A stretch of 64,000 nucleotides of DNA from a virus (Duplodnaviria > Caudoviricetes). Location of the stretch: IMG/VR virus record IMGVR_UViG_3300010355_001062, positions 11,321-75,320 of that record. One strand, written 5' to 3'. The translations under genes were made by a program, and so were the position numbers. Positions 1 to 64,000 of this stretch are shown here, piece after piece (positions within the stretch are counted from its first letter, which is position 1; each line of letters begins with the position of its first letter). The notes beneath the pieces are model-generated. The model was not told the origin of the DNA and searched no databases. It saw nothing but the letters and a program-made list of their open reading frames with translations.

Positions 1-107
1 TAAGTGCTAAATAGCTAACCATATTCTAGCGACATTTTTACTACGTGCTGGTCGCACATATAAGACGCCGCTAGTTCTGGGTCATAATCAAGTACAAATA
101 TATTCAT
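1..107 (-). pseudogene. 5' part of a pyrimidine-dimer DNA glycosylase-like gene with an in-frame TAG; runs off the window
   Basis: Not in the ORF track. My translation from ATG 107: MNIFVLDYDPELAASYMCDQHVVKMSLEYG*LFST, matching the recalled family N-terminus MNIFxLDxDP..AA...CDKHVVKM.LE.AQLLST. TAG at 15-17 replaces the conserved Gln. Confidence 0.6.
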
Positions 108-141
108 ATTTTCGGATTTTTCAAAATTATTTTTCAATCCC

Positions 142-175
142 TAAAGATATGAATATTTATCCTGAAATTCCCTAT
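142..175 (-). promoter_or_regulatory. Bacteroidota-type promoter variant upstream of the glycosylase-like gene
   Basis: -7 TATCTTTA at 142-149; upstream block resembles that of the 54634 promoter. Confidence 0.45.
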
Positions 176-198
176 ATCATCCTTAAAATCCCTGAAAA

Positions 199-408
199 TT
201 AAACATTTTCGGGGATTTTAAGAATCAATTTATCGTAATCTACTTGGTGCTCTTTGTATACACTTTCTATGAACTCTCGTAGTAGTTCTGGGTGATGTAG
301 CGCTATATAAGCTAGCATAGCTCCTGGCACCCAGCCTAAATCGTTTAGCCATAAAGTATAGTCATCACAAACTATAATCTGACCAGAGCTGGTTGTCCAA
401 TTTGGCAT
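199..408 (-). CDS. hypothetical protein
   Basis: 69 aa ORF whose start overlaps the helicase stop. Confidence 0.6.
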   Translation of the reverse strand: MPNWTTSSGQIIVCDDYTLWLNDLGWVPGAMLAYIALHHPELLREFIESVYKEHQVDYDKLILKIPENV

Positions 409-1763
409 TATACTACCATTATAACATCTTGCGATGCTCTAGTAACAGCTGTGTATAACCAACGCCTTTTCTCATCGTAGCCCCAGTTAGCATCGCTAAC
501 TTGTAGTAGATTATTCAATAATACTATGGACTTATTATAAGTCGAACCTTGTGCTTTATGGCACGTGGTAGCATAATTGTAACCGACTTGAGCAAAAGTG
601 CTCAATAGCCTTTTATAATTAGCTGCTGCTGCCGAATACGCCGGAGTGCCTTTACGATGTTGTGTTTGCATACTCTTAAAATAAGTAAGCAACATATCGT
701 AATCAGCTTGCGAGTCCTCATGCAATATGCGAATATCGACTTCGGTTTCCTGATCTATGAGTAGAGCATGCGCATTATAAACTTTGAACCTAATCTGATC
801 AGTCAGATCATAGTTCTCTACAGTATACGATAGAATTTTAATCTGATCGTTATTGCCCAGTACTACATTATCATCCACTACGTGCCTGCCATTCGCTATA
901 AGATTCTCACCATATAAAATCTTAGATTCGTGCACGGAATCGCCGTATATGTAGCTACGTAATGTATCATTCATTTTACTGGTCATATTCACAGTAGCAC
1001 ATATGACACGCGCAAAGTTAGTGTTATCCCTATATTCACGGCTAGAAAAAATATCTAGCAGGCATTCTCTGAACCATGTACGTTCATCACTAATAGCTGA
1101 ATCAGCTAAATATGTGCCGTGCCCTTCGTGCAGATTAAGCACGAATTTATCAGGCACACTAAAATCAGTCAGTAGATGCGAAGCTAGCTGTATAATCGGT
1201 GATAACTTACCTTGCCTGACTATCTCGGTCAAACGTACACCTTTTATATCATCGGATTCGTAGAATACATTAGCTTGTTGCCCTTTAGGTGGCAGTAGTT
1301 GTTCTACGTCACCAATAAATACAAATTTACATTTACCTTGGTGCTCTATAAGAGAGCTAAACATATCATTATTAAGCATACTGCTCTCGTCGAAGAAAAT
1401 AGCATCATAGTATTTGATAGCTACATCAGCTGCTTTTATGAAATCTGGCTCAAATTCGTTTTCGTTGTCTCTCAAGCCTAGTAAGCTGTGTACAGTACGG
1501 AAGCCTGAAATAGGAGCATCTCCAAGCTTAGCTTTGAGCACGTTTATAGCTTTTCCGGTAGGAGCGCTTATGCATATTTTCATACGCTGCGCCATACCTC
1601 TAGCTATATCAGTAGTTATGAGTGTTTTTCCAGTACCAGCAGGGCCTGTAATCCATACCCAGTTTAGCTTTAATTTACCCATTAGATAACTGCGTACCAG
1701 CGTATGTGCTTCTTGCTGGCCTGCAGTATAACTAATAACGGGCTGTGTAGTAGAATTAGCCAT
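408..1763 (-). CDS. dda: Dda/RecD2-like SF1B DNA helicase
   Basis: Walker A GPAGTGKT, APTGKA, FFDESSM, GDVEQLLP, IVRQ, TCHKAQGSTY, LYTAVTRA. Confidence 0.9.
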   Translation of the reverse strand: MANSTTQPVISYTAGQQEAHTLVRSYLMGKLKLNWVWITGPAGTGKTLITTDIARGMAQRMKICISAPTGKAINVLKAKLGDAPISGFRTVHSLLGLRDNENEFEPDFIKAADVAIKYYDAIFFDESSMLNNDMFSSLIEHQGKCKFVFIGDVEQLLPPKGQQANVFYESDDIKGVRLTEIVRQGKLSPIIQLASHLLTDFSVPDKFVLNLHEGHGTYLADSAISDERTWFRECLLDIFSSREYRDNTNFARVICATVNMTSKMNDTLRSYIYGDSVHESKILYGENLIANGRHVVDDNVVLGNNDQIKILSYTVENYDLTDQIRFKVYNAHALLIDQETEVDIRILHEDSQADYDMLLTYFKSMQTQHRKGTPAYSAAAANYKRLLSTFAQVGYNYATTCHKAQGSTYNKSIVLLNNLLQVSDANWGYDEKRRWLYTAVTRASQDVIMVV

Positions 1764-2097
1764 TTTTACTCAGTTGTGTTAGTTGGTGTAATGTATAGTT
1801 AGCTATCTGAGCATCCAATTCGACGCCCATTATCTCAGCGAATTCCAAATGATCAGCGATTTGCGACTCGTCGCTTATTGCTTCATTCTCACACAGCTCA
1901 TGATGATGTCTACATAAAGCCATCAGCTTTTCTGGTATGTCTAATAGCTTAGAGCCACCTGAGCCTCTACCGCCTATATGGTGTATATCCTGAGCTTGTC
2001 TTTCCACCTCCGATAAGAAACATATTTCGCATATAGGTGCTACAGTGGTATCGCCGTCGTAAAAATGGTCAAAATATACTTTAGTGTGGTTTTTCAT
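1756..2097 (-). CDS. small HNH-like zinc-binding nuclease
   Basis: CEIC...DIHHIGGRG...LMALCRHHH. Confidence 0.65.
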   Translation of the reverse strand: MKNHTKVYFDHFYDGDTTVAPICEICFLSEVERQAQDIHHIGGRGSGGSKLLDIPEKLMALCRHHHELCENEAISDESQIADHLEFAEIMGVELDAQIANYTLHQLTQLSKNG

Positions 2098-3878
2098 TTC
2101 ATCACAGTTTGCTTGTTAACTAATTCGAAAGTATATGTCTTGGAATTCGGAAATTCACCAAGTTGTTGATCGATAATAAATATAGCCCTATCCTTGGATA
2201 ACACAGGCATTAACTCCATTATAGCCATACACGCATCCTCGTCTAGCCCTAAGAATGGTTCGTCGATTAGCATTAGAGGCCATCTGCCATCTGCTATCAA
2301 GTCGAATAAACCCAATTGTAGCGTTAGCTGGACTCTAGTTACTTGCCCTTGTGATAAATCACCGTAAGGTATAATAACTCCATCTGCTCTAGCTATAATC
2401 AATTCAGTTTTAGTACGTGTAGCTTCTGCATCGATAGTGAATCTTACAGCCAAGCCAAATAGTTTGGAATAGCGGTCAAGAGCTTTATTTAGTTTGACAA
2501 ATAGAGCCTTAGTAACATGGGCTTTAATTCCATTCGGCCCTAGAGCATCAGTATACCAAAAATTGGCTAACTCGAATTCCTCATTTAATGAAAGTATATT
2601 TGACTCTAGCTTTTCTTTAGCTTGTATAGCCTCGTATAATTCCAGAGTAGCTTTTTCTATGTATTCCGAGTAGTCGGTAGGCTTCGCTAGTAGTTTAGCT
2701 CTATGAGCAGCTTGTGCCATCTCGAATTTTAGCTTAGCGCTATTATGAGCTTGTAATTGTTCATTATACGTACGCTCTAGTGCTTTATGCGCATCCGTCA
2801 ATTGCTTTATATGAGCGATTATACCATCTGCTCCAGCTCTAGCCAATTTATAACTATCACGCAATTGGCTCAGCTCTTCATTGAGTTCATCTATCTTAGC
2901 TAGTTTAATCTTTTCAGCTTCTTCTGCCTCCAGCAAGGCTTTATCATAAGTAGCTCGAGCTACACATAATGAATCATGGTCGAATTCCCTACCGCAAGCC
3001 GTACAACCTGTAGCTATTGGTTTTGGCTTCGTTATGGTTTCGCTCTTTATGTGTGACAATCTAGTATTACCTCTAGCTAGGTCTGTCATAAAACCCATAG
3101 CTACTTCCTCAGCTTCTTTTAACTGAATCTGCTGTAATTCCAGCGATAAAGGAGCTAGTGCTGATGGCTCTGGTAAATTACGAAGAACATGGTCGGCTTG
3201 CGTGAATAGCTTAGTAGCTTCAGCTAGTTGCTCCGCGTAAATAGCCTCTGCCTCAGCTTGTAATTTCTGATAATTACCTAAATTCGAATTAGCTGTAGTC
3301 TGGCGCTGTGTAGCTGAATTTAGCTGCGCAGTAGCGCTACTTAGTTCGGCTTTTATACGATTATAGTCTACTTGTACTTTAGCTCGTAGTGCATCAACCC
3401 AATCCAAATCGAATAATGACTTGAAAAATTCACGTCTTTCATTCTCATCATAGTCGCCCAATCGCCGAGAAGCTGATGCCATTATAATGGCATTCTGAAA
3501 TTGCATGGCAGTCATACCAAGTAGCTCAGCTATCCTGGCATTAATGTCTTTGATATATAAGCCCTCTGGTTTATAATTACCTTCGAATTCTTTCAGAAGC
3601 TCGACTGATTTAGCACCGCGTGTGAGCTGGTAGTTAGTGCCGTCGACACTGAAATGTAATGTAACTTTTACTGAATTGCCGGTTAGATTGGATTGTACTG
3701 TCCCACCTGATTTTATGGATTTATTATACAGGCAAAAATATAGAGCCTCCATCACACTGGTCTTGCCTGCTCCATTCTTTCCCCTAAATCGAATAATTCC
3801 CTTATCTGGAAAAGATATGATCTTAGGCTCGATTATAGATCGGAAATTTTCAATCCTTAGAGTATGTAGTTTTATCAT
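2094..3878 (-). CDS. sbcC: SbcC/Rad50/gp46-like SMC ATPase
   Basis: GKNGAGKT, long coiled coil with central CTAC zinc hook, LSQGQ signature, IDEPFLGLD Walker B/D-loop. Confidence 0.92.
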   Translation of the reverse strand: MIKLHTLRIENFRSIIEPKIISFPDKGIIRFRGKNGAGKTSVMEALYFCLYNKSIKSGGTVQSNLTGNSVKVTLHFSVDGTNYQLTRGAKSVELLKEFEGNYKPEGLYIKDINARIAELLGMTAMQFQNAIIMASASRRLGDYDENERREFFKSLFDLDWVDALRAKVQVDYNRIKAELSSATAQLNSATQRQTTANSNLGNYQKLQAEAEAIYAEQLAEATKLFTQADHVLRNLPEPSALAPLSLELQQIQLKEAEEVAMGFMTDLARGNTRLSHIKSETITKPKPIATGCTACGREFDHDSLCVARATYDKALLEAEEAEKIKLAKIDELNEELSQLRDSYKLARAGADGIIAHIKQLTDAHKALERTYNEQLQAHNSAKLKFEMAQAAHRAKLLAKPTDYSEYIEKATLELYEAIQAKEKLESNILSLNEEFELANFWYTDALGPNGIKAHVTKALFVKLNKALDRYSKLFGLAVRFTIDAEATRTKTELIIARADGVIIPYGDLSQGQVTRVQLTLQLGLFDLIADGRWPLMLIDEPFLGLDEDACMAIMELMPVLSKDRAIFIIDQQLGEFPNSKTYTFELVNKQTVMK

Positions 3879-4858
3879 TTGCCTATGAATTGTTGAATGT
3901 AAACAAGACGCTTATCGCTGGCTACTCCCTTCGAATACTCATCAAGTATATCCCAGATAACTGGCCTACCATATACCTGTTCTGTAGCTTCCTCTTGTGT
4001 AGTTTCAATAGCAGCTAATTGTTGTACAATGTGCGGACGCACAGTAGTGTAATTAGTGGGTATAGCCCTTAGCGAACCGTCAGCTAGCAATATGTAAATA
4101 CATTTATTCTGGCCTAAATCATCAGCAGCTAAATGACATGGGCTGCCTAATATGCGCCCTTTAATACCAATAGCTGGTTTGTGTATATGCCCACTTAAGT
4201 AGGAAATTCTTTGTGATTGTATGGCCTCACCATCGAAATCCGCTGGTAAGTTTAACGTGTTGATTGAGGGAGTTTGGTGTATAACCAAGTAGCCACGATA
4301 ATCTTCAGTAGCTTCAACTAATTCCGTTAATTCGCGTAATGTAGATGCGATAGCTGATTGCGGTTGCAACATATAAGGCACAAAACGAAAAATAGCTTTA
4401 CGAGTATATAGCTCAATATTGTCGGCTATAATAGCTAATTTAGCATGCGCCAGTAAGTTTATGGAGGAATGCTCTACTTGTGATTGGTCAATATTACGAG
4501 TACCAAGATCATGGTTACCAGTAAGGCAATAGAATTCTAATGGGTAGTTAGCCTGCAATCTGGCTACCAAAGCCAGTGTACTATCAATGGCTCTTATTGA
4601 GATAGTATAAGCTTGATCGAATAAATCGCCGGCGCAAATCATTTTGCGTATCTCCAGTTTTTCACAAGTAGCCCATAGATCAATTAATACTTTATGAGTG
4701 CGCTCCAGCATATCCTCATCGCCTTCCACTCCACGAAAAACTCCGGGCCCTATATGAAGGTCACTAAATATTAGGACTTCGGGGTTGCACTTAAAATCGT
4801 TTATGTTAATGTCAATCATATTATAAATATTGCGGAAAGCCGAATGGCAGTATACCAC
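3875..4858 (-). CDS. sbcD: SbcD/Mre11/gp47-like metallophosphoesterase nuclease
   Basis: SDLH, GDLFD, GNHD, HQ, GHIH motifs; adjacent to SbcC; true start may be ATG 4819. Confidence 0.9.
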   Translation of the reverse strand: MVYCHSAFRNIYNMIDININDFKCNPEVLIFSDLHIGPGVFRGVEGDEDMLERTHKVLIDLWATCEKLEIRKMICAGDLFDQAYTISIRAIDSTLALVARLQANYPLEFYCLTGNHDLGTRNIDQSQVEHSSINLLAHAKLAIIADNIELYTRKAIFRFVPYMLQPQSAIASTLRELTELVEATEDYRGYLVIHQTPSINTLNLPADFDGEAIQSQRISYLSGHIHKPAIGIKGRILGSPCHLAADDLGQNKCIYILLADGSLRAIPTNYTTVRPHIVQQLAAIETTQEEATEQVYGRPVIWDILDEYSKGVASDKRLVYIQQFIGK

Positions 4859-4875
4859 CCGACTTTCCGTAATTA

Positions 4876-5787
4876 CTAATTGGCAGCATCCTGTGGCGCC
4901 TCTGGGGTCTCTGTAGCCGCTGGCTGTTGGTCGACAGGCAGTTGAGCTGTAGGAGTTTCGGCGGTGCCCTCGGTCTCAGGTGCTGTGAATGGCACTTGAG
5001 TAGCTGGTGTGCGGGTTCCCTTTTCTTTGAATGGCATAGGTCTTGGGTCAAATCCACCAACCATTTCATCCACTTGAACCATGAACATGGATTTCCAAGC
5101 CGTGGGCAATGGAACGCCTTCGTCAGGTTTAACGGTCACCCAAAGCCCTTGGTGGTTCTTCTCGAACCGGGCAGTAACAGTGCCTTGGAAGGTGGATGCA
5201 CCACCCAAAAGGGCTTTCTGGCCGGGTGAGGCTTCAACGGTTACTTTGGAACCCTCGCCTGGAATCAAGGAATAGGACTTGCTGGTTTCATCCCAATTGG
5301 CTGTGGAGTCCATGACTACTTTGGCAGCCTCGCCTTCGCCTTCGATAAGCTTTTTGGGAGCACCGTGCTTGCGCACAACTTCTTTCTTGGCTTTTGGCTC
5401 TTTTGGAGCTTTCGGTGCCTTTGGTTCCTTCGGAGCTTTTGGCTCTTTAGTGGCCTTTTCCTTGGTGGCCTTGGGTAGTTTAGCACCGGCTTTTGGCGCA
5501 TTGGCCTCAGCTTTTACGTGAGCCACGTAAGCCTGGACTTCCTCAGGAGCCCGCTTTACGTATTCATCCAACAGGGACTTGCCACGATCAAATTCGATGA
5601 CCAATCGGCAGACTGCCGCAACCGCGACGCTCTCGTCGAATTTCGCTGCGTTACCGTTAGTGCCGTCGGCACTGGTCATCATTAATTGCATGACCGTCAT
5701 GCCGGCCACATTTGCTGCGAGCACTTCTGGTGTAGCCGTACCACCATCCGCTTCAGCGACCCAGTTCTTAATCAAAGGCTTTTCCAT
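4876..5787 (-). CDS. Lys/Pro/Ala/Glu-repeat protein, possibly DNA-binding (histone H1-like linker)
   Basis: KATKE/PKAPKE repeats, GC-richer codons, own promoter; function inferred. Confidence 0.6.
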   Translation of the reverse strand: MEKPLIKNWVAEADGGTATPEVLAANVAGMTVMQLMMTSADGTNGNAAKFDESVAVAAVCRLVIEFDRGKSLLDEYVKRAPEEVQAYVAHVKAEANAPKAGAKLPKATKEKATKEPKAPKEPKAPKAPKEPKAKKEVVRKHGAPKKLIEGEGEAAKVVMDSTANWDETSKSYSLIPGEGSKVTVEASPGQKALLGGASTFQGTVTARFEKNHQGLWVTVKPDEGVPLPTAWKSMFMVQVDEMVGGFDPRPMPFKEKGTRTPATQVPFTAPETEGTAETPTAQLPVDQQPAATETPEAPQDAAN

Positions 5788-5841
5788 CTTCTTTTAGATT
5801 TTGGTTTAAAAAATCAATATGATCTAAATCATTTCGGAATT

Positions 5842-5873
5842 CAAATTTAAGATAATAAAATAAGAATTCCAAA
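5842..5873 (-). promoter_or_regulatory. Bacteroidota sigma-A type promoter
   Basis: TTTG-N20-TAAATTTG on minus strand. Confidence 0.7.
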
Positions 5874-5891
5874 TAAAACGGGCAATTATTT

Positions 5892-6734
5892 TCAGAAATA
5901 TCGAATTTCTTTTAAGCCGGACAAATTTTCCTTATTATCAAGCATCCATTGTTTAGCTTGAGCGTAAGGAGCCGGGCAGAACATGTTATAAATAACCTCA
6001 CTGTAGCCCGTGAGCAGATAATTATCGAATAGGTAATTATAGGCCGAACTAGGTAAGTTATTGTATACGCAAATACAGTTCAATACATCATCCACAATAC
6101 CGGTACGTAAAAAGTGTTCTTTGGTTTCAGTGTCAATCTCTTTTATACACGCACTGAATCGCTGGAATTGCGATTCATTATATACTGGAGGCACGTTATC
6201 ACCTGGACAACCTAGAAAAGCTTTCTTCACATTAGCCTTAACGGCTATGTCAATAGCTATTGAGTGATCATTAGGTAACCTGTATTCCTTCCTATCAGAA
6301 TATTTCAGCCAGCTATGGCCATGCCCACGTACCATAGCTTCGAAATCGCCATCATTGCTTACTAATCGAGCTATAGCATAATGGCTAGTCAATATGTAAG
6401 CTAAATCATCGGCTTCTAAGCCTTCGATACCGAAAGTGAGAAAAGCACCAGCCAACCTTTCCTCAGTCTCCGGCCGTATTTCCATGTATTTTTCGTTACC
6501 CACTCTGCCATTTTTATAGCTAGGGCTTAAAGCCTTTCTCCAAGCACGTCCCTTATCCATCACTAGCACTGTAGCATGTTTATTGGATTGTGTCTTAGAG
6601 CTTAGCTCCAGTGCTTTAACTGCCTCAATGACTTTATTAGCTAGTTGCTCTGCTGTTATGTCTTCTTGTGCAGTGTATTTACTGATCACATAGTAGTTAG
6701 CTAGAGTGACGATAGAGTTATCTATTATTAACAT
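5892..6734 (-). CDS. 5'-3' exonuclease / FEN-RNase H-like
   Basis: MDKGRAWRK..SPSYKNGR, EADDL, SNDGDF, LGCPGDNVP. Confidence 0.88.
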   Translation of the reverse strand: MLIIDNSIVTLANYYVISKYTAQEDITAEQLANKVIEAVKALELSSKTQSNKHATVLVMDKGRAWRKALSPSYKNGRVGNEKYMEIRPETEERLAGAFLTFGIEGLEADDLAYILTSHYAIARLVSNDGDFEAMVRGHGHSWLKYSDRKEYRLPNDHSIAIDIAVKANVKKAFLGCPGDNVPPVYNESQFQRFSACIKEIDTETKEHFLRTGIVDDVLNCICVYNNLPSSAYNYLFDNYLLTGYSEVIYNMFCPAPYAQAKQWMLDNKENLSGLKEIRYF

Positions 6735-7653
6735 TGTGTAGTTGTTTTTGTCTTAGAAAATTAGTTAGTTTCTGATCTACGATCTCGCTTTTGTAGTAAA
6801 ACACTCTAGCGAATTCTGGGCCTCCTAGCTCTAGCAATTCGCATATGCAAAGTAAGTATTTGAATACATCTATGGCTTCTTCTACTGCATGATTCCTATC
6901 GATAGTAGCAGGCCCTGGCTGATGTAGTTTATACTTCGTAGCCCTTAGTAGCTCGAAAGTCTCGTCGGTTAACGCAAGTATATATTCGTGCACGCGCTTA
7001 ATCTTAGCTGATTTGCTCATGCGCTTCACATCGTAGATGCGTGAATTAAAAGCGCTTTGTACTTGCATAAATTTCGCTAAGTCAATAGCGGGTTGTACAT
7101 CTGGAGTTATCAAGCGCTCACAAGCTGTCATAACTCCTTGTAATGAATCTTGCGGTGCAATCAAGCGATAGCTAGCAAAACACTTAGCTTCGTCTAGCAT
7201 CGACTTACGTAAGCTATAGAAAGCTTCCTCTGAATAGGTAAGGCCATTTTTCTCGGCTGCGCCACGTTCGATATAAAGGTCGTACGTATTATCCAGAATT
7301 AATAATGTATAATCAAGTGCCTTAAGTCGACTACGCAAATCTTCTGGCGGGATTATCATAGCCTCCAAGCCTATATTCTTTTGGCGAATAGGGCCGTATA
7401 CCAATTCAGTAAATGGCGAACGATCGCATAGAATAATAGCATCCTCAGGCATGTTATCAACAAAACCGTAGAAAGCCTCCACACATCCAGCATAAAAATA
7501 TGCTATATGCTCTCTAGCATATTCAGGTATATTATCCTTCATCGAATATAAGAAAGCATTATAGCCTTGTTGCTTTAGCTTAGTGGTAAGCAACGCAGCT
7601 ACAGTTGTTTTACCAGTTCTGGGTAAGCCGTCAAATAGGATTACTTTTTTCAT
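6718..7653 (-). CDS. dNMP/thymidylate kinase fused to an all-alpha (MazG/dimeric dUTPase/dCTPase-like) NTP pyrophosphatase
   Basis: N-terminal DGLPRTGKTT and DRSPFTELVYG; C-terminal DETFEL...EEAIDVFKYL (ExxE...ExxD). Confidence 0.8.
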   Translation of the reverse strand: MKKVILFDGLPRTGKTTVAALLTTKLKQQGYNAFLYSMKDNIPEYAREHIAYFYAGCVEAFYGFVDNMPEDAIILCDRSPFTELVYGPIRQKNIGLEAMIIPPEDLRSRLKALDYTLLILDNTYDLYIERGAAEKNGLTYSEEAFYSLRKSMLDEAKCFASYRLIAPQDSLQGVMTACERLITPDVQPAIDLAKFMQVQSAFNSRIYDVKRMSKSAKIKRVHEYILALTDETFELLRATKYKLHQPGPATIDRNHAVEEAIDVFKYLLCICELLELGGPEFARVFYYKSEIVDQKLTNFLRQKQLHNVNNR

Positions 7654-8744
7654 GTGTTAAGTGCTTTTAATAGAGCGCTCTCCAGCTCTGTATGATCATT
7701 TATTATCCATTCGTGATCCGGTATTTCGTCATTCGGTACTGTAATTATAGTATTACCGTAGTCTAGCGCTTCGTAACAAGTGTAGTGTAGGCAATGATGC
7801 ATAGGTTCTAGTAATGGTATTATACAACCGGCCCCATACTGTAATAGGCTATGATAAGTAGCCTTATCCGAACTATAGATGGTGTTGCCAATGCTAACGC
7901 CATTGGAATCGTGCAATACGTACGGTGAGTATACTTTATAGCCTTGCTTTAGTAGACCATGTAGCACATTAGCTATTATAGGTACTTTATAAGGCTCATG
8001 CGATGGTTTCCAAGGTACTAATATAAAAGGAGCTGTAATGTGCTTGGGTTTTGCCATAACAGGGGCTATACCGCGTACCAAAAGATCACCTGATTTATAA
8101 CCCTTGGTTATTCTACTAGCTTCTGGGTATAGAGCTAATTGGTCTAAAGTACCAACCAGCATTGGTATATTGTTATAGAGCTCCCCATCTATGTATTTCA
8201 TTTTACGATATGACTCTATAGTGCACTCCGCGCCAGCTATAGCATAAGCAAGATATACTATGTCGATATTTTTGTATGCTTTTATTGCATCTAATAGCGA
8301 CAATGCTGCTTTCTGTGGAGCAATATAGATAGTATTGAAGTAACGTAATATAGTGTGTATTTTGCACATATCGTTGATATGTAGAGAGCGTGTATGGCGT
8401 GGGTCTTCGCCATAGGTCATAAATAAATACACTATATTTATACCACGTGCCCACATGTTTTCCTGAATGCTTGCAAGATAGCCTAAACCGGCTGTGGTAA
8501 GTTTCTCGGGTACAGCTATACAATATAATGTATCATTGTCGGCTATAGTTTGTATAAACCCAAGCACTGTCAGTAAATTACCATCACGCTCTATATTATA
8601 AAAGCCGTCGCTCCTATAGCCATAAACAGGTATGAATAAGCTCTTTTGTGCAAAATTACCGTGAACTCTGTCATAGCTATTTAGTAATAAGCTTGGAGTT
8701 AATGCCCAGTATAATCCACTTATTTTATCAGAGTAAGCTAGCAT
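7650..8744 (-). CDS. putative DNA glycosyltransferase (GT-B-like)
   Basis: LFIPVYGYRSDGFYNIERDGN, YGEDPRHTR, ILVPWKPSHEPY, IIPLLE...YEALDY resemble, from memory, an RB69/Mosigvirus-type protein from the cytosine arabinosylation locus; unverified. Confidence 0.55.
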   Translation of the reverse strand: MLAYSDKISGLYWALTPSLLLNSYDRVHGNFAQKSLFIPVYGYRSDGFYNIERDGNLLTVLGFIQTIADNDTLYCIAVPEKLTTAGLGYLASIQENMWARGINIVYLFMTYGEDPRHTRSLHINDMCKIHTILRYFNTIYIAPQKAALSLLDAIKAYKNIDIVYLAYAIAGAECTIESYRKMKYIDGELYNNIPMLVGTLDQLALYPEASRITKGYKSGDLLVRGIAPVMAKPKHITAPFILVPWKPSHEPYKVPIIANVLHGLLKQGYKVYSPYVLHDSNGVSIGNTIYSSDKATYHSLLQYGAGCIIPLLEPMHHCLHYTCYEALDYGNTIITVPNDEIPDHEWIINDHTELESALLKALNT

Positions 8745-9450
8745 GCTTTGTCATTACTACGATGAATGTTTTATATTTGTCGTCTCGCTCTATGATTCGG
8801 AAGTCCCACCCTTTCTTTATGGCTATATTCTCAGCAGTATACACATTCATGTAATCGATGAAGCCATCACGAGCTGCATCATCGCAGTGGTACTCCATCA
8901 TCACAAACTCAAGTTGTGAAGCTAGGAGCTCGTCGAAAAAAGTATGCTCAGCTCCCTCGACATCAATCTTTGCACACTTAGCGTTAGTCATATTCATGAC
9001 ATAGCTGAATTGTAATGCTTTGATAGGTAGCCGAGTCACGGAATGTGTATCGCTTAAACCCGGTGCCAGTGTGTGCCTACCTGAATTGGTGCCGAGATTA
9101 CCATATAATATAAATTGCTCCAGATTATTAGGCCCTACGATTGCATAATTCAATGGCACTATATCGTCGTAATACGCTGTATTCTTCGACAATAGCGCAA
9201 AATTGAATGGCTCTGGCTCGAAAGTATAAATGCGCGAAGCACCTCGTCTATGTATTTTAATAGAGGAGCTACCTACATGCCCACCTATATCTAACCAGAT
9301 AGGTTGTATAAATTGGCTCTCACTGCCTTCGTGGCTAACCATGCTTTTAGCTAAGTACTCTTTATAAAGAGTATCTAGTATATTATCGTATGCTTTCTCA
9401 GCTACCACGAAAGCATCGGCTTTATGTTCTCTTATTAACCTCACTAGCAT
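8728..9450 (-). CDS. FkbM-family SAM-dependent methyltransferase
   Basis: WLDIGGHVG, YTFEPEPFNF, KIDVEGAE. Confidence 0.9.
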   Translation of the reverse strand: MLVRLIREHKADAFVVAEKAYDNILDTLYKEYLAKSMVSHEGSESQFIQPIWLDIGGHVGSSSIKIHRRGASRIYTFEPEPFNFALLSKNTAYYDDIVPLNYAIVGPNNLEQFILYGNLGTNSGRHTLAPGLSDTHSVTRLPIKALQFSYVMNMTNAKCAKIDVEGAEHTFFDELLASQLEFVMMEYHCDDAARDGFIDYMNVYTAENIAIKKGWDFRIIERDDKYKTFIVVMTKHASLL

Positions 9451-10169
9451 CCTATAAGTTTTTTCGCTTGTTCAATATTGTTTGCATAGATGTGCGACGA
9501 AGCTATTTGGAAACTCAATGAATTAAGTTTATAGCTTACTGTATCAAGCCTACCAAGCGCTGTGACAAATGCTTCTACAAATTTGCTTATGTTATACAAA
9601 TCATATAGCATAGTTATATAGGCATTGGATGACCTGAATGTAGCCACTACATCGATATTGTAGTGGAAGCCTATATCGGCGTCGCGCTTGAATATGACAA
9701 TATCGCTACAGCACGGATATTCCAAATTAGTGTTAATATCGCGCAAGAAATCATCGGACTTATCCAGTATATGAAATACTACACGTCTGGAGTTATCGCG
9801 CTGTATTTCGCGCAGGTTACCTTCCAATTGGCTCAATAACCTAGGGCCGTAAGCCGTAGAGAAATTAGCTGGTATCTCAGCTCCCGGCATGAAACGACGC
9901 ACGCTAGGATTTATCTGAGCTAGCTCCTCCATGTCAGTGGAGCCGGACATCATCCAATCGCAGAATTTTTGCGCGTAAGCATAATTCCAGTGCGGAAAAG
10001 CTTTATTCATGTGTTCCCAAGAATGAGGCCATTCGCATTTGAATGAGTAATTTATAATCTCATTCATATAGCCGAGCCGGCTATCGCATACATAATCAGG
10101 ATGCTGTATTAACTCAGTGAGCAGGGCCATATAGCTCCTTACTAAAGATGTGTCCTTTGTCGGTTTCAT
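9444..10169 (-). CDS. thymidylate-synthase-fold dCMP-modifying enzyme (gp42-like)
   Basis: DSRLG, NFSTAYGPR, SRR, catalytic YPC, RSSN...YD with Asp at the E. coli TS Asn177 position, SHIY. Start moved to ATG 10169 (track: 10268). Confidence 0.85.
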   Translation of the reverse strand: MKPTKDTSLVRSYMALLTELIQHPDYVCDSRLGYMNEIINYSFKCEWPHSWEHMNKAFPHWNYAYAQKFCDWMMSGSTDMEELAQINPSVRRFMPGAEIPANFSTAYGPRLLSQLEGNLREIQRDNSRRVVFHILDKSDDFLRDINTNLEYPCCSDIVIFKRDADIGFHYNIDVVATFRSSNAYITMLYDLYNISKFVEAFVTALGRLDTVSYKLNSLSFQIASSHIYANNIEQAKKLIGC

Positions 10170-10668
10170 AGAAATGATATTGAAAGTTTTCAGCATAATA
10201 GCGAATGCATAATTCGATAAGTGCTGCAAATAGATGTTTGTCGAATTTGGATGATTTAGGCTTAACACCGGCTAATAAACTTACATCCCAATCCAGCTTA
10301 CGAAAATTGCTTTCTAAGTCTGCTAGTGTAACGCCGAACACAGTAAACTGGAAATTACCCTTAGTTATGAGTTGTGGTCTGACACCGAATACATGCTCCA
10401 TATTAAATGAATGTACCTCAGCATCCGCCCAAGAGTCGCCGGTCAATTCACGCATTATTTTCATGCCTCCGCGCACTATAGCACCGAAATAGAAACGATT
10501 CTGGTCTAGCGTACGTAGCTCTTTCTTCTCAGTACACTCAACCGTAAACTCTGGCTCGGTTGAATGGTATATAATCGATTTATTGATCAATGGGCTATTT
10601 ACTTTTAAGTAAAGCTCATTATCGATTATTACTTTAGTACAGTTTAGCTGAATTGGTTTCATAGACAT
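10114..10668 (-). CDS. NinB/Orf-like recombination mediator
   Basis: RTLDQNRFYF...W..AEVH...SSKFDK..FA.LIE pattern. Confidence 0.6.
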   Translation of the reverse strand: MSMKPIQLNCTKVIIDNELYLKVNSPLINKSIIYHSTEPEFTVECTEKKELRTLDQNRFYFGAIVRGGMKIMRELTGDSWADAEVHSFNMEHVFGVRPQLITKGNFQFTVFGVTLADLESNFRKLDWDVSLLAGVKPKSSKFDKHLFAALIELCIRYYAENFQYHFYETDKGHIFSKELYGPAH

Positions 10669-10672
10669 AGTT

Positions 10673-10703
10673 ATAGCCGAAGGTAACGTGTACCTTCGGC
10701 TAT
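10673..10703 (-). terminator. 13-bp stem hairpin after the SSB gene
   Basis: ATAGCCGAAGGTA-ACGTG-TACCTTCGGCTAT. Confidence 0.7.
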
Positions 10704-10707
10704 TTAG

Positions 10708-11607
10708 TTATTTCTTCAATTTACCCATCAAGCCTCCGCCTGTCCCGCTGCCACCAAATTGTTGTTTCTTCTTTTCTTCTTTCAATGGTCTAGCATTCTT
10801 GGGGCGCGGCTCGCCCTGAAAGATGTAGTTCATCCATTCCATGCGCTCTTCGGCTGGTGTGACGCCTTCTTTGAAAAATTCATAAGCTCCACCGGTCTGC
10901 CATTCTAGCAGTTCAGCTTTGTGAGCTTCAGTGAAAGACGGCGCTGTTTCCGGGTTGAACGTGAACTCGATACGCTCGGTTTTATACCTAACTTGATTGT
11001 TTTCGTTGGTCTTCAATGACTGCCAAACACGCGCATCAGGCCCATATACTGTAACCCCAGGGTTGTTAAAAGCATTCTGCGTTACTGTAAGCACCTGCGT
11101 CCAAAGGCTTTCACGGAAGCAGCCCATGCGGATTGCTTTCTTCGGGTCTTCGTCCACTTCAAAAGCATTCATAAATATACCGTTTTCGATCACAGGTTTC
11201 AGTTCGATGACTGGAGCCAAGTATTGCGATGAGAATTGGAATTTGGCATAATTATCCTTATGGATAATCGCCGCTATACCCTCGTCGGTTTTGGCCATTT
11301 CCAAAGCCGCTAGATACATGTCCATTGCATCGTCCTGCTCTCCAATAGAAGTAGCCGATACGATACGATGGTGTTCCAGAAACCAGCCGACCTGGTCAAA
11401 ATAGGTCAGCCCGTTGGCTGGAGTAAGATCGAACGGAATCAGTCTATAGAAGACTTCATCCGGGTAGCCTTGCTTACCTACTTGGTCGACGTATAACATT
11501 CTTTTGTCAGCTCGCTCTCCATACTGAGCTTTTGCACGTTCGGCGATCGCTTCCTGAGCTTGTTTGACCTTATTAAGGTCTAGATTGAATTCAAAGCCTG
11601 TTGCCAT
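10708..11607 (-). CDS. probable single-stranded DNA-binding protein (gp32-like)
   Basis: Downstream of the polymerase, own promoter and terminator, GC-richer codons, YRLIP motif; tail is basic/Gly-rich rather than acidic. Confidence 0.5.
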   Translation of the reverse strand: MATGFEFNLDLNKVKQAQEAIAERAKAQYGERADKRMLYVDQVGKQGYPDEVFYRLIPFDLTPANGLTYFDQVGWFLEHHRIVSATSIGEQDDAMDMYLAALEMAKTDEGIAAIIHKDNYAKFQFSSQYLAPVIELKPVIENGIFMNAFEVDEDPKKAIRMGCFRESLWTQVLTVTQNAFNNPGVTVYGPDARVWQSLKTNENNQVRYKTERIEFTFNPETAPSFTEAHKAELLEWQTGGAYEFFKEGVTPAEERMEWMNYIFQGEPRPKNARPLKEEKKKQQFGGSGTGGGLMGKLKK

Positions 11608-11636
11608 TGTGTGAGTTTATGGATGAATTAATAAAT

Positions 11637-11667
11637 CAAAGATAAAATAATTCTATTGAAATTCAAA
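11637..11667 (-). promoter_or_regulatory. Bacteroidota sigma-A type promoter
   Basis: TTTG-N19-TATCTTTG. Confidence 0.8.
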
Positions 11668-11691
11668 GAATTATTTTATCTTTTTCAAATT

Positions 11692-14328
11692 TTATTCAAG
11701 TTTAATGAAGCAATTTCTGATGGCTGATGCTATTTGATCAGCACTATCGTATTTGATGTCCTTGAACTCGTGCCAGTTAGTTTTAGTAACAGACCAGTCT
11801 ATATTCATAGGCACAACTAAACGTGAAACATCCACATTCAGATAGTCATCGGCTCTTGGGTTAACCATCAAATCTTCATAAATCGGAGCTAGAATATCCA
11901 TAAAAGCATCGGACATATAGATGTGAACAGAGTCATGTATCGTATTACTAAATCTGGACATATCGTGGGGTATAAGCTTACTTAATACCCCCATAGCGAA
12001 TATAGTCCACTCGCCAGACGATCCTTGAATTGGTGAGTTAATAGCTTGACGTTTAGCTTTAGCCACGAGCTTACGGTCGTATGAGTAAATATCCGGCAGT
12101 CTCCGCTTACGGCCGAAAATAGTACGTACATAGCCGAATTTCTGTGCTTTGGCTTTATATATTTCCCACCATTCAGGTAGCCGTTTGTAGACTTTCAGCA
12201 ACCCATCTAATTGCTTCCTAGCTTCCTCTTCGCTTATGATCTTACCATTGGTAGCTCTACGCACATAATCAATATAGCCGAATACGCTAATACCGTATGT
12301 ACCAGAAAAATTACCCATCTTTCCCCAAGTCCTGCCCTGTTTATAAGCTACTGGATCAGTTACGGCTAGCGCTTTGAATTCTTCTAGCGATAATTCCATA
12401 ATACCTGAACCAGATACTGAGTGCAAATCTTGCTTATCCAGATAAGCTTGTTGCATAGTTTCATCGCCGGAAACGTTTGCAATCAAGCGTAGCTCAGCTT
12501 GCGAATAATCGATCTGAATAAATGTCTGCGGGCCGTATTTATTCGGCGGTGGGCATATAAAACATCTACGCACAGTATTTACACCCCACACCAAATCCTG
12601 ATCATCGCGTATATATACGTGATTACTGATATTTTGCAGATTGGGGTTGGAGGCGGAAACCCTACCAGTCCGTGTGCCATGACATTTATACTCAGTATGC
12701 AGAAATCCTTGTGGGTCGGGTAGAGTATCGAAAGCTTTGTAGTAAGTATTGCGCAGCTTAGTTACCATCTTAATGGTTGAGAACGTAAGCAAAATATCCG
12801 AGTTAAATCTCTGAGCTAATTCCAATATATAACCTTTGTCGGTCTTAGCTTCTTTCTCACCCTTCATACCAACTTTCATCGGCATGTCCATAAACTCATA
12901 GCCATATAACCATTCTCTAACTTTGATAGGCGAACCTAATGAAAATTTTACTTCCGGCACGGAAGTTCTAGCAGCTACAATATCATCACTCCATTTCGTC
13001 AGAAATCGCTGTCTAGGTAATTCTTTAGCTCGCTCAGCGTCAATCTTAGCTTGTATAGCCGCTATGGTAGTTTGCTGAGCTTTATCTTGTAAATATAGCA
13101 AATAAGCTTTAACTTTCGGGTGAGCATAAAATTCTCTAGTCCTTCGCTCTATCGCTTCTGAGCATTTTTCAATAGCCTCGGCAACCTGGGCTTTATTGAT
13201 TAATGACCCTCGAAATGATGTCCAAGCTAATGCCCAAGCTGATGGCATTACATGTGATCTGAATAAACGATATAATGTGCCATCGCCATCATCAGTTAAT
13301 AGCATCCACTCGAATTGTATGCAAGCTCTGATAGTCATATCAGCATCAGTAGCTCCGTATGCTGCTAGCTCTTTCATTGGAATAGCTGCCCAGTCTGTAT
13401 CGGGTGGTAATTCACGCTGGTAGCCAGCGAATTCAGGAAAATAAGTCTCGGTGATTATTTTCAAGCCGTTCAATGTATTCTCGTCTAATACATGTGAGGC
13501 TAGCATTACATCAAACCATTCGCCGTAAAATTTGGTCATTCCCATTTGCATGCACCAAATACCTTCCATCATTAGGTTATGCACGACTTTTCTTATCGAG
13601 GTATTAGCGAAAATCTTTTCTTCGATCTCAGAGTTGATATAAGCTATCCTGTCCATTATGGACCACCCCTCCCATTCCACAGTCTCAAAATGCATATACG
13701 GTATAATTACCGCTTTGCCTGGACGCGTCGCTACGGACATGATAGTTACATAGCCTAGCCATGATTTCAAGCTAGTTGTCTCGAAGTCAAATGCCCATAG
13801 TTTGTCGATCTGAGCTTGCGCTATCAAATCGTCGAATTCAGCTTTAGTAGTTATAATAATATGCTCAGTAAGAGCGGGCTTTGCTCTAGCTTGCTCCAAA
13901 CCTGTAACAGCGAAATATAATTCATCGAATATCCTTTTCGCTATCTTCTGCTCGTAAGCTGGGTTCTGCTCAACAGCAGAAGGTGAATAGCAAGGAATCC
14001 ATGTAGTGCCATTTTCTTGCACTATACGCTGCTCTACTAATTCGCTCATCTTGCCGACCAGACCGAATACTTTGCTTACTCTAGCTCCGAGTAAAAATAT
14101 TACTTGGTAATCAGCATACTTATTAAAGTCTACTGATTTCCTAAGCTGAGCATCCGATAACTTCAACTCGCTATCGGTATTTAAGTATTGATAATCGAAA
14201 GTTATATGTTCCGGTACTTTTATAGCACCTGTATCGAATAATGCACGGCACAGATAGTTATAGCCACGGCTGAAATCACCTCGGTTATCTACTCCAGGTC
14301 TATTGTCACTTAGAAATAGAACTCTCAT
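11692..14328 (-). CDS. polA: family A DNA polymerase with N-terminal UDG-like and 3'-5' exonuclease domains
   Basis: Exo I FDFETT; TRTGRVSASNPNLQNI; motif A IDYSQAELR; motif B RTWGKMGNFSGTYG; motif C IHDS; N-terminal IFLLG...PCYSPSAV. Confidence 0.95.
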   Translation of the reverse strand: MRVLFLSDNRPGVDNRGDFSRGYNYLCRALFDTGAIKVPEHITFDYQYLNTDSELKLSDAQLRKSVDFNKYADYQVIFLLGARVSKVFGLVGKMSELVEQRIVQENGTTWIPCYSPSAVEQNPAYEQKIAKRIFDELYFAVTGLEQARAKPALTEHIIITTKAEFDDLIAQAQIDKLWAFDFETTSLKSWLGYVTIMSVATRPGKAVIIPYMHFETVEWEGWSIMDRIAYINSEIEEKIFANTSIRKVVHNLMMEGIWCMQMGMTKFYGEWFDVMLASHVLDENTLNGLKIITETYFPEFAGYQRELPPDTDWAAIPMKELAAYGATDADMTIRACIQFEWMLLTDDGDGTLYRLFRSHVMPSAWALAWTSFRGSLINKAQVAEAIEKCSEAIERRTREFYAHPKVKAYLLYLQDKAQQTTIAAIQAKIDAERAKELPRQRFLTKWSDDIVAARTSVPEVKFSLGSPIKVREWLYGYEFMDMPMKVGMKGEKEAKTDKGYILELAQRFNSDILLTFSTIKMVTKLRNTYYKAFDTLPDPQGFLHTEYKCHGTRTGRVSASNPNLQNISNHVYIRDDQDLVWGVNTVRRCFICPPPNKYGPQTFIQIDYSQAELRLIANVSGDETMQQAYLDKQDLHSVSGSGIMELSLEEFKALAVTDPVAYKQGRTWGKMGNFSGTYGISVFGYIDYVRRATNGKIISEEEARKQLDGLLKVYKRLPEWWEIYKAKAQKFGYVRTIFGRKRRLPDIYSYDRKLVAKAKRQAINSPIQGSSGEWTIFAMGVLSKLIPHDMSRFSNTIHDSVHIYMSDAFMDILAPIYEDLMVNPRADDYLNVDVSRLVVPMNIDWSVTKTNWHEFKDIKYDSADQIASAIRNCFIKLE

Positions 14329-14677
14329 AAGCTAGTTTGGCTTTAATGATTTTTAATCTATATTCGGCAAGAATGCGTGTGCTTTTACAATTGTACATTA
14401 TGTCCTCTACTATGTCGTTGTCGTCTAGTATGCCCGACGCTAGCATTTCAGCTATTCTAGTATCTGTTACAAGCTCGAAATTAGTGAGATCAAAATAAGG
14501 CTTATCCGAGCCTACTTCATCGATCTTAGGTCTTATAACTTTATTATAGAAGTCAAACATACATAAAGCGCTAGCTAGACACGCTGTGCAATTTATGTCC
14601 CTAGCATCGAATACCAAGCCAAAGCATGCTGGCTCTTTGGCATTAGGCTCGGTTTGTGCTGTTCTTTCCATTTCCAT
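14306..14677 (-). CDS. hypothetical Cys-motif protein
   Basis: ACFG...CTAC...LC; overlaps polymerase start. Confidence 0.65.
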   Translation of the reverse strand: MEMERTAQTEPNAKEPACFGLVFDARDINCTACLASALCMFDFYNKVIRPKIDEVGSDKPYFDLTNFELVTDTRIAEMLASGILDDNDIVEDIMYNCKSTRILAEYRLKIIKAKLAYESSISK

Positions 14678-14693
14678 CGATAGAATATTTTAT

Positions 14694-14724
14694 CAAAGAT
14701 AATCAAATTTTTGGAATATCCAAA
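14694..14724 (-). promoter_or_regulatory. Bacteroidota sigma-A type promoter
   Basis: TTTG-N19-TATCTTTG; a second TATCTTTG at 14721-14728. Confidence 0.7.
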
Positions 14725-16190
14725 GATAATTTATCATTTTTATAAATAGTAGCTAAAGACGGTTCTAACGAACCTATCTTAGTAGCATATTGGGCAGTTA
14801 TTTTATAGCCGTATCTTTGATATATGGCTATGCGTTCTTTCGATTGTTTTTCGCAATATTTTCCATCATCGTAAAAATCGTAAACATATTTATTGGCTGA
14901 TGTTAATCTACCCATACGCCCTAGATATTGCACCAACTCTATCTCTGATGAACCTGCTTGAGCATATATAAGTACATCCATAGCTATATTAGCTCCTTCT
15001 TGCCATATATTAGTTATAAGTACTCTACGCCCTTCGGGTTTTGTAGAGAACTTAGCTAATAATTCACGTATCATATATTCCGGTTGCCCACCGTTTAGCA
15101 TTATAACTTCAGCTTCTGGATAAGCTTGCATCACTGCTTCGCCTATCTTCATTGTGTGAACTAGCTGATTTACAGTAATCATAATATTACCCTCGGTATG
15201 CTTGCCTACGGCTTCCATTATAAGCTTCAATCGGGCGGGTGATTCTATGATATTAGCTGCGTATACTTCGGCGTATTCCATATCAGTTTTACTACCGGTA
15301 ATTATAGGGGCGCTATGGTATAGTAAATTAACATGTAATGTAGCATTTATACCCGCCTCATTTAATCTTTGTGTAGATACTTTATGCACTATATCGCCAA
15401 AGCTACTCATAACACGTATCTTAGCTGCATTGTGCTTACTTGAGAACGGCGTACCGGAAAAACCTATACGTGTAGCTACACCTAACGAATTTATTAGCAG
15501 GTAGTATTCATTACCGCCCGCTCTATGACATTCATCTACTATTAATAAAGTAGCTTCATTCACAAGCCATACTAATGTAGGTTCGAATTCATGGTGCCTA
15601 TTTATGACTGATTGATACATGCAGACAATAACTTGTCCGGGTATTATCTGCTTACCTCTTATTGAGCCTACTGTAAATCCGGCTTTCTTGAGGAAATCAA
15701 TTAACTGAGTGTACAAAGTAGCATCATGTACCAGAATAAAAGCATAGCCCTCTTCCAGAGCATCTAAAAGAGCTGCTATAATATAGGACTTACCACTATT
15801 GGTAGCATGGTCAAAAATAGCTGATTCTTTGAAATCAGTAGTAGTTAATCTTTCAGCGTAAGCTAATAGAGCTTCAGCCTGATGCTCACGCATAGAGCCA
15901 AAGCTCTTAACTGGATTAGTTAATTTAGCTTTATCGAATACGGCTATATTGCGTCTATAATCTGCTATATCGTACTCGATTTCGAGCTCCTGCAAGTACT
16001 CAATAGCATCGGGCAATAAGCCCAATGGTATAGTACCATCAGGCAAGATAAAACACTCGGTTGAGTCGTAGTGCCCGGCTCTTGGGTTGAATAGCTTATC
16101 TGTTATGCTGAAATAAGCACGTAGTTTACCGAATAGTTCATCGTCATCGGTGTCTAATAAGGCATGCGAGTTAAATATTTCTATATTCAT
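14703..16190 (-). CDS. SF2 DExH helicase (UvsW-like)
   Basis: HATNSGKS, IVDECH, GFSGTP, WQEGANI, QYLGRMGR, YDFYD. Confidence 0.9.
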   Translation of the reverse strand: MNIEIFNSHALLDTDDDELFGKLRAYFSITDKLFNPRAGHYDSTECFILPDGTIPLGLLPDAIEYLQELEIEYDIADYRRNIAVFDKAKLTNPVKSFGSMREHQAEALLAYAERLTTTDFKESAIFDHATNSGKSYIIAALLDALEEGYAFILVHDATLYTQLIDFLKKAGFTVGSIRGKQIIPGQVIVCMYQSVINRHHEFEPTLVWLVNEATLLIVDECHRAGGNEYYLLINSLGVATRIGFSGTPFSSKHNAAKIRVMSSFGDIVHKVSTQRLNEAGINATLHVNLLYHSAPIITGSKTDMEYAEVYAANIIESPARLKLIMEAVGKHTEGNIMITVNQLVHTMKIGEAVMQAYPEAEVIMLNGGQPEYMIRELLAKFSTKPEGRRVLITNIWQEGANIAMDVLIYAQAGSSEIELVQYLGRMGRLTSANKYVYDFYDDGKYCEKQSKERIAIYQRYGYKITAQYATKIGSLEPSLATIYKNDKLSLDIPKI

Positions 16191-16912
16191 TGGTTCTTCA
16201 ATTTACTACGATAATCAGCGTATCTACCATATGCTGAACCATCGTATAAATTACTGGGCTTAGGAAATTCCCTACCCCAGTTTATGTGGAATTGCGCATA
16301 GAATAAATCAGTCAAATCGGCACCAGTCATATCTGCTAGATCGACTAGCTTAGCAAATGGCTCTAATGAAACTACAGCCATTTTTACGTACTCATGTAAT
16401 CCCTTGCTCTCAGCCATTTTTATGTAAGCTGCTTGTAGCTGCTTGAATGTAGCTGCATTTATATCATCGTTTAATTGCAGTGCATTCAAGCGCTCTTGCA
16501 ATTCCGTAGCTAGATGTTGTTTGAATTCGCGCTCCTTCACAAAGCGCTTAAATATGGAGGCGAATATACTTTCCAGCTCCATAGCTATATTCGATTTCTT
16601 TAGCTCAGTTAATGTCTGTAGTTGGGTTAACTCGCGCTGAAATTTAGCCCAGTCATTTCTTATCAATGGGGCGTAACCTCTCTTGCTAGTATAGCGCGCA
16701 TAGATTGTAATAAAAGCGGCTTTCGATTCAGGCAGTATCGTAATCGAGCTATCAACAAAAATGGCTTCGCTTTTCTTTATGCGTTTAGCTACAGTTGCCT
16801 TAGCTTCGCAGCGGCTAAGTATAGCTACAAGAGCTTCTTCGGGTATCTGGTACCCGGATGCCCATAGCTCGAATAGCAACTCGTTTGGAGCTATCGTTTG
16901 TATATCTTTCAT
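16187..16912 (-). CDS. hypothetical protein
   Basis: 241 aa ORF coupled to primase and helicase genes. Confidence 0.7.
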   Translation of the reverse strand: MKDIQTIAPNELLFELWASGYQIPEEALVAILSRCEAKATVAKRIKKSEAIFVDSSITILPESKAAFITIYARYTSKRGYAPLIRNDWAKFQRELTQLQTLTELKKSNIAMELESIFASIFKRFVKEREFKQHLATELQERLNALQLNDDINAATFKQLQAAYIKMAESKGLHEYVKMAVVSLEPFAKLVDLADMTGADLTDLFYAQFHINWGREFPKPSNLYDGSAYGRYADYRSKLKNQ

Positions 16913-17808
16913 AGAGTACTATATGTTAGCAGGGCTGTTTCCGCAGTTGTGTAACGTACTACATCAGCTCCCAAATCGTTAACGTCTTTGATTTTGCCAG
17001 AGTAAGGTAATTTCAGCAATTTTACCTTTTTACGGTGCTTCATTAATTGTATAGCCAATTGCTTGGCTTCGGCATAAAAGCCTCTATCAGGAGCTAGCAC
17101 GAATGTGCCGTCATATTTTAGTAATAATTGCAATTGTTCAGCACTTATTTTCCATTTATATAAACCTATAGCATTCGGGTATAATGTGAGTACATCAAAA
17201 CATCCTTCCTGTATGAATATTTCAGTGTGCCTTCTATACAATGCATTTTGATTATACAATGTATCAGCACTACCCCTATTAAACGTGCTAAAAGCTTCAT
17301 TTTTGTGTTTAGGATAAGCTGCTAGAAAAGCTCGGCCGCTAATATACTCCAAGCGGCCGAGTACCATATTCGGAAAGATAACATATCCAAACCAAGGTGA
17401 AGTACGTAAAGTTACATAGCCTAACATAGCTTCCTGAGCTACGTCTAATGGTATTTTACGCACTTCAGTAACGTAGTGTAGCACACGCTCACCTAGATAA
17501 TCTATATCACTACCAATGAGCTTAAAACCCTCAGGTAAATGCATTAGCAACTTATCAGGGCGTTTGGGTTGTTTTACTAGAGTGTTGCTATGTACCTCAG
17601 CATAATCCACATAAACACCGCGTTGTCGCAGGTAGCTGACTATACTACACGATAAACCAGTTCTAAAATCATTGACCCAAAAAGTCTCGAAATTAAAACA
17701 TAGTGTTTTATCAGTATGTGTTTCATCTGCATTACATCTCCACCAGCCCTTCGTGCCTGGAGATATATCTGGATGAATTATTTTAATCTCTTCAAAAATC
17801 GAGCTCAT
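16909..17808 (-). CDS. DNA primase (TOPRIM)
   Basis: IFIQEGCFD, LAPDRG, KDVND; N-terminal degenerate Zn-ribbon-like segment. Confidence 0.8.
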   Translation of the reverse strand: MSSIFEEIKIIHPDISPGTKGWWRCNADETHTDKTLCFNFETFWVNDFRTGLSCSIVSYLRQRGVYVDYAEVHSNTLVKQPKRPDKLLMHLPEGFKLIGSDIDYLGERVLHYVTEVRKIPLDVAQEAMLGYVTLRTSPWFGYVIFPNMVLGRLEYISGRAFLAAYPKHKNEAFSTFNRGSADTLYNQNALYRRHTEIFIQEGCFDVLTLYPNAIGLYKWKISAEQLQLLLKYDGTFVLAPDRGFYAEAKQLAIQLMKHRKKVKLLKLPYSGKIKDVNDLGADVVRYTTAETALLTYSTL

Positions 17809-17821
17809 AGTATCTGGTATA

Positions 17822-17890
17822 GAGCCTAATCGATTTTATCCCCCTATCTAATATCCATTATCAAGGGATAAAATAAAATCGAATAGGCTC
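17822..17890. repeat. intergenic inverted-repeat element, GAGCCTAATC family
   Basis: GAGCCTAATCGATTTT...AAAATCGAATAGGCTC. Confidence 0.75.
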
Positions 17891-17902
17891 GATTATTCGA
17901 TA

Positions 17903-19387
17903 TTATTTCTTGGGTTTCTTTAGTGAGCGCATGATATGCAGACTAACTCTAGCACGAGTATACGCTACATACTCAAGATTACGTGCTTGCTCCAGCTGCC
18001 ATGGTTGTTCCCCATTGCGCCGTCGTGTTAGTAGCTCCGGCTCCATGATGAAAACCCTATTCCATTCAAGCCCCTTAGCTTTGTGTACTGTAGAGAATAA
18101 TACACCTTCTGTCTGCTCACCAAAAAGTGTTTTAATAAACTTGCATAAGCTACCGGTATCATTAACATCCGGCACATTATAGATCATGTGATTCACACAA
18201 TCAATTTTGTCCTTTAGGTTAGAATAGCTGGGTGTCTCGACTACTTCGTCTAAACTCATATTAGGGAATACTCGCATGAGCTTATCAAGAGTCTCGCTCA
18301 GTTTAGAAGCCATTAAGCTATTCAATTCCGGTAGGTCATTAGCTTTAAAGCTCTGAACAAATTTTATTAAATTAGCTCCGATGTCGGTACCTTGTATCAT
18401 GGCTTTCTTGCCCTCGGCAATAAGAGAATAGCAACCCTTGATTAGTGGAGCTGTATTACGACATAACACTACATCACCAGGTCTCACCATATCTAATGTT
18501 TGGTCATGGTAAACCATTCCATCAATGGCAGTATCAGCAGCCTTTATTTCTGTGTCTATTCTATTTGTATACTCTATCACGGCTTTCGAGCACCTCCAAC
18601 ATACTGATAATGGTAATACCTCAGCCTTTTCAGCGTAGTCATTCCAAGCACCTACATCAGCTCCTGTGAAGCCATAGATAGCTTGTGAATTATCACCTAC
18701 AGCTATAATCTTACCATCAGCAGCTAGAGCACGTCTGTATAAGCGCCATTGAGCAGCATTCAGGTCTTGTGCTTCATCTATAAAGATGTATTTGAATTTA
18801 CGTAGTAGTAATTTTTCTTCTGGTAATGTAGCGGCCAGAAATAACATATCCGTGAAGTCAATGTTAGCCACATCATTATATAATCTCTTGCATAATTCCC
18901 TTCCGGCATCGCGCTGAGCTGCATCTAGTATGAGACCATGCTTTTTGCATAAAGCTATTATTTTTTCCGACGTGGATGCTAGCTCTAAACGAATTAGATT
19001 TGCTAGTGCTTTAACGCCCTTTAGCACATTCTCACGATCCTCAACTGACTTAAGCCATTCCCATTCGTTTTCTCGCAACATATTATCGAAATGACGGTTG
19101 AGCTTATGCTCGTCCATTCTAAGCTTAGAAGGCAATAAGGAACGACCAAATGAATGTGATGTTCTACAATCAACTCCAGGTATTCCCTTTAACCGTTCGG
19201 CTAATTCTTTTTGTATATTACGATTAAATGCTCCGATCAGAATGGAGGAACCAGGTGGTAGAGCTTTGACTGCCATTACTATAGTAGTAGTTTTACCCGA
19301 CCCGGCTTTTGCGTTAAGCAATATGTCTTTGATCTGTGGTGAGATCGTAGCTTCGAGAAATAGTGTCTGTTCGATTGTTGGTGTCAT
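17903..19387 (-). CDS. UvrD/Rep-like SF1 helicase
   Basis: AKAGSGKTT, AFN, IDEAQD, VGDNSQAIYGF, TVHKAKGLEW, YVAYTRA; start moved to ATG 19387 behind its promoter. Confidence 0.92.
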   Translation of the reverse strand: MTPTIEQTLFLEATISPQIKDILLNAKAGSGKTTTIVMAVKALPPGSSILIGAFNRNIQKELAERLKGIPGVDCRTSHSFGRSLLPSKLRMDEHKLNRHFDNMLRENEWEWLKSVEDRENVLKGVKALANLIRLELASTSEKIIALCKKHGLILDAAQRDAGRELCKRLYNDVANIDFTDMLFLAATLPEEKLLLRKFKYIFIDEAQDLNAAQWRLYRRALAADGKIIAVGDNSQAIYGFTGADVGAWNDYAEKAEVLPLSVCWRCSKAVIEYTNRIDTEIKAADTAIDGMVYHDQTLDMVRPGDVVLCRNTAPLIKGCYSLIAEGKKAMIQGTDIGANLIKFVQSFKANDLPELNSLMASKLSETLDKLMRVFPNMSLDEVVETPSYSNLKDKIDCVNHMIYNVPDVNDTGSLCKFIKTLFGEQTEGVLFSTVHKAKGLEWNRVFIMEPELLTRRRNGEQPWQLEQARNLEYVAYTRARVSLHIMRSLKKPKK

Positions 19388-19410
19388 CTTCCGATTTTTT
19401 TCTTCCAGAT

Positions 19411-19441
19411 CAAAGATAATAATAATTATTCTAAAATCAAA
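19411..19441 (-). promoter_or_regulatory. Bacteroidota sigma-A type promoter
   Basis: TTTG-N19-TATCTTTG. Confidence 0.8.
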
Positions 19442-19958
19442 AATTATTTTTATTATTTTTAAAGAATTCCACATACTCAAAATATAATGCTTCTAGAGCT
19501 TGTGCAAAGAAGCTATCACGGACTGCTTCAGTCCTGCCGTGTTTACCAAAACTTCTGCGATCCTTATATGGAATATTTAAAGCTAAACATTCCTTACGCC
19601 ATAATTGCACCTGTAAGCTAGCGTAGCTTTTAGTTAACTCGTTTACCGCTGTTAGTAGATATATAAGAACAGCTGTGTAATCAGTTATATTAGCGCTATA
19701 AGTAACCAATTCGAATTTGCCTCTTTCGATACGAGTGATGGTAGTACTCTCGTCCATGAATTGAGCTAACAAACGTGCTATAGCAAAATAATTACTAGAT
19801 GTATAGCTAGCTATATCAATTATTAAACGATTACATATAGCTTGCTTTTCTCTAGGCGCTACTTTTAGTATACGCATAGCTATTTCAGCCCATTGTGAAT
19901 AATTAGACAATGGCATTTCGCTTATTCTTTCTAGCTCGACTTGTACTTCGCTTTTCAT
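19437..19958 (-). CDS. hypothetical protein
   Basis: 173 aa ORF. Confidence 0.7.
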   Translation of the reverse strand: MKSEVQVELERISEMPLSNYSQWAEIAMRILKVAPREKQAICNRLIIDIASYTSSNYFAIARLLAQFMDESTTITRIERGKFELVTYSANITDYTAVLIYLLTAVNELTKSYASLQVQLWRKECLALNIPYKDRRSFGKHGRTEAVRDSFFAQALEALYFEYVEFFKNNKNNF

Positions 19959-20131
19959 GTTTCGCTTTTGTCGGCTTCGTGCACACGTGTATATGCGCGT
20001 ACACGCGCGGGCCTTTATTAAATTTATAATATATTTTATTCATTATTAGATAATAAAAACAAAGATTTTATATCTCCAAATTTATTTTCAATTATTTTTA
20101 AAATAAATTTTTTTGTTTTATTTCTCCTAGG

Positions 20132-20289
20132 AATTTTAAGCTTCGCTTAAAATTAGTAATCGCAAGCGATTACTATAATAAATATACTAATCGCTTGCGA
20201 TTAGTATAGTTGCGCTACGCGCAACTCCATATTGAGCTGCAAGCTCTTAAAATATTTGTCTTTTATAATTATATAAGAGCTTCCAGCTC
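20132..20289. repeat. tandem array of six DNA hairpins; candidate replication origin
   Basis: Palindromes at 20132-20154, 20154-20175, 20183-20208, 20208-20226, 20234-20246, 20277-20289, all with GC(T)-N2-3-(A)GC tips. Confidence 0.75.
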
Positions 20290-20302
20290 AATATTTCCGA
20301 AG

Positions 20303-20530
20303 CTAAGTCGGCTTGATTTCGAAAGTTACGCTATCATTTGTCAAATAGACATTGCGAGCTAGCATATAGCCATGCATATAAGCTATAAATAGTCGGTTTA
20401 CTTGGCCTTGTTTATAGAAACTTTGTAAATGATATACTTCTTTAGCTTGTCTAGCTGGTTGCATATGGCTAAATAGCTTTTCGAACTCAGCTATAAGCTC
20501 GTGAAATTCCTTTGTGTCTGTGAATTGCAT
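20303..20530 (-). CDS. hypothetical protein
   Basis: 75 aa ORF. Confidence 0.6.
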   Translation of the reverse strand: MQFTDTKEFHELIAEFEKLFSHMQPARQAKEVYHLQSFYKQGQVNRLFIAYMHGYMLARNVYLTNDSVTFEIKPT

Positions 20531-20545
20531 AGTTGTGAATTAAAG

Positions 20546-20569
20546 CAGGGTCGGCAATTGCCGACCCTG
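20546..20569 (-). terminator. perfect GC-rich palindrome / terminator
   Basis: CAGGGTCGGCAATTGCCGACCCTG. Confidence 0.6.
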
Positions 20570-20611
20570 TACAACGATTAAAGTCCTGAGAAAAAGGGTT
20601 AGCAAGAAAAA

Positions 20612-20983
20612 TCAGTAAGTTGACATTGCTTCCATAAATCTTGGAAGCAATACAAATTTTTGGTCTTCTTGGCGTACTACTCCTTTCAGTAAAAGTGCCC
20701 TACTAGCAGCATACATTGTTTGATAAGGCAGATTGTACAGACGGGCAATATCGCTCAAGCCTAGTATGCAGGCTGGTTCATTATCGCCAAGTGTGTAAGG
20801 CAGTATACTGTAAGTCTGATATATAGCAGAAGCTAATTCCAGCTCACTGTTACGCAAATCCAACAATTGCGTAAGTCGCACCCTGTCTATGGACAGGGGC
20901 ACCGACGTTTGGTTATTAAGGTTATTGCCCATAGCTATTTTAGTTTTGATCATCCAATTTATAATAAATTTTCCATTTATCAA
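20612..20983 (-). CDS. putative winged-helix DNA-binding protein
   Basis: GLSDIARLYNLPYQTMYAASRALLLKGVV pattern; lies between DnaB-like gene and hairpin array. Confidence 0.5.
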   Translation of the reverse strand: MINGKFIINWMIKTKIAMGNNLNNQTSVPLSIDRVRLTQLLDLRNSELELASAIYQTYSILPYTLGDNEPACILGLSDIARLYNLPYQTMYAASRALLLKGVVRQEDQKFVLLPRFMEAMSTY

Positions 20984-21000
20984 AATTTTTATTGATAAAT

Positions 21001-22410
21001 TTATTTATCGTCTAAAGAATCGAAATTTATTTTAGACTTAAATGAGAATTCTGTAGTTGATTGAGGATTGGAATTACCACCGTTACTTTCATAAGCTTCT
21101 AACATAGCTTCTACCTCATCTTTATTCACTACTCCGAGTATTCTTTGTGTAGCTGGTTCGACTCTTATGTAGATCATATTTGCTCCATCGTCATCTTCTA
21201 CGCCTTCACGCTGAGTTACTGGAGCTAGTCGGCGTAGCCCTAGAGCTCTTTCTTCTTTAGTTCCTAGCAATGAGAATATGCCATGAGCGTGATGTACTTT
21301 AGCTATAGCTTGGCCAAGAGCTCCTTTATCGATGTATTTGTCGGATTTTATATACTCCGCTTTTATTTGTGATGCTGTCCATGAAGCCGTGCTATATTTC
21401 ATATTAACGCCTATCAAATCCAGATAAACTTGAGCGGCGTTCTTATGGCTTTCTCTTGTCATATGTACTGGAACCATATTATCAGCATAATCGTAGATAA
21501 TCATACCTATTATTATGCCTTGAGCAGCTAGCTCCTCCAGCTCCTCTTCAATATCCTGATATGTAGCTTGCCCTGGCCTAAACCCACGTATATATACATC
21601 ACAACCATATTCCTGTAGCATAGCTAGAGCTATCTCGGTAGCTTTGTCTATTGAATAGGTAGTGAATGAAGCTCCAGTGATATTCTGAGCTCCGCGTTGA
21701 TGTATATTAGCTACGCCGTTTTCAGTATCAATATAAAGTACATTGATTTTATTCATTAGAGCGAAATCGATACCCAACCCTAGTAGAGTCATTGTCTTCA
21801 ATGCTTTAGGTGGAGCAGCTAGCACGTATAGCTCAGGAGCATAAAAACCTCCCTTGGTGCGCCATGCATTTATCTCGTCGATGGAGCTTTTGTATACATT
21901 GTGCTTGGTAAAATTAGTAGCTGTTAGATTTATGTCAGCTAATAATCTACGCCTTTCTACTTGTTGATCAGTAGCTGTTATATTTGCTATACGCCCTAAT
22001 TCACGCGATAAGCCATTGATGTCAAATTCGGTATCAGCTGTTGTCATAGCTACCAGATGCTTATTGAATACAGCAAAAGCTTGTAGCTTCTGAGCCGTAC
22101 TTACAGCTAGTGGTTGTAGGTAACTAATATCCAAACGTGGTGGCTCGAATGCGCTGCGTATGATATTAGTTACATCGCCAAATACAGTCTCACTATCCAT
22201 GTGCAGACTAGCTGCATAATCGTTCATGAACATATATACTGTATCAAAGTTACTCGGTAATACTCCATACTTCGTATTATAAGCATCAAGTACCTGATAA
22301 GTGGCTCCTATTACAACGTCCCATGCATCCTTATGATATAAGCTGAATAGCTTAGGTCTAGTACGGATATAGCGCAATAAATCCAGCTGCAATTTTTCAT
22401 CGATTTCCAT
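21001..22410 (-). CDS. DnaB-like (SF4) replicative helicase
   Basis: AAPPKALKT P-loop variant, YIDTEN, IYDYAD, WTASQ. Confidence 0.8.
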   Translation of the reverse strand: MEIDEKLQLDLLRYIRTRPKLFSLYHKDAWDVVIGATYQVLDAYNTKYGVLPSNFDTVYMFMNDYAASLHMDSETVFGDVTNIIRSAFEPPRLDISYLQPLAVSTAQKLQAFAVFNKHLVAMTTADTEFDINGLSRELGRIANITATDQQVERRRLLADINLTATNFTKHNVYKSSIDEINAWRTKGGFYAPELYVLAAPPKALKTMTLLGLGIDFALMNKINVLYIDTENGVANIHQRGAQNITGASFTTYSIDKATEIALAMLQEYGCDVYIRGFRPGQATYQDIEEELEELAAQGIIIGMIIYDYADNMVPVHMTRESHKNAAQVYLDLIGVNMKYSTASWTASQIKAEYIKSDKYIDKGALGQAIAKVHHAHGIFSLLGTKEERALGLRRLAPVTQREGVEDDDGANMIYIRVEPATQRILGVVNKDEVEAMLEAYESNGGNSNPQSTTEFSFKSKINFDSLDDK

Positions 22411-22426
22411 TCATTATAAATTTTAT

Positions 22427-22504
22427 CAAAAATAAAAAATTTATCTGATAATAGAAAATAATTTTAAACAAATTTGGATTATTCAATCTTTTATCTTATA
22501 TTTA
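22427..22504. promoter_or_regulatory. divergent promoter pair
   Basis: Minus -7 TATTTTTG at 22427-22434; plus TTTG-N20-TATATTTA at 22473-22504. Confidence 0.6.
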
Positions 22505-22508
22505 GCTT

Positions 22509-23018
22509 ATGGAAAACAATTTATTAAACAAAGCTTTTCCAGGAGCTAGGACTGGAAAATCCAAGACAGGAGCTAATTCCCGCAAGAAAGGTGTGGATAA
22601 TGAAAAAGTACTAGCTAAAAAATTAACTGAGTGGGTAGGTGTTAAATTCATGCGAACTCCAGGTAGTGGTAGCTTAGGTAAGATGGCACGTTTTATGAGC
22701 ATGGATATTATGATTACGGAGGGCCATTTCCCATTCGGTATAGAGACAAAACGTTACAAGGATATGGGGCGCACTAAGCTACTAAGAGTATGGGAAAAAG
22801 CTAAGACTGAGCACGAATTCCCGTTGCTTTTTGTAAAGCTAGATGGTATGCGCCATTGGTGGGTATACACTGATAAAGATTTAGGCTTGCCTATCGATCA
22901 TACGATAGCTGATTTGCATGGTTATTCTTCTAATGAACTGTTTAAAATCAATTATAATGACTTCACAACTTTTTGCTCAAATCTCTACGGTACTAGCGAG
23001 CACCGATATGGCGCTTGA
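22509..23018 (+). CDS. Holliday junction resolvase-like PD-(D/E)xK nuclease
   Basis: SRKKG...E, RTPGSG, D...F.FGIETKRY. Confidence 0.75.
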   Translation: MENNLLNKAFPGARTGKSKTGANSRKKGVDNEKVLAKKLTEWVGVKFMRTPGSGSLGKMARFMSMDIMITEGHFPFGIETKRYKDMGRTKLLRVWEKAKTEHEFPLLFVKLDGMRHWWVYTDKDLGLPIDHTIADLHGYSSNELFKINYNDFTTFCSNLYGTSEHRYGA

Positions 23019-23508
23019 TGCTGGTACGGTTAAAAGCATTAGCGAGGCATTGCTTAATCAAGAGCTGCTATCAAGTGCTTTGAAATTCTATGGCTTGAAG
23101 GAAATTCCAGGCCCAGCTTCCAGCCCCACAATCACTTCATGGTTGGCTAAATGGCTGAAAATAGCTAACGTCAAAGCTTCCAAAAACGACGACCAAACGG
23201 CTTGGTGTTCAGTTTTCGTGAATGAGATTGCTGAACAGTGTGATTGCACATTTAGCGGTAAGATCAACGCACGTTCCTGGCTTGATGTTGGCCAAGAAGT
23301 GGCTATGGACGAGGCAATGCCTGGTGATGTAGTTATCCTATGGCGTGTTAAACCTTCGAGCTGGGAAGGCCATGTGGGATTTTTCGTGCGCAAAGGCCCT
23401 GGCGTAGTATGGATGCTGGGTGGCAATCAGTCAAACCAGGTCAATATCATGTCTTTCAAAGACAGTCAGGTATTGGGCATTCGGCGCCTAGCTAAAATCG
23501 CTAAATAA
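23009..23508 (+). CDS. TIGR02594-like NlpC/P60 peptidoglycan hydrolase (probable endolysin)
   Basis: YGLKEIPG, DDQTAWCSVFV, ARSW, PGDVVILWR, GHVGFF, LGGNQSN; start moved to ATG 23009 (track: 22918). Confidence 0.85.
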
Positions 23509-23636
23509 TGTTCTGGTACGGCGTACTCACAGGAGTAGTGAGCACAGTCTTATTAGCCATCTTATTCTTATATGGGTTGCGCAAAGGATTAGTGCAGCTT
23601 ATATCTGATGCTATAGGAAGGTTGCTAGGACTATAA
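23508..23636 (+). CDS. 42-aa single-TM membrane peptide (holin/lysis accessory candidate)
   Basis: Not in track; TAATG overlap with endolysin; MFWYGVLTGVVSTVLLAILFLYGLRKGLVQLISDAIGRLLGL. Confidence 0.65.
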   Translation: MFWYGVLTGVVSTVLLAILFLYGLRKGLVQLISDAIGRLLGL

Positions 23637-23668
23637 AAAAAGGGTCGATAACCGAAGCTACCGACCCT
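23635..23668. terminator. terminator between convergent genes
   Basis: A7 followed by AGGGTCG...CGACCCT stem. Confidence 0.65.
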
Positions 23669-23690
23669 CTATACCATGATGTGAAATGGA

Positions 23691-24281
23691 TCATTCAATA
23701 CTTTGAATACCAGCTTCTTGAGCCTCTTTTGCTGGCACTAAACTTACCTGATCTAATATAAAGCTAGTTCTAGGGGTTATCAAACACATTAGAACATAGT
23801 TCACTCCGATCAGAATCTTGCCGAATAATGGAGCTACGCAGATATTCAACTCGGCGCAATTGGTTAGCGCGAACGCTACTATACCGAGTACGAATTGCAC
23901 CAGCAAGAATACTTGCGGATTTTTAACCCTGAATTTATCGAGTATACCCGCTAAGAGAGTTTGTAGCAAATCAGGCTTATCCCTAGTAGTAAGTGAATTA
24001 CCATAAGTGCCTTGGTTATAGGCCATGAGTACTGAAGCGGTCTTCGATGATAGCAGGACTACCAGAATATAGTTGGCTATTAGCAACACCTTACCGAATA
24101 GCGAATTGACGCAAACGCCTATTTCCTGACAGTTGGTAAGTGCATAAACAATTACGCCGAGAGCAAACTGTATCAACAGGAATAGTCCCGGATTGTTTAC
24201 TCTGAACTTGGAGAGAATACCGGCCAATAAAGTCTGAATCATATCAGGCTTTTGGTCTACGGGAGCGAGTGCCTTTGACAT
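23691..24281 (-). CDS. internally duplicated 4-TM membrane protein (holin-like)
   Basis: Two ~75 aa repeats KPD..QTLLAGIL.KFRV.NP..FLL.QF.LG...ALTNC....C. Confidence 0.65.
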   Translation of the reverse strand: MSKALAPVDQKPDMIQTLLAGILSKFRVNNPGLFLLIQFALGVIVYALTNCQEIGVCVNSLFGKVLLIANYILVVLLSSKTASVLMAYNQGTYGNSLTTRDKPDLLQTLLAGILDKFRVKNPQVFLLVQFVLGIVAFALTNCAELNICVAPLFGKILIGVNYVLMCLITPRTSFILDQVSLVPAKEAQEAGIQSIE

Positions 24282-24621
24282 TGCTTGTTTGTATTTTAGT
24301 ATTACTTAAATTATTTTCCAGAGCTTCTATACGTAACTCTAGCTCATCGATGTGCTTCAGTAGTCGTTCGTTAAAGAACTTTTCGGTTGCTAAAGCTTTT
24401 TCCAAAGATATTACATGCTCAGCTTTTGAAGCTTCGGATGCCTTTATCTTCATCAAGGTGAAGCGAGTATATACAGCGCCTACTGTTGTTATAATCGTAG
24501 CTACTCCGCTAACGATAACAGCGGTATCACTTACTAGTACTGATAGTATAATCATATCCAAGTAATTCAGGGATAAGCGCGCCACCAAACCCATAATATT
24601 CGTCACGACCTTTGATTCCAA
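24244..24621 (-). CDS. TM plus coiled-coil protein (holin/inner spanin candidate)
   Basis: Hydrophobic AVIVSGVATIITTVGAVY then heptad-rich segment and basic tail. Confidence 0.55.
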   Translation of the reverse strand: MESKVVTNIMGLVARLSLNYLDMIILSVLVSDTAVIVSGVATIITTVGAVYTRFTLMKIKASEASKAEHVISLEKALATEKFFNERLLKHIDELELRIEALENNLSNTKIQTSNVKGTRSRRPKA

Positions 24622-25549
24622 GGTCGAGTGTAGCTTCAGGCAGACGCTTATACAGTTCTTTGAAATCTTGTTTTACTGAACCGTATAGAGCAATTATAGC
24701 CCCTATGTGCGGTGTAGCCATTGAAGTACCTGAAAGTACCTCGAAACCTTCATTTGGGTATGTTGACAGAATACCGTCGCCTGGCGCAGCTACGAAAACC
24801 TGTGGCCCGAAAGTACTAAAAGCACTACGTATATTTCCCTTCGATAACGAAGCTACACCTAAAGTATACTTGGAACAGCCCGGGTAGTTAACGCCTCTGC
24901 GATAACTATTACCAGTAGCAGCTACTGAGATAATGCCTAGCTCGTGCGCTTGGCGAAGTAATTTATCCGTAGCTGCCCATACAGATGTCCCACCTCCCAA
25001 AGAAAAGGAAAATATTATACATTCTCCACGATCAATGTATTTTTTCGAGTCACTGATAGCCCAACTTATACCAGCATTGATACCGAATTGTGTACCCACA
25101 TTTTTATGAAGTACTTTTACAGGTATTACGCCGATCAAATTCTTTTCAACAAGTACTTTACATATACCTAGTTCGAAATCAGTTACTCCGATATAAGAAC
25201 CAGCTACATGTGTTCCGTGACCATCTACATCAGCAACACCGCCACCAGTAAAATCTTTACCCTTAAGCGCTTTCAAGCAACTATGTGAGTATTCGCCAGC
25301 TGTGTCGAAGATATAAACTTTAACTTTGTGTTTAGCTACTTTTTGCAAGTAACTCTCTACTTTATCGGCGCCTAGCGCTGTGTAAGCCCAATTACCCATT
25401 TCGCCCATAGGTATAAGCTGTGGCATGGTTTCTATTGGGTCAATTACCACATCGTATTTTTTCTCCATCAGGTCAGCTACTAATCGCTTACCTATTAGTT
25501 CAATACGATCTTTCCCCCTGAAAGGGGAATTCATAATATATTGGATCAT
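24527..25549 (-). CDS. subtilisin-like S8 serine protease
   Basis: FDTA (Asp), GHGTHVAG (His), AATGN, GTSMATP (Ser); no signal peptide seen. Confidence 0.92.
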   Translation of the reverse strand: MIQYIMNSPFRGKDRIELIGKRLVADLMEKKYDVVIDPIETMPQLIPMGEMGNWAYTALGADKVESYLQKVAKHKVKVYIFDTAGEYSHSCLKALKGKDFTGGGVADVDGHGTHVAGSYIGVTDFELGICKVLVEKNLIGVIPVKVLHKNVGTQFGINAGISWAISDSKKYIDRGECIIFSFSLGGGTSVWAATDKLLRQAHELGIISVAATGNSYRRGVNYPGCSKYTLGVASLSKGNIRSAFSTFGPQVFVAAPGDGILSTYPNEGFEVLSGTSMATPHIGAIIALYGSVKQDFKELYKRLPEATLDLGIKGRDEYYGFGGALIPELLGYDYTISTSK

Positions 25550-25571
25550 CGAGCCTAGGTTTATAGGTTTA

Positions 25572-25641
25572 GAGCCTAATCAATTTCTTTTCCCTTAATC
25601 AATAGGGAATAAGGATAAAGAGAATAAAATTGATTAGGCTC
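25572..25641. repeat. intergenic inverted-repeat element, GAGCCTAATC family
   Basis: Perfect 15-bp arms GAGCCTAATCAATTT / AAATTGATTAGGCTC. Confidence 0.8.
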
Positions 25642-25652
25642 GATTATATTTA

Positions 25653-26474
25653 TTAAAATTTATCAGCCATTATGGTTATTGCTTGAGAAGCAGGCCCACC
25701 ATATTGACCATTCGAGTTATTCTCACCGCCGTGCCATAACCAGATAGCTTTACAAGGTTGCCATTTGAATTCAACTGGAGGGCATTCTTGTACAAACAAC
25801 TGATTACCTTTCCTATCGGTAGCCCAAATAATCGGATGTATTTTATCCTTTTCTTTGCGTAGCCATTGTACATACAATCGGTAAACCACACGCACATCAA
25901 ATACAATAGGGCTGGAACGAATAAAAAATGCTTTATCGATATTCTGGTACACACAAAGCTCTAGCTTGAATGAGTCCTTGGCACATCGTCCTGCTACCAT
26001 CAAACCATTTTTATCGTTTGGCTCGAGTAACGGGCTTAGTCCGAATAGCTTATAGCTCCAGTCGTGAATATCCTGATCTTGAGTACCATCGGGCAGCATC
26101 CAGTCATACCAGCAGCTAGGCGTGAATTCGAAAGCGGCTCTTGGTGCTGATTTACCACCAAATAACCAATAAATAGAAGGAGCTACAGTTTTAGGTTTGA
26201 AATCATTGGCGCCTGGTTCACATACGTAAGTGGGTAGTTGCTTAGCAGTCTGCGCTCTGACCTGAGTATTACGTAAGTAATGTGGTACTATTGTGTCCTG
26301 AGTGAAAAAAGGCAGTACAGCAGGAGCTGTGTGGTACTCGGTCGTAGTAATATAATTACGAGATACACTACCACTGTAATCAGCAGTAGGGTGCATAGGA
26401 TGACGTCGAACTGTTCCACTAGCCTGGCTAAATAACTGCAGGCTCGAAAGCATAAATAGAATGAGTAAGCGCAT
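25653..26474 (-). CDS. signal-peptide protein of unknown function
   Basis: MRLLILFMLSSLQLFS-Q leader; beta-rich C-terminal domain. Confidence 0.7.
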   Translation of the reverse strand: MRLLILFMLSSLQLFSQASGTVRRHPMHPTADYSGSVSRNYITTTEYHTAPAVLPFFTQDTIVPHYLRNTQVRAQTAKQLPTYVCEPGANDFKPKTVAPSIYWLFGGKSAPRAAFEFTPSCWYDWMLPDGTQDQDIHDWSYKLFGLSPLLEPNDKNGLMVAGRCAKDSFKLELCVYQNIDKAFFIRSSPIVFDVRVVYRLYVQWLRKEKDKIHPIIWATDRKGNQLFVQECPPVEFKWQPCKAIWLWHGGENNSNGQYGGPASQAITIMADKF

Positions 26475-26492
26475 AGTTTATGATTTAGCGGG

Positions 26493-28703
26493 TTAATTAT
26501 CTTTCAAAAAGTAGTCCACAGTAATGCTGGCTGAGGTTAAGCAATTACAAGCTAGACTAAGCACCTGAATAGTAGCGCTGGTAGTTGACTTGGAAGTAAC
26601 TGCCACCACCACATATAACGAGCTTCTTGATATAGGTTGAAATGTATAGGAAACATCGGGCATAGTAGTAGCGAATGTCACAGTGGCGTTACCTCCACCA
26701 TCTACAGACACGCCAACTTCCCGACTTTCTTCTACCCTAACTGTTTCAAAAGCTGATGTAGCGGCGCTACCAGTACCAGTCCAAACTGGAATTGACTTTA
26801 CACCTGTTGTGTATGATGGATTAGTGGCAGGTAATGGGTAGCCATCATTAATAATTACACTTCCGGTAGAACGTAGGTTTATCTTACTATAATTACTAGA
26901 CCCTATACTTATTTCACCGATTTCATCAGCTAGAGAGTTTCTACCAATGGCAATGGTGTGATCTGTTGTTGCATCAGCATTGTGGCCCAACCCAATTGCG
27001 TATTGCCCGCTCGTATTAGAACTATAACCTAACGCCATCATAAAATTAGTCCCAGAAGAATTGGCTGTAGCGATTCCACCTATTGCTATATTACCTGTAC
27101 CTCCATTTGTACCGTTTAATGTACCGTTCAGAATTGTGTGGTAGTTATCAAAACTAGGGGCAGTAATACCAGAAGCCCCGTTTCCAGGGTTATACATTAA
27201 TAATGAGGTATTGGAACTTTTGAATATAGTTTTATTTAGGTAAGCGCTGTCATTAGTGATTCTAAAAACATTACCAGACCCATTTTGTATTCTAAAGCTT
27301 CCTCTAAAATAGCTAGAATCCCCTTGAGCATGGTGTACAAAACTAATACGTCCACCGTTAGGGTTTTCTGGTTTTTGCATTTGGAATTTACCATCAGTAA
27401 AAATGGTAAGATTATTGGCAGCTCCTCCGTTACGTCTATGAGTGAATGATGGTTGTGTAGCACTTACACCCATACGACTAAAGAAAACAAACTCCCCACC
27501 TCTTGTATAATTATGACCTCCCCGGAATTCATGGGATACCCCAATATCACTACTACCATGAACCAAATCTTCAATCCAGCCAAACGTGGGTACAGAGTCG
27601 TAGCGTAGTACCTGTGGCCAAATATACCCTATACGTGGTGTATATACCCCATGAGCAAAAGCAAATCCATTAGAATTTGTATAGGAACCCCATAAATTAC
27701 GAAAATCATACTCCCACCAAACTTTAGCTCCTTTAGTAGTATTAAACATACCTATAGAAGGAGCAAAGCCCCCATCATTATGTAAGTCTATCCCACGAGT
27801 ATTAGTGAAAGTAAGTCCTTCATTATTGGCGTCGTAATTAAGCTGCCCTGCTTGCATAGCTGCCCCTAAAGCAGATACAACATCTCCGGTACTTTTAATA
27901 CCATCTGGTATGTCACTAACTATGTCAACTTTCCAACGATGCTGATCATATACATTATCATATACAGCTTTAATTATAGCTTTTTGTCCTTTAGTAAGTG
28001 TATAGGTTGAGGCTATGTTACTATAAGTCCCATTACTTAACATTGAAAGCTGTACTGCGTTTGAATCAGCTTTCACATTATAAGTAACTCCTTCGTATTC
28101 TTCAACCGGAAAAGGTATTGATAAAAAAGCTACATTAGCTAAAGCGGAGCGGCTAATAGCTGCTATATCAATATTATTGAACTTAGCTGCTGGGTTAACT
28201 ATAGCTGCATCTACAATATAAGTACCGCCTGTTGCTTTTACAGTAGTATCCTTTTTAGAGACTTCAGCACTACCCAGCATACTTGTTAGTCGGTAATTGT
28301 AGACTTGCTGATCTGCTTGAACAAGCCCTGCAATGTATTGAGAATAACCATTAGCGCCTAAGCGATATATAGCACCAGTACCCGTAGGTACAGCTCCTAC
28401 ACCAGTGATTCCTACATTAGATACTTTAACAACAAATGATGGGGGAAATGCAGATACTATTTCAGTAATCGGCAAATGATAGCCGTAGCCACTATCGACA
28501 AAGAACAAATAATCTCCCACTGCAATAGAACCAGAGTCATAAAGCCCTGATTCATCGGTGAAAGTTCCAGATACTTGCCAGTACCCGGAACCACCACCTG
28601 ATTGTGCACCAGAATACTTACCCACTAGTGTGGTAGTATCCTGCATCTGAGCGTAAGCTATTCCACTAATAAGCAGAAGAGCTACTAACAGTAAATTTCT
28701 CAT
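26493..28703 (-). CDS. tail fibre/adhesin-like protein with signal peptide
   Basis: MRNLLLVALLLISGIAYA-Q; YadA-head-like repeats ALGYSSNTSGQYAIGLGHNADATTDHTIAIGRNS; Gly/Ser/Thr-rich. Confidence 0.7.
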   Translation of the reverse strand: MRNLLLVALLLISGIAYAQMQDTTTLVGKYSGAQSGGGSGYWQVSGTFTDESGLYDSGSIAVGDYLFFVDSGYGYHLPITEIVSAFPPSFVVKVSNVGITGVGAVPTGTGAIYRLGANGYSQYIAGLVQADQQVYNYRLTSMLGSAEVSKKDTTVKATGGTYIVDAAIVNPAAKFNNIDIAAISRSALANVAFLSIPFPVEEYEGVTYNVKADSNAVQLSMLSNGTYSNIASTYTLTKGQKAIIKAVYDNVYDQHRWKVDIVSDIPDGIKSTGDVVSALGAAMQAGQLNYDANNEGLTFTNTRGIDLHNDGGFAPSIGMFNTTKGAKVWWEYDFRNLWGSYTNSNGFAFAHGVYTPRIGYIWPQVLRYDSVPTFGWIEDLVHGSSDIGVSHEFRGGHNYTRGGEFVFFSRMGVSATQPSFTHRRNGGAANNLTIFTDGKFQMQKPENPNGGRISFVHHAQGDSSYFRGSFRIQNGSGNVFRITNDSAYLNKTIFKSSNTSLLMYNPGNGASGITAPSFDNYHTILNGTLNGTNGGTGNIAIGGIATANSSGTNFMMALGYSSNTSGQYAIGLGHNADATTDHTIAIGRNSLADEIGEISIGSSNYSKINLRSTGSVIINDGYPLPATNPSYTTGVKSIPVWTGTGSAATSAFETVRVEESREVGVSVDGGGNATVTFATTMPDVSYTFQPISRSSLYVVVAVTSKSTTSATIQVLSLACNCLTSASITVDYFLKDN

Positions 28704-28705
28704 AG

Positions 28706-30148
28706 TTAAAGGTTAGTGATTTTTAAATTGAAGCCTTGCGCGCCTACTGATAAGCCACCAACACGAATAGTTATAGCGTTACTACCAACGTCAGTCACCG
28801 ACACAGCAGGGTTGTTGTCTGTGTCCAGTGTAGCTGCATTAGTCAACGACAAAGCCCCAGAGTTAGGAATAGCCAATTTTTGCACAGTAGGCATCCTGAG
28901 ATCAGTTAAGCCGGTGTTGAATGGAGTACCCTCAAATCGAATACGAGTCCAGTTAGTCACACCACCAGCATCAGCCGATGATTGTATATCAGCAGCTACT
29001 AAGCGCCAGTCAGCAGCATGTACTGTAGTGCCAGCTGGTATAGTTACCGTAAGCTGATTGGAAGCATAAGACGCAGTGACACCCAGCTTACTAGCTGTGA
29101 TGAATAGATTAGAACCAGAATTAGCTCCTGAAACAGTTACTTGGTATGTGAACGGCCCAGCGATAGCTTGCACCACTGAATCAACAGGCAGGAATTTAGC
29201 TACGTGAGTTGAGCCATTCCATTCCCAATATGCTATTTCATCGACATTCAGTGTTAGCTCCTCTGCCGGCAGCTCATAGATATATACACCCGCTCCAGCA
29301 TTACCACCTATAGTAATATTACCGGCAGAGCCTACTTGTACTTCCGAGCCTAATCCAGCAGTATTATAAGCTTCTAAATGAGCATACATACCGCCTGGGC
29401 CGTAGGTCATAAGTACCTGAGCTATACCGCCACCACCGGGTAGCGTTGGTAATGCCGTAAGTGTGTGCTCGACTTGAGCCTGATCGGGCAGATCATTAAC
29501 GACTTTATTGTGGTATATGAATTCACCACCATTTGTCACAGAAGTCCATTGATTACCCCATCCATTATTATGCCTCCAATAGCCTGTGGATGTACCATCA
29601 TTGACTTGGCCAGGGTAAATATTATAGCGCATCACACTGGAATCCACGGCTATACTATCCGATAGGAATTGAATACCATCCGCCGGGAAATAGGTAGTTC
29701 CGCCACCTCCGATATTATCAATCAAGTCCCAAGCATACGCCAGATAGGTTTGCTGATCTGGATTAGTAAGACCACTAGCGAATGGGTTGATCAAATGATT
29801 TGGCCGTCCCTTAAAAATAGCTCCAGAGCCTGTAGGTACTGCTCCCACTCCTGTGATCCCTACATTAGAAACACGGACTGTGAATGACGGAGGTGTTGCA
29901 GATACAATTACAGTAATAGGCAAGAAATAGCCATAGCCGGCGTCGCCAAAGAATAGGATGTCGCCTACTTCGATCTGGCCGGAATCGTATAACCCGGACT
30001 CATCCGTGAATGTGCCAGTTACTGTCCAGTAGCCAGCACCACCGCCTGATTGGGAGCCGAAGAATTTCCCCACTAGAGCTGCAGTATCCTGCACCTGTGC
30101 AGTTAATGAGACACTAAGGAATAAGAATAACCACAATAGATTTTTCAT
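28706..30148 (-). CDS. fibre-like protein with signal peptide
   Basis: MKNLLWLFLFLSVSLTA-Q; N-domain shared with 26493-28703, C-domain shared with 30158-31894. Confidence 0.7.
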   Translation of the reverse strand: MKNLLWLFLFLSVSLTAQVQDTAALVGKFFGSQSGGGAGYWTVTGTFTDESGLYDSGQIEVGDILFFGDAGYGYFLPITVIVSATPPSFTVRVSNVGITGVGAVPTGSGAIFKGRPNHLINPFASGLTNPDQQTYLAYAWDLIDNIGGGGTTYFPADGIQFLSDSIAVDSSVMRYNIYPGQVNDGTSTGYWRHNNGWGNQWTSVTNGGEFIYHNKVVNDLPDQAQVEHTLTALPTLPGGGGIAQVLMTYGPGGMYAHLEAYNTAGLGSEVQVGSAGNITIGGNAGAGVYIYELPAEELTLNVDEIAYWEWNGSTHVAKFLPVDSVVQAIAGPFTYQVTVSGANSGSNLFITASKLGVTASYASNQLTVTIPAGTTVHAADWRLVAADIQSSADAGGVTNWTRIRFEGTPFNTGLTDLRMPTVQKLAIPNSGALSLTNAATLDTDNNPAVSVTDVGSNAITIRVGGLSVGAQGFNLKITNL

Positions 30149-30157
30149 AGTTGCTTA

Positions 30158-31894
30158 TTAAATGCCAGAGAATTTAAGGTGGTAACCCTGAGTACCAGCG
30201 GCTATACCGCCTATGCGCAATGTGATATTACCGGAACCATTAGCAACTGCCGATACGGCCGGGTTATTATCGTAATCAGCTGTAGCAGCATTGGTAAGCG
30301 ATAATGCTCCGGTAGCTGGTATAGCTACTTTCTGCACCTGTGGTATACGTATATCAGTAATGTCTGTGTTACCGCTAGTGCCTATGAACCGCACTAACAC
30401 CCAGTTAGTGGTTCCAGCCGCATCGGATGTAGCTTGCACGTCAGCAGCTACCAAACGCCAGTCAGCCGATACTACACGTACACCTGCGGGTATGGTTATA
30501 GTCAGCTGGTTGGAGCTATAAGAAGCTGTGACAGTAGTATTAGTGGCTACGATGCGTAGGAATGATCCAGTATTCGAACCAGTAATAGCTACGTTATACT
30601 CGCTTAGACCTGAGTTATCATCTACCCATTGTGGAACATTACTTACCCATTGTAGCTTGCGTGTGCCTACTCCCGGATTTGTATATGGTAAATACCACGC
30701 TGGATTACCAGTGCCACCGTTCAGATATAAGCCATTACCCTTTATGACCACTGCATCAGCTAGTGTAGCTACCGGACTCGCTTTACCCACAGCGAACCCT
30801 ATCTCAGAGGTAGTATTAGTGGGAATGTCCGAGCCTACGTAGCGTATATACATAGCGGCGGGTAGCTCTACAGTAGCTCCAGATACTAGAGCGTCACCAC
30901 GAACACTACCGACAATACTTCCAGCAGGGCTATTCGTAGGGCTGGCGTAAGTCCCTCCTATATGGCTAAAGCTTAGCTTGGGATCACCATCAGCGGCTCC
31001 TATAACAACTCCACCACTACCACTTGAGAATGTACGGCCTACTCCGAATGAGCCAGGGTCGTAAGTTTGTAGGTTGGGAGTATTTACAGTAGCCGACACG
31101 CCGATCATAGGATGATAATTAAGCGGATTCGCTACGCGTAGCACTACACCAGCAGCTGACGAGTCCAGCTTAAAATAATTACCTGATACGGGATCGTTAC
31201 TAGCATTGTAGTATACGATAGTTCGCGCTGTACCGCTAATAGTACCGCCGCCTCCACCGACTATGCTGGAATTTATGTTGTCTAGTACTGTTTGTAGGTT
31301 AGTAATATCTACGCCGCCTACTGTCGGGTCGTCAACTTTGCCTTGAGTAAAAGGCGACCATACCGCAGCTGAGCCATTCCAATTGGGAAACGAATTAACA
31401 GCTGCACCGGCTCCATCGAACGATATAGTAACAGTACTACCACTAGCTACAGTCTTTAACAAGCTACCTGTATTTACGGTTAAGCTACTGGTCACACTAC
31501 CTGTACCCGTATCACCATTAATAGTGAATGGGCCACCGCCTCCACCGCCTATGACTGGGCAATTACAGGTATTAATCACATTCAATACAGCACTTAAGCT
31601 ACCGTGCACAGTTTTGGTAGCATCAAATGTGATATTATCACCTGTATAGGATGTGAGTGTTACGAATGGGCCTTTTACAGTAGTGCGGAATGGCTTGTAA
31701 ATGAATTTCTTGCTATTCGGGCCCATGGTATACATGATACCATTACCGAATTCGGTTGATGCTAGGCCTGTCATGCAAGGTGCACATGCTTCTTTCGGTA
31801 GAGCAACGCAGCTATAACAATCCAAGCGAGCTGTCTGAGCTTCGCCTGTAATTAGTGTAAGCATGAAAAGCGCAAAGGCTATTAAATATTTCAT
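30158..31894 (-). CDS. fibre-like protein with signal peptide
   Basis: MKYLIAFALFMLTLITGEA-Q; Cys cluster, poly-Gly linkers. Confidence 0.7.
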   Translation of the reverse strand: MKYLIAFALFMLTLITGEAQTARLDCYSCVALPKEACAPCMTGLASTEFGNGIMYTMGPNSKKFIYKPFRTTVKGPFVTLTSYTGDNITFDATKTVHGSLSAVLNVINTCNCPVIGGGGGGPFTINGDTGTGSVTSSLTVNTGSLLKTVASGSTVTISFDGAGAAVNSFPNWNGSAAVWSPFTQGKVDDPTVGGVDITNLQTVLDNINSSIVGGGGGTISGTARTIVYYNASNDPVSGNYFKLDSSAAGVVLRVANPLNYHPMIGVSATVNTPNLQTYDPGSFGVGRTFSSGSGGVVIGAADGDPKLSFSHIGGTYASPTNSPAGSIVGSVRGDALVSGATVELPAAMYIRYVGSDIPTNTTSEIGFAVGKASPVATLADAVVIKGNGLYLNGGTGNPAWYLPYTNPGVGTRKLQWVSNVPQWVDDNSGLSEYNVAITGSNTGSFLRIVATNTTVTASYSSNQLTITIPAGVRVVSADWRLVAADVQATSDAAGTTNWVLVRFIGTSGNTDITDIRIPQVQKVAIPATGALSLTNAATADYDNNPAVSAVANGSGNITLRIGGIAAGTQGYHLKFSGI

Positions 31895-31920
31895 TGAGTT
31901 TGTGTTTTTAGCTAAATGAA

Positions 31921-31942
31921 GGGGCGCCAGTCGCGACGCCCC
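31921..31942 (-). terminator. GC hairpin after 31966 gene
   Basis: GGGGCG...CGCCCC. Confidence 0.45.
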
Positions 31943-31965
31943 CTAGTATAAAACCCGACTGTTCG

Positions 31966-32769
31966 TTAAGCGCAAACGAACTCCTCGCTTAGATCGCAAT
32001 ATACCATGAATACATCGTCGATAGCGGGCGGAGTCACTGTTTGCGTGTATACTTTGATGCTGTAACCTCCGGCAGCATTGGCAATGCTGACTTCTACCCT
32101 TTCATAGGTATAACCTGTCAAAGAGTCAAGCGCCGTAGCCATATCAGCTTGTAACTGAGTAGCCGTAGCCGCATCTGTCAGAGCTACACCGGTGTAATCG
32201 TATGGGTTATTAGCCAGAGCAGCAGTGTCACCATTATAAGTGACATCACCTACTACACCAGTCACCGTAGCCTTATACACCTGCAAAGCTACCAGTGTAC
32301 AGCAGCGTGTGGTACTAACAGTAGCTCCAGTGCTATAGGTGATAGACTTCAGCTTGGTCTTGCCGATGTGAGTGATAGCTAAAGTACCGCCACTGTAAGT
32401 GACGTCTACCTTGATGTCATACTCATAAAGCTCGAGAGCTTTCCAGAGGAACTTCTGCAATAAAGTAGGATTGGTAACAGGGATCAAGCCGAATGTGTCA
32501 GCGATAACTTTACCATTAGCCTGCTTGATCGGAGCAGTCGTAAGCACGGTGGTCAATGTGCCATCAGCTTGTTCGATAACGATACTAGCCACTAGCAAAG
32601 CGTTGCTTGTAGTGGCTGAGTATGTGTCCTCACAAGTGGGGATCGAGCTAGCTCCGCAACACCAATCGGCTGAGAGCTTAGCAAGATTACCAGGATTGGC
32701 GAGTGCGTTCCCACGCAGTCTACCAAATTGTTTTTTGTCCAGTAACATTGTTAAGTAAGTTGTGGCCAC
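31966..32769 (-). CDS. putative virion structural protein
   Basis: In virion module; Thr/Ala-rich; GC-richer codons like the capsid gene; 7 Cys. Confidence 0.55.
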   Translation of the reverse strand: MATTYLTMLLDKKQFGRLRGNALANPGNLAKLSADWCCGASSIPTCEDTYSATTSNALLVASIVIEQADGTLTTVLTTAPIKQANGKVIADTFGLIPVTNPTLLQKFLWKALELYEYDIKVDVTYSGGTLAITHIGKTKLKSITYSTGATVSTTRCCTLVALQVYKATVTGVVGDVTYNGDTAALANNPYDYTGVALTDAATATQLQADMATALDSLTGYTYERVEVSIANAAGGYSIKVYTQTVTPPAIDDVFMVYCDLSEEFVCA

Positions 32770-33101
32770 TTGCTAAGATCGCAAGTGACGATTTCACGAA
32801 TATAATTGGCATCGTCAGAACGTATCGCTTCGATAAGCTCCAACATAGTTACAGGCTCTCCCACATTTTCTTCGAGCCTAAGGAAAGATTTCAATTTCCC
32901 CTTAGTGTCCAATGGGCACCCACATATGGTGCAACCAGGCAGGACTAGAAGTGGGATAGGCTCCACTTTTCCGAAGGACGGGCACCCATGACATATGGTT
33001 TTCCTTTCTTCGAATTGTTCGTTAGTCACGAACTCGGAACCTTTGAATAAATGCTCTACTAATTTATCGGTTATCCAGCTCATGCGAATTCGTATATCCA
33101 A
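32751..33101 (-). CDS. small Cys-rich protein (DUF6171-like)
   Basis: RKTICHGC...GCTICGCPL..K...C..SKW. Confidence 0.6.
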   Translation of the reverse strand: MDIRIRMSWITDKLVEHLFKGSEFVTNEQFEERKTICHGCPSFGKVEPIPLLVLPGCTICGCPLDTKGKLKSFLRLEENVGEPVTMLELIEAIRSDDANYIREIVTCDLSKWPQLT

Positions 33102-33766
33102 CCACTTGCTTTAGTGCAACCACACTTAGTTTTTGCACAACCACAAGTATTGCAGGTGAATGCCATAAATCCAGCATAACAGGTGTTAGCTTTATTATCC
33201 TCCATAAATTCTACTAAAGCCTGCCATGAGAGCTGCACCATAGCAGCTGCTCCAGCCTGTAGTGAATTGTAGTCATGCTCATTAGCTGCGTCAAAATTAG
33301 AGGATTTATTCTTTATAAGTCCAGTGCCGCCTATCTTCGTATTAATGAAGGGTAAACGCCTGCGGACAGTAACCCAAGCTAAATAAGTAGCTAACACGGT
33401 ACAGAATAATACATTATAGCATTCCGTAGTAAATCTTTGCGCTAGCTCCCATTTTGTATGGTCGACAGGTAGGCTACCTACAGTTACTGCAATAGCTACG
33501 TATATAGTACCATCATAGACGACTTTATCGCCTATGTCATAAGCCATAGTATTAGAGTAGGCTCCAGCTGTAGGGTATTCAGCCAGATCATCCACCATAG
33601 CCTTATACAAGTCTCTACCTAAGCAATTGCGAGCTTCAGCAGTTTCGAATGTATAAAGCTGAGCAAAATCACATACCGGATGAGTCACTTCCAGATTTGC
33701 GTGCTTTATTACCAGGCTTGGAGTCATTAGTGTTTTTACCATCAGTAACTTCGAATAGTGGATCAA
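33080..33766 (-). CDS. probable head-tail adaptor with CBM5/12-like insertion
   Basis: Follows portal; insert YSNTMAYDIGDKVVYDGTIYVA...P.....W. Confidence 0.55.
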   Translation of the reverse strand: MIHYSKLLMVKTLMTPSLVIKHANLEVTHPVCDFAQLYTFETAEARNCLGRDLYKAMVDDLAEYPTAGAYSNTMAYDIGDKVVYDGTIYVAIAVTVGSLPVDHTKWELAQRFTTECYNVLFCTVLATYLAWVTVRRRLPFINTKIGGTGLIKNKSSNFDAANEHDYNSLQAGAAAMVQLSWQALVEFMEDNKANTCYAGFMAFTCNTCGCAKTKCGCTKASGWIYEFA

Positions 33767-35009
33767 GTACAGAAACTAGCCGAATGTCGTAAACATTCTT
33801 CCAGCCATATACTTTAAATATTTGGCGAACAATATCAGATGCTATATTACCCCACATTATCTGCGAAGGTTTTATGACACCTATATTTTTTATTTTCAGA
33901 ATTGACAAGTAGACATCACCACCGTTATTGGCTCCTACGGTCTCAAGACCCGATAATTGCCTATCCCAGTGATGTGCAGCATAAATGTAATCAGCAGCTC
34001 GTGATGTAGTAAACCGCAAATACTCGGAATCACGAGCTAGATTCAATTTCATTAATTGTGGAGGCTTACCACCGTGCGGGTATTGTACTCCAGATAATAC
34101 TTTAGCATTAGCGCCTTCAACAGTAGTGACTTTACGCATTTCGCGCATTTTCTCTTTGAATGCAGTTGTTCTAACTTTAGGGTCGTCTACCTGGCGCTCT
34201 GGTGGTGGCTCTTCGAAAGCCATTATCATTTGCGATATGAAATCGCTACCGGCTATGCGTACGGTTTGATCACCCGCAGCTACTTCAATAAACATCCAGA
34301 ATAAAGCCGATAGTGTGCGAGGTCTACCGTAATAACGTGAACCACGTGGCGAGCGTATATGCAGAATAGTTTGATAGCCATCCCTAATAGGCTGCCAGTT
34401 ATACTCACGCTCTGGCGTAGACACCCATATCAAACGAGGCGGCTTCTTTTTCCAGTAAGCCTCATCCCATTGCTCTGTGACTACACAAACTTTAGGGTCT
34501 TTCTTATTCTTGGGTTCTAGGAAAGCTACCTCGCGATAAGGTAGTACACTTATAAATACCTGGCGTACGCTATTTAGTTTTGTTACTTTGATCAATAGAT
34601 AAGCATTACCGCTATCGCGTAAAGAATCATCAAGCTGTTCTATTACTGATTGGTAATGTAAGGGTGAAAGGCCTAGTAATTGTAGTTGTTCTACGAAAAT
34701 GGCCTTTTCAGCATCCGTTATGGGCTTATCCTCGTCGGAATAACGTACGCCAGGTATACGCGGTGTAACATAATCAAAACCACCACCAAATACGTAAGAG
34801 TTGATGTCTTCTTTGCAAGCCTGATGGCTAGGGCTTAATTCAGATAAGTCGGCTATAACACGCAGCATACTATGGGAAGTAGCTTCACTCGTACCATAGT
34901 ACGGTATGATGCTATAATCCTTGAATAGCTGTACCATTTCGGCGGGATCATTGATCGACGCCGGTATCGGATTGTGTAGCTCTAATATCTGCTCGTTTGG
35001 CTGCATCAC
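33669..35009 (-). CDS. probable portal protein
   Basis: 446 aa; IIPYYG...LSELSPSHQAC...GGGF, GNAY and YYGRP motifs recalled from Bacteroidota phage portals. Confidence 0.65.
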   Translation of the reverse strand: MMQPNEQILELHNPIPASINDPAEMVQLFKDYSIIPYYGTSEATSHSMLRVIADLSELSPSHQACKEDINSYVFGGGFDYVTPRIPGVRYSDEDKPITDAEKAIFVEQLQLLGLSPLHYQSVIEQLDDSLRDSGNAYLLIKVTKLNSVRQVFISVLPYREVAFLEPKNKKDPKVCVVTEQWDEAYWKKKPPRLIWVSTPEREYNWQPIRDGYQTILHIRSPRGSRYYGRPRTLSALFWMFIEVAAGDQTVRIAGSDFISQMIMAFEEPPPERQVDDPKVRTTAFKEKMREMRKVTTVEGANAKVLSGVQYPHGGKPPQLMKLNLARDSEYLRFTTSRAADYIYAAHHWDRQLSGLETVGANNGGDVYLSILKIKNIGVIKPSQIMWGNIASDIVRQIFKVYGWKNVYDIRLVSVLDPLFEVTDGKNTNDSKPGNKARKSGSDSSGM

Positions 35010-35217
35010 TTTTACTTACTAGATGGGTTAAACCTTGCTCGAAGAGCATTTTGTATTCATCAGGTGTAGCTTCTGCTACAGTGTACTCGGCGGGTAGTTT
35101 AGGCGGCTGATTCTTCATCTGAATTGCTCCACCTATACCAACCCACTTCTGCGATTGCTCGATAAAGTACCGCCTTGGCGTTGATATAGCCAAGGCGGTT
35201 GGGCGATAGGTACTCAT
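34948..35217 (-). CDS. hypothetical virion-module protein
   Basis: 89 aa ORF coupled to the tail tube stop. Confidence 0.6.
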   Translation of the reverse strand: MSTYRPTALAISTPRRYFIEQSQKWVGIGGAIQMKNQPPKLPAEYTVAEATPDEYKMLFEQGLTHLVSKSDAAKRADIRATQSDTGVDQ

Positions 35218-35927
35218 TAGAGCGGTAGCGTGGCCAGGTTAATGTTAGCGAACATTGGTTCAGCGTCAGATTCACCCACCAAGATAACATCGTTACCTGG
35301 TTTCGTAGACCCCTTCAAGCCTGAACGGCTGATGTGAGTGCCGAAACGCAGAGTCTTTGTTTGCTTGATAAATTTAACGCCAGTCCATTCAACTCCTACC
35401 AAGCGTTGCTGGCAGTTATTGTCAATGATCAGTAAAACCAGGTTGCAACATTTAACACTCTTAGTGAACGCTAGACGCATGTCATTCGATGTACCTTCGA
35501 AGTTCAGTGCAATTTCCTGTACGTAGACATCCGTTTCTTCAGTCCACGTAAACGTGTACTGCGCGGTCTTGCGTTCAGGTGTGATAGGTTTCCACACTGC
35601 GCTTAGTAGCATAGTTGGAGTACCTATCAATTGCTGGGTTGTTGGGTTGAATTTAGTGGGATCAGCGGCTATGGTTACCCAATCTACATCGCCGAACTGG
35701 CACCAATAAGCTTCCTGTATGCCACCTGAGAGATTGCAGTCATCATTCGAGACTAGGGCTTGCAATTCACAAGTAAAAACACATAGGAACAAGGCATCCA
35801 GAGGACGTGTACCCGCTGATAATCCAGTTAGTGCCATAGCCAACATAGCCGTCGGATAGTCAGCCGTCAAAAAGCCACAAAATGTGACTAGTGCTAGGAC
35901 TATTTTAATTAGTTGCATTTGCTTCAA
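35217..35927 (-). CDS. probable major tail tube protein with hydrophobic N-terminal extension
   Basis: GGI..AYW, AQYTFTWTE, LIIDNN.QQRLVG tube-like pattern; position after capsid. Confidence 0.6.
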   Translation of the reverse strand: MKQMQLIKIVLALVTFCGFLTADYPTAMLAMALTGLSAGTRPLDALFLCVFTCELQALVSNDDCNLSGGIQEAYWCQFGDVDWVTIAADPTKFNPTTQQLIGTPTMLLSAVWKPITPERKTAQYTFTWTEETDVYVQEIALNFEGTSNDMRLAFTKSVKCCNLVLLIIDNNCQQRLVGVEWTGVKFIKQTKTLRFGTHISRSGLKGSTKPGNDVILVGESDAEPMFANINLATLPL

Positions 35928-35960
35928 TTAAAGGATGAATAATGCAGTCGGGTTTTACGT

Positions 35961-37151
35961 TTACTCGGTATACGCTTGAGCACCAGTTATGAAACGCAGA
36001 TCAGCAACGCCTGTAGCGAACATAGCCTGAGAGCTGATGTAGATTTTGCCCTGATCCTTGATGTCCATGCTTTTTTGGATCGTAACCGCGATCGGATCGT
36101 CCAGTGATGGAATATCGCCGAAATTGCCACCAAGGTTGATGTTGCGGCCCAATGTCAGGTAGGCGAAATGGTATTGCCCAGTCATGTACTGAGTATATTC
36201 ATTTGCCTGAGCTTGTGGTATGAGTGGTACATTGTCTACGTAGTATACGTAGATGGTGCTACCCTTCCAAGCAAATTCCTTACGAGTAAGGCGCGGGTTA
36301 ACACAGGTGATATTGATGCATTGCTCTCGGTATTGCTTAGCAGCCCGGTTGAGCATGCTAGGCGAGCAAACGATCATAGGGCTGGGTACAATGCCATTAA
36401 TCATGGTACCACCTAAGCCGCCTTCATCCAGAGCATTTTGTAGCGGGCCTTTCGCTGCTTCCTGCAACATATCCTTTACATCCACGATGTCACCTACGAA
36501 AGTGTTACCATCGAACATAGCGGCTGTGAAGAAATTGGGGATGTTCACATGGGAGTTACTGGGTTGAGCTCCTACAGTGCGCAGAAGTTCCAGCCAGCCT
36601 TTACATGTGCTGCTGGTGCGCACGATGAGGTCTTTAAGCTCATTGGTCACGCCGGCTTTCCAGGTAATATCGTTGAAATTGAACAATTGCCCAACAGCTA
36701 ACAAATTACGAGCGGCCATCGTGTAGTTAGTGGTAAGCACGGTGTACATTTGGTTGATGATGGCGATACCAGCCGCATCGAGCTTGCGTTGGCCATTATT
36801 CCAAGTCCATAGTACCTTCAAACAGTCATTCAGCAATTCGTCATCACACAAGCCCTCATTGAGCTTTGCGTAACACGGTGAGATTTCGGTGCGATCCATA
36901 CGGAGCGAGCCGGTTTCATCCCAACTACAGCTGGTATCAGGTTGCCACACAAAAGGGTGAGCATACATGCTGTGTAGCACGTATTTCAGCATCTTGTTGA
37001 ACGGCATCCAATTGAATATGCCGAAAGTTGCTTGGTAAAAATCCGAGTTGTCCCTGATCTCCTGGGCCATGAACATATTGAGCTCCCCTGTAGGAATCTC
37101 GATTGTGTTACGTGCACGAGTATAAAAGGGAGCGATACGCAATGGTTGCAT
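35961..37151 (-). CDS. probable major capsid protein
   Basis: 396 aa, directly after protease/scaffold, GC-richer codon use suggesting high expression. Confidence 0.7.
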   Translation of the reverse strand: MQPLRIAPFYTRARNTIEIPTGELNMFMAQEIRDNSDFYQATFGIFNWMPFNKMLKYVLHSMYAHPFVWQPDTSCSWDETGSLRMDRTEISPCYAKLNEGLCDDELLNDCLKVLWTWNNGQRKLDAAGIAIINQMYTVLTTNYTMAARNLLAVGQLFNFNDITWKAGVTNELKDLIVRTSSTCKGWLELLRTVGAQPSNSHVNIPNFFTAAMFDGNTFVGDIVDVKDMLQEAAKGPLQNALDEGGLGGTMINGIVPSPMIVCSPSMLNRAAKQYREQCINITCVNPRLTRKEFAWKGSTIYVYYVDNVPLIPQAQANEYTQYMTGQYHFAYLTLGRNINLGGNFGDIPSLDDPIAVTIQKSMDIKDQGKIYISSQAMFATGVADLRFITGAQAYTE

Positions 37152-37180
37152 TTGATTGAAGTATTAATGCCAGAAAAATA

Positions 37181-38533
37181 TTAAGCATTAACGCGTACGC
37201 GTTCGCCGAATGCTTTTTCTGTAACGGTTAAGTAATGATTGTTGTCGCCACCATCGCCGCTTCCCTCGCTATTAGCGCTTTCCAGCACTCTCTTCGAGAG
37301 ATTGGCTTGTGCTTCCTGTGAAGCAGCTAGCTGAGTTTCGAGAGCTGTCATGCGCTCCAGCAAGGCAGTATTGTCAACTACGGCCGGTTTCGTTTTCAAA
37401 GCTGCCTCAAGACGTGTAGTCATATCAGCTAGGCGTTCTTCCATCGGAGCCGTAGCAGTAGCCACAGCTGCGTTAACGCTCTCTTCGAGGCTAGCCATGC
37501 CCTCAAGCGCAGTAACAGCTTGTGCCATACCTTCATCGGTGCCTGGTACATTAATGCCCAGCACACGCAATAACTGGTTGCTGAACCTCTGTTGTAAAGT
37601 CATATCGTTTGTATTTAGGTTATTAAAGTCATCCTCGTCGAATGAATCGTCTTCGTTACGAGCGGCTAGTGCTGGAGAACTCGCACTAGAGCCGAGTAAC
37701 ATCGAGGTTATTTTAGTTACATCGCTATAACCATCAGCTAGCTCCATTGCCATTGCTGTATCTCCTATATATAATCGGCCCTTTAGTGTATCAAGGCTTA
37801 CTTTAGGGCGACTAGCTTTTACTTTCTGATGGAACACAGAAGCTAGGGCTGTAAGACGCTTTTCGTATAAATCCGTCTTACCATCGACTATTAATTGCCT
37901 GAATTCCTCATTTTTCTCTTGCGAATTACTAGCATAAACATCTAGCACATTCTCACGATATAACTTAAGCATTTCTTTATCCAAAGAAGCCATTGCGCCG
38001 ATAGAACCTAGGCTAGAGAACTCGCTTTGCATGAAGACTTTAGTAGCTGCGCTAGCCGTAAGGTAGGCAGCTGATGCAGCTAGATGCACTAATGCATATA
38101 CAGGTTTAGTAAGATTTTTGACAGTTTCGTGCATCAAAGCTCCGGCCAGGGCTTCGCCACCACCTGAATTAATTTCGATCAGGTGCCCTGCTACTTCTGG
38201 CATAGCATCAGCATTGCGCAAAAACGAGGATAAAGTCTTAGCTCCAAATGTATAGGAGCCGTCTTCCATGCGCATTACACCACTTAATGACAGATGGCTA
38301 ATTAATGAATTAGCTACTTCGGACTTACCATCAGAACGCGCTCCAGCCATATTGACAATAACTGGTCGCACGGCTTCACGAATAGTTGAAAACCCTAGAT
38401 CGGCATACGTTGCTCCTTTTTCTAGCAAATCAAGCTGTGCTAGATAAGCATTAAGCTGCTGTAGGCCCCATACGGGTTCTATTAGCCATTCAGCTGAAAG
38501 TAATAGCGCGTCTATCTGTCTGTTAGTAATCAT
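37181..38533 (-). CDS. S49/ClpP-like prohead protease fused to coiled-coil scaffold
   Basis: INSGGG, AASAAY, GSIG; C-terminal coiled coil. Confidence 0.85.
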   Translation of the reverse strand: MITNRQIDALLLSAEWLIEPVWGLQQLNAYLAQLDLLEKGATYADLGFSTIREAVRPVIVNMAGARSDGKSEVANSLISHLSLSGVMRMEDGSYTFGAKTLSSFLRNADAMPEVAGHLIEINSGGGEALAGALMHETVKNLTKPVYALVHLAASAAYLTASAATKVFMQSEFSSLGSIGAMASLDKEMLKLYRENVLDVYASNSQEKNEEFRQLIVDGKTDLYEKRLTALASVFHQKVKASRPKVSLDTLKGRLYIGDTAMAMELADGYSDVTKITSMLLGSSASSPALAARNEDDSFDEDDFNNLNTNDMTLQQRFSNQLLRVLGINVPGTDEGMAQAVTALEGMASLEESVNAAVATATAPMEERLADMTTRLEAALKTKPAVVDNTALLERMTALETQLAASQEAQANLSKRVLESANSEGSGDGGDNNHYLTVTEKAFGERVRVNA

Positions 38534-38557
38534 AAGTATGTATTATCGATCATAGTA

Positions 38558-38588
38558 CAATGATAGACAATATACCTGATAAATCCAA
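38558..38588 (-). promoter_or_regulatory. variant promoter for the head operon
   Basis: TTG-N20-TATCATTG, one mismatch to TAnnTTTG. Confidence 0.45.
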
Positions 38589-38620
38589 TAGACGCGATAT
38601 AATCTAGGGCTATTAGTAGC

Positions 38621-38869
38621 TCACAATTCATGCAGCTTCAATAATACTTTAATTTTAGCCGTACTAATGCCCACATACTCCGATATGCGTCTATGTGACC
38701 AATTCTTTCTACGATAATGTAGTATAACAGGATGTGCTAGGTAATCAGCCTGCATATCCTGAAAGAATAAATAAGTCTTTTCTGGTATATCTTCGAGTCG
38801 GTTAACTCTTATACCAGTTAACACAAAATAAGCCTCAAGGTATAAGGCTACTAGCTTTGCGGGTTCCAT
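38621..38869 (-). CDS. small protein with C-terminal HTH-like segment
   Basis: WSHRRISEYVGISTAKIK. Confidence 0.55.
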   Translation of the reverse strand: MEPAKLVALYLEAYFVLTGIRVNRLEDIPEKTYLFFQDMQADYLAHPVILHYRRKNWSHRRISEYVGISTAKIKVLLKLHEL

Positions 38870-38874
38870 ACTAT

Positions 38875-39063
38875 TTAATTTAATGAGTTAATCCACCATT
38901 GCATCCATGCTATATATGTAGCATTATCCAAGCAACTAGCGCAGCTGGCTACTCCAGTAGCTTGCAGAAATCGCTTAGCTTCTACGTGCTCTTCATTAAG
39001 CCATAATTGTAACAATTGCTCAGCTTGCTCAATAGTCAGCATGCTAAAATTATAAGTTTTCAT
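38875..39063 (-). CDS. hypothetical protein
   Basis: 62 aa, CASC motif, overlaps upstream stop. Confidence 0.55.
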   Translation of the reverse strand: MKTYNFSMLTIEQAEQLLQLWLNEEHVEAKRFLQATGVASCASCLDNATYIAWMQWWINSLN

Positions 39064-41867
39064 ATAAAAGCATTTTTAGTTACTGTAGGGCACCCATCGC
39101 CGAATGTCACCTCGCGTTTAAATTCATAGGGATAAAAAGCGTAGGGATTAGTACGGCTATCGTCCAATACTTGTAGTATGCTAGAACACCCAGAACCTCC
39201 TATATAAATAAGCTTTATAGCTCTTTCAACGATACCAGCTGGCGTAGTACGCACAACATGTACTATAATTGTACCTTCGCCTGCTACTATACCTGTGCTG
39301 AAATCTACGCTAGTAACAACATCAGCAAACATAGTTATCAAAGCGCCGGTGTTGTCCAGTAAGTGCACTGAGCCTAATATATCACCACAGCCCGAGGCAT
39401 TTGTAATAGTTATGATACCACCAGTGCAGCTATATGTGAAGTCCATGAATTCGCGCACTTCACAACCACATAATGGTGCTGTATACTCTAGCCATATGCT
39501 ATCGCCGACTTTACGATAATATAGCTTATCAGTCAAGCTAGGTGAAGTTATACCAGCTGTCGGATACGCTAATATGCAATTGGTATCACGTGTAAGCTCG
39601 AAATTGGGTTCATTATCACAATTATATACAGGATCGCATATCGCATATAACTCGTTCTGTGGCCTAAAAGTAGCATCCGCTTTAGTGCCTGAATATTTAT
39701 CCAAGCTAAGTAACCGCGCTACCATGTATGTATTGCTAACCTTGATATTGAAGAACCGTCGCATATCGGTCATATCAAAATCAATTGGATTTTGCAACAA
39801 CTGAATATCAAACTCTTCGTTACTAGCTAATTCTGCGAGAAAGCTACGCCAGAATGTACGTGATAAATCCTGAGCATTAAAATCATACGCAACATTCTGT
39901 AAAGCTACTGTAGCTGTCGGGCTAGAACCCAGAGCTTGAGTATTATACATAAAAGCGTACGGTATATTAGTTTCTATACCGGATTTGAATTTCCATTGCG
40001 CTACTATATCATTGCCGAAGCTATCTTTACCCCTATACTGCGGTGTTAGCCCGTAAGCTGTCAGCAAGCGCGGTTTTATCTTATTAGCTACTTTGAAATC
40101 CGCGCTATCCCAACACGCTGGTATCACTACAGAAGTATCTATAGTAGGTGCAAGTATATTAGTGTGCTGTAAATCTGTAGCTTGGATATTCTCAGTAGCT
40201 TCAAAGAACGGATTATTATTATACTCAGTGTCCTCTTCGTATCTAGTACCGAAATCAAGCCTACGAGCTTTGACTGGATTATCATTGTCGAAACCGCGCG
40301 ATTTCACATATTCATCATCTGGATTACTGTAGCCTAACGAATAGTAGCGTTTATCTACTATACGTCTGTATGTGAATTTGTAGGATGTGCAATCATAAGC
40401 TGCATCTACAGTTTGTGATTTGTAGAAAGCCTCCGGCCTTTGCCCGTCGAATAGCTCAGTAGCGTCTGACTGGTATAACCATACTGTTCTGGTAAATTCA
40501 TCAGATACCAATTTACCTTGTACCGCGTGGACTACGCCTTGTACAAATTTTTCGAACTCTAGCGAACAATCAAGCCAAGCTCGCAATAATACCAACATAC
40601 CAGCTTGTAATTTCACGCTTACTGGATTAGCTTTCACAAATCCATTACTTATGCGATATATACCAAGCCCTGAACCACCACTAGTGAAAAATACTGTTGT
40701 AGTGAAAGCTACACGCCAATTAGGGTTTATATCCAGCTCAGGCGTAGTCCAACGGAATTTACGCACATCGTTAGTTGATATAAACTGCGGTGAGTTTATG
40801 GAGCCTACTAAAGCTCCAGGAAATGGTATAGTTGGGTCAAACACTAACATGGTAGCCTGAATTATAACAGTATCTCCGTAATCTCTGGTGTCGAGATCGA
40901 ATTCTATATCAAAAGAATATTTTCCAGACAAGCCACGTAAATAATAATAATTGAAGCCACCGTCTACTCTTATATCACCCGCTGTATTAGCTATATAAAA
41001 GCCAGCATCCGTACCTAACACGCTAGTATCAAGAAATTGTAGCTCGTCGGTGGGAGCTACCCATACTGGATTACCTGGCAAGCTTGGTGGATAGCCTGCT
41101 CCTACATTTAAGTAACTCTCAGTCTGGTACGCGGCTACTTTAAAACTTTCTAACGAATTATTGCCGGATAGGTCGACTAGTAAATAAGCTATCAAGCTAC
41201 GCCCATACTCAGTCTCCAGTATAGGCGATCTGAATTTATAGCCTAGCTTACAAAAACCACGTTGCAATAATGCAAGTATATGTACAAATGGCCTGAAATC
41301 AGCTTCCGTAGCTGTACCCATCGACTGTAATAAATCATCATCGTAAATAGCGGGTATTGACCAATTACCATAATGTATTAATGGATAGTAGTAACCAGCA
41401 TCACCATCATTGTATATAGCATTATTAGCCCAGTTATTGCGCAGATTAGCTTCAGTTAGTAGAAAATTAGGGAAGTCTATCTGGCACAGCTTTAGTTTCT
41501 TTATGGATATAGCCCAGAAGTCTTCGGGCATTACTAACTCGGCTTCAAAACCACGACGTGTTTTATTATACACACGCAGAAATATTTGAGGCAATAGTAT
41601 ACCATCATCCCAAGCTTGTACATAAAAGCCTTTGGTTCCTAAGCCCTTTTCAGCGCCTATTGCATTAGTTATAGCCCATGTATTCTTTTCAGTATGCACC
41701 AGAAAGAAACCTAACACACCTTCCGATGAAATACGCTCTAGCGATACCTGATCTACTTTTTTGCTACGTTCGAACTTAGGACAGAAATCCAAGCTCAAAC
41801 TACCATTAGCATCCAGAAAATGCTCAGGAGTGTTTTCTGGTGTATTAAGCAATATTATTCTGTTCAT
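39060..41867 (-). CDS. tail tip / hub-like protein
   Basis: 935 aa, second gene after tape measure; YYYPLIHYG motif recalled from Bacteroidota tail genes. Confidence 0.65.
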   Translation of the reverse strand: MNRIILLNTPENTPEHFLDANGSLSLDFCPKFERSKKVDQVSLERISSEGVLGFFLVHTEKNTWAITNAIGAEKGLGTKGFYVQAWDDGILLPQIFLRVYNKTRRGFEAELVMPEDFWAISIKKLKLCQIDFPNFLLTEANLRNNWANNAIYNDGDAGYYYPLIHYGNWSIPAIYDDDLLQSMGTATEADFRPFVHILALLQRGFCKLGYKFRSPILETEYGRSLIAYLLVDLSGNNSLESFKVAAYQTESYLNVGAGYPPSLPGNPVWVAPTDELQFLDTSVLGTDAGFYIANTAGDIRVDGGFNYYYLRGLSGKYSFDIEFDLDTRDYGDTVIIQATMLVFDPTIPFPGALVGSINSPQFISTNDVRKFRWTTPELDINPNWRVAFTTTVFFTSGGSGLGIYRISNGFVKANPVSVKLQAGMLVLLRAWLDCSLEFEKFVQGVVHAVQGKLVSDEFTRTVWLYQSDATELFDGQRPEAFYKSQTVDAAYDCTSYKFTYRRIVDKRYYSLGYSNPDDEYVKSRGFDNDNPVKARRLDFGTRYEEDTEYNNNPFFEATENIQATDLQHTNILAPTIDTSVVIPACWDSADFKVANKIKPRLLTAYGLTPQYRGKDSFGNDIVAQWKFKSGIETNIPYAFMYNTQALGSSPTATVALQNVAYDFNAQDLSRTFWRSFLAELASNEEFDIQLLQNPIDFDMTDMRRFFNIKVSNTYMVARLLSLDKYSGTKADATFRPQNELYAICDPVYNCDNEPNFELTRDTNCILAYPTAGITSPSLTDKLYYRKVGDSIWLEYTAPLCGCEVREFMDFTYSCTGGIITITNASGCGDILGSVHLLDNTGALITMFADVVTSVDFSTGIVAGEGTIIVHVVRTTPAGIVERAIKLIYIGGSGCSSILQVLDDSRTNPYAFYPYEFKREVTFGDGCPTVTKNAFI

Positions 41868-43264
41868 CGATCAAAGCGTATATTAATGAAATAAGCGGTG
41901 TCGCGCTGATAGACCACGGTCTCGCCTGGTCGTAGATAGACATCTTTAAATCCTCCATTCTCATAAATCAAATATCTATCTGAGGCTAGAAACCTATACC
42001 AGCTAGCTCGAAACTCAGGAAAATTCCTACCTCTCATTGAAAGGATAAAATTTTCAGTTATTTCTTTGCGGGCTATTTTATTTTTGCATGCATCACAATC
42101 AGCTGCTATTTCCAGCAACTCGTGACCGTCCTGAATAGCCATTTGATCATACTCGTCAAGCACGAATTGTTTCCAGCCATTATCCAGATACCATACCGGC
42201 ACGCATCTGCAATCCAAATCTTTGTAACGTACTACTAAACCTAGCGTTGGGTATATTGTAGTAGTGCCTAAGCCATCTACGACATTAGCTCCAACAAAAA
42301 CATGCCAATAACATGCATCAGTAGGTATGGCTATTGGGTAAGCTAGCGGTATCTGATATACACCGTCACCGCTCCATATAGCCGTAGTAGTTATAGTAGT
42401 CCTAACTCCTAGCTCATTATAGAAATCATACGCTATAACTAGATTATTCACACTATAGCCATATTCCTCCAGCGGTAATATTAACCAACGTGATTCTATG
42501 GAACCAGGGCATATAGTAATCTCACGTTGCGGTACTAACCAAGGCCATTCACCAACTACGCCGCCGTTATTAGCATTATCACCAAATATTAAATTAAAAA
42601 CATTAGTTACATTAAATATACCGAAATCGGAACCACAAGCTACACCACGCTGTGAATCTCCATAGCGCACAAAGCCTGCTCTAGTAATATCGTAGTCGAT
42701 AGCCGCTAGACCGTTAGTCACTATAGGAGCAGGCATTAACGGGTATTTGTATTCAAAGCACTGCCGTATAGATACGCCGTTAGAATATATTACCGGCACA
42801 TTACTCATAGGCCCGTAAGGTTTATTATCTACAAATAGCTGGTAGTGCATACGATAACCTATCGGGGCATTCGGATTAGAGCCAGGATTTTGAGCTAGTA
42901 CAGGCGGGAAGCTAAGTCCAGAAAAATCAAAAGTCCAGCTTGACTGAAATTCTTTTGTATAAGCCTCTAATAGTACTTGCCCTCCACCAATACTGGTAGC
43001 TATAGCACGTTGGAAAAATTCTGGTCTGGCATTTAACGCGGCAGCTAGATTTATAGCATTTGTACTACCTAGCGCTTGTGTGAGATCACACAATGGCCCG
43101 ACTACTAATTTTACTCCAGCTACTGTTAGCATCTCATTGAGTACATTAGGCTCAGCATCATCGAATGTAATAAGTGCATAAGCTACTGTAGCTAGAAACT
43201 CGTTATCAAAGCATAATTTAGGGCATCCAGCCACATACTTAGGCGGTTGAGCTACTAGGTTCAT
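41864..43264 (-). CDS. tail protein (distal-tail-like)
   Basis: Directly after tape measure, overlapping stop/start. Confidence 0.55.
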   Translation of the reverse strand: MNLVAQPPKYVAGCPKLCFDNEFLATVAYALITFDDAEPNVLNEMLTVAGVKLVVGPLCDLTQALGSTNAINLAAALNARPEFFQRAIATSIGGGQVLLEAYTKEFQSSWTFDFSGLSFPPVLAQNPGSNPNAPIGYRMHYQLFVDNKPYGPMSNVPVIYSNGVSIRQCFEYKYPLMPAPIVTNGLAAIDYDITRAGFVRYGDSQRGVACGSDFGIFNVTNVFNLIFGDNANNGGVVGEWPWLVPQREITICPGSIESRWLILPLEEYGYSVNNLVIAYDFYNELGVRTTITTTAIWSGDGVYQIPLAYPIAIPTDACYWHVFVGANVVDGLGTTTIYPTLGLVVRYKDLDCRCVPVWYLDNGWKQFVLDEYDQMAIQDGHELLEIAADCDACKNKIARKEITENFILSMRGRNFPEFRASWYRFLASDRYLIYENGGFKDVYLRPGETVVYQRDTAYFINIRFDR

Positions 43265-46200
43265 CCTGTTATCAATTTTAGCCGTGCAAGACGCTCTTGA
43301 GCCGTGACTGCATCTTCTATGCCATCAACTATGCCGTCATGTGCAGCTGTTTGTAATCTATCGGCTATTATATTAGCCATTAATTCTATTTGATCAGTGG
43401 TGAATAACGCTACGCTAGTAGTGCCTCTATCAGAATAAGACGACGGTGTACCGCCAGCGGGTAATACAAAGCCTCCAGTTGCGTAAGCTCTATAAGGCGC
43501 TCTGTCGCCCAGCCGTAAGCGCTCAGCAGCTCTAGCTAGAGCTGAACCTTCTGGCGTCATTAATACTCGCTTCGGCATTACATATTCATCCTCGTGTACC
43601 ACACCGACAGGACGATGGCCCGAGCTATCAGCTTTACCTTCGCCCTTTCCAGTATAACCACCTCCAGCAAATCCTTTGTTGCGTATATTGTTTACCTGTG
43701 TTTTATACTCTAAACTTAATGCTCCGATACGTATAGCTCTGTAAATAGCATCAAATGGTTGCACCAGCGATGATGGAGCTATAAGTATATTTATGATACC
43801 CTGAGCATAAGCTATAGCAGCTGCCGCTATCTCGTATTTCTTGCGTTGTTCGAATTCTTTCTTACGTAACTCCTCATTCTTCTTAGCTTTCTCTTCCTCA
43901 AGCCGTGTGATCTCTTCTTTGTTACCACGAGCTTTTTCGATCTGCCTATCGTAGTAAGCATCTGACTCTAAGCGCTGGCGTTCAAATACTGAGCCTATAT
44001 AATCGGATATAGCTGTAGCTGATTCTTTAGCTACATCCAACCACATATTTACCTCTTCTAGTTCAGCTATCGTTTCCTCGCTAAACCCATTAGAGCTACG
44101 TCGTGCTTTACGCTCGTTTTCGTGGGCTTCTTGTAGCTGAGCTATAGTATCTAAATGCTGTATAGTCAGCTCTTGCTCCTCTTCTAGCGATCCTTTAAAG
44201 TTTTTCAACTTTTCTTGGATCAGGAAAGCTTCTAAAGCTAGTTCTATTACAATTCTTTGAGCATTATATAACTCCTCGTCCCTAGTTTTAATCCCTATTA
44301 TACGCTTATTAGCATTTATACGAGCTTCCGATTCACGACGTATTGCATTCGGGTCTAGTGCACCGAGATCAGCGCGTTTCGCTGCTAGATCATTCTCTAT
44401 TTTTAAGTACTCGTCTGAGCCTTCTTGAAATAAGCGCTTGCGATTCTCTAGTAGCTGTATATCAGCAGTCAGATTTATAGCTTTCAGCTCTATCTGTAGC
44501 TCTTTCTCTACTTTTATGCGCTCATTAGCTGAACGAATAGCTAGCTGGCGCTGTTGTTCGACTACATTATTATCCGGCTCCAGGTCTGTTTCTAACACGG
44601 CTGTGAAATCAGCATTAGCCGCAGCTCTCTGTAGTCGTTTTATAGCGTTCTCTGCTTCGGTTAGTTGTTGTTGAGCTTTTGTGAGATCAGGTATTATTTG
44701 ACCTACTTTGTCGGAATCAGCTTTGTTTAACTCTTCTTGTAAGCGTTTTACTAACTTAGTATAAGTCTCAATCGAGGTGCTTACTTCACCTAAACTGGAA
44801 GCACGCGCATCTAACAAAGCTTTCCATTCCTTTTCAGCTTTTGTTACCTGATCGGTAAGTGTAAAGTAGTTCTTTAGTTGTTCTGCATAAGGTTTACCTG
44901 CAAGTATATTATCCTGAATTTCGCCTTCAAGCCGACTTAACTCAGCTCGCATTTTCTCCAAACCCTGAGCTGCCGAGTCGGTATAGTCAAAAGCACTGAA
45001 TGTACGATTAGATTTACGTCTAGTACGATCCAAGTCGAATTTATCCTGTGTTATATTTGTACCGGGTTTACCTAGTGCTTTATTTATTATGTCAGTAGCT
45101 GCAGCAGTCCCTCTTTGAAGTTTAGTTAAGTCTACTTTGAATATTTTATCCATAAAGCTTTCGCCCTGACCGGTAACCGAGCCTAGACCTAAGCTTTTTA
45201 GATTAGCTTCATTAGCTTTAAGATAAGCAGCTGTAGCTTCGCGCTGTCTTCTAGCTTCCTCAGCTTGAAGTGTAGCCGCTTTGCGTATTTCATCTTCACG
45301 TATAGCTTGGCGCTTTTCTGACTCCCGTCTTACTATCTCAGTATGTTCAGCTTCAGTTCTACCGGCTATCGTTGTGTAATTATTACCTACCGATTCTATA
45401 GTCTGGCTAAAATTCTCTGATTCGAAACCAGCCTTAAACGCTTTACCTAAGTTCTTACCCAAATTACCTATGTTCTTAAAGAACTCGATAGGATTTGTGA
45501 TGAATTGCCCGATAGTTTTAGCCAATTCTAGTACCACTGCAGTCACCCCACGAATGCCCTTAGAAAAATTGCTTGTGCCATTAGCTGCCAGTAATAATCC
45601 TGATATTAGCGCACCTATAGCTGTAATTACAATACCAATCGGATTGGCATTCATAGCTATATTAAGCAAAGTCTGAGCAAAAGCAGCTAAACGCAATGCT
45701 GCATTAGATTTTAACAATGCTGCTATATAATTAGGTATAGCTGATATAGCGGCTACAATTAATTGTCTATTCTGTATGGTAATAGCCAGGGTTAAAGCAC
45801 CCAAGAATGGCAATAACTTGGTTATAGTGGAACCTATACTAGCCAGTAATTGCTCAGCAGGCCCCAAATATTGAATCCAACTAGCAAACCCACCGACTAA
45901 ATCAGCTACAGCCCGTATCATTGCTGATAAAGGCTTTTCAACTAACAAACCTAGCGTGATACCCAATGTTTCAGTAGCTCCTTGTAGCTGATCCACTGAA
46001 CCCTTTAGGTCTAAACGCATCTTATCGGCAGCAGCTTTGGAAGCTCCTTCGACATTATAAAGTTCAGCAATTAATTTTTCTACCTCCCCACGCTGTTCCG
46101 CTAGTGTTAATGCTACAACCGAAGCATCTTTTCCGAATATAGCGTTAGCCGTTGATAGCTTATTCTCAGATGCTAGAATGGTATCAAATGCCTCGCCTAG

Positions 46201-47238
46201 TGATTTACCGCTATTCGCAGTTTCGATAAAGATATTCCGCAATGACGTACCAGCTGTAGAAGCGTCGATGGAGTTGTCTGCTAGAATACCCAAAAGACCA
46301 GCAGTAGTTTGTAGATCGACTCCAACAGCCGCAGCTGCCGGGCCTACAATGGAGATACCTGTTTCGAACTTTTTCAAGTCCAGAGCAGTTCTATTGAATA
46401 CACCAGCTAATATATCTCCAACAGCTGCTGCCCTGCTCGTTTCAATAGCGAAGATATTAAGTACAGAACCCACTAAACTAGCCGTCTGAGCTAAATCCTC
46501 ACCTGCAAGAGTAGCTACATCGGTAGTGGCTGAAAGTACATCATTAATTTCAGTGGCTGTGAAACCCAATTTAGCATATTCGATAGCTAATTGAGCAATT
46601 TCCTGTGTAGTAAATTCAGAATTGGCGCCGACTCGCAGAATTTCTTCACGAACTTTAGCCATATCCTCAGCCGTAGCTCCAGAAACTGCGCTAATAGTGG
46701 ATAATTGGCGACTAAACTTAACAGTATTTTCAAAAGCTGTACTCATAGCCTGAGCTACAAGCTGAATAGCCGTTATAAAGCCACCAGTAGCTATACCGAA
46801 AGTAAGTAAATCAGCTAATTCTCCAAGACCTTTGCGATAATTACCTATATTTCGTTGATAAAGTCCTATACGTTTATCAATATCAGTAAGCTCATTAGAT
46901 ATTCTACCTATCTTTTGTTCGAGTTCTTTACCTTTAGCTGCTTTGAGTTCAGCTTCAGTAAGATTTTTATAGTCGTCGCGTAATTGTTCGAGTTGAGCGC
47001 TTAATTGTCGATAGTAACCACCGGCTCCTAATTTATTTATCTCTAAGCGAAAGCTTTTTGCAACACCTTCTAGTGCTAGTAGGTCTTTACTCTGTTTAAC
47101 GAAACCCGGATCAGTGGATTTCATCAGCTTTAGCTCTTCACGAACTTGCTTTAACGACTTACGAATGTCCTCTGTTGTGTCTAGCACAACGGTACCACCC
47201 GCCAGTTGCATTGTTAATCCTAGTACTCTAGTAGCCAT
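43261..47238 (-). CDS. tail tape measure protein (TP901-type)
   Basis: AVSGATAEDM..VREEIL..G..SEFT..EIA...Y.KLGF domain, long helical body, C-terminal FAGGGYTG...GVVHEDEYV; start moved to ATG 47238. Confidence 0.92.
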   Translation of the reverse strand: MATRVLGLTMQLAGGTVVLDTTEDIRKSLKQVREELKLMKSTDPGFVKQSKDLLALEGVAKSFRLEINKLGAGGYYRQLSAQLEQLRDDYKNLTEAELKAAKGKELEQKIGRISNELTDIDKRIGLYQRNIGNYRKGLGELADLLTFGIATGGFITAIQLVAQAMSTAFENTVKFSRQLSTISAVSGATAEDMAKVREEILRVGANSEFTTQEIAQLAIEYAKLGFTATEINDVLSATTDVATLAGEDLAQTASLVGSVLNIFAIETSRAAAVGDILAGVFNRTALDLKKFETGISIVGPAAAAVGVDLQTTAGLLGILADNSIDASTAGTSLRNIFIETANSGKSLGEAFDTILASENKLSTANAIFGKDASVVALTLAEQRGEVEKLIAELYNVEGASKAAADKMRLDLKGSVDQLQGATETLGITLGLLVEKPLSAMIRAVADLVGGFASWIQYLGPAEQLLASIGSTITKLLPFLGALTLAITIQNRQLIVAAISAIPNYIAALLKSNAALRLAAFAQTLLNIAMNANPIGIVITAIGALISGLLLAANGTSNFSKGIRGVTAVVLELAKTIGQFITNPIEFFKNIGNLGKNLGKAFKAGFESENFSQTIESVGNNYTTIAGRTEAEHTEIVRRESEKRQAIREDEIRKAATLQAEEARRQREATAAYLKANEANLKSLGLGSVTGQGESFMDKIFKVDLTKLQRGTAAATDIINKALGKPGTNITQDKFDLDRTRRKSNRTFSAFDYTDSAAQGLEKMRAELSRLEGEIQDNILAGKPYAEQLKNYFTLTDQVTKAEKEWKALLDARASSLGEVSTSIETYTKLVKRLQEELNKADSDKVGQIIPDLTKAQQQLTEAENAIKRLQRAAANADFTAVLETDLEPDNNVVEQQRQLAIRSANERIKVEKELQIELKAINLTADIQLLENRKRLFQEGSDEYLKIENDLAAKRADLGALDPNAIRRESEARINANKRIIGIKTRDEELYNAQRIVIELALEAFLIQEKLKNFKGSLEEEQELTIQHLDTIAQLQEAHENERKARRSSNGFSEETIAELEEVNMWLDVAKESATAISDYIGSVFERQRLESDAYYDRQIEKARGNKEEITRLEEEKAKKNEELRKKEFEQRKKYEIAAAAIAYAQGIINILIAPSSLVQPFDAIYRAIRIGALSLEYKTQVNNIRNKGFAGGGYTGKGEGKADSSGHRPVGVVHEDEYVMPKRVLMTPEGSALARAAERLRLGDRAPYRAYATGGFVLPAGGTPSSYSDRGTTSVALFTTDQIELMANIIADRLQTAAHDGIVDGIEDAVTAQERLARLKLITG

Positions 47239-47256
47239 GTGAGCTATGTTATAGCT

Positions 47257-47288
47257 CAAAGATAGGAATTAATCCCGAACATTCCAAA
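47257..47288 (-). promoter_or_regulatory. Bacteroidota sigma-A type promoter upstream of tape measure gene
   Basis: TTTG-N20-TATCTTTG. Confidence 0.8.
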
Positions 47289-47341
47289 TTTAGGGAGATA
47301 ATATAAATATAAGGGGATAATATGGAAAGGGAAAAATAATC

Positions 47342-47375
47342 GATTAGGCTCGATATTAGAGGGATTAGGCTCGAT
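47342..47375. repeat. two direct copies of GATTAGGCTCGAT
   Basis: 47342-47354 and 47363-47375. Confidence 0.8.
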
Positions 47376-47428
47376 TTTAATGATCGATTCCCAATCCCTC
47401 ATAAATTAAATGGGTCAAGGATAACCCA

Positions 47429-47710
47429 TTAGCGGCATGGCCAGATAGATAATAAAGCAGTCGCTCCAGATACTCGAATATCACTTAAATAAGTTAGCTC
47501 GCCGAATCGAGCTACGCTCAAGTAATAACTACCTTCATCGCTAGCTGCATGTAGCCGTTCTTTTTCGAGTGCTGTCAATTGCAATGTAGCTTGCTGCACA
47601 TTGCCTGATATATGCAAATATTCCACAGTATAGCACTGTCTTTGTGCTGACTGTGTAGGCTCAGAGCAAGCTACTAAGAATAGCAGTAAAATAAGAAGCA
47701 CAGGTTTCAT
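47429..47710 (-). CDS. lipoprotein
   Basis: MKPVLLILLLFLVAC lipobox. Confidence 0.75.
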   Translation of the reverse strand: MKPVLLILLLFLVACSEPTQSAQRQCYTVEYLHISGNVQQATLQLTALEKERLHAASDEGSYYLSVARFGELTYLSDIRVSGATALLSIWPCR

Positions 47711-48177
47711 ACGTTTATTTTGAGGATGATAAAATCAGTATGTCCGATGATAGTACATTTGTGCCCGGCCATTAGTACTCCTAGCAGTAATTTTCTAGCC
47801 GATGGTGGTATCATACCTCTAACATCCAGCATGGGAAACATAACACCAGTGCTCGCTTGTATTTGGTAAACTCCCTCACCTAGACGATATACATACCAAG
47901 TGGAAATCGGCTTGCCAATAACAAACATCTGACCTATCCTATGTGGCCAATAAGTCACCAAGTCTAGTATGTATTCTTCGTGAGCTTTCGAGGCCAGATT
48001 TAGGCTTTTCACATGTTGCTTAGCTGATTCACTACCATGTGCATGATATGTGGCGAATACATCAAATATAAACTTGTCACTAAGGTCGCGAGCTACTTGT
48101 GTACTACAAGCCAATAATTTGTCGATGTCTTGCATTAGTGAGTGCATTTTGAGCGACATGTTGTACAACATGTACAT
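47707..48177 (-). CDS. hypothetical protein
   Basis: ORF in coupled small-gene run; start uncertain. Confidence 0.6.
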   Translation of the reverse strand: MYMLYNMSLKMHSLMQDIDKLLACSTQVARDLSDKFIFDVFATYHAHGSESAKQHVKSLNLASKAHEEYILDLVTYWPHRIGQMFVIGKPISTWYVYRLGEGVYQIQASTGVMFPMLDVRGMIPPSARKLLLGVLMAGHKCTIIGHTDFIILKINV

Positions 48178-48329
48178 GAATAAATTACCATAGCATTCTT
48201 AGGTGTTTTCGCACAAGCTCTAACGCCTCCTGGGCACGAACATTTCTCTTCGGTAGCTGTAGTAGTTTGTTTTGTTGCCACCTTAGTTTTCACTACGGTT
48301 TCCGCTTTGGTTTTCTTCGTTCCGAACAT
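48135..48329 (-). CDS. 8-Cys small protein
   Basis: CSCPG...C...CTCCTTCRSKC. Confidence 0.65.
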   Translation of the reverse strand: MFGTKKTKAETVVKTKVATKQTTTATEEKCSCPGGVRACAKTPKNAMVIYSCTCCTTCRSKCTH

Positions 48330-48331
48330 GA

Positions 48332-48583
48332 TTAAAGTTTTAAGCGTGAGTTAACTCGTTTTCCACATATTTCTCTACATGATTCGCAACAGTCGCATAA
48401 GTCCATCACGAAATCATCAGTTACTCGTATACATGGTTGCAATTCACCTGGGCATTTGCAATCGCTAAAATCCGGTATAGGCTCAGCTGTAGCAGCAGTT
48501 CGTTTATTGCGTAACTCCCTTAGCGCAGCTTCGAGATCAGCTATTCTAGTTTTTAGCTTTTCGGTGTCTATCTCAATTTTCAT
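48332..48583 (-). CDS. coiled coil plus 8-Cys small protein
   Basis: CKCPG...C...CDCCESCREIC. Confidence 0.7.
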   Translation of the reverse strand: MKIEIDTEKLKTRIADLEAALRELRNKRTAATAEPIPDFSDCKCPGELQPCIRVTDDFVMDLCDCCESCREICGKRVNSRLKL

Positions 48584-48782
48584 CGTAAGGGTTTATAATG
48601 ACTATTTGCCGATCCTTTATAGCCTGGTTCTCTTCCATTTCACGTTCTGTCAGATGCCCTAGCTCAAGTTCTACTGGACACACATAGCCGAGGTCATCAT
48701 AGGCAGCTACTTGCGTGTAGCCATCGGCTTGTAGTTGCTGTAGCATTTCGATCAATTTGTCGATGTCGTGTGTTACTCTCAT
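48573..48782 (-). CDS. hypothetical protein
   Basis: Shares IDxLIxxLQxLQxxGYTxVxAY with 50002-50433. Confidence 0.65.
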   Translation of the reverse strand: MRVTHDIDKLIEMLQQLQADGYTQVAAYDDLGYVCPVELELGHLTEREMEENQAIKDRQIVIINPYDEN

Positions 48783-49024
48783 TGTTTAGGTTTTACGCAC
48801 AATAACTTTACATCCTCGGTCTCGCCGTAATATCCTTCAACTCTGGACATGCCAGAGTTAGTGTAACCTTGTTCGATCAGCCATGTAAGCAATTTAGCAT
48901 ATGTAGCCAAATCAGCATCCGAGCCATCGAATAGGTTTATGAGTGATACCTCGGTGTAAGCTTTAGACTTTGTCGACCATGTCTCAGCCCTAAGCCCGCA
49001 TTCAAGTTCTACGAAATCAGCCAT
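48779..49024 (-). CDS. hypothetical protein
   Basis: Coupled ORF. Confidence 0.6.
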   Translation of the reverse strand: MADFVELECGLRAETWSTKSKAYTEVSLINLFDGSDADLATYAKLLTWLIEQGYTNSGMSRVEGYYGETEDVKLLCVKPKQ

Positions 49025-49307
49025 GTTTGTGATGGTTTATGCAATCCTGCTCGTTATCAAATACTAATTCTCTGCCTTTCAAGTCCAGTTCTATTTTCAT
49101 CAAGCCAGCCATCGCTACGAATTCGTTTTCATGGCCTTTAAGTAACATGTGCCCTGCACATTGTTTCCTATCGCCCTTTGTTTTATGGCACGGAAATGTA
49201 GTGGCATCGAGTATCTCGGTCATTCGGTTCTCGCCTAACCAGCCTTTCAGTGTGTCTTTTCTGAAAGGGCAGTCAACGCAAGGAGTGTGCATGTATGGTA
49301 GTTTCAT
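49017..49307 (-). CDS. Cys/His metal-binding protein (DUF6283-like)
   Basis: PCVDCPFR...FPCHK...CAG. Confidence 0.65.
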   Translation of the reverse strand: MKLPYMHTPCVDCPFRKDTLKGWLGENRMTEILDATTFPCHKTKGDRKQCAGHMLLKGHENEFVAMAGLMKIELDLKGRELVFDNEQDCINHHKHG

Positions 49308-49621
49308 CGTTTAATTTTATCGAGTGACCAAGTTGTACCGATTTCACTCAATATACGCTGACGTAAGCTCTCTGTGATACCATGACCATCGAAGTAATGG
49401 AAATCGCTAACTACGAAGGCGAATGATTTCACGAATACTTCGTTATGTACTACCAACGTACCTATGTCGGATGTGGTAGTGATATACATTGAGCCCTCGT
49501 AGCGGGCCGGCCATTCATCCAAAGTTACTTGTATAATGTGTACTGTGATGATGCCCACCTTAATAGTATAGAGTGGTATACGTCGTTCGATCATAGCATT
49601 TTTATTAAAAGGTAAATCCAT
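49304..49621 (-). CDS. hypothetical protein
   Basis: Coupled ORF. Confidence 0.6.
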   Translation of the reverse strand: MDLPFNKNAMIERRIPLYTIKVGIITVHIIQVTLDEWPARYEGSMYITTTSDIGTLVVHNEVFVKSFAFVVSDFHYFDGHGITESLRQRILSEIGTTWSLDKIKR

Positions 49622-49655
49622 TGCTTACGACCTTTGGTGGTTTTTACTCGGTATT

Positions 49656-50009
49656 TCATTGTAATAAATTTAGCACTTTGTTAACGAATGGTGTTTCAAC
49701 TGGTTGCCCGAGCATGGTCAATTTAGCAGGTCCTTCGCTCACTGTTAATGTGAAATAATGTACTCCATTAGTATAACTCCATTCATGGTTGTGGTGCTTC
49801 ACCCATTTGCGTAATAATAGGCTCATGAGCCTGCGATAGCGATCGGTATAGACTTCGGGCAAAGTCAGCTCAAACCATATCATACGACTGGGCTTCGAGG
49901 CTTCGCCTACTAATGGGTGCTCAAAAGAATAGATGAAGCGGAAGCGTTCTGATGGAATATGATTAACTGCTTTTTCCATAAAAGCATCGAAAGCTGAAAT
50001 ATTACTCAT
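49656..50009 (-). CDS. hypothetical protein
   Basis: Coupled ORF. Confidence 0.6.
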   Translation of the reverse strand: MSNISAFDAFMEKAVNHIPSERFRFIYSFEHPLVGEASKPSRMIWFELTLPEVYTDRYRRLMSLLLRKWVKHHNHEWSYTNGVHYFTLTVSEGPAKLTMLGQPVETPFVNKVLNLLQ

Positions 50010-50433
50010 TGTCCCAAATGATTATTGTGTCAGGTAATGTTTTGTCAGGGTTGTCGTGCTGGTGCTCTGCGTCGACTTCCATTTCCATCAGTTTCACGTT
50101 GATTAGCTCATAGTCGCATGAAGGATACGGTTTGTAGGCATAGACATCGGTGTAGCCTGCTTTTTGCAAGTCCTGTAGCTGAGCAATCAGGTTATCGATA
50201 CCTGTACTTTTAGGTAGTTGAACTTCTCCAAGATGTGCGCGTAGCGCTTCGATGTCTTTTTGCAGTTTTCGTACCAAAGAGCCAATTGCTTCTTCATGGC
50301 TATTGAGATTGAAGATGTCTAGCTCGTAGTTAACACGGAATTTGAAAATTTTGAGCATTTCGCCCTGATTCGGAATTTCCGTATAAGCTCCAGCTAAGCC
50401 GTCGTTGAAGTCAAGGTTTTGTGGTTTGAACAT
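50002..50433 (-). CDS. hypothetical protein
   Basis: C-terminal motif shared with 48573-48782. Confidence 0.65.
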   Translation of the reverse strand: MFKPQNLDFNDGLAGAYTEIPNQGEMLKIFKFRVNYELDIFNLNSHEEAIGSLVRKLQKDIEALRAHLGEVQLPKSTGIDNLIAQLQDLQKAGYTDVYAYKPYPSCDYELINVKLMEMEVDAEHQHDNPDKTLPDTIIIWDNE

Positions 50434-50435
50434 GG

Positions 50436-50651
50436 TCAGTGATTTAATAAGTAATTCAATCCTGCGGTAGTTAATAAGGAACCAGTCCCGTCAACGAATC
50501 CTAAAACTTTTAGCAGCTTAAGTCGTCTAGGCCCTGGCCCGTATAATAAAGTCACTTGTTGTTTTAATGACTTTATAACCAGTTCTTCCAATGGCATTGG
50601 TGTAGCGCAGGCTTTATAGGCTTCCTCAATCTCAGGTGTAATGTGTAGCAT
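50436..50651 (-). CDS. hypothetical protein
   Basis: GFVDGT...LT..GL motif shared with 55121-55498. Confidence 0.55.
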   Translation of the reverse strand: MLHITPEIEEAYKACATPMPLEELVIKSLKQQVTLLYGPGPRRLKLLKVLGFVDGTGSLLTTAGLNYLLNH

Positions 50652-50764
50652 GATAGTAAATTTATTGATGAAGCCACTCCGCTATAGAAGCCCGTGTATG
50701 CAAATAAGATGGCCGCTATAGGAGGGCTAAAAATTGTGCGTGTGCATGAATCACCAGCAGGGAC

Positions 50765-50843
50765 AAAAAAGGGCGAGAGTCCCTAAGCACTCCCGTCCAA
50801 TTAATCAAGACTTTTGGGTCGAAGAAAGTCCAACCCAAAAGTC
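50765..50843 (-). terminator. tandem hairpins, the second with a U6 tract
   Basis: GACTTTTGGGT/ACCCAAAAGTC at 50809-50843; GGACGGGAGT..ACTCTCGCCC-TTTTTT at 50765-50798. Confidence 0.65.
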
Positions 50844-50850
50844 CTATTTA

Positions 50851-51384
50851 TTAGTTCTGGTGTACATGGCCACCTGGGCTCATTGCCTTAGCATCTTCTT
50901 GAGCCTTGAAGAACTCCGTCCGGGCCTGGTTGAATTGTTCGACCTGCTCTTCGGTAGCCTGAGCCAGGAACAAATTCAGGTTCTTCCAGTAGGGCTTCTT
51001 GTTGAAAGCCTCATACCGAATCCAGAACCCATTGGTCTGGATTTTGAAGCCCAGGACTTTCCCGACTCCCATCGTGTTCACGTTATTCGGGTTGAGCTCG
51101 AAGGAAATCATGTCGCCCCTTTTCATCGAGCCGAATTTGTTCTCATACGTGATCACCTCATCGTTGGCTGGATTCGTCCATTGTAGGGGGAAATTTACAG
51201 TCGAAAGGTCATGGAAGAGCTCAGACTTGAATGGTGGGTGGTTGTAGGAGCGTCTGATTGGAGCCTTGGGAGTAGCCTCGGTCATTTCTTTGACGATGGC
51301 GTCTACCATTGGGTTTTCTTGAGCGATCTCAAGGTTGGTTGAAGTTTCAACGATTGCTTCTGCGTTTTTGATTGACTTTTTCAT
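50851..51384 (-). CDS. probable abundant early protein with SH3/KOW-like beta domain
   Basis: Two tandem promoters upstream, terminator downstream, GC-richer codons. Confidence 0.7.
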   Translation of the reverse strand: MKKSIKNAEAIVETSTNLEIAQENPMVDAIVKEMTEATPKAPIRRSYNHPPFKSELFHDLSTVNFPLQWTNPANDEVITYENKFGSMKRGDMISFELNPNNVNTMGVGKVLGFKIQTNGFWIRYEAFNKKPYWKNLNLFLAQATEEQVEQFNQARTEFFKAQEDAKAMSPGGHVHQN

Positions 51385-51415
51385 CTTGATTGTTTTTGAT
51401 GATGATTTGATAAAT

Positions 51416-51447
51416 CAAAGATAAGGAGGATTTTTGAAGATTCCAAA
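51416..51447 (-). promoter_or_regulatory. Bacteroidota sigma-A type promoter
   Basis: TTTG-N20-TATCTTTG; another TATCTTTG at 51525-51532. Confidence 0.8.
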
Positions 51448-51771
51448 TTTTATCGGAAATTTTTTTTATTTTTTTTCCGGTTGATTTGGAGGGGATCGTT
51501 TTCCCTTTCCTTCCTTCGATGATTCAAAGATAGAAATAATGATTTAGATTTCCTAATAAAATCGGATAAATTTTTTATCTTTTTTCAATTTATTTTCTAA
51601 TCGATTGGTTTTCAATGAAATAAAATAAAAATTAATTTTTCCGAACATCCTTAGAAAAGATCAATCCTTTTCCCCTATCTTTATCCTATTATATAGAAGG
51701 GATAAATAGTCTCGTGGTCGATCTTATTTCCCCTGTGGTCGAGACTTATTTTCCCTTTCCAAGATCGGGAA

Positions 51772-51826
51772 AAACATAAAACAATTTGTTTAAATAGTTA
51801 GATGTTTAAACATAAAACAATTTGTT
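51772..51826. repeat. 19-bp direct repeat with palindromic core
   Basis: AAACATAAAACAATTTGTT at 51772-51790 and 51808-51826. Confidence 0.8.
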
Positions 51827-51991
51827 GAATTTGGTACTTTCAAACATTTCTGAAAGTTCAGTCATCTCAAACTTTTCAGAACATAGCTTTTCAACAAGTC
51901 CAGCCCTACTCACCAGCCTATCTCACTCAGTTCATCCGTAGTTATAGTAGAAGTATAGTAGTAGCCAGCCTTTCTGCCACCTTCAATGGAC

Positions 51992-52023
51992 AAAACCCTA
52001 TAGCCTTATCGACCATAGGGTTT
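51992..52023 (-). terminator. intrinsic terminator
   Basis: AAACCCTAT...ATAGGGTTT stem followed by T-run on minus strand. Confidence 0.65.
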
Positions 52024-52051
52024 CGCTACAGGTTTCGCTGGTAGTTCTTTG

Positions 52052-52396
52052 CTACAGGCTTAAGCTCATTCGAAGGTCATCAGTGAGTGAAGCTAGTAGC
52101 TCTCCGAACAATACCGTATCTGCCCATTCAGCATAAAGCTCTGGGTCTTCGTTAGCGCAGTACATTCTGGACATGAATTCCAATGTCCCGTGCCCCTTGA
52201 GCTCTAGCTCATCGTCCTGGCAAGCTTCTAAGCCCTGGATTATGAGACTACTGAGCTTGAGCACAGTGGAATTCATACCTAATGTTACTCCTTTGAGCGC
52301 GAAACCCTTACCACCTAGCTTATTGAATTCAGCTAGTAGTATGTCATCAGTAAGTTGGTCGACTTCTAGCTCGATCGTTATGATTTTAGTTGCCAT
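52052..52396 (-). CDS. hypothetical protein
   Basis: 114 aa ORF. Confidence 0.65.
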   Translation of the reverse strand: MATKIITIELEVDQLTDDILLAEFNKLGGKGFALKGVTLGMNSTVLKLSSLIIQGLEACQDDELELKGHGTLEFMSRMYCANEDPELYAEWADTVLFGELLASLTDDLRMSLSL

Positions 52397-52408
52397 GATG
52401 TTTTGTTG

Positions 52409-52570
52409 TTAGTCTGGTTCTTTAGCCAGTTCTTTGATTTCTTTTGAAATTTCAGCGTCATCCTCACACTCCTGTCTACAAGTAGGACAACATTTGCAGG
52501 TCCTGCCGTTGAGAGGGCAGGTCTTAGCCTTGCCCTCTTCATTCTCTTCACAGTTTACACATAAAGCCAT
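52409..52570 (-). CDS. 8-Cys small protein (not in ORF track)
   Basis: MALCVNCEENEEGKAKTCPLNGRTCKCCPTCRQECEDDAEISKEIKELAKEPD; ATG overlaps upstream TAA. Confidence 0.7.
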   Translation of the reverse strand: MALCVNCEENEEGKAKTCPLNGRTCKCCPTCRQECEDDAEISKEIKELAKEPD

Positions 52571-52998
52571 TAGCCTAATCGTTTAGTCGTGATCTGGTAT
52601 AGGGTATTACCCAAGTCCTTGACGCTAGTTACTGTGTACTCATATATACCCCAATCCAATGTATCCCCTACTTTGGGCTCCCTAGCATAACGAAGCCGAT
52701 AAGCTGGGCAATCATCGGGATAAGCGAACACTAAGTTGTGAGCTACATTGGGGTAGATGACTCTCATATGATATTGCTCATCTAGCTCAATTGCTTCAAA
52801 TATCACTACCGAATAAGCTTTATCGGAAGGTCGCTCTAAGTACACATCAACGTAATCAGTCTCGGTTCTAGTCTGATCGTCGCTTTCTTGTAGCCAAAGT
52901 AGCTGGCCTATCGTCGGGAGCTTATCGATAGTCATCCATTGCTCGATTTCGATGTCATCGGAGTCCCCGAAGCTGATGCAAAATAACACTTTTTTCAT
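52570..52998 (-). CDS. hypothetical early protein
   Basis: Own promoter. Confidence 0.7.
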   Translation of the reverse strand: MKKVLFCISFGDSDDIEIEQWMTIDKLPTIGQLLWLQESDDQTRTETDYVDVYLERPSDKAYSVVIFEAIELDEQYHMRVIYPNVAHNLVFAYPDDCPAYRLRYAREPKVGDTLDWGIYEYTVTSVKDLGNTLYQITTKRLG

Positions 52999-53020
52999 TT
53001 CTTTTTGATTTGATGATTCT

Positions 53021-53051
53021 CAAAGATAAGAATAATTTCCGAATATATCAA
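53021..53051 (-). promoter_or_regulatory. Bacteroidota sigma-A type promoter
   Basis: TTG-N20-TATCTTTG. Confidence 0.8.
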
Positions 53052-53075
53052 GAAAAATAGAAAATATTCTGAAAT

Positions 53076-53103
53076 AAAAATGGGCTACCCAGTTGGATAG
53101 CCC
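53076..53103 (-). terminator. intrinsic terminator
   Basis: GGGCTA...TAGCCC stem with A5 on plus strand (U tract on minus). Confidence 0.65.
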
Positions 53104-53118
53104 GACAATCATCATCAA

Positions 53119-53529
53119 TTAATCAAAAAGTTGAAATATAGCTTCGTCTAGCGCCTCATAAGCCGTAGGTTCATCGTCTTCAGTAGCTCCGTCTAGCCAT
53201 GAACGCGCAGCTGTGTGTTGTTCTACAATCTCCAGAGCCATTTTGGCTAGGTCTACAGTTACTAAATGGGCTTTAATCGCTTCCTTTATCTGGTTGATCA
53301 AGTAAAGCTCCCTAGTTTCCATCTGCTTATCGGTACTCAATCGTTGTAACTCATACTCACGGCTATTGTCTATAGCCTTCAGTAGTAGCTGATTAAAATT
53401 GGGTATAGCTGCCCGAGCATCGTCAAAGAGTGCCTTAGCTTTCGCTACTAGCTCGTCGATTTGTTCTTGCTTTAGGCGGGATGTGTCTACGTTGATATTC
53501 ATGCTCTTAAGTGTTGGCAATTTGGGCAA
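53119..53529 (-). CDS. hypothetical helical protein
   Basis: ORF; start may be the ATG overlapping 53499. Confidence 0.65.
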   Translation of the reverse strand: MPKLPTLKSMNINVDTSRLKQEQIDELVAKAKALFDDARAAIPNFNQLLLKAIDNSREYELQRLSTDKQMETRELYLINQIKEAIKAHLVTVDLAKMALEIVEQHTAARSWLDGATEDDEPTAYEALDEAIFQLFD

Positions 53530-53888
53530 TCATTGGTTCCAGCATCGAATTCAAATCCACAGGATTCGCACGGCTCTAGGTAGTCACTATTCCAGCCATC
53601 GCGCGGGTCTTCATTCATAGCTACATGTCGTGCTTCATCCTCCATCATTTCACGATAGACAAGGGCTTCTTCATCATTAGCAGTAGCCTGGTCGAACATA
53701 GCCTCGTTATGAGCTTTCGCTAGTAGCTGTTCATCGTCATCTTCCAGCTCGAATTCGTAACCATTTACATCCACGTTATATGGATGATGCTGTAGCACTT
53801 GGCTGATAGCGCTCCGTAGTAACTCTTGGAGCATATAGGGCGAGTCCTCTAGGAATTCAGCTGCATCGATTTCAAGTACGAATCTCAT
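53499..53888 (-). CDS. acidic protein with C-terminal zinc ribbon
   Basis: CESCG...CPNC. Confidence 0.65.
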   Translation of the reverse strand: MRFVLEIDAAEFLEDSPYMLQELLRSAISQVLQHHPYNVDVNGYEFELEDDDEQLLAKAHNEAMFDQATANDEEALVYREMMEDEARHVAMNEDPRDGWNSDYLEPCESCGFEFDAGTNDCPNCQHLRA

Positions 53889-54286
53889 TGTAGTAGCTTT
53901 AGGTTATCCTCTGAAAATATAGCCTGACTGTAAGCCTGTAGTAGCTCCATAGAGCCCATCGCTGGAGGCCCTTCCGCTTTATCAAGCCATTCTTTAATGT
54001 CGAATTCCTGATCGTAGGCTGCGTAGGCTTTATCATCCATACAAAATGTGGTATCCAGTAGCTTCTCCAGCTTATCGGCACGATCTTCGTCGTAGTTCTC
54101 GAAAATCTCCTGAATGTCGCTTATGATACCTGGAGCCATTACTTTGAGTAAGGCTACCTTAACTTGGTTGGGAATATTCTCGACATCGAATTTGTGTACG
54201 AGTTCTTCCATAAGTTGATCAAAATTCTTCATTTCTTTCTGATTTGATGATGAATCAAAGATAAAAAGAATTTCCGAATATTCCAA
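53885..54286 (-). CDS. hypothetical acidic early protein
   Basis: True start probably MKNFDQ just after the 54256 promoter. Confidence 0.65.
   Translation of the reverse strand: MEYSEILFIFDSSSNQKEMKNFDQLMEELVHKFDVENIPNQVKVALLKVMAPGIISDIQEIFENYDEDRADKLEKLLDTTFCMDDKAYAAYDQEFDIKEWLDKAEGPPAMGSMELLQAYSQAIFSEDNLKLLQ
54256..54286 (-). promoter_or_regulatory. Bacteroidota sigma-A type promoter
   Basis: TTG-N20-TATCTTTG. Confidence 0.8.
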
Positions 54287-54313
54287 GATTAGTTGAAATA
54301 TTCGGAAATTCTT

Positions 54314-54607
54314 TTAGAGTAGCCAGTATCGATCAGTCTTATCAGCAGTCCCAGCCTTTAGCTCTTGGATATAAGTGGGTAAGCCGATGATGCAGTCTCC
54401 AAGTACGAATTCATAGGAGTCGATTAAAGCTTGTAGGAAGTCGATGTCGTACATCCAAGCTTCCCATCCTTCGAGTTCCTGATCCTCATAGAAGTGTTCA
54501 AGAGTAGTAGCGATCTTTGAAGTTTCCTGAAATTCAATCCTATTATGATATAGGAGAAAGATCAGTGTAGCTACCTGTGATGTCTTAGTTAAGCTGTTGA
54601 AATCCAT
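54314..54607 (-). CDS. hypothetical early protein
   Basis: Own promoter. Confidence 0.7.
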   Translation of the reverse strand: MDFNSLTKTSQVATLIFLLYHNRIEFQETSKIATTLEHFYEDQELEGWEAWMYDIDFLQALIDSYEFVLGDCIIGLPTYIQELKAGTADKTDRYWLL

Positions 54608-54633
54608 TTTCTTTGATTTTTGATGATGATTTC

Positions 54634-54666
54634 CAAAGATAATGAGAAATTCTGAATATTCCTATA
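54634..54666 (-). promoter_or_regulatory. Bacteroidota-type promoter
   Basis: -7 TATCTTTG at 54634-54641 with variant -33. Confidence 0.7.
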
Positions 54667-54725
54667 ATAAGGAGAAATAAAAATAGAGCCCAACCCACGA
54701 AGCCAGGCCCTTCCTAATTGTAACC

Positions 54726-55124
54726 TTATATTTTATACCAAAGCCTTTTGGCATATTCCTCTGTAATGATAGTTTCGTTGGTTATATAGAGCTGTTTATG
54801 GTTGATATGCTTAAGTACAGCATCTATTCCCTTGTAGCAATAATCGCTATCTAATGTACTAATTACCCAATCTCCAGCAATAAAACGAAGTTGACAAGAA
54901 TTAGCTTCGGTCTTCTCGACTCCTTTATCTAGTAGCTCGCGGAACTCTTTATTCTTGTGGTAAAAATTGGGATTATCCTCAAGCTCTACATCCACAGCAA
55001 TGTCCATAGTCAAGGCTTGTATGTGTGGTTGCTCCAGCATCGACCAGATCGCATCAGTAACTTGGCTACTGACTTCGCCTTGGTTAGCACCTAGTTGCTC
55101 TTCGAGCGTAATTATAATCTTCAT
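54726..55124 (-). CDS. hypothetical protein
   Basis: Coupled ORF. Confidence 0.65.
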   Translation of the reverse strand: MKIIITLEEQLGANQGEVSSQVTDAIWSMLEQPHIQALTMDIAVDVELEDNPNFYHKNKEFRELLDKGVEKTEANSCQLRFIAGDWVISTLDSDYCYKGIDAVLKHINHKQLYITNETIITEEYAKRLWYKI

Positions 55125-55498
55125 GCTGTCAGTTTTTCAACGCTCCAAGCAAGCCCGGCAGCTTTACGAGTAGCCCATTGACTAGCCGCTACTTCGCTTA
55201 TGAAAGTCTTCGCGAGTGTTTGAAATCGAGTGGTCATGCCACCTATAGTGACATAGTTATCGCCTACTTTGAGTACATAGTATTCCATTGGAATTGGTTG
55301 AGGTGTGAATAAATCAAGGCCTTTAGCAGTTAGCTTAAGCCCATTCATGGTGCCATCTACAAAGCCCTCGGCCATGGCTTGTTCCATCAGACGATGCTCG
55401 TCTTCATCACATGAAACGAAGCTATCGACATCGATATATAGCTTTGTAGGTGAAAAATAGCGTGCTAAGAACTCTTTCATGACAAAGCATTTCGCCAT
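55121..55498 (-). CDS. hypothetical protein
   Basis: Coupled ORF. Confidence 0.6.
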   Translation of the reverse strand: MAKCFVMKEFLARYFSPTKLYIDVDSFVSCDEDEHRLMEQAMAEGFVDGTMNGLKLTAKGLDLFTPQPIPMEYYVLKVGDNYVTIGGMTTRFQTLAKTFISEVAASQWATRKAAGLAWSVEKLTA

Positions 55499-55794
55499 CG
55501 ACCCTCAAGACAAGCTTCGATGTCAGTTATATGATTAAGCGGATACTCAGAACCATAGCTATGCGGTATTTCAGCATCAAGTACAGCTATCAGCGTATCG
55601 CCCCTCATGCCTACGTCTATGCGCCTTCCACTGATAGCTTGTATTGCTATCAAGCAATCTGAGTCCCAGCATCGCGCAGGTACGAACTCCATAGGCTCGT
55701 GTGGGATGTAAAGCCCGTTAGCTAGAGTGAATAAATTTACTCTAAAGCCCTCGGCTATGAGCAAGGATTTGAGTGCAAGTAAGGTGCTGGTCAT
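55477..55794 (-). CDS. hypothetical protein
   Basis: Coupled ORF. Confidence 0.6.
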   Translation of the reverse strand: MTSTLLALKSLLIAEGFRVNLFTLANGLYIPHEPMEFVPARCWDSDCLIAIQAISGRRIDVGMRGDTLIAVLDAEIPHSYGSEYPLNHITDIEACLEGRWRNALS

Positions 55795-55858
55795 ATTTTC
55801 TCTTTATCCCATCGGGGAGAAATCCTCATTTTCGACGAAATGACTGGACTTTTTCCGA

Positions 55859-56269
55859 TTATTTTTTGAAAAACTTGGTCATCACGGACTTCCCGGTCGT
55901 TTTAGACATCCAAACTTCCTCAGTAGTCTCTAAACAACGAACCAGAACTCCCTCGTCAGTCACCACGGAGCCGGTTTCGGGGTCTACTGAGTCCATTGTT
56001 TCCTCGAAAGCTTCGAATGTGTAGCCCATTTGCTTAGCATGAGCCATGAAAAAGATGTCGTTGATCAGAAATCGCTGGATAGTGAAGCTGGTAGCTACCG
56101 TAGCAAAGTGCTTAATAGACTCTTCGCGCATTTGTAAAGCCCTTTTCAGAATTTCCAGTTTGAGTTTCTCGGCTACTGGATCAAATGTTAGAGCTTTAGA
56201 AAGCTGGGAATTCCAAGCATTAAGCTTGTTGCTGGTTTCTTCGATTAACTCTTGCTTGTGATGGCTCAT
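55859..56269 (-). CDS. hypothetical early protein
   Basis: Own promoter. Confidence 0.7.
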   Translation of the reverse strand: MSHHKQELIEETSNKLNAWNSQLSKALTFDPVAEKLKLEILKRALQMREESIKHFATVATSFTIQRFLINDIFFMAHAKQMGYTFEAFEETMDSVDPETGSVVTDEGVLVRCLETTEEVWMSKTTGKSVMTKFFKK

Positions 56270-56292
56270 TTTCCTTTGATTTTGATGATCTC

Positions 56293-56323
56293 CAAAGATA
56301 AAAATAATTTCCGAATAATCAAA
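56293..56323 (-). promoter_or_regulatory. Bacteroidota sigma-A type promoter
   Basis: TTTG-N19-TATCTTTG. Confidence 0.8.
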
Positions 56324-56434
56324 GAAAAGATGAATAAAAATTTCCTTTCCATATCTTCTATCATGCCCAGGGTAGAAGTTTAAGCCTGGTCGAACCTAGA
56401 TAGAGCCTGATTGAAAATAAATTCCTTTCAATCC

Positions 56435-56465
56435 TTGGATTATTCAGATAATTATTATAATTTTC
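56435..56465 (+). promoter_or_regulatory. promoter for the XRE gene
   Basis: TTG-N20-TAATTTTC. Confidence 0.5.
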
Positions 56466-56478
56466 GGAAAATCGAATT

Positions 56479-56685
56479 ATGGGAAATTTAAGGAATAAAT
56501 TGCAATTAACCTTAGCTCAAGTAGCAGCTCTCTGTGGAATGAAAATTTCAGCCCTACAAGCTCGTGAGAAAGGTTTCGAAGAGGGTAGCTTGAGCATTAA
56601 GAACGCCGAAGCAGTCATTGAGGCTTTGGGCTACCGAATGGAAATCTGGGCAGTGAAAGACGGAGAGCGGGAGCGGATTCGTTAA
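56479..56685 (+). CDS. XRE/Cro-family HTH regulator
   Basis: LRNKLQLTLAQVAALCGMKISALQAREKG...LSIKNAEAVIEALG. Confidence 0.8.
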   Translation: MGNLRNKLQLTLAQVAALCGMKISALQAREKGFEEGSLSIKNAEAVIEALGYRMEIWAVKDGERERIR

Positions 56686-56687
56686 AC

Positions 56688-56720
56688 AAAGGCCTGTAGC
56701 TTTAAGGGCTATGGGCTTTT
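56688..56720. terminator. terminator between convergent genes
   Basis: AAAGGCCTGTAGC / GCTATGGGCTTTT stem with G-U pairs. Confidence 0.55.
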
Positions 56721-56832
56721 GCTATGCTTTATAGGGAGTTTATATTTTTCTGCTCAGCAATCAGCACTCCCAGTTTCTCCGAGTTTTCTAGCCCTCCTAC
56801 CTCTTCTACCCTCCCAGCCACTTCGCTACTTT

Positions 56833-57228
56833 CTACCCAGTGTGAGTACCTTTATCCAATTGCTTGACAATACCTCCTATGCTTATATCATGTTCACTAA
56901 AGTCATGTAAAGGCTCTTCTAGTCGGGTAATAGTAACAAACTCTCGGTCTTTCAAGTATAGCTCAAAAGCCTTTAGATAAATACCCCAGAATTGGAAAGG
57001 ATGGCTTATGGCGAACTTCTTGTAGCCTTCTGGTATCTTGGCTTCTACACAATACATATTAACCTCGTATTTCGAGGCTTTAAGCACACCGAATTGTACA
57101 CGCTCTGGGTATTCTTCGCCGATGTCGGCACGTTGTAGCGCTAGTGGTAGTCCGTAGCCTCTAGGGCCATTGGATAGCATGGCTACCCAGCCTTCGTTAT
57201 GGATTATTAGTATAGAATGTGTCAGCAT
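56833..57228 (-). CDS. hypothetical protein
   Basis: Coupled ORF. Confidence 0.6.
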   Translation of the reverse strand: MLTHSILIIHNEGWVAMLSNGPRGYGLPLALQRADIGEEYPERVQFGVLKASKYEVNMYCVEAKIPEGYKKFAISHPFQFWGIYLKAFELYLKDREFVTITRLEEPLHDFSEHDISIGGIVKQLDKGTHTG

Positions 57229-57685
57229 TGCTTATGATTAATGGAATTCCGTAATGTTTGTGTAGTTCAAGGATTGTAGCATATTCCCCTGTGTATTCTC
57301 CCCAACCTTCGGGTACGATACCTTCGTGGATGTAAAACATCCTAGTATATAGCATTATTTTGCTACTTGTGATTATCGTCGCTATGAGCTTGTTTGGATG
57401 ATACTGCGCAGGTATATTTACGCTTAGGGCTTGTGCAAGACTGCACTGTATAGTAAATGGGATATGCGCAGAGTCCGGGTTGGTTAAGTGAGGGTATTGG
57501 GGATTGATTCCATATAATTTCCCATCGAAACGAATAAGGAGCTGGATTTGAGTAACTACTTTGGGGAAATCTCTGAATGAGCCTTTATAGTTACCATAGC
57601 TGGAATAGCTTGGGAATGGTAGCTCATGGTCATTGATATGTTCGTCGATATTTTCCATAGTGTGTAGCTTAACGATAGTATTCAT
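57197..57685 (-). CDS. hypothetical protein
   Basis: Coupled ORF. Confidence 0.6.
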   Translation of the reverse strand: MNTIVKLHTMENIDEHINDHELPFPSYSSYGNYKGSFRDFPKVVTQIQLLIRFDGKLYGINPQYPHLTNPDSAHIPFTIQCSLAQALSVNIPAQYHPNKLIATIITSSKIMLYTRMFYIHEGIVPEGWGEYTGEYATILELHKHYGIPLIISNADTFYTNNP

Positions 57686-58190
57686 TGAAATGTATCAAGA
57701 AATCTTCTTTAGCCTCTTCCGGTGTCAGTATTAAGCCTCTGATGTCTCTAGTAAGTAGCTTATGTTCATAGTCTGGGTTACGTAGTACTAGAGCTTCGTA
57801 TTCATGAACTAGTACTAAAGCATCGATCATCTTTACATGGTTTTCGACAGTGAAGCCGAATTTAGCTTCTATAGCCTCCTGCAAGCGAGCCTCTATTGCT
57901 TGATAATCGGGTAGTCTCTTCTTTATGGGACTAGGTATATCTAACAAATAAGCTTCACTCGCATCGTGTAGAAGTGCAGCTAACTGGTGTCCTTCTTGAG
58001 CCTGCCTGCAGCAAACTATTGAATGTTGAGCTACTGAATAAAAGTGTCTCAAATGACCCCCAAATCGGCATTGGTGGCTTAGCGCATGCGCGATGTCTTC
58101 GATGTCGATTAGTTCGGGGTCTGGTTCGAATACATTTATGTATTTGCCAGTGAAAGTACGAATGCAATCTTGGGTGTATAGATTCTCCAT
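57669..58190 (-). CDS. HD-domain phosphohydrolase (YfbR-like 5'-deoxynucleotidase)
   Basis: IAHALSHQCRFGGH...YSVAQHS...LLHDASEAY..DIPSPIK. Confidence 0.88.
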   Translation of the reverse strand: MENLYTQDCIRTFTGKYINVFEPDPELIDIEDIAHALSHQCRFGGHLRHFYSVAQHSIVCCRQAQEGHQLAALLHDASEAYLLDIPSPIKKRLPDYQAIEARLQEAIEAKFGFTVENHVKMIDALVLVHEYEALVLRNPDYEHKLLTRDIRGLILTPEEAKEDFLIHFNEYYR

Positions 58191-58456
58191 TATTCCCTGT
58201 TTAATAGATTAGCTAATAATTGCATAGCTCGCCCAGTTGTAGCTGCTCTTGAGCCTAGATCGTATAATGCCATAGGTATTAGCTCTGGTTCCTTGAATGG
58301 TGCTTTAACAAATTCCAACTCTACTAGCTTACGGCTACCGTCAGGATATACTATCTCAATGAACTTATCGTCTACCCGTTCGATCTTAGGGCACTGTCTA
58401 AGATTATCTAGTAGCTCTTCCAATTCAGCATCACTTTTAAAAGTACATTCTGCCAT
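58190..58456 (-). CDS. hypothetical protein
   Basis: Coupled ORF. Confidence 0.6.
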   Translation of the reverse strand: MAECTFKSDAELEELLDNLRQCPKIERVDDKFIEIVYPDGSRKLVELEFVKAPFKEPELIPMALYDLGSRAATTGRAMQLLANLLNRE

Positions 58457-58472
58457 TTTGCTTGATTTTAGT

Positions 58473-58502
58473 GTAAGGGAGCCTATGTTCTGACTCCCTT
58501 AC
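58473..58502 (-). terminator. hairpin
   Basis: GTAAGGGAG...CTCCCTTAC. Confidence 0.5.
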
Positions 58503-58507
58503 AGGAT

Positions 58508-58939
58508 TTAGCCCTGAGTTTCGCCTTCGGTGTCGTCTTCGGTGTCGTCTTCGGTTGGTTCTTCTGGAACGGCTGGAGGTTCTGGCACTACACGGGAAAG
58601 CTCACCAAGCAGGTTTACCTGATTAGTAAGAATATCCAATGCCTGACCTTCCTGCAAGGCTGAGAGACCGCCTTCAGCTACAGCGTTACGCAGAGTAGTG
58701 ATTTCAGCTTTTTGGGCTTCGATCAAAGCATTCTGACGTTCGATGTCGGCTTTGAGGTTCTCGTAATAAGCGGACTGCGCCTCAATAAGGGCTTGGAACT
58801 TCGCTTGATTGTCCATGATAGTATTTAGTTTGGTATTAATGATTCGAAATTGGTCAGCTGTTAGGCCGTTTACAGTTATGAGTGGCATATTAGTAGCTTT
58901 TAGTAAGTGCATATAAATAACTGCGTGACATGAAGCCAC
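58508..58939 (-). CDS. coiled-coil protein with acidic tail
   Basis: Heptad segment; EEPTEDDTEDDTEGE; true start probably MPLITV. Confidence 0.65.
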   Translation of the reverse strand: MASCHAVIYMHLLKATNMPLITVNGLTADQFRIINTKLNTIMDNQAKFQALIEAQSAYYENLKADIERQNALIEAQKAEITTLRNAVAEGGLSALQEGQALDILTNQVNLLGELSRVVPEPPAVPEEPTEDDTEDDTEGETQG

Positions 58940-59561
58940 TAGTCACGCTCATAGCCGTTACTTCTTGAGTATTTGCAAGTATGCGATTATCGAAAGTGCG
59001 CATTACGATTACATCTATGTCATCCACGTGTAATAGGGAAAAGAATTCCCATGTACTAGCTTCGACTCTAGCTTGTAGCGCACTATTCATAGCATTGCTC
59101 AATTCTGAATATGGCGTATTATCTGGTAGTATCACATGTGGAGCTGAAAGACCATTCTCAGTTTCGTGAAGTAGTATTTTTCTATTGCGCCTGTCCCCCG
59201 ATATAATGAAATACATAGCCGTCAAGCATGGCGCTTTGAATAGGCTATAGGCATAAGAGCTTAAATCAAAATACTCAGCAGCATTATAGCGAGTGGTTAG
59301 GAAGTCTTTTAGGCTATAAACATCGTTACGGTTAGTTTCTAAGAAGCTAGGGTCTATGTAATAAGACACATTGTCCATCGAATGACCATGAGCATAACCA
59401 CCCTGGCGTAGACAATGTACCATCAGGCCCGCTTTCTTGAATTCCATACATGGATAAGATCGCTTGACCTGTATAGCCTTTTCTTGCAGAAGCTCTTCGA
59501 GGTCAATCTTGTAGCCGATTATGAAAGGCCGATCGTATGTAGCTATGACTAGATTATGCAT
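58890..59561 (-). CDS. hypothetical protein, possible degenerate Nudix-like C-domain
   Basis: Coupled ORF. Confidence 0.65.
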   Translation of the reverse strand: MHNLVIATYDRPFIIGYKIDLEELLQEKAIQVKRSYPCMEFKKAGLMVHCLRQGGYAHGHSMDNVSYYIDPSFLETNRNDVYSLKDFLTTRYNAAEYFDLSSYAYSLFKAPCLTAMYFIISGDRRNRKILLHETENGLSAPHVILPDNTPYSELSNAMNSALQARVEASTWEFFSLLHVDDIDVIVMRTFDNRILANTQEVTAMSVTSGFMSRSYLYALTKSY

Positions 59562-60303
59562 TTTTCCTACGTTTTAGTAGCTCCTGATAAGCTTCAGTAC
59601 TTATGTAATTAGCCTCGTCTACCCAAGCCTTAGCTATCGAACGTTGTTCCCTTTCGAGTATTTCGACTATTTCGGATATATCCAAAGCCCACTTGAAACT
59701 GGCATCGGGCATATCCTCATAATATTCGTAAGGAATAGCCATAGCTCCAGGTAACGCAGTAGCTTCCGTGGTAGCATAAGCAACATGATAATGGCTGGTT
59801 GACCATAAGTCTTCGACAGGAGGGCGTATAGCCAGCAGTTGCCAATGTAATTGAGCTAATGTGAAGCTAGCCTTCGCCATTTCATTGAAAGTTGGTTTTG
59901 ATAGCTCGTGCGTATAATTGCCTATAAGTGGCATGAAGTTATCAGCTCCAGGCCACATAAATATCGACTTGAGCTCTTTGTTGAAGATAAATCCAGCTAG
60001 GTGCCTTGGTGGGAATATATGGCTCACGAAATCATCAATAGATGAATAAATACGCATCCTTGAGCTTAGCCTGGAAGCTAGCATAGCCGCCTCAGGTGTA
60101 GCCGACTCCGGCAACATGATAGCAGCTTCTATGCCTAAGAAATAGAACTCATCTTTATTAGTGACATGCAGGAATTCGAATGCAGTGCCTATAAAAGCAC
60201 GTTGAGGATAGAACCTAGCTGTAGCTGTTAGCTTCTTAGCTATTTTATTAACTATGAGCTTGAAGTTCCGAGTGGAACTAATAATGTAATAGTTTTTTAT
60301 CAT
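59554..60303 (-). CDS. hypothetical protein, possible degenerate Nudix-like C-domain
   Basis: Own promoter. Confidence 0.65.
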   Translation of the reverse strand: MIKNYYIISSTRNFKLIVNKIAKKLTATARFYPQRAFIGTAFEFLHVTNKDEFYFLGIEAAIMLPESATPEAAMLASRLSSRMRIYSSIDDFVSHIFPPRHLAGFIFNKELKSIFMWPGADNFMPLIGNYTHELSKPTFNEMAKASFTLAQLHWQLLAIRPPVEDLWSTSHYHVAYATTEATALPGAMAIPYEYYEDMPDASFKWALDISEIVEILEREQRSIAKAWVDEANYISTEAYQELLKRRKNA

Positions 60304-60319
60304 AAATCCCTGATTTTCT

Positions 60320-60351
60320 TCAAGATAAGGATATTTTTGGATAATTCCAAA
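60320..60351 (-). promoter_or_regulatory. Bacteroidota-type promoter variant
   Basis: TTTG-N20-TATCTTGA. Confidence 0.6.
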
Positions 60352-60366
60352 TAATCCAATGAATTT

Positions 60367-60747
60367 TTATATAGCCACATTCTTATACGGTAGTTTATCT
60401 CTGTCACTGCATTCCACAACTAATTTAGCAAAATGCTTATTAGTATAGTCAGTTATACGCATGATACTAGAACAAGCATATATCAAACCCGGTTCGAAAG
60501 TACGAAATAGCTGAAACGAGCAATAACCCTCAAGCATAGGTAAGTTAAGTTCTAATGGTTTAACATTCTCCCATTCGATCTTTTGTTCGAATAACTTCTC
60601 TGTCGTTTCTTTAAACCGTTTAGCTAGGTATACATCCTTTCGCATATCTACTAAACAAGGCCACAGGCTATCGGCGAATTCGAATAAACCTATTCTAGTA
60701 CCTGTGTCGTTGTAGATTAAACCTATAGCGTATGGTGTTGTTTTCAT
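60367..60747 (-). CDS. hypothetical protein
   Basis: Coupled to monooxygenase stop. Confidence 0.6.
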   Translation of the reverse strand: MKTTPYAIGLIYNDTGTRIGLFEFADSLWPCLVDMRKDVYLAKRFKETTEKLFEQKIEWENVKPLELNLPMLEGYCSFQLFRTFEPGLIYACSSIMRITDYTNKHFAKLVVECSDRDKLPYKNVAI

Positions 60748-62189
60748 AGTTTAATTAGTTTAGTATAACCATATTCCGATTTCGCCATAACGGTTACAAA
60801 ATATACCCCAGCTGATAAATCGGATATATCTATAGTCCGTGCAGCAGTTAAGCTCTTCACTACTCGCCCTGCTGTATCGTATATACATACTAAACCTTCT
60901 ATAGGTAAATTGAATCGATCCCTAGCAGGATTTGGATAGCCTACCAGCTTTAGCTTAGGCAACTCCGTACTACTAGTTTTAACCCCATTAGCTAAGTCAA
61001 GCAATTCGTCACCTAACTTATATTCAGTGAAGGTAAAGTACACTAACATCATTTCGTCCGAGCTACTAGCACCGTCACGAATATTACGATTGGTGTAGTT
61101 ATCGTATGTAGCTTCAGCTTGTAATACATCCCCAACATTAGCTATTAAAGGCGTAGGTAATTCATAACCCAATTGCCAATGGAAATTCCAGTTGTTGATC
61201 CTGATAATTCTAGTAGTATCTTTAGCAGTGTTAAGTTTCCACACTTTAACACTCTTGCCCACAGAATGCATGTGGGGCATGACCGAAATCATAGTTAACT
61301 TTTTAACTATACTCGATTCCGCACTAAAAATAGTAGTTTTATTAGCTGGTATAAACAAACCAGTAGCGAAATGGTTTAGCAATGGCTCCGTTTTCAGTTC
61401 GCGTAATTTGCTTGAGCTTAATCTAGCTAAGAAACTAGTTTGATCTTTTTGTCCCATTGAACCCGGTGCATAATGCACCTGTATAATTATTGTAGCTGCT
61501 TTTGCTAGAAATTGCCCCATACCCTTCGGGTAAATGGTAGGATCAGACCCAGGAACCCAAGCGCCTATTTGCTTTGCACTAGCTGAACCTACTCCCCAGT
61601 AGCTTGTGTAACCCAGCTCTTTATCTAAAGCATCTAGCTTATAGGGGATATTAGAAGTATCAGCATATACCAATATATGATGCACTATGTTTTTGTTTCC
61701 CGGAATACATTTGAAGCTAGTTATAAATTGATCTAATGATAATCCAGTAGGCAACGGGAAGCATCGATAGACATCGCCATTATTAGGCACTGTATATTCT
61801 GGTATAGCTATTTCTAAGTCATGGGGCCAGAATTCATTAGTATAGACTGGTGGTATAGGTGTATCTTGTGGCCTACCGTAGGGAGCTGAACTACGTACCC
61901 ATTCCTCTATTAAGTGAATTTCGTCGGCAGTCATCAAACGCTCATTCTGAAAGTGAGAGTAGCTTGGGTCAGCTGGCCAGGGCGGCATACGCAAATTCTT
62001 CGTAGAATAGGCTATACTATAGCGGTTAACGTATGTTTCTTCGTATGTTACCAGCGAGAATGGTGCTATGCCATTATCATTATGGCAGGAAGTACAGTGC
62101 CGATATAAGATAGGAGCAATGTCTAGCGTCCATACTGGAGTGTGGCACTGCGCTTGCAGTGCCACTAATAAGATAAATAGAGTTCTCAT
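60744..62189 (-). CDS. secreted heme c / copper type II (PHM-like) monooxygenase with T9SS C-terminal domain
   Basis: Hydrophobic leader; CTSCH and MPPW; VHHIL, QVHY, PHMH, DEMM; YPNP...IYDTAGR...IDISDLSAGVYFV...KLIK. Confidence 0.88.
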   Translation of the reverse strand: MRTLFILLVALQAQCHTPVWTLDIAPILYRHCTSCHNDNGIAPFSLVTYEETYVNRYSIAYSTKNLRMPPWPADPSYSHFQNERLMTADEIHLIEEWVRSSAPYGRPQDTPIPPVYTNEFWPHDLEIAIPEYTVPNNGDVYRCFPLPTGLSLDQFITSFKCIPGNKNIVHHILVYADTSNIPYKLDALDKELGYTSYWGVGSASAKQIGAWVPGSDPTIYPKGMGQFLAKAATIIIQVHYAPGSMGQKDQTSFLARLSSSKLRELKTEPLLNHFATGLFIPANKTTIFSAESSIVKKLTMISVMPHMHSVGKSVKVWKLNTAKDTTRIIRINNWNFHWQLGYELPTPLIANVGDVLQAEATYDNYTNRNIRDGASSSDEMMLVYFTFTEYKLGDELLDLANGVKTSSTELPKLKLVGYPNPARDRFNLPIEGLVCIYDTAGRVVKSLTAARTIDISDLSAGVYFVTVMAKSEYGYTKLIKL

Positions 62190-62665
62190 AGATATTGCTT
62201 AAACTCCTCTGGAATATCCAAAGCTTGCACTGTAAAGCGAAACCCTGGTGTAGTACGGGCTTTACCGGCTAAATCTTCCAGTAGCTCACGCGCCTCGGAG
62301 TCGTCACTAGTAGCGAATTTCTTATTCTCGCTAGTAGTTATGTACAAGTGCTTTTTAGTCGGTAGTTTCACTAGTTGCTGGAATTGTGGGTCATCTATAT
62401 TAACTTTGAGCACGTAATTCACTCCTTTGCCGGCCTCATCATAAAATAGCACGGAAATAGTGTTATCCGGTAACATACGCACATGACATGGTTGGGAGGC
62501 GTACTTCTGTGTTATCTCCAGCCATTGCTCATCTGTGAACGATCTGGTGAGATAGCGGCGTTTGGCGCCTTCGTGAGTAAAATAGCCTTGTTTACGCATT
62601 AGCTCGGGCTTATAGCCCTCTAGCCATGTGCGAAAATGCGAGAAAGTAGAATAAACAGCAGCCAT
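62186..62665 (-). CDS. hypothetical protein
   Basis: Coupled ORF. Confidence 0.65.
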   Translation of the reverse strand: MAAVYSTFSHFRTWLEGYKPELMRKQGYFTHEGAKRRYLTRSFTDEQWLEITQKYASQPCHVRMLPDNTISVLFYDEAGKGVNYVLKVNIDDPQFQQLVKLPTKKHLYITTSENKKFATSDDSEARELLEDLAGKARTTPGFRFTVQALDIPEEFKQYL

Positions 62666-62737
62666 TAGTTAGTTGAGTTATAGTAGATGAATATTAAATA
62701 CAAAAATAGTACTGTATAGTAGCTCCAATCAAGCAAG

Positions 62738-63595
62738 CTAGGAGTAGAGTCCGGTACGTATAAACTCCCTGATTTTCTTCCATTGACGATAGCTGAGCAT
62801 ATAGCTCCTAGCAGCGAGAGCTCGTAGCTCATTCTCGACCTCAAAGCCGTCAGTAATTGCCGCAGGTAACCCTGGTAATGAGCTAGCCCGTTCAGCTTCG
62901 GTTTCAGCGAATCCATGTTCTATAAGTTTTACAGTGCTTAAAGTGCTGGGATAATCCAGAAAAAAGCAATAGCCTTTTGAGAGTAATGTGCGATTTGGTA
63001 TAAGCTTACCTGGAGCTATTCGTTGTCCTAATTGCTTAGCATCTATGCAGACATCGATATATTTAACAAGTATTTGCTCCAATGCTAATGTTGTCTGTAT
63101 AGGCTTAACCAAAGGGCTCTTGCTTATGGTTATGATCATATCTAGCAAGCTAACACCAGAGCAATCAGAGTCTACATAGTAGTAGCCAGGTTCATTAACT
63201 ATTTCGGTAGGGCAATCGCAATACATTATGTGCATATTGCGAATGTGATTTACTTCCAGCCCGTACTTCTTTTTGAGTGCATCACATTGCTCTGTACTTG
63301 CTATATAGTATAGCTTGTAGGAAAGAAGCTCGTCGAGATCAAAGAAAGGCTCCAAGTGATCAGGCAATTCGCTATCTGGCATTAACCGTGTCCATTCATC
63401 CAAATAGAAATGGCTACACGAATTAGCCAGGCTAGCTTCGAATACTAATATGCTATTAGTACCAAATAACGTAGCCTCCCTATCGTTGTGGCGTCCATCA
63501 TGCACGAAACAAATCTTAGGATTGTCTTTCAGCCATTCACGATAAAAATCAGGCACAGGGTAATAAATTCTATTCATCAGTTTGAGTTTGTCCAC
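62738..63595 (-). CDS. hypothetical protein
   Basis: 285 aa ORF. Confidence 0.7.
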   Translation of the reverse strand: MDKLKLMNRIYYPVPDFYREWLKDNPKICFVHDGRHNDREATLFGTNSILVFEASLANSCSHFYLDEWTRLMPDSELPDHLEPFFDLDELLSYKLYYIASTEQCDALKKKYGLEVNHIRNMHIMYCDCPTEIVNEPGYYYVDSDCSGVSLLDMIITISKSPLVKPIQTTLALEQILVKYIDVCIDAKQLGQRIAPGKLIPNRTLLSKGYCFFLDYPSTLSTVKLIEHGFAETEAERASSLPGLPAAITDGFEVENELRALAARSYMLSYRQWKKIREFIRTGLYS

Positions 63596-63821
63596 AATTA
63601 TAAATTCCTTTCTTTCCGCATTTCTTGCATGTAACGTCGGCTTCCATCATTATCGAGTAAGGCCCATCTAAATGGGATGTATTGGTATACTCGGGTTCGC
63701 ATATAATCCCATAACAGGGATTAAGCCATAGCTGTAAACGGTGTTTTATAGTTTTATACCAGCGCTTATACCATTTCGCTCGAGGTGTTTTCAAGCTACT
63801 GAAGTCAATATTCACGGCCAC
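63570..63821 (-). CDS. small hypothetical protein
   Basis: CKKC motif. Confidence 0.55.
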   Translation of the reverse strand: MAVNIDFSSLKTPRAKWYKRWYKTIKHRLQLWLNPCYGIICEPEYTNTSHLDGPYSIMMEADVTCKKCGKKGIYNCGQTQTDE

Positions 63822-64000
63822 CGATTTCGAATAACTTGAAAGCCTCCAGCGACGGGTCTCGGTGTAGTATTAGGTTATACTCAGCGCAACGTAATGTATT
63901 TTTAAGTTTTTGGATGTGAGTCTGCGTACGGCTATCATAGTGTATACGAGCATCTCCGATGGTACTATGAGCATACTTAGTTCTAGCCGTACCATTACAC
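63805..64000 (-). CDS. 3' end of a gene entering from outside the window
   Basis: 64 open codons from 63999 to TGA at 63805-63807. Confidence 0.5.
   Translation of the reverse strand, partial: CNGTARTKYAHSTIGDARIHYDSRTQTHIQKLKNTLRCAEYNLILHRDPSLEAFKLFEIGGREY

Follow-up and report, generated by a model that had tools for sequence, protein, structure and literature searches.

Four translationally coupled genes lie on the minus strand between positions 6718 and 10169 of the window (the whole stretch of 64,000 nt that was analysed), as defined by the ORF list and the translations. The genes, and the two domains of the last one, are:

9444..10169, minus strand: thymidylate synthase (TS) homolog, predicted 5-hydroxy-dCMP synthase (241 aa, ATG at 10169)
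8728..9450, minus strand: FkbM-family SAM-dependent methyltransferase (240 aa; PF05050, TIGR01444, phrog_8156)
7650..8744, minus strand: GT-B fold glycosyltransferase (GT) of the 'GT1' family adjoining 5hodCMP synthases (364 aa)
6718..7653, minus strand: kinase-NTPase fusion (311 aa)
7099..7653, minus strand: N-terminal thymidylate-kinase-fold nucleotide kinase domain (residues 1-185 of the 311-aa fusion)
6718..7086, minus strand: C-terminal all-alpha NTP pyrophosphohydrolase domain (dimeric dUTPase/dCTPase/MazG-like), predicted dCTPase

Overlaps of 7, 17 and 4 nt join successive genes, in line with the overlapping arrangement given in the preliminary description, and the fusion gene is followed by an exonuclease gene with a further overlap of 17 nt. 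The module is set within replication genes (PolA, exonuclease, helicases). It had been placed just downstream of polymerase and SSB; the polymerase does lie two ORFs upstream, but neither of the two intervening ORFs (299 aa and 184 aa) matches an SSB family. The carrier is a 75 kb phage with a family A polymerase from activated sludge. Its host is probably a member of the Bacteroidota, as had been proposed, judging from a T9SS sorting domain.

The TS homolog retains the motifs EYPC, NSRR and SHIY, and with them catalytic Cys146 and Arg126/Arg127, which bind phosphate; C146, R126, R127, R166, S167 and H207 are invariant in the TS alignment. In its motif RSSNAYITMLYD, Asn occupies the position of E. 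coli D169 and Asp that of N177, and the corresponding motifs are RSQNCAVVMQLD in RB69, RSNDVVFGFRND in T4 and RSCDVFLGLPFN in E. coli. Both substitutions, like the retained Cys, RR and HIY, had been recognised in the preliminary description. Moreover, the Glu of EYPC stands at the L143 position. Asp at N177 denotes dCMP specificity, Asn at D169 is the diagnostic residue of 5-hydroxy-dCMP synthases, all D169N homologs that were tested made 5hodC, and the published signature of these synthases consists of D169N, N177D and L143E with the catalytic Cys kept (Lee et al., NAR 2026, PMC13326640). The loss of Glu58 noted earlier holds as well, but the proposed replacement depends on the alignment, being Phe in an ungapped register anchored on W61/G65 and Gln by MAFFT. 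The C-terminus is short and of the RB69 type, and the protein reaches only 15.8 bits against the Pfam TS family.

By blastp, the TS homolog matches RB69 gp48 (31% identity, E 2e-40), RL38J1 gp216 (E 6e-20) and T4 gp42 (24% identity, E 9e-7), with no significant match to E. coli ThyA; the match to PDB 9iqu/9iqc, 'thymidylate synthase', has an E value of 1.7e-32. Among the phage matches listed are RB69-, DLP3- and RL38J1-type TS homologs and, further down, weaker matches, e.g., that of Pelagibacter phage HTVC119P, and the best among the tblastn matches listed are RB69 ORF048, DLP3-like Acinetobacter phages and RL38J1. Sequence comparison supports placing the protein in the non-folate, flavin/O2-dependent 5-hydroxy-dCMP synthase branch, which agrees with the non-classical folate chemistry suggested before.

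The 364-aa protein has no family match and no tblastn match in 50,697 phage records. Its proposed glycosyltransferase-like nature was examined through its fold, which is modelled as GT-B with two Rossmann domains and has 6kih, 3c4q and 8ixp as top structural matches. The same three structures have been reported as top matches for RB69 gp46:47, DLP3 gp79 and RL38J1 gp215 (PMC13326640). A GT profile built from nine sequences aligned by hhalign with RL38J1 gp215 at 96.2% probability (E 2.5e-9) and with RB69 ORF047 and ORF046 at 95.6% and 95.9%, respectively; pairwise BLAST against the reference GTs gave only marginal matches (E 1e-3). An N-terminal motif, R-x4-Y-x4-D-x-N, is common to the window GT and the reference family, and the gene sits between the TS homolog and the Tmk-like kinase with the FkbM gene as the only insertion. 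Model and profiles support the protein as a GT-B glycosyltransferase, remotely homologous to the presumed base-proximal GTs RB69 gp46:47 and RL38J1 gp215. Single GTs showed no activity on 5hoC DNA, and whether the first sugar is added to the nucleotide or to DNA was not decided by Lee et al. (PMC13326640). The close resemblance to RB69 claimed in the preliminary description stands as homology but not as closeness: the TS homolog is 31% identical to gp48, and the likeness of the 364-aa protein to gp46:47 is at the profile level only.

The methyltransferase that had been noted in the middle of the locus scores above the curated cut-offs of both PF05050 (34.2 bits, E 3.6e-8; cut-off 22.7) and TIGR01444 (51.8 bits; cut-off 37.7) and matches phrog_8156 (E 1.5e-12). 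These scores and its single-domain length liken it to the FkbM-family O-methyltransferases (FkbM of FK506, NoeI, RfbT-like). In known enzymes of this type (FkbM, NoeI, RfbT), the methyl group goes to alcohol hydroxyls on cyclitols and sugars. Its closest FkbM relatives are found only in related phage contigs, and in the literature searched no FkbM member is tied to hypermodification of DNA or nucleotides. In the ESM Atlas there are viral clusters of proteins that fuse GT4 and FkbM, as well as FkbM clusters with 11–22% of their members matching the O-antigen sugar methyltransferase RfbT too; both observations are leads that tie FkbM to sugars.

The family, blastp and Foldseek matches of its two domains confirm the 311-aa protein as a fusion of a Tmk-fold kinase and an all-alpha NTP pyrophosphatase, as previously described. 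The kinase domain carries the P-loop GLPRTGKT, scores 26.9 bits against PF02223, just under the cut-off of 27, and matches phrog_761 (E 2.5e-14), Aquifex Tmk (2pbr/4s35; Foldseek, E 1.2e-6) and RB69 gp45 (blastp E 6e-4). In the NTPase domain, which matches phrog_173 (E 5.4e-7), the motif ExxE...EExxD is invariant. PF08761 matches three of five orthologs (best E 3.3e-5), and the window protein alone reaches 18.3 bits, below the cut-off of 22.9. By blastp, the domain also matches a separate 115-aa PF08761 protein of the related locus L016 (E 1e-12) and a 142-aa ORF of the distant relative L004 (E 5e-6). Its AF2 model is poor (pLDDT about 40) and the match to T4 gp56 is weak, with an hhalign probability of only 14.8%.

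The FkbM methyltransferase is supported as a conserved member of the module: eight related metagenomic phage loci were examined, and every one has the order TS, FkbM, GT1, with divergence down to 21–27% identity. The combination of TS, FkbM and GT is absent from deposited phage genomes. The TS of L016 keeps D169N; that of L004 passes the Pfam TS threshold and has Asp at 169, indicating that the hydroxylase signature is not universal in the module.

Glycosylated 5-hydroxycytosine pathways have been described in Escherichia phage RB69, Acinetobacter phage DLP3, E. coli phage HY126 and Rhizobium phage RL38J1 (Lee et al., NAR 2026, PMC13326640; PDB 9iqc/9iqu/9iqz). The window shares with them a TS with D169N, N177D and L143E, the same remote GT-B family and an all-alpha NTP pyrophosphatase, and its order of TS, GT and Tmk-like kinase is that of RB69 gp48/47:46/45, DLP3 gp80/79/78 and RL38J1 gp216/215/214. 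The window differs from these systems in having an FkbM gene between TS and GT, a kinase fused to the NTPase, a single GT and no T4 gp1-type dNMP kinase. It also belongs to a phage of 75 kb with a family A polymerase and a probable Bacteroidota host, not to a myovirus of the Straboviridae or Pootjesviridae. With the pathway itself already described in 2026 (PMC13326640), only the FkbM-containing make-up is new.

A further difference concerns sugar supply. The preliminary description had seen no U32, sugar isomerase or nucleotidyltransferase gene in the window, and none was found in the whole 75 kb genome either (Pfam E<=1e-3, ~90 ORFs), in which many ORFs have no family match and could hide sugar enzymes. 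The same scan yielded no Pfam family of the phage UDP-arabinose route (arabinose-5-P isomerase, kinase/uridylyltransferase, HAD phosphatase) or of the U32 protein; the sugar-activation and U32 genes that characterise an RB69/DLP3-type arabinosylation locus are thus missing, as is the UDP-galactopyranose mutase gene known from the other systems. Genome-wide, no sugar-nucleotide genes were identified and GT, MT and TS have no paralogs elsewhere, which fits one sugar drawn from the host pool.

We consider it fairly likely that the module makes phage DNA with a decorated 5-hydroxycytosine, i.e., methyl-glycosyl-5-hydroxycytosine, in place of cytosine. By analogy with T4 gp56 and RB69 gp28, the C-terminal NTP pyrophosphatase domain would convert dCTP to dCMP, excluding normal C and feeding the next enzyme. 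The TS homolog, by its family assignment, would then hydroxylate dCMP at C5 to 5-hydroxy-dCMP with flavin and O2 instead of folate, a chemistry extrapolated from the published enzymes. The fused Tmk-like kinase may produce the diphosphate and host NDP kinase the triphosphate, which the family A polymerase would incorporate. The single GT-B enzyme, as its modelled fold and homology suggest, would place one sugar from the host NDP-sugar pool on the 5-hydroxyl, and FkbM would O-methylate that sugar with SAM. We infer both this order, with glycosylation before O-methylation, and the product itself, which would shield the DNA from host nucleases. The T4 glucosyl-hydroxymethylcytosine system (gp42, gp1, gp56, alpha/beta-GT) follows the same logic, with a dCTPase, a TS homolog that modifies dCMP at C5, a dedicated kinase, incorporation by the polymerase and then transfer of sugar. 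However, T4 uses folate hydroxymethylation where flavin/O2 hydroxylation is predicted for the window, its GT family differs, and it has no O-methyltransferase.

Hypermodification of DNA based on 5-hydroxycytosine was worked out only in 2025–2026 and only in large myoviruses of Proteobacteria. With this locus it reaches another phage type and probably another host phylum, and the TS, GT and kinase core proves portable without sugar-activation genes. If the prediction is true, methylated sugars or methoxy groups would be present in DNA, a chemistry unseen in any genome so far, which would bear on restriction and CRISPR evasion, DNA-labelling enzymes and sequencing biases in metagenomes. We see about an even chance that this lineage makes an undescribed DNA base (O-methylated glycosyl-5-hydroxycytosine or 5-methoxycytosine) and that FkbM O-methyltransferases are a new DNA hypermodification class, occurring in a widespread group of phages that have a family A polymerase and infect aerobic Bacteroidota of the environment.

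The main rival to glycosylated 5-hydroxycytosine with an O-methylated sugar, which we regard as the most likely product, is 5-methoxycytosine: FkbM would methylate the 5-hydroxyl of 5-hydroxycytosine, in the nucleotide or in DNA, and the GT would take the remaining sites, giving mosaic DNA. The 5-hydroxyl is the sole new nucleophile arising from the pathway, the methyltransferase gene directly follows the hydroxylase gene with a 7-nt overlap, and in T-even phages a single set of acceptor sites can serve two enzymes. The literature searched makes no mention of 5-methoxycytosine and offers nothing against it. On the other hand, methyltransferase and GT would compete for one oxygen, yet both are kept in eight of eight loci. 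Known FkbM-type enzymes act on alcohol hydroxyls, whereas the phenol-like 5-hydroxypyrimidines of tRNA are methylated by COMT-like enzymes, and the viral GT4-FkbM fusions point to sugars. We consider 5-methoxycytosine rather unlikely.

It appears improbable that the TS homolog works with folate, as a dCMP hydroxymethylase or methylase of the T4 or XP12 type, leading to glycosylated, methylated 5-hydroxymethylcytosine. T4 gp42 shares Asp at N177 and Glu at L143, and L004 has Asp at 169 as T4 does and passes the Pfam TS threshold, but the window enzyme itself has Asn at 169, no Glu58, the short C-terminus and the low Pfam score, and is far closer to RB69 gp48 than to T4 gp42. Action of all four enzymes on free nucleotides, yielding a small molecule or a changed dNTP pool and leaving virion DNA unmodified, would have parallels in TS homologs such as MilA, which serve nucleoside-antibiotic pathways with transferases, and in the known systems the first glycosylation is not assigned to DNA. 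We judge this very improbable, given that the genes sit inside the replication module and are translationally coupled to it, and that every characterised phage with the TS-GT-kinase triad has fully substituted DNA (PMC13326640).

The four genes of the module form one overlapping chain on the minus strand, which carries nearly all genes of the genome. Their arrangement at 6718-10169, proposed in the preliminary description, was borne out by the ORF list, the translations and overlaps of 4 to 17 nt (7, 17 and 4 nt in turn), and a further 17-nt overlap links the last of them to an exonuclease gene.

Features of the module and its surroundings
11692-14328: family A DNA polymerase (PF00476, E 2e-59), upstream of the module
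9444-10169, minus strand: thymidylate-synthase (TS) homolog, 241 aa
8728-9450, minus strand: FkbM methyltransferase, 240 aa
7650-8744, minus strand: predicted glycosyltransferase (GT), 364 aa
6718-7653, minus strand: kinase-NTPase fusion, 311 aa
directly after the 311-aa fusion gene, in the overlapping chain: 5'-3' exonuclease

The TS homolog scores just 15.8 bits on the Pfam TS model and has no significant blastp match to E. coli ThyA. Its closest counterparts are found in phages with glycosylated 5-hydroxycytosine: a tblastn search of 50,697 phage records was led by RB69 ORF048 and returned many RB69-like and DLP3-like phages as well as Rhizobium phage RL38J1, and blastp gave 31% identity to RB69 gp48 (E 2e-40), followed by RL38J1 gp216 (E 6e-20) and T4 gp42 (E 9e-7). 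Among solved structures, the 'thymidylate synthase' chains 9iqu and 9iqc matched with E 1.7e-32. At the DNA level, blastn of the module locus against phage records gave no match. IMG/VR was scanned with the GT, the TS homolog and a TS alignment, and none of these scans detected a relative.

RB69 gp48 and DLP3 gp80 convert dCMP to 5-hydroxy-dCMP (5hodCMP) using O2 and a loosely bound flavin, and Asn at the position of E. coli Asp169 is the diagnostic residue of such synthases; all D169N homologs tested, including metaviromic ones and that of RL38J1, made 5-hydroxy-dC (Lee et al., NAR 2026, PMC13326640). The corresponding segment of the TS homolog, RSSNAYITMLYD, carries Asn at 169 and Asp at 177, and shares both residues with RB69 (RSQNCAVVMQLD); T4 reads RSNDVVFGFRND and E. 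coli RSCDVFLGLPFN. Moreover, Cys146, Arg126/127 and His207 are retained, Leu143 corresponds to Glu (EYPC), and in the ungapped register Phe takes the place of Glu58, as in RB69 and RL38J1. The residues called in the preliminary description (catalytic Cys, Asp177, Asn169 and, in this register, Phe58) were thus recovered in the alignment. At the sequence level the protein has all features of the 5hodCMP synthase branch, and we predict that it is a dCMP hydroxylase.

The 364-aa protein has no match in Pfam, PHROGs, NCBIfam or PDB sequences, and an exhaustive HMMER search against 1.84 billion representative proteins returned only nine matches, one of them spurious. The latter, the 2002-aa repeat protein P0008, was set aside because its similarity is confined to a short repeat. 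From the eight true relatives, AlphaFold2 gave a confident model (pLDDT 80.4, pTM 0.81) with a predicted GT-B fold. At E<=1e-3 this model has Foldseek matches to 412 PDB chains, the best of them glycosyltransferases such as MshA (3c4q) and LmbT (8ixp), in agreement with the initial description of the protein as glycosyltransferase-like. The same top structural matches are reported for RB69 gp46:47, DLP3 gp79 and RL38J1 gp215, which presumably attach the first sugar, proximal to the base (PMC13326640). In profile-sequence comparison, the family matched RL38J1 gp215 with 96.2% probability, RB69 ORF047 with 95.6% over the N half and RB69 ORF046 with 95.9% over the C half, which fits the view that ORFs 046 and 047 are a single gene split by a sequencing error (PMC13326640). 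The family alignment holds 16 invariant positions, including R-x4-Y-x4-D-x-N near the N-terminus and H-x4-E in the C-domain. Homology to the RB69 and RL38J1 enzymes is real if remote; the family assignment made in the preliminary description stands, but the close resemblance it had claimed is an overstatement, as the relationship is seen at profile level.

The 240-aa FkbM protein scores above the PF05050 and TIGR01444 cut-offs. Its nearest relatives are found only in related phage contigs, and tblastn against phages gave eight weak matches. None of the deposited phages examined has an FkbM gene adjoining a TS homolog: Pelagibacter phage HTVC112P, the one inspected of the eight, carries an FkbM gene without adjoining TS or GT, and the TS locus of HTVC119P has no FkbM gene nearby. 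Every related metagenomic locus that could be read shows the order TS-FkbM-GT, followed by kinase and NTPase, fused or split, where the contig allows. This order is found at 46-65% identity in L003, L009/L010, L011 and the P0005 contig and at 21-35% in L004, the P0009 contig and L016. Wherever a locus extends far enough, its polymerase-side synteny is the same. The recurrence of this gene order indicates that the methyltransferase is an old, fixed part of the module rather than a stray insertion.

The TS of L016 carries the D169N signature. In the JGI 3300068094 contig (L004), where TS and FkbM are followed by two small ORFs, the GT and then separate kinase and NTPase genes, the TS (L004:4045-4758) has Asp instead of Asn at 169 (RSNDVYNVLPYD), passes the Pfam TS threshold (45.3 bits) and still carries Phe in place of Glu58. 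Either the module does not depend strictly on D169N, or this distantly related phage begins with another C5 group. Close relatives (L003:9086-9451 and the P0005 and P0016 contigs) have, between GT and kinase fusion, a further ORF of 121 aa that matches no family and is absent from the window genome.

The C-terminal part of the fusion protein (residues 190-311) consists of helices only, contains invariant ExxE and EExxD motifs and matches phrog_173, an NTP pyrophosphohydrolase family. PF08761 matches this domain in three of five orthologs. Kinase and NTPase are separate genes in two distant relatives, and the L016 NTPase gene carries PF08761 outright. The quality of the AlphaFold2 model of this domain did not permit a structure search, and hhalign against T4 gp56 gave a weak match. 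From its context, we infer that the domain is dCTP-specific.

In the pathway we propose, the NTPase domain would hydrolyse dCTP to dCMP, which the TS homolog would hydroxylate to 5hodCMP; the fused kinase, together with host NDP kinase, would phosphorylate this product for incorporation by the phage polymerase. The single GT would glycosylate the 5-hydroxyl from a host NDP-sugar, and the FkbM enzyme would O-methylate the sugar. Family membership was tested for hydroxylation and glycosylation, and the other steps are those we infer. In the known systems, Lee et al. did not reconstitute the first glycosyl transfer and were unable to place it on either nucleotide or DNA (PMC13326640); here, too, it may take place on either.

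A live rival to sugar methylation is that the FkbM enzyme methylates the base, giving 5-methoxycytosine. Methyltransferase and GT would then compete for one oxygen, yet the two are always kept together. Known FkbM enzymes place their methyl groups on the alcohol hydroxyls of cyclitols and sugars. Moreover, the ESM Atlas holds, near the protein P0003, several all-viral clusters of 523-908-aa proteins in which GT4-type glycosyltransferase domains are fused to an FkbM domain, and its FkbM clusters overlap the RfbT sugar methyltransferase family; both are leads only. On these grounds we prefer methylation of the sugar. Phages may commonly couple glycosyl transfer with O-methylation. The literature searched contained no link of FkbM to phage hypermodification and no mention of 5-methoxycytosine.

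The core pathway is already known, and the system is not categorically new. In contrast to known 5-hydroxycytosine pathways, the module adds a conserved O-methyltransferase, its kinase and NTPase are fused, its phage lacks sugar-activation genes, and the carrier is a different phage type, probably from a different host phylum. GT, methyltransferase and TS each occur once in the whole genome. Extending the search for U32 and sugar genes to all 75 kb, as the preliminary description had proposed, gave no Pfam match to a sugar-nucleotide enzyme, a U32 protein or an additional glycosyltransferase. Three other loci (L014:4480-10170, L015 and L017:3043-5262) encode members of the same GT family beside a Peptidase_U32 protein, and TS homologs are absent up to 6 kb away; neighbours in L014 include a dCMP deaminase, a UDG-like protein, a Tmk-like kinase, a GT47-like protein and UDP-galactopyranose mutase. 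RlhA and TrhP, RNA 5-hydroxypyrimidine enzymes, belong to the U32 proteins, so that U32 may supply this GT family as an alternative C5 hydroxylase that is independent of O2.

Two ORFs of 299 and 184 aa separate polymerase and module. The module does lie downstream of the polymerase as first described, but the single-stranded DNA-binding protein also named there found no support in the 299-aa ORF. The 184-aa ORF (10114-10668, minus strand) overlaps the TS start by 56 nt and keeps its position even in L004 (E 3e-13) and L016 (E 1e-9); the ESM Atlas offers NinB-like clusters as the sole lead to its role, and it is not counted in the proposed pathway. In the 39-nt gap between the two ORFs, just upstream of the module, a hairpin with a perfect 13-bp stem (10673-10703) may act in transcript processing or as a terminator. 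Promoter and terminator scans gave matches at or below chance.

The window is the final 64 kb of one 75,320-bp contig, in which a 126-nt stretch at positions 10-135 recurs as the last 126 nt. Either circular closure of the assembly or a terminal repeat would account for this, and the genome is probably complete. One ORF has a type IX secretion (T9SS) sorting domain (PF18962, E 1.2e-10) and Shine-Dalgarno sequences are absent at translation starts, which fits a Bacteroidota host. At 60744-62189 (minus strand), Pfam shows N and C domains of copper type II monooxygenase and a T9SS C-terminal sorting domain, in agreement with a secreted copper monooxygenase noted earlier and in support of a Bacteroidota host. 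Activated sludge metagenomes contain the exact sequence, and a freshwater metagenome contains part of it; such aerobic settings are compatible with an O2-dependent hydroxylase. None of the sequencing runs containing the sequence is listed as RNA. Far from the module, a 173-aa HD-domain protein (57669-58190, minus strand; HD_3, E 2.5e-4, and YfbR-like 5'-deoxynucleotidase, E 6.5e-4, both under cut-offs) may be a further nucleotide-pool enzyme.

Follow-up and report, generated by a model that had tools for sequence, protein, structure and literature searches.

A putative mobile module of Sec-exported, fibre-like proteins in Bacteroidota phages

An uncultured tailed phage with a 75-kb genome and a Bacteroidota host carries, in the 64-kb stretch of DNA analysed here (the window), four adjacent late genes, A to D, whose products are each predicted to begin with a Sec/signal peptidase I leader of 16–19 residues followed by Gln. 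We give an even chance to the full explanation that A–D represent a horizontally mobile 'exported fibre module' of Bacteroidota phages, and its parts differ in strength. Export via Sec is very probable on sequence grounds and a fibre or spike nature is likely, while attachment to virions, argued by analogy, is slightly favoured and the plugging of one shared domain (the N-domain) into another (the C-domain) is a tentative suggestion. In the usual view, the whole of a tailed-phage virion is put together in the cytoplasm, whereas a host secretion signal on all four fibre-like, putatively sugar-binding late proteins would imply that host-recognition gear matures in the periplasm.

Leaders and architecture of the four genes

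The four genes lie on the minus strand with spacers of 2–18 nt, and none has a possible upstream start. With the cleavage site marked by a hyphen, the predicted leaders read MKYLIAFALFMLTLITGEA-QTAR in A (30158..31894, 578 aa), ...SVSLTA-QVQD in B (28706..30148, 480 aa), ...SGIAYA-QMQD in C (26493..28703, 736 aa) and ...SLQLFS-QASG in D (25653..26474, 273 aa). They span residues 1–19 of A (nt 31838-31894, then Gln20), 1–17 of B (nt 30098-30148, then Gln18), 1–18 of C (nt 28650-28703, then Gln19) and 1–16 of D (nt 26427-26474, then Gln17). The original prediction of four consecutive genes with a Sec leader and then Gln, at GEA-Q, LTA-Q, AYA-Q and LFS-Q, was confirmed at these coordinates. In all four leaders the second residue is K/R, an uncharged hydrophobic h-region runs for 10–15 residues (mean Kyte–Doolittle 2.15–2.66), and the −1 and −3 positions carry residues that are small or allowed. 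In Bacteroidota, the Q-rule describes short leaders with small residues at −1/−3 and Gln at +1, the capping of which to pyroglutamate stabilises extracytoplasmic proteins (Bochtler et al. 2018, PMC5837995; Szczesniak et al. 2023, PMC10653852). With a positive n-region, an uncharged h-region of ~8–15 residues and a leader of ~16–25 residues as the marks of such a substrate, A–D are predicted to be Sec/signal peptidase I substrates of this type. Their predicted mature N-termini are pyroQ-TARLDCYSCVALPK (A), pyroQ-VQDTAALVGK (B), pyroQ-MQDTTTLVGK (C) and pyroQ-ASGTVR (D).

The four leaders are all present, but B and C are paralogous, with a common leader and 136-aa N-terminus (65% identity, E 6e-49), so that three leaders are independent rather than four. 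A crude leader filter was passed by 14 of the 111 ORFs of the genome, among which a small residue followed by Gln occurred only in A–D and in an exported type IX secretion system (T9SS) cargo protein (60744..62189, minus strand). Because Gln makes up 3.6% of the proteome, the chance of finding it after all three independent leaders is p ~5e-5. The T9SS cargo carries a leader, Gln and a TIGR04183 type A C-terminal domain (E 1.2e-10), which identifies the host as a T9SS- and Q-rule-using member of the Bacteroidota. O-glycosylation was considered as a reason for export and rejected: D-(S/T)-(A/I/L/V/M/T) sequons number 0 in A, 3 in B, 4 in C and 1 in D, are not enriched in A–D over composition-matched shuffles (P 0.23–1.0) and occur at a density comparable to that of the remaining proteome.

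Past their leaders, A–D are assembled from shuffled parts, namely the N-domain (B and C), a 146-aa C-domain (A and B), YadA-like repeats (C) and a ConA-like lectin (D); all coordinates that follow are on the minus strand. In A, a conserved CxxC-x7-CxxC motif lies immediately past the predicted cleavage site and is followed by a Gly-rich middle part and the C-domain (residues 432–578, nt 30161-30601), which is 60% identical to the C-terminus of B (E 3e-52). B is a natural N+C 'connector', in which a variable beta-meander joins the beta-barrel N-domain (residues 18–125, nt 29774-30097) to the C-domain (residues 335–480, nt 28709-29146). The N-domain of C (residues 19–126, nt 28326-28649; N-domain profile E 4e-47) precedes YadA-head-like 14-residue repeats at about residues 533–607 (nt 26883-27107). 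These repeats had been noted before, and about five of the AIG type can indeed be discerned, but the YadA_head match, at 22.9 bits (E 1e-4), does not reach the cut-off of 25. D consists of a low-complexity linker and, in its structure model, a ConA-like lectin/glucanase jelly-roll core (residues ~73–273, nt 25656-26258). A and D contain six Cys apiece.

Fold comparisons are limited by the models, which are of modest confidence (pLDDT 57–61) and are monomers of probable trimers. The AF2 model of B has a pLDDT of 61 overall and 70–87 in the N- and C-domains; it matched tail and fibre proteins in BFVD (E 3e-6 to 5e-4), but with TM <0.25, and nothing in the PDB at E up to 1e-3. The nearest Atlas clusters to A are all viral and of the Mtd_N/PTL_trimer/S74 type, with scores <0.9. 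VIA matches to the D model (Z ~10, rmsd 3.3–3.6, 152–165 residues aligned) include a GH43 C-domain, the Douge baseplate and the receptor-binding domain of TM4 gp23, and G7C gp63.1 (PDB 4qnl) follows at Z 9.0. This lectin fold is found in phage receptor-binding proteins and also in many non-phage lectins and glycoside hydrolases. By sequence, D is 45% identical to a leader-bearing 223-aa protein of a crAss-like relative (L001), C matches SadA/YadA of the PDB at E 0.05–0.3, PDB sequence searches were otherwise empty or marginal, and Pfam, PHROGs and NCBIfam returned no family for A, B or D.

Gene neighbourhood and spread among phages

The A–D block comes after the head and portal genes and before a protease gene and the lysis genes. 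Its earlier description as a fibre position holds in that the portal–fibre–lysis layout is that of Bacteroides phage crAss001, but the genes before the block are not those of the tape measure and tail tip (43261-47259, 41864-43264 and 39060-41867); searches with the two tail-tip proteins (466 and 935 aa) yielded no assignment. Downstream lies a leaderless subtilisin-like S8 protease of 340 aa (24527..25549, minus strand; Peptidase_S8 E 1e-29) with DTAG, HGTH and GTSMATP motifs, a conserved neighbour of A–D whose orthologue in one relative (L005) has its own leader and Gln. Next come two membrane proteins (23691..24621, minus strand), for which position and topology alone suggest a lysis role: a 125-aa protein with a transmembrane segment and a coiled coil (24244-24621), and a 196-aa tandem duplicate of a ~98-aa holin-like unit (23691-24281); single-copy versions of 76–78 and 90–98 aa occur in relatives L003 and L006. 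On the plus strand, 22918..23636 holds a candidate endolysin (lysozyme/CHAP-like, 196-aa ORF; phrog_1259 tail-lysozyme region E 4e-28) and a 42-aa transmembrane protein. Immediately upstream of A is a leaderless, Cys-rich 267-aa protein (31966..32769, minus strand), the position of which is conserved in L003 and L006.

The location in the late block between portal/head and lysis genes is repeated in relatives L003, L006, L005, L001, L008, L010 and L012, and in every relative the module occupies 6–10 kb of the late operon. Homologues in L001, L005, L008 and L009 exist only for A–D and the S8 protease. Since these are all that otherwise unrelated podovirus-like and crAss-like phages have in common with the phage studied here, A–D and S8 appear to constitute a mobile module. 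Gene order is the same in 8/8 loci, running from a C-domain gene through one or more N-domain genes and small leader proteins to the lysis genes. Four lineages (L001, L008, L010 and L012) encode a short C-domain protein without a leader and, directly after it, a leader-bearing N-domain spike. The N-domain itself is 45–57% identical across sipho-, podo- and crAss-like backbones that have no other protein in common.

This N-terminal beta-barrel defines a large, phage-only family of at least 153 protein clusters, the number matched by a profile search of 1.84 billion representatives. In ~90% of the clusters it begins at residue 18–29, with a leader and Gln directly ahead of it, and in ~7%, which are leaderless, at residue 4. 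A small residue and then Gln are present in 126 of 142 family representatives (A, S or G at −1 in 125/126; median leader 18 residues), and nearly all homologues of B (n=39) have both leader and Gln. The domain tree needs at least five gains or losses of the leader. The leaderless variants start MASVQY.. or MRIFTGKC..., so that Gln tracks the leader rather than the N-domain. Leader sequence drifts, while its physicochemistry and the +1 Gln are kept. Together with a host that uses the Q-rule and T9SS (PMC5837995), this conservation lends strong support to the predicted export and to maturation in the periplasm.

Behind the N-domain, the family varies in the manner of fibres, with a domain common to B, C and the 153 clusters and variable distal cargo. 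Pfam searches of 40 members found GDSL/SGNH (4), SASA (3) and BNR (2–3) domains, as well as GH32/GH43/GH130, DUF1565, Peptidase_S74 and Laminin_G_3. Judged by these assignments, the cargo is tailspike-like, comprising SGNH/SASA esterases, sialidase-like domains, GH43/GH32, beta-helix and Peptidase_S74. Leaderless N-domain paralogues with an S74 chaperone sit in crAss-like fibre regions beside ring and muzzle genes. A fibre or spike nature of A–D, in line with the receptor-binding appendages originally proposed, is supported by domain content and context alike.

Searches of other collections were negative. The N-domain profile, run against 185,579 prokaryote species genomes, found no confirmed relative, and hence no prophage or cellular copies. 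Among ~50,700 GenBank phage records, A–D had no homologue, and neither megablast of positions 25000-45000 nor tblastn with a capsid candidate, B, C, D and two distant family members returned anything useful; pattern scans of IMG/VR gave no matches.

Virion appendages or free periplasmic proteins

According to the explanation we prefer, A–D would be translocated by host Sec late in infection, lose their leaders to signal peptidase I and receive a pyroglutamate cap from host glutaminyl cyclase. Folding and oligomerisation would take place in the periplasm, a compartment that allows disulfides to form, and the proteins would assemble with one another, the C-domain serving as platform and the N-domain as docking plug; B would be the connector and A the base, its lineage-specific N-terminal part touching the particle. 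As soon as the inner membrane is breached by the holin, the contents of periplasm and cytoplasm would mix within an outer membrane that is still intact, and the pre-assembled fibres could join finished particles as receptor-binding or receptor-modifying appendages. Attachment at lysis is made plausible by analogy with the MS-annotated, leader-bearing gp091–gp094 of Cellulophaga phage phi10:1, and also by the succession of leaderless, adaptor-like C-domain proteins and leader-bearing spikes in four lineages. We know of no tailed phage established to add exported proteins onto its virions. Two observations count against attachment: the putative base protein A is itself exported in this lineage, and conservation of the N-domain across unrelated backbones would be odd if it docked on lineage-specific virion parts. 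The same conservation fits docking on a co-transferred C-domain or binding of a host molecule.

A broader, tentative proposal, to which we give somewhat less than even probability, is that many Bacteroidota tailed phages build their host-recognition apparatus in two compartments. Particles, some with a leaderless C-domain adaptor, would form in the cytoplasm, spikes and fibres would be exported by Sec, given a pyroGlu cap and folded in the periplasm, and the two would be joined through the N-/C-domain joint only once the holin opens the inner membrane. This would be a general, undescribed last step of morphogenesis, encoded on a module moving among sipho-, podo- and crAss-like phages.

The main rival, which we regard as unlikely though it deserves weight, keeps the export and drops the virion: A–D would be fibre-derived, soluble receptor-binding or receptor-destroying proteins, either active in the periplasm on envelope glycans as these are made or set free at lysis. 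Their task would be to remove or cover the receptors of the dying cell and its debris, or to loosen capsule or matrix for the escape of progeny. Sec export keeps A–D physically apart from particle assembly in the cytoplasm, and the module travels between unrelated virion types without a common structural partner. The esterase and hydrolase cargo of the family and the lectin/glycanase fold of D suit such a role, the 935-aa tail-tip protein could be the true receptor-binding protein, the same phage is predicted to export other, non-virion proteins (T9SS cargo and lipoproteins), and Q-rule proteins of P. gingivalis phages have been read as envelope modifiers (PMC10367356). However, a particle-binding domain that had become dispensable in free enzymes would be expected to decay, whereas the N-domain is kept right after the leader in ~90% of the family and also heads true fibres of the S74 type. 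The late-operon space that the module takes up in every relative and the MS annotation of the phi10:1 proteins in the equivalent position as virion components also argue against free proteins, and late expression is ill-suited to superinfection exclusion.

A second alternative, which we consider quite improbable, is that A–D, S8 and the downstream membrane proteins form an exit module that breaches the outer membrane, S-layer or capsule in place of spanins. The block always adjoins lysis genes, S8 co-travels with it and is predicted to be exported in L005, and a canonical spanin pair was not recognised. Nevertheless, adjacency of fibres and lysis genes is common (crAss001 gp22-26 are followed by gp27-30), S8 is not present in the L001, L008, L010 and L012 stretches that were read, and the modular diversity and lectin/esterase cargo better match receptor recognition than generic membrane disruption.

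Display on the infected cell surface or on vesicles, as adhesins or decoys routed through T9SS, lipoprotein export or autotransport, is very improbable, and this part of the original prediction was not upheld. The host does have a T9SS, one cargo of which is phage-encoded, C has YadA-like repeats, and at their extreme C-termini A and B have a conserved domain whose logic bears a superficial likeness to that of a sorting tag. No T9SS tag was found in A–D, however, either with NCBIfam/TIGR04183 at E up to 1 or with Pfam at E up to 0.01. The C-domain was rejected as such a tag, because hhalign against the phage's own tag gives a probability of 0.2% and because leaderless proteins, which are beyond the reach of T9SS, carry the C-domain too. 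A–D have no lipobox (+1 is Gln, not Cys), and no membrane anchor or YadA anchor domain was found in them; lipobox-type leaders occur elsewhere in the genome (47429-47710, LVAC-S). C was likewise rejected as a trimeric autotransporter adhesin, given the missing anchor domain and the subthreshold YadA_head match.

Leaders that do not function in export, whether as wrong starts, uncleaved anchors or internally started cytoplasmic isoforms that are the real fibres, have a very small probability: a GTG in B and an ATG in C after the Gln make leaderless isoforms conceivable in this phage, but relatives have GTT or GTA at that codon, which cannot initiate, so dual starts were rejected, other starts have no room, leader physicochemistry and Gln are conserved despite sequence drift, and naturally leaderless variants lack the Gln, which would follow if selection acted on it solely as the N-terminus left by cleavage.

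If the Sec-routed family is real, there is either a last assembly step after membrane breach, as in our preferred explanation, or a class of periplasmic receptor-active proteins. Either outcome alters the annotation of receptor-binding proteins in these abundant phages of gut, soil, sludge and ocean, and also the expression (periplasmic, with a pyroGlu N-terminus) and engineering of such proteins, which a leader, Gln and the N-domain together offer a simple sequence rule to find.

Comparison with known systems

The closest parallel is Cellulophaga phage phi10:1 (KC821618), a cultured Bacteroidota siphovirus. Its consecutive late genes gp091–gp094 are flanked by tail genes on one side and by holin-like and endolysin genes on the other, a position equivalent to that of A–D, and all four products have a leader and Gln and are annotated 'structural protein, experimental MS/MS proteomics'. 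A pectate lyase (gp095) belongs to the same leader-bearing run, in which leaders of 16–20 aa precede Gln, and gp082 and gp083 of phage phi46:3 (KC821622) resemble the phi10:1 proteins. The records of both phages are silent on leaders. MS on purified particles can detect contaminants. The Cellulophaga proteins are analogous rather than homologous to A–D, as the N, C and D profiles find nothing there.

In branched tailspike systems (G7C gp66/gp63.1, CBA120), several spikes likewise have one conserved docking module at their N-termini and are joined to an adaptor, not directly to the baseplate, and assembly is confined to the cytoplasm. Spikes with SGNH esterases are present both in these systems and in the N-domain family; docking of the N-domain on the C-domain is deduced here from co-occurrence and gene order alone. 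YadA-family adhesins, like the predicted product of C, are Sec-exported and fibrous, with 14-residue head repeats, and fold outside the cytoplasm, whereas C is phage-encoded, has a phage-specific N-domain, matches YadA_head below threshold and lacks the anchor domain.

Phage crAss001 (MH675552) likewise has the portal, fibres/spikes (gp22–gp26) and lysis genes (gp27-30) in this order, and its spikes carry glycan-active domains, as in the A–D family. Unlike A–D, its gp20–gp26 are all leaderless and are classical fibres assembled in the cytoplasm, which indicates that exported fibres are no general trait of Bacteroidota phages. Full-text literature searches found no paper on Sec-exported tail fibres. 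The Q-rule has been noted on phage genes before, in P. gingivalis (pro)phages, where the proteins concerned are of unknown function and were read as modifiers of the host envelope (PMC10367356). A–D share the rule with those genes but differ in its reach, as here it covers an entire fibre/spike-type module in the late operon of a lytic-looking phage.

Signal peptides of the four fibre-position genes

Each of the four genes A (30158-31894; 578 aa), B (28706-30148; 480 aa), C (26493-28703; 736 aa) and D (25653-26474; 273 aa), all on the minus strand, carries a Sec/signal-peptidase-I type signal peptide (leader) followed by Gln, as claimed in the original prediction. The leaders comprise 19, 17, 18 and 16 residues, respectively, with K/R as the second residue, a hydrophobic core without charged residues and permitted residues at -3/-1. 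However, the four cases count as only three independent ones, because the first 136 residues of B and C, leader included, are of common origin (65% identity). A and B share their last 146 residues (60% identity), and a comparison of A with C found no relationship. The probability of Gln following all three independent leaders is p ~5e-5, with Gln at 3.6% of residues. A crude leader filter was passed by 14 of 111 ORFs, among which a small residue and then Gln occur only in A-D and in a type IX secretion (T9SS) cargo protein (60744-62189). This cargo combines leader and Gln with a true T9SS sorting domain (TIGR04183, E 1.2e-10), which indicates that the host is a member of the Bacteroidota with both T9SS and the Q-rule, i.e. 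Gln at +1 in signal peptidase I substrates.

Leader plus Gln recurs in nearly all of B's 39 homologues. A profile of the N-domain, the N-terminal beta-barrel of B and C (alignment A3), matched 153 clusters among 1.84 billion representative proteins, with 92 below 1e-10. In about nine-tenths of the clusters the domain starts at residue 18-29, and about 7% have it from residue 4 on. Of 142 family members, 126 have Gln preceded by a leader whose last residue is A, S or G (median leader length 18). Variants without a leader begin at the mature N-terminus and lack the Gln (MASVQY... or M(A)R[IV]FTGKC...); hence, in line with the Q-rule (PMC5837995), the Gln is part of the site at which the leader is processed. 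Exported proteins gain stability from pyroGlu capping (PMC10653852). Leader presence changed at least five times on the poorly resolved N-domain tree. Judged from these sequences, the leaders of A-D and their kin are under selection and not accidental.

The codon after the Gln is GTG in B (30091-30096) and ATG in C (28641-28646), making leaderless cytoplasmic isoforms conceivable in this phage; the feature is not conserved, as six relatives carry GTT or GTA instead. Directly after the A leader lies a CxxC-x7-CxxC motif (31759-31834, residues 21-45), kept in all A-type homologues (e.g. TTRLTCYNCQAIPKAYCAPC), which would form two disulfides in the periplasm or a zinc knuckle in the cytoplasm.

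Genomic setting and a shared module

The virus record is a single contig of 75,320 bp, of which the window forms part, and nearly all window genes lie on the minus strand. Transcription order runs from small genes through the tape measure (43261-47259 (-), PhageMin_Tail, E 1.5e-25), two tail-tip-position proteins with no family assignment (466 and 935 aa), an S49 head protease (37181-38533), a capsid-position gene, a portal-like gene (33669-35009, weak portal match), a DUF6712 gene and two small genes to A-D, tightly packed with spacers of 2-18 nt. A subtilisin-like S8 protease (24527-25549 (-), E 1e-29), two membrane proteins, a lysozyme-like gene on the opposite strand and replication genes follow.

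Between the capsid-position and portal-like genes, a 236-aa protein without family match (35217-35927 (-)) has a hydrophobic, membrane-like N-terminus; its position is kept in the syntenic relatives L003 and L006 (236 and 241 aa). One membrane protein (196 aa, 23691-24281 (-)) consists of two tandem copies of a ~98-aa holin-like unit (PD[ML][IL]QTLLAGIL.KFRV.NP...) that forms a single 90-98-aa gene in both relatives. A predicted 93-aa lipoprotein (47429-47710 (-), …LFLVAC/SEP) is encoded immediately upstream of the tape measure, and another ORF with a lipobox is found ~9.2-9.5 kb ahead of the window start.

BLASTP of window ORFs against four unrelated phage contigs (P22-portal-like L005, crAss-like L001 and L008, and L009) returned homologues for A, B, C, D and the S8 protease only. 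In L003 and L006, five to six consecutive leader-plus-Gln genes occupy the same site, followed by S8 and lysis genes. Profile scans found the order C-domain protein (with the 146-aa C-terminal part of A and B), N-domain protein(s), small leader-bearing partner(s) and lysis genes at all eight loci with enough sequence. From such sharing and order, A-D form a mobile module with fixed order. L001, L008, L010 and L012 have a short C-domain protein (231, 293, 299 and 327 aa, respectively) that lacks a leader and has a lineage-specific N-terminus; the next gene encodes an N-domain spike of 447-1867 aa with a leader. B and P0012 (294 aa) are hardly more than N-domain plus C-domain. Gene order, these leaderless/exported pairs and the build of B and P0012 suggest that the C-domain may be a docking platform into which the N-domain plugs, as in branched tailspike systems, with the partners probably produced in different compartments in several lineages.

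In both sipho-like and podo-like phages, the S8 protease accompanies the module; the window copy lacks a leader, and that of L005 (15388-17040) has its own leader and Gln (…NIGSG/QSPG). The 69-kb contig L011 encodes five consecutive leader-plus-Gln proteins (623-13126; 926, 1063, 1118, 582 and 448 aa), three with the N-domain and the last with PTL_trimer, then a glycosyltransferase and a methyltransferase. Small leader-plus-Gln proteins (149-181 aa), absent from the window, follow exported spikes at L003:16087-16536, L008:3206-3670 and L001:12918-13463, with a motif common to at least the first two (…GNNYQITTAEM / GDNYITVNELG); they could be periplasmic fibre chaperones.

Predicted folds and cargo

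A, B and D had no match in Pfam, PHROGs or NCBIfam. In C, 14-residue YadA-head-like repeats are visible, but the Pfam YadA-head match falls under the cut-off. AF2 models (pLDDT 61, fold matches weak) give a small beta-barrel for the N-domain, a spike-like beta-meander for the middle of B and an all-beta C-domain. Fold comparison assigns the D core to the ConA-like lectin/glucanase jelly rolls (Z ~10 versus GH43 C-domains, the mycobacteriophage Douge baseplate and the TM4 gp23 receptor-binding domain; Z 9.0 versus G7C gp63.1), with polysaccharide-lyase-like features too (Atlas). Cargo in 40 N-domain family members includes SGNH/GDSL and SASA esterases, BNR sialidase-like domains, GH32/43/130, DUF1565 beta-helix, Laminin_G_3 and Peptidase_S74, by these assignments the kind found on tailspikes. 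In crAss-like contigs, leaderless N-domain paralogues, S74-chaperone fibres among them, lie in the fibre region adjoining ring and muzzle genes, with leader-bearing paralogues alongside.

Possible virion attachment and known systems

Full-text literature searches found no description of Sec-exported tail fibres; they turned up papers on the Q-rule and one that reports Q-rule proteins, function unknown, in P. gingivalis prophages. New from the window are the N-domain/C-domain order rules, the pairs of leaderless adaptor and exported spike, and the lack of sequon enrichment.

On balance, we lean towards A-D attaching to particles after the holin joins cytoplasm and periplasm. The main rival, that A-D are exported yet act as free receptor-active proteins, seems possible but rather unlikely. 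Surface display, T9SS routing, lipoprotein status and O-glycosylation as a rationale for export (sequons are not enriched here) were tested and found unsupported.

The phage is uncultured, and the GenBank phages searched include no relatives. Not all Bacteroidota phages show the trait, since the spikes of crAss001 have no leaders. Attachment to the virion is favoured because leader-bearing proteins of the cultured Cellulophaga phage phi10:1 (KC821618), gp091-gp094, are annotated in the record as 'structural protein; experimental MS/MS proteomics'. These four start with a leader and then Gln, as does the next protein, the pectate lyase gp095; the genes are flanked by tail genes on one side and by holin-like and GH108 endolysin genes on the other. 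Phage phi46:3 gp082 and gp083 resemble them, and the proteins of both phages are analogous, not homologous, to A-D.

What the first reader, a model, noticed from the sequence alone, without database searches (positions are those of the whole stretch)
60744..62189. Phage-encoded type IX secretion cargo: heme c plus two-copper monooxygenase
Seen: signal peptide, CTSCH heme-binding motif with downstream MPPW, all six PHM/DBH-type copper ligands (HH and H; HxH and M), and a type A T9SS C-terminal domain. Established: heme attachment needs host periplasmic cytochrome c maturation, and CTD proteins exit through the Bacteroidota T9SS; similar architectures occur in Bacteroidota chromosomes. I know of no characterised phage T9SS substrate. 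Inference: the phage uses host T9SS to place a redox enzyme on the infected cell, to alter receptors, jam the translocon, scavenge copper or modify peptide signals. It is flanked by phage ORFs with coupled junctions and phage-like AGCT-rich sequence, so it is not a host contig fragment.
Basis: partly seen in the sequence, partly recalled or inferred. Interest (0 to 1): 0.85.

Follow-up and report, generated by a model that had tools for sequence, protein, structure and literature searches.

The report
Phage heme-copper monooxygenase with T9SS tag
A complete 75-kb phage from an uncultured, probably Bacteroidota host carries a long-resident gene for an exported enzyme built from a small heme protein, a two-copper oxygen-inserting core like the animal hormone-processing enzymes, and the host's type IX secretion tag; the gene is real and intact, but what the enzyme oxidises is unknown.

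Summary
Window 60744-62189 (-) encodes 481 aa with four parts:
- a short Sec-type leader;
- a monoheme c-type cytochrome domain (CTSCH, Met68-Pro-Pro-Trp);
- a PHM/DBH-type core with all six copper ligands (H170, H171, H239; H306, H308, M380);
- a type A T9SS sorting domain above the curated cut-offs.

It is not a chimera. The contig closes on itself, and other assemblies run through its end. Both junctions are ATGA overlaps. Codon use, tetranucleotide use and a 4-fold AGCT excess match the phage, not the nearest cellular homologues.

The gene belongs to a large, uncharacterised Bacteroidota family (at least 590 species genomes). It nests in a Haliscomenobacter-like clade (51% identity). Its sister is a copy in an unrelated larger phage. 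The two phage copies share a 9-residue deletion next to the CuM methionine that none of 87 cellular homologues has.

Two of the three PHM peptidylglycine-binding residues are absent, so it is not a PHM orthologue.

Phage-encoded T9SS cargo was already reported (Bellas 2020, PMC7468147). This scan has noted it many times on other DNA, but never with this protein. The redox passenger is new for phages: no match in INPHARED or PHROGs, and no convincing one in BFVD. Function is inferred only.

The parts
60744..62189 (-). Whole gene, 481 codons plus TGA: leader, cytochrome c domain, two-copper monooxygenase core, T9SS type A sorting domain
62145..62189 (-). Residues 1-15: Sec-type leader MRTLFILLVALQAQC. 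The likely cleavage ALQA|Q leaves an N-terminal Gln, as in most homologues.
   Evidence: Read from the sequence and from the alignment with homologues whose leaders end ...A|Q(T/S)P.W. No predictor was run.
61860..62144 (-). Residues 16-110: monoheme c-type cytochrome domain, four helices, PccH-like
62082..62096 (-). C32-T-S-C35-H36: heme attachment motif and proximal His ligand
   Evidence: Invariant in 89 and in 61 homologues
61977..61988 (-). M68-P-P-W: predicted distal Met ligand of the heme
   Evidence: M invariant in the 61-row alignment of the domain; P69 and P70 invariant in 89 rows
61467..61814 (-). Residues 126-241: CuH (electron-transfer copper) beta-sandwich with H170, H171, H239
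61014..61457 (-). Residues 245-392: CuM (oxygen-activating copper) beta-sandwich with H306, H308, M380. It holds the family motif W334-x-F-H-W-Q339. After residue 367 lies the site of the phage-specific 9-residue deletion.
60939..61013 (-). Residues 393-417: linker, with pLDDT under 50 at residues 403-408
60750..60938 (-). Residues 418-480: T9SS type A C-terminal sorting domain in a short 62-residue form, with PNPA, YDTAGRVV and GVYFV...KLIKL motifs
62186..62665 (-). Upstream phage ORFan of 159 aa; its TGA overlaps the ATG of the gene (ATGA)
60367..60747 (-). Downstream phage ORFan of 126 aa; its ATG overlaps the TGA of the gene (ATGA)

Best explanation
This is a genuine accessory gene of a roughly 75-kb tailed phage with no integrase. 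It was captured long ago from a Haliscomenobacter-like member of the Saprospiria (Bacteroidota) and has since been kept and remodelled in phages.

Proposed mechanism:
1. The leader takes the protein through Sec (inferred).
2. In the periplasm the host's CcsBA-type system attaches heme to C32/C35, with H36 and M68 as axial ligands, and copper fills the CuH and CuM sites (inferred from invariant ligands and fold).
3. The folded protein is passed by its C-terminal sorting domain through the host T9SS to the cell surface or the medium (inferred from a domain that passes the curated cut-offs).
4. The fused cytochrome replaces ascorbate as the one-electron donor to CuH. CuM then activates O2 and hydroxylates a C-H bond.

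The substrate is not a glycine-extended peptide. It is most likely a component of the host envelope or of the surrounding matrix. The phage would gain by altering the surface or surroundings of the infected cell, for example by changing receptors or loosening the matrix. That last step is speculation.

The confidence given covers the chain as a whole. Identity and phage residence alone stand at about 0.95, T9SS export at about 0.65, and the named benefit at about 0.25.
For: Real and phage-resident:
- The identical gene was found on 8 contigs from ENA, JGI and Logan assemblies. In one 75,240-nt contig it lies mid-contig, 10 kb from the terminase.
- The record's two ends overlap by 126 nt, and other assemblies cross that junction.
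- The window holds a tape measure protein, a head protease, a DNA polymerase and SbcC.
- RSCU correlation is 0.82 with phage genes and -0.06 with the Haliscomenobacter homologue. GC3 is 0.35, against 0.38 for the phage and 0.54 for the cellular homologue.
- AGCT is 4.2-fold enriched in the gene and 3.5-fold in the window, but 0.3-0.7-fold in the cellular homologues. Tetranucleotide correlation is 0.83 with the rest of the window and 0.07 with the cellular locus.

Architecture.

Origin and persistence:
- The tree puts P0001 and the second-phage copy P0014 as sisters (SH-aLRT 100) inside a 9-row clade (99) with H. hydrossis.
- The two phage copies alone share a 9-residue and a 5-residue deletion, absent from 87 cellular rows.
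- The two phages otherwise share almost no genes.

Host machinery: SprA and Cytochrom_C_asm are present in the nearest cellular genomes.

Precedents: an extracellular c-type cytochrome domain that reduces secreted copper monooxygenases (CjX183 and LPMOs, PMC8981238), and phage T9SS cargo (PMC7468147).
Against: - There are no expression, secretion, heme or copper data.
- The host is not identified. The search for a prophage or spacer in 301 genomes of the candidate order found only the homologous gene itself.
- P0001 itself gives no Pfam cytochrome hit, and Foldseek on the N-terminal domain was not significant. The cytochrome assignment rests on motif invariance, sub-threshold hits in homologues and VIA Z scores of 5.4-7.4.
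- P0001 departs from 13.5% of the family's 111 conserved columns, more than any cellular member (maximum 8.1%). P0014 departs from 31%. This could mean relaxed selection rather than a new specificity.
- The sorting domain of P0014 is sub-threshold and its leader is doubtful.
- It is unclear where a cytochrome outside the cell would get its electrons.
- No conserved neighbour gene hints at a substrate.
Confidence: 0.6

Rival explanations
1. The enzyme works in the periplasm of the infected cell, and the sorting domain is a dispensable leftover. The cytochrome domain would take electrons from the host's periplasmic respiratory carriers. The enzyme would then oxidise a periplasmic or envelope-precursor substrate, or simply consume O2 or electrons, before or instead of export.
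For: - The sister phage copy has only a sub-threshold remnant of the sorting domain (12.7 and 14.8 bits).
- Both phage copies have shortened sorting domains.
- Distant homologues on high-GC contigs carry a lipoprotein-type leader, CxxCH and the copper core but no sorting domain. The core therefore works without T9SS elsewhere.
- A periplasmic electron supply is easier to imagine than an extracellular one (inference).
Against: - The sorting domain of P0001 passes both curated cut-offs by a wide margin and keeps the PNP, DxxG and GxY...K motifs.
- The AF2 model shows a well-folded strand sandwich at residues 412-480.
- The family profile matches solved T9SS sorting domains 8glk_D, 8qb1_A and 8glj_D.
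- A cellular homologue (P0037) has the same short form.
Confidence: 0.2
2. The gene is a passenger without a role for the phage. It would be a host gene picked up and carried along, now drifting.
For: - P0001 and especially P0014 are more divergent at family-conserved positions than any cellular member.
- P0014 has a long branch of 1.07.
- The gene sits in a block of small ORFans.
Against: - Both phage copies keep an intact reading frame, all nine metal and heme ligands and every one of the 36 family-invariant columns, despite only 53-55% identity to each other.
- Codon and oligonucleotide use are fully adapted to the phage.
- The gene is translationally coupled to both neighbours.
- It is present in two phages that share almost nothing else.
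Confidence: 0.1
3. The gene is an assembly chimera or host contamination at the end of the contig.
For: The gene lies 1.8 kb from the end of the window and of the record.
Against: - The record's end overlaps its start by 126 nt.
- Three other assemblies run through that point with 100% identity, one with the gene mid-contig.
- The gene carries the phage's composition signature.
- The assemblies may stem from the same raw reads, but different assemblers agree.
Confidence: 0.02

Closest known systems
Uncharacterised Bacteroidota family annotated 'T9SS type A sorting domain-containing protein' / 'mono/diheme cytochrome c family protein'. The nearest named member is from Haliscomenobacter hydrossis (P0002, 519 aa).
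   Same: Same four-part architecture over the full length at 51% identity, with all ligands. The family occurs in at least 590 species genomes; the top 80 are Saprospiraceae, Lewinellaceae, Chitinophagales, Flavobacteriales and Sphingobacteriales.
   Different: The phage protein is about 40 residues shorter. It lacks the NPxNPNxPP loop next to the CuM Met, a deletion unique to the two phage copies, and has a shortened sorting domain. It has changes at 15 of 111 conserved columns (for example SFGG to SYWG) and phage-type codon use. No family member has a known function, and no conserved operon partner was found.
Peptidylglycine alpha-hydroxylating monooxygenase (rat PHM, PDB 1PHM/1OPM/3MLL) and human dopamine beta-hydroxylase (4ZEL)
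   Same: Two beta-sandwich domains, three His at CuH, and His-His-Met at CuM. Foldseek E 1.7e-15 and TM 0.68.
   Different: About 20% identity. The PHM substrate-binding Arg240 and Asn316 are replaced by Met304 and Leu382; only Tyr318 is kept, as Tyr384. A cytochrome c domain is fused in place of the soluble ascorbate donor. The protein is bacterial or phage-borne and carries a T9SS tag. A 2020 review lists PHM and DBH among eukaryote-only cuproproteins (PMC7435645).
Phage-encoded T9SS type A cargo of 'Cryophage' (Bellas et al. 2020, Nat Commun, PMC7468147)
   Same: An uncultured phage of Bacteroidota whose genes end in a type A sorting domain and presumably use the host T9SS. Neither case has been tested experimentally.
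   Different: The passengers there are an endoglucanase, a GH39 hydrolase and a PA14 protein. Here the passenger is a heme and two-copper redox enzyme that also needs host cytochrome c maturation.
X183 c-type cytochrome domains of Cellvibrio japonicus Cbp2D and Teredinibacter turnerae, which reduce secreted copper LPMOs (PMC8981238, PMC10916295)
   Same: A small secreted monoheme c-type cytochrome serves as electron donor to an extracellular mononuclear-copper oxygenase. TtX183A appears among the weak Foldseek matches of the N-terminal domain.
   Different: There the copper enzyme (LPMO, histidine brace) and the cytochrome are separate proteins with unrelated folds. Here the cytochrome is fused in one chain to a PHM-type core. 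Electron transfer here is inferred, not shown.
Phage-borne subunits of membrane copper monooxygenases (pmoC, amoC), cited from my own knowledge and not checked here
   Same: Phage auxiliary genes connected with copper-dependent oxygenation
   Different: Those are integral-membrane subunits of CuMMO that supplement host energy metabolism. They are unrelated in fold, location and probably in purpose.

Membership tests
Copper type II (PHM/DBH-type) monooxygenase superfamily | Both Pfam domains (PF01082, PF03712) above the gathering score | tested here: met
   34.7 bits against 30, and 45.8 bits against 23
Copper type II (PHM/DBH-type) monooxygenase superfamily | CuH site with three His (PHM H107, H108, H172) | tested here: met
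   H170, H171 and H239 align to them and are invariant in 89 homologues
Copper type II (PHM/DBH-type) monooxygenase superfamily | CuM site with His, His, Met (PHM H242, H244, M314) | tested here: met
   H306, H308 and M380 align to them and are invariant in 89 homologues
Copper type II (PHM/DBH-type) monooxygenase superfamily | Two-domain beta-sandwich fold | tested here: met
   AF2 pLDDT 90.1. Foldseek to 3mll gives E 1.7e-15, TM 0.68 on the target and rmsd 3.6 over 270 columns
Peptidylglycine alpha-hydroxylating monooxygenase proper (EC 1.14.17.3) | Residues that bind the peptidylglycine carboxylate and backbone: Arg240, Asn316, Tyr318 | tested here: not met
   Arg240 corresponds to Met304 (Ala in the family consensus) and Asn316 to Leu382. 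Only Tyr318 is kept, as Tyr384 (alignment; consensus)
Peptidylglycine alpha-hydroxylating monooxygenase proper (EC 1.14.17.3) | Ascorbate as electron donor | not testable with these tools
   The fused cytochrome c domain suggests another donor (inference)
T9SS type A cargo | TIGR04183 / PF18962 domain above the cut-off, at the extreme C-terminus | tested here: met
   41.2 bits against 23 and 41.9 bits against 27, at residues 418-480 of 481. It is the only such domain in the phage.
T9SS type A cargo | Beta-sandwich fold of the sorting domain, related to solved sorting domains | tested here: met
   Seven strands at residues 412-480 in the AF2 model. The family profile hits 8glk_D (E 7.8e-5), 8qb1_A and 8glj_D.
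T9SS type A cargo | N-terminal Sec signal peptide | tested here: inconclusive
   MR, then a 9-residue hydrophobic core, then ALQA|Q, read by eye. It aligns with the leaders of homologues. No predictor was run, and it is short at 13-15 residues.
T9SS type A cargo | A host that has a T9SS | tested here: inconclusive
   The host is not identified. The nearest cellular lineages have SprA (2344 and 2204 bits).
T9SS type A cargo | Secretion that depends on the T9SS and on the sorting domain | not testable with these tools
   Needs an experiment
Monoheme c-type cytochrome | CxxCH heme attachment motif and a distal Met | tested here: met
   C32, C35 and H36 are invariant. M68 is invariant in 61 rows and at least 90% conserved in 89 rows.
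Monoheme c-type cytochrome | Cytochrome c fold | tested here: inconclusive
   In the VIA wide search the only three matches at Z 5 or more are cytochromes: PccH Z 7.4 (rmsd 2.2 over 75 residues), FoxE 6.3 and YhjA 5.4; the next row is Z 3.2. Foldseek gave nothing with E below 2, and by the tool's own note Z under 8 is not proof.
Monoheme c-type cytochrome | Match to curated cytochrome c profiles | tested here: inconclusive
   P0001 gives no hit. Among 12 homologues, 11 hit Cytochrome_CBB3 (best E 2.5e-5) and 10 hit Haem_bd (best E 7.3e-5).
Monoheme c-type cytochrome | Covalently bound heme | not testable with these tools
   Needs a heme stain or mass spectrometry

The most novel reading that the evidence does not exclude
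The two phage copies define a phage-specific subfamily whose reshaped CuM pocket (loss of the NPxNPNxPP loop) gives it a new substrate on the host's own surface. The phage would then use the host's heme-maturation and type IX secretion systems to carry out oxidative chemistry on the infected cell's envelope or matrix, for example destroying or masking its receptor or loosening the floc or sheath for release. Under this reading the parent family would also be the first bacterial PHM/DBH-type enzymes, with a built-in cytochrome in place of ascorbate.
Probability: 0.2. Interest if true: 0.8.

Novelty: new variant of a known kind. Interest (0 to 1): 0.58.

Why it matters
If the protein is made and exported as predicted, three points follow.
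- It would be the first phage-borne redox metalloenzyme shown to depend on three host systems at once: Sec, cytochrome c maturation and the T9SS.
- It would be an example of a phage doing oxygen-dependent chemistry outside the cell it infects.
- It gives a compact, self-contained member (481 aa, electron donor fused) of a very large and unstudied bacterial branch of the PHM/DBH copper monooxygenases. A 2020 review still lists these enzymes as eukaryote-only (PMC7435645). This makes the biochemistry of that branch directly testable.

For phage ecology it adds a new passenger class to the growing list of phage T9SS cargo in Bacteroidota.

Tried and rejected
1. Known phage homologues: tblastn against 50,697 GenBank phage records found nothing. 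PHROGs had no family for the gene or its five neighbours. BFVD held no convincing PHM-like viral model; the best TM on the query was 0.31.
2. More phage copies: three IMG/VR scans found only the second phage. The metagenome scan with the phage-pair alignment found only cellular-type relatives at 39% identity or less.
3. Functional hint from neighbours: there is no conserved neighbour in 80 cellular loci (at most 8 of 80 share one). Two inspected loci differ from each other. The phage neighbours have no Pfam hit.
4. Host link: a DNA search of 20 kb of the phage against 301 genomes of the candidate order returned only the homologous gene and short chance matches. The 26-nt exact match in L150 is not in a repeat array.
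5. Lysogeny: no tyrosine or serine recombinase was found. Conversion by a prophage is therefore unsupported.
6. Foldseek on the N-terminal domain alone was not significant. The profile search of the PDB gave only weak cytochrome hits (E 0.14 or more).
7. Rescue of the P0014 leader by a group I intron next to the upstream LAGLIDADG-like gene: no Rfam match.
8. Lipoprotein reading of Cys15: rejected, because Q-A-Q-C is not a lipobox (sequence inspection).
9. The heme-to-CuH distance could not be measured, because model coordinates are not exposed to scripts.
10. Literature: no paper was found on a bacterial or phage PHM-type enzyme.
Full report
**1. The observation**

The minus-strand ORF at 60744-62189 encodes 481 residues. 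Pfam finds three domains, all above the gathering score:
- Cu2_monooxygen at residues 126-241, 34.7 bits;
- Cu2_monoox_C at residues 298-387, 45.8 bits;
- Por_Secre_tail at residues 418-479, 41.9 bits.

NCBIfam TIGR04183 scores 41.2 bits against a cut-off of 23.

phmmer against the PDB finds rat PHM at E 2.6e-8. The printed alignment pairs the ligands as follows:
- H170/H171 with PHM H107/H108;
- H239 with H172;
- H306/H308 with H242/H244;
- M380 with M314.

In an alignment of 89 homologues, C32, C35, H36, P69, P70 and all six copper ligands are invariant, and M68 is at least 90% conserved. In a 61-row alignment of the N-terminal domain alone, M68 is invariant.

The AlphaFold2 model has mean pLDDT 90.1. 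It shows a helical N-terminal domain, two beta-sandwiches, a disordered linker at residues 403-408 and a seven-strand C-terminal sandwich. Foldseek places the core on PHM (3mll: E 1.7e-15, TM 0.68 on the target) and on human DBH. The family profile also hits solved T9SS sorting domains 8glk_D, 8qb1_A and 8glj_D.

**2. The heme domain**

P0001 itself gives no Pfam cytochrome hit. Among 12 family members, 11 hit Cytochrome_CBB3 and 10 hit Haem_bd, with best E-values near 1e-5.

Folded alone, the domain reaches pLDDT 86. Foldseek found nothing significant, although its weak rows are crowded with c-type cytochromes. The exhaustive VIA search gave only three matches at Z 5 or more, and all are monoheme c-type cytochromes:
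- PccH, Z 7.4, rmsd 2.2 over 75 residues;
- FoxE, Z 6.3;
- the heme domain of YhjA, Z 5.4.

The next row is at Z 3.2.

With the invariant CxxCH and Met-Pro-Pro, I accept a His/Met monoheme cytochrome c domain as very likely. Covalent heme remains untested.

**3. Is it really a phage gene?**

Yes. The window is bases 11321-75320 of a 75,320-nt IMG/VR record that CheckV rates 100% complete. It holds a tape measure protein, a head maturation protease, a family A DNA polymerase and SbcC.

- *Position.* The gene is 1.8 kb from the record's end, but the last 126 nt of the record repeat at its start, after nine adapter-like bases. ENA and JGI assemblies run straight through that junction. In the ENA contig the gene is mid-contig, 10 kb downstream of the terminase.
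- *Independence of the assemblies.* All assemblies are 100% identical in nucleotides over 13 kb. They may derive from the same reads, so they show agreement between assemblers, not independent samples.
- *Coupling.* Both gene junctions are ATGA overlaps.
- *Codon use.* Codon use correlates 0.82 with the phage's other genes (their own mean is 0.68) and -0.06 with the Haliscomenobacter homologue. GC3 is 0.35, against 0.38 for the phage and 0.54 for the cellular homologue.
AGCT is 3.5-fold over-represented in the window and 4.2-fold in the gene, but 0.33-0.76-fold in the Haliscomenobacter genes and loci.
- *Lifestyle.* No integrase or resolvase was found.

**4. Where it came from**

The gene belongs to a large family of proteins of about 520 residues with the same four-part architecture. 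The word-indexed search found 483 proteins. The species-genome scan found at least 590 matching stretches. The top 80 are all Bacteroidota apart from one record titled only 'bacterium' and one MAG labelled Bifidobacterium, which is probably mis-binned.

The nearest named member is from Haliscomenobacter hydrossis, at 51% identity. The gene stands alone in cellular genomes, with no conserved neighbour in 80 loci.

A maximum-likelihood tree of 89 proteins puts P0001 inside a 9-row clade with H. hydrossis (SH-aLRT 99). Its sister (SH-aLRT 100) is P0014, a 412-residue protein.

P0014 lies on 62-68-kb JGI contigs and on IMG/VR record IMGVR_UViG_3300020049_008034, which is 77.5 kb and rated 48% complete. 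That record is a different phage. It has its own terminase, virion proteins, helicase and Cpn60. Besides this gene it shares only one clear ORF with our phage, of unknown function, plus three weak ORF matches (E 1e-5 to 1e-8).

Long-branch attraction is a concern, since the P0014 branch is 1.07. The pairing is independently supported by rare changes:
- both phage proteins, and none of 87 cellular ones, lack a 9-residue loop (consensus NPNNPNNPP) just before the CuM methionine;
- both lack a 5-residue stretch of the sorting domain;
- both share SFGG to SYWG.

The gene therefore entered phages once, spread between unrelated phages, and diverged to 53-55% identity. It kept every family-invariant residue while doing so.

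**5. What it is not**

It is not a PHM orthologue. PHM Arg240 and Asn316, which hold the peptidylglycine, are Met304 (Ala in the family) and Leu382 here. Only Tyr318 is kept. Peptide amidation is therefore unlikely.

Cys15 is not preceded by a lipobox, so this is not a lipoprotein.

The phage forms are also not typical family members. P0001 matches 86.5% of the 111 columns that are at least 90% conserved in cellular members, whose own minimum is 91.9%. P0014 matches only 69%. This fits either an altered specificity or relaxed constraint.

**6. How it most likely works**

What is shown: the architecture, the ligands, the fold and phage residence.

What is inferred:
- Sec export through the leader MRTLFILLVALQA|Q. 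The Gln at +1 matches most homologues and the Bacteroidota pyroglutamate habit.
- Heme attachment by the host's system. The nearest cellular genomes encode CcsBA-like proteins of about 965 residues.
- Copper loading at both sites.
- Export of the folded holoenzyme by the host T9SS. SprA is present in the nearest cellular genomes.
- The fused cytochrome as the one-electron donor to CuH in place of ascorbate. A separate X183 cytochrome domain does this for bacterial LPMOs (PMC8981238).
- CuM hydroxylating a C-H bond of an unknown substrate.

Since the product ends up on or outside the infected cell, my best guess for the benefit is remodelling of the host surface or matrix. I hold that guess only weakly.

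The main rival is a periplasmic role with a dispensable sorting domain. Three results support it:
- the sorting domain of P0014 scores only 12.7-14.8 bits;
- the leader of P0014 is doubtful, with eight residues after the called ATG, or an 81-codon extension that would make a signal anchor;
- distant homologues on high-GC contigs are lipoprotein-type and have no sorting domain.

**7. Novelty**

Phage-encoded T9SS cargo has been reported once in the literature I could search: Bellas et al. 2020, with an endoglucanase, a GH39 hydrolase and a PA14 protein. It was not characterised. This scan's own notes list many further cases on other DNA, but none resembling this protein.

A PHM/DBH-type copper enzyme or a c-type cytochrome as phage cargo was not found in GenBank phages or PHROGs, and BFVD gave no convincing structural match. 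No paper on one was found either. A 2020 review still lists PHM and DBH as eukaryote-only.

I rate this a new variant of a known kind. It is well supported as an object, and its function is open.

Noticed in passing
window 1-64000 (whole window): The palindrome AGCT is 3.5-fold over-represented (813 seen, 235 expected from base composition). This is the opposite of the usual avoidance of restriction sites. The phage also carries a 5-hydroxycytosine-type DNA modification cassette according to earlier notes. The enrichment is unexplained.
   Followed up: partly
G000:C1:1-135 (L018) and window 63875-64000: The record starts with nine adapter-like bases (CTTCCGATC), followed by a 126-nt copy of the record's end. 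The genome is therefore circular or circularly permuted, although IMG/VR labels it 'linear'.
   Followed up: yes
L005:4631-6836; L012; G001 (IMGVR_UViG_3300020049_008034): A second, unrelated and larger phage (Cpn60, Amidase_3, Glucosaminidase, dNMP kinase) carries the sister copy P0014. The copy sits directly downstream of a LAGLIDADG-like gene. Its leader is doubtful and its sorting domain is cut down. An in-frame ATG 81 codons upstream would turn the hydrophobic stretch into a signal anchor.
   Followed up: partly
L146:692-2190: The closest cellular-type relative of the N-terminal 60% of the protein (59% identity) is split into two overlapping ORFs of 310 and 201 aa on a short contig next to Rhodanese and PASTA genes. 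This is a frameshift or a sequencing error.
   Followed up: no
L119, L122, L127, L133, L134, L140 (metagenome contigs): Distant homologues (26-29% identity) on high-GC contigs have lipoprotein-type leaders (for example ...LLSAC), CxxCH and the copper core, and end just after the CuM Met motif with no sorting domain. Some are fused into proteins of 750-1260 aa. The cytochrome-copper core is thus a unit that occurs beyond Bacteroidota.
   Followed up: partly
window 56479-56685 (+): This is the only plus-strand gene in this part of the phage: a 68-aa HTH_3 (Cro/CI-type) protein, divergent from the long minus-strand array. No integrase is present in the genome.
   Followed up: no
L033 (CAZZKP010000003.1): A MAG labelled 'uncultured Bifidobacterium sp.' carries a typical Bacteroidota T9SS-tagged family member. 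The contig is probably mis-binned.
   Followed up: no
window 57669-58190 (-): A 173-aa HD-type deoxyribonucleoside 5'-monophosphate phosphatase (phrog_318, E 4e-59) lies 2.5 kb downstream of the gene. It probably belongs to the phage's nucleotide and DNA-modification metabolism.
   Followed up: no
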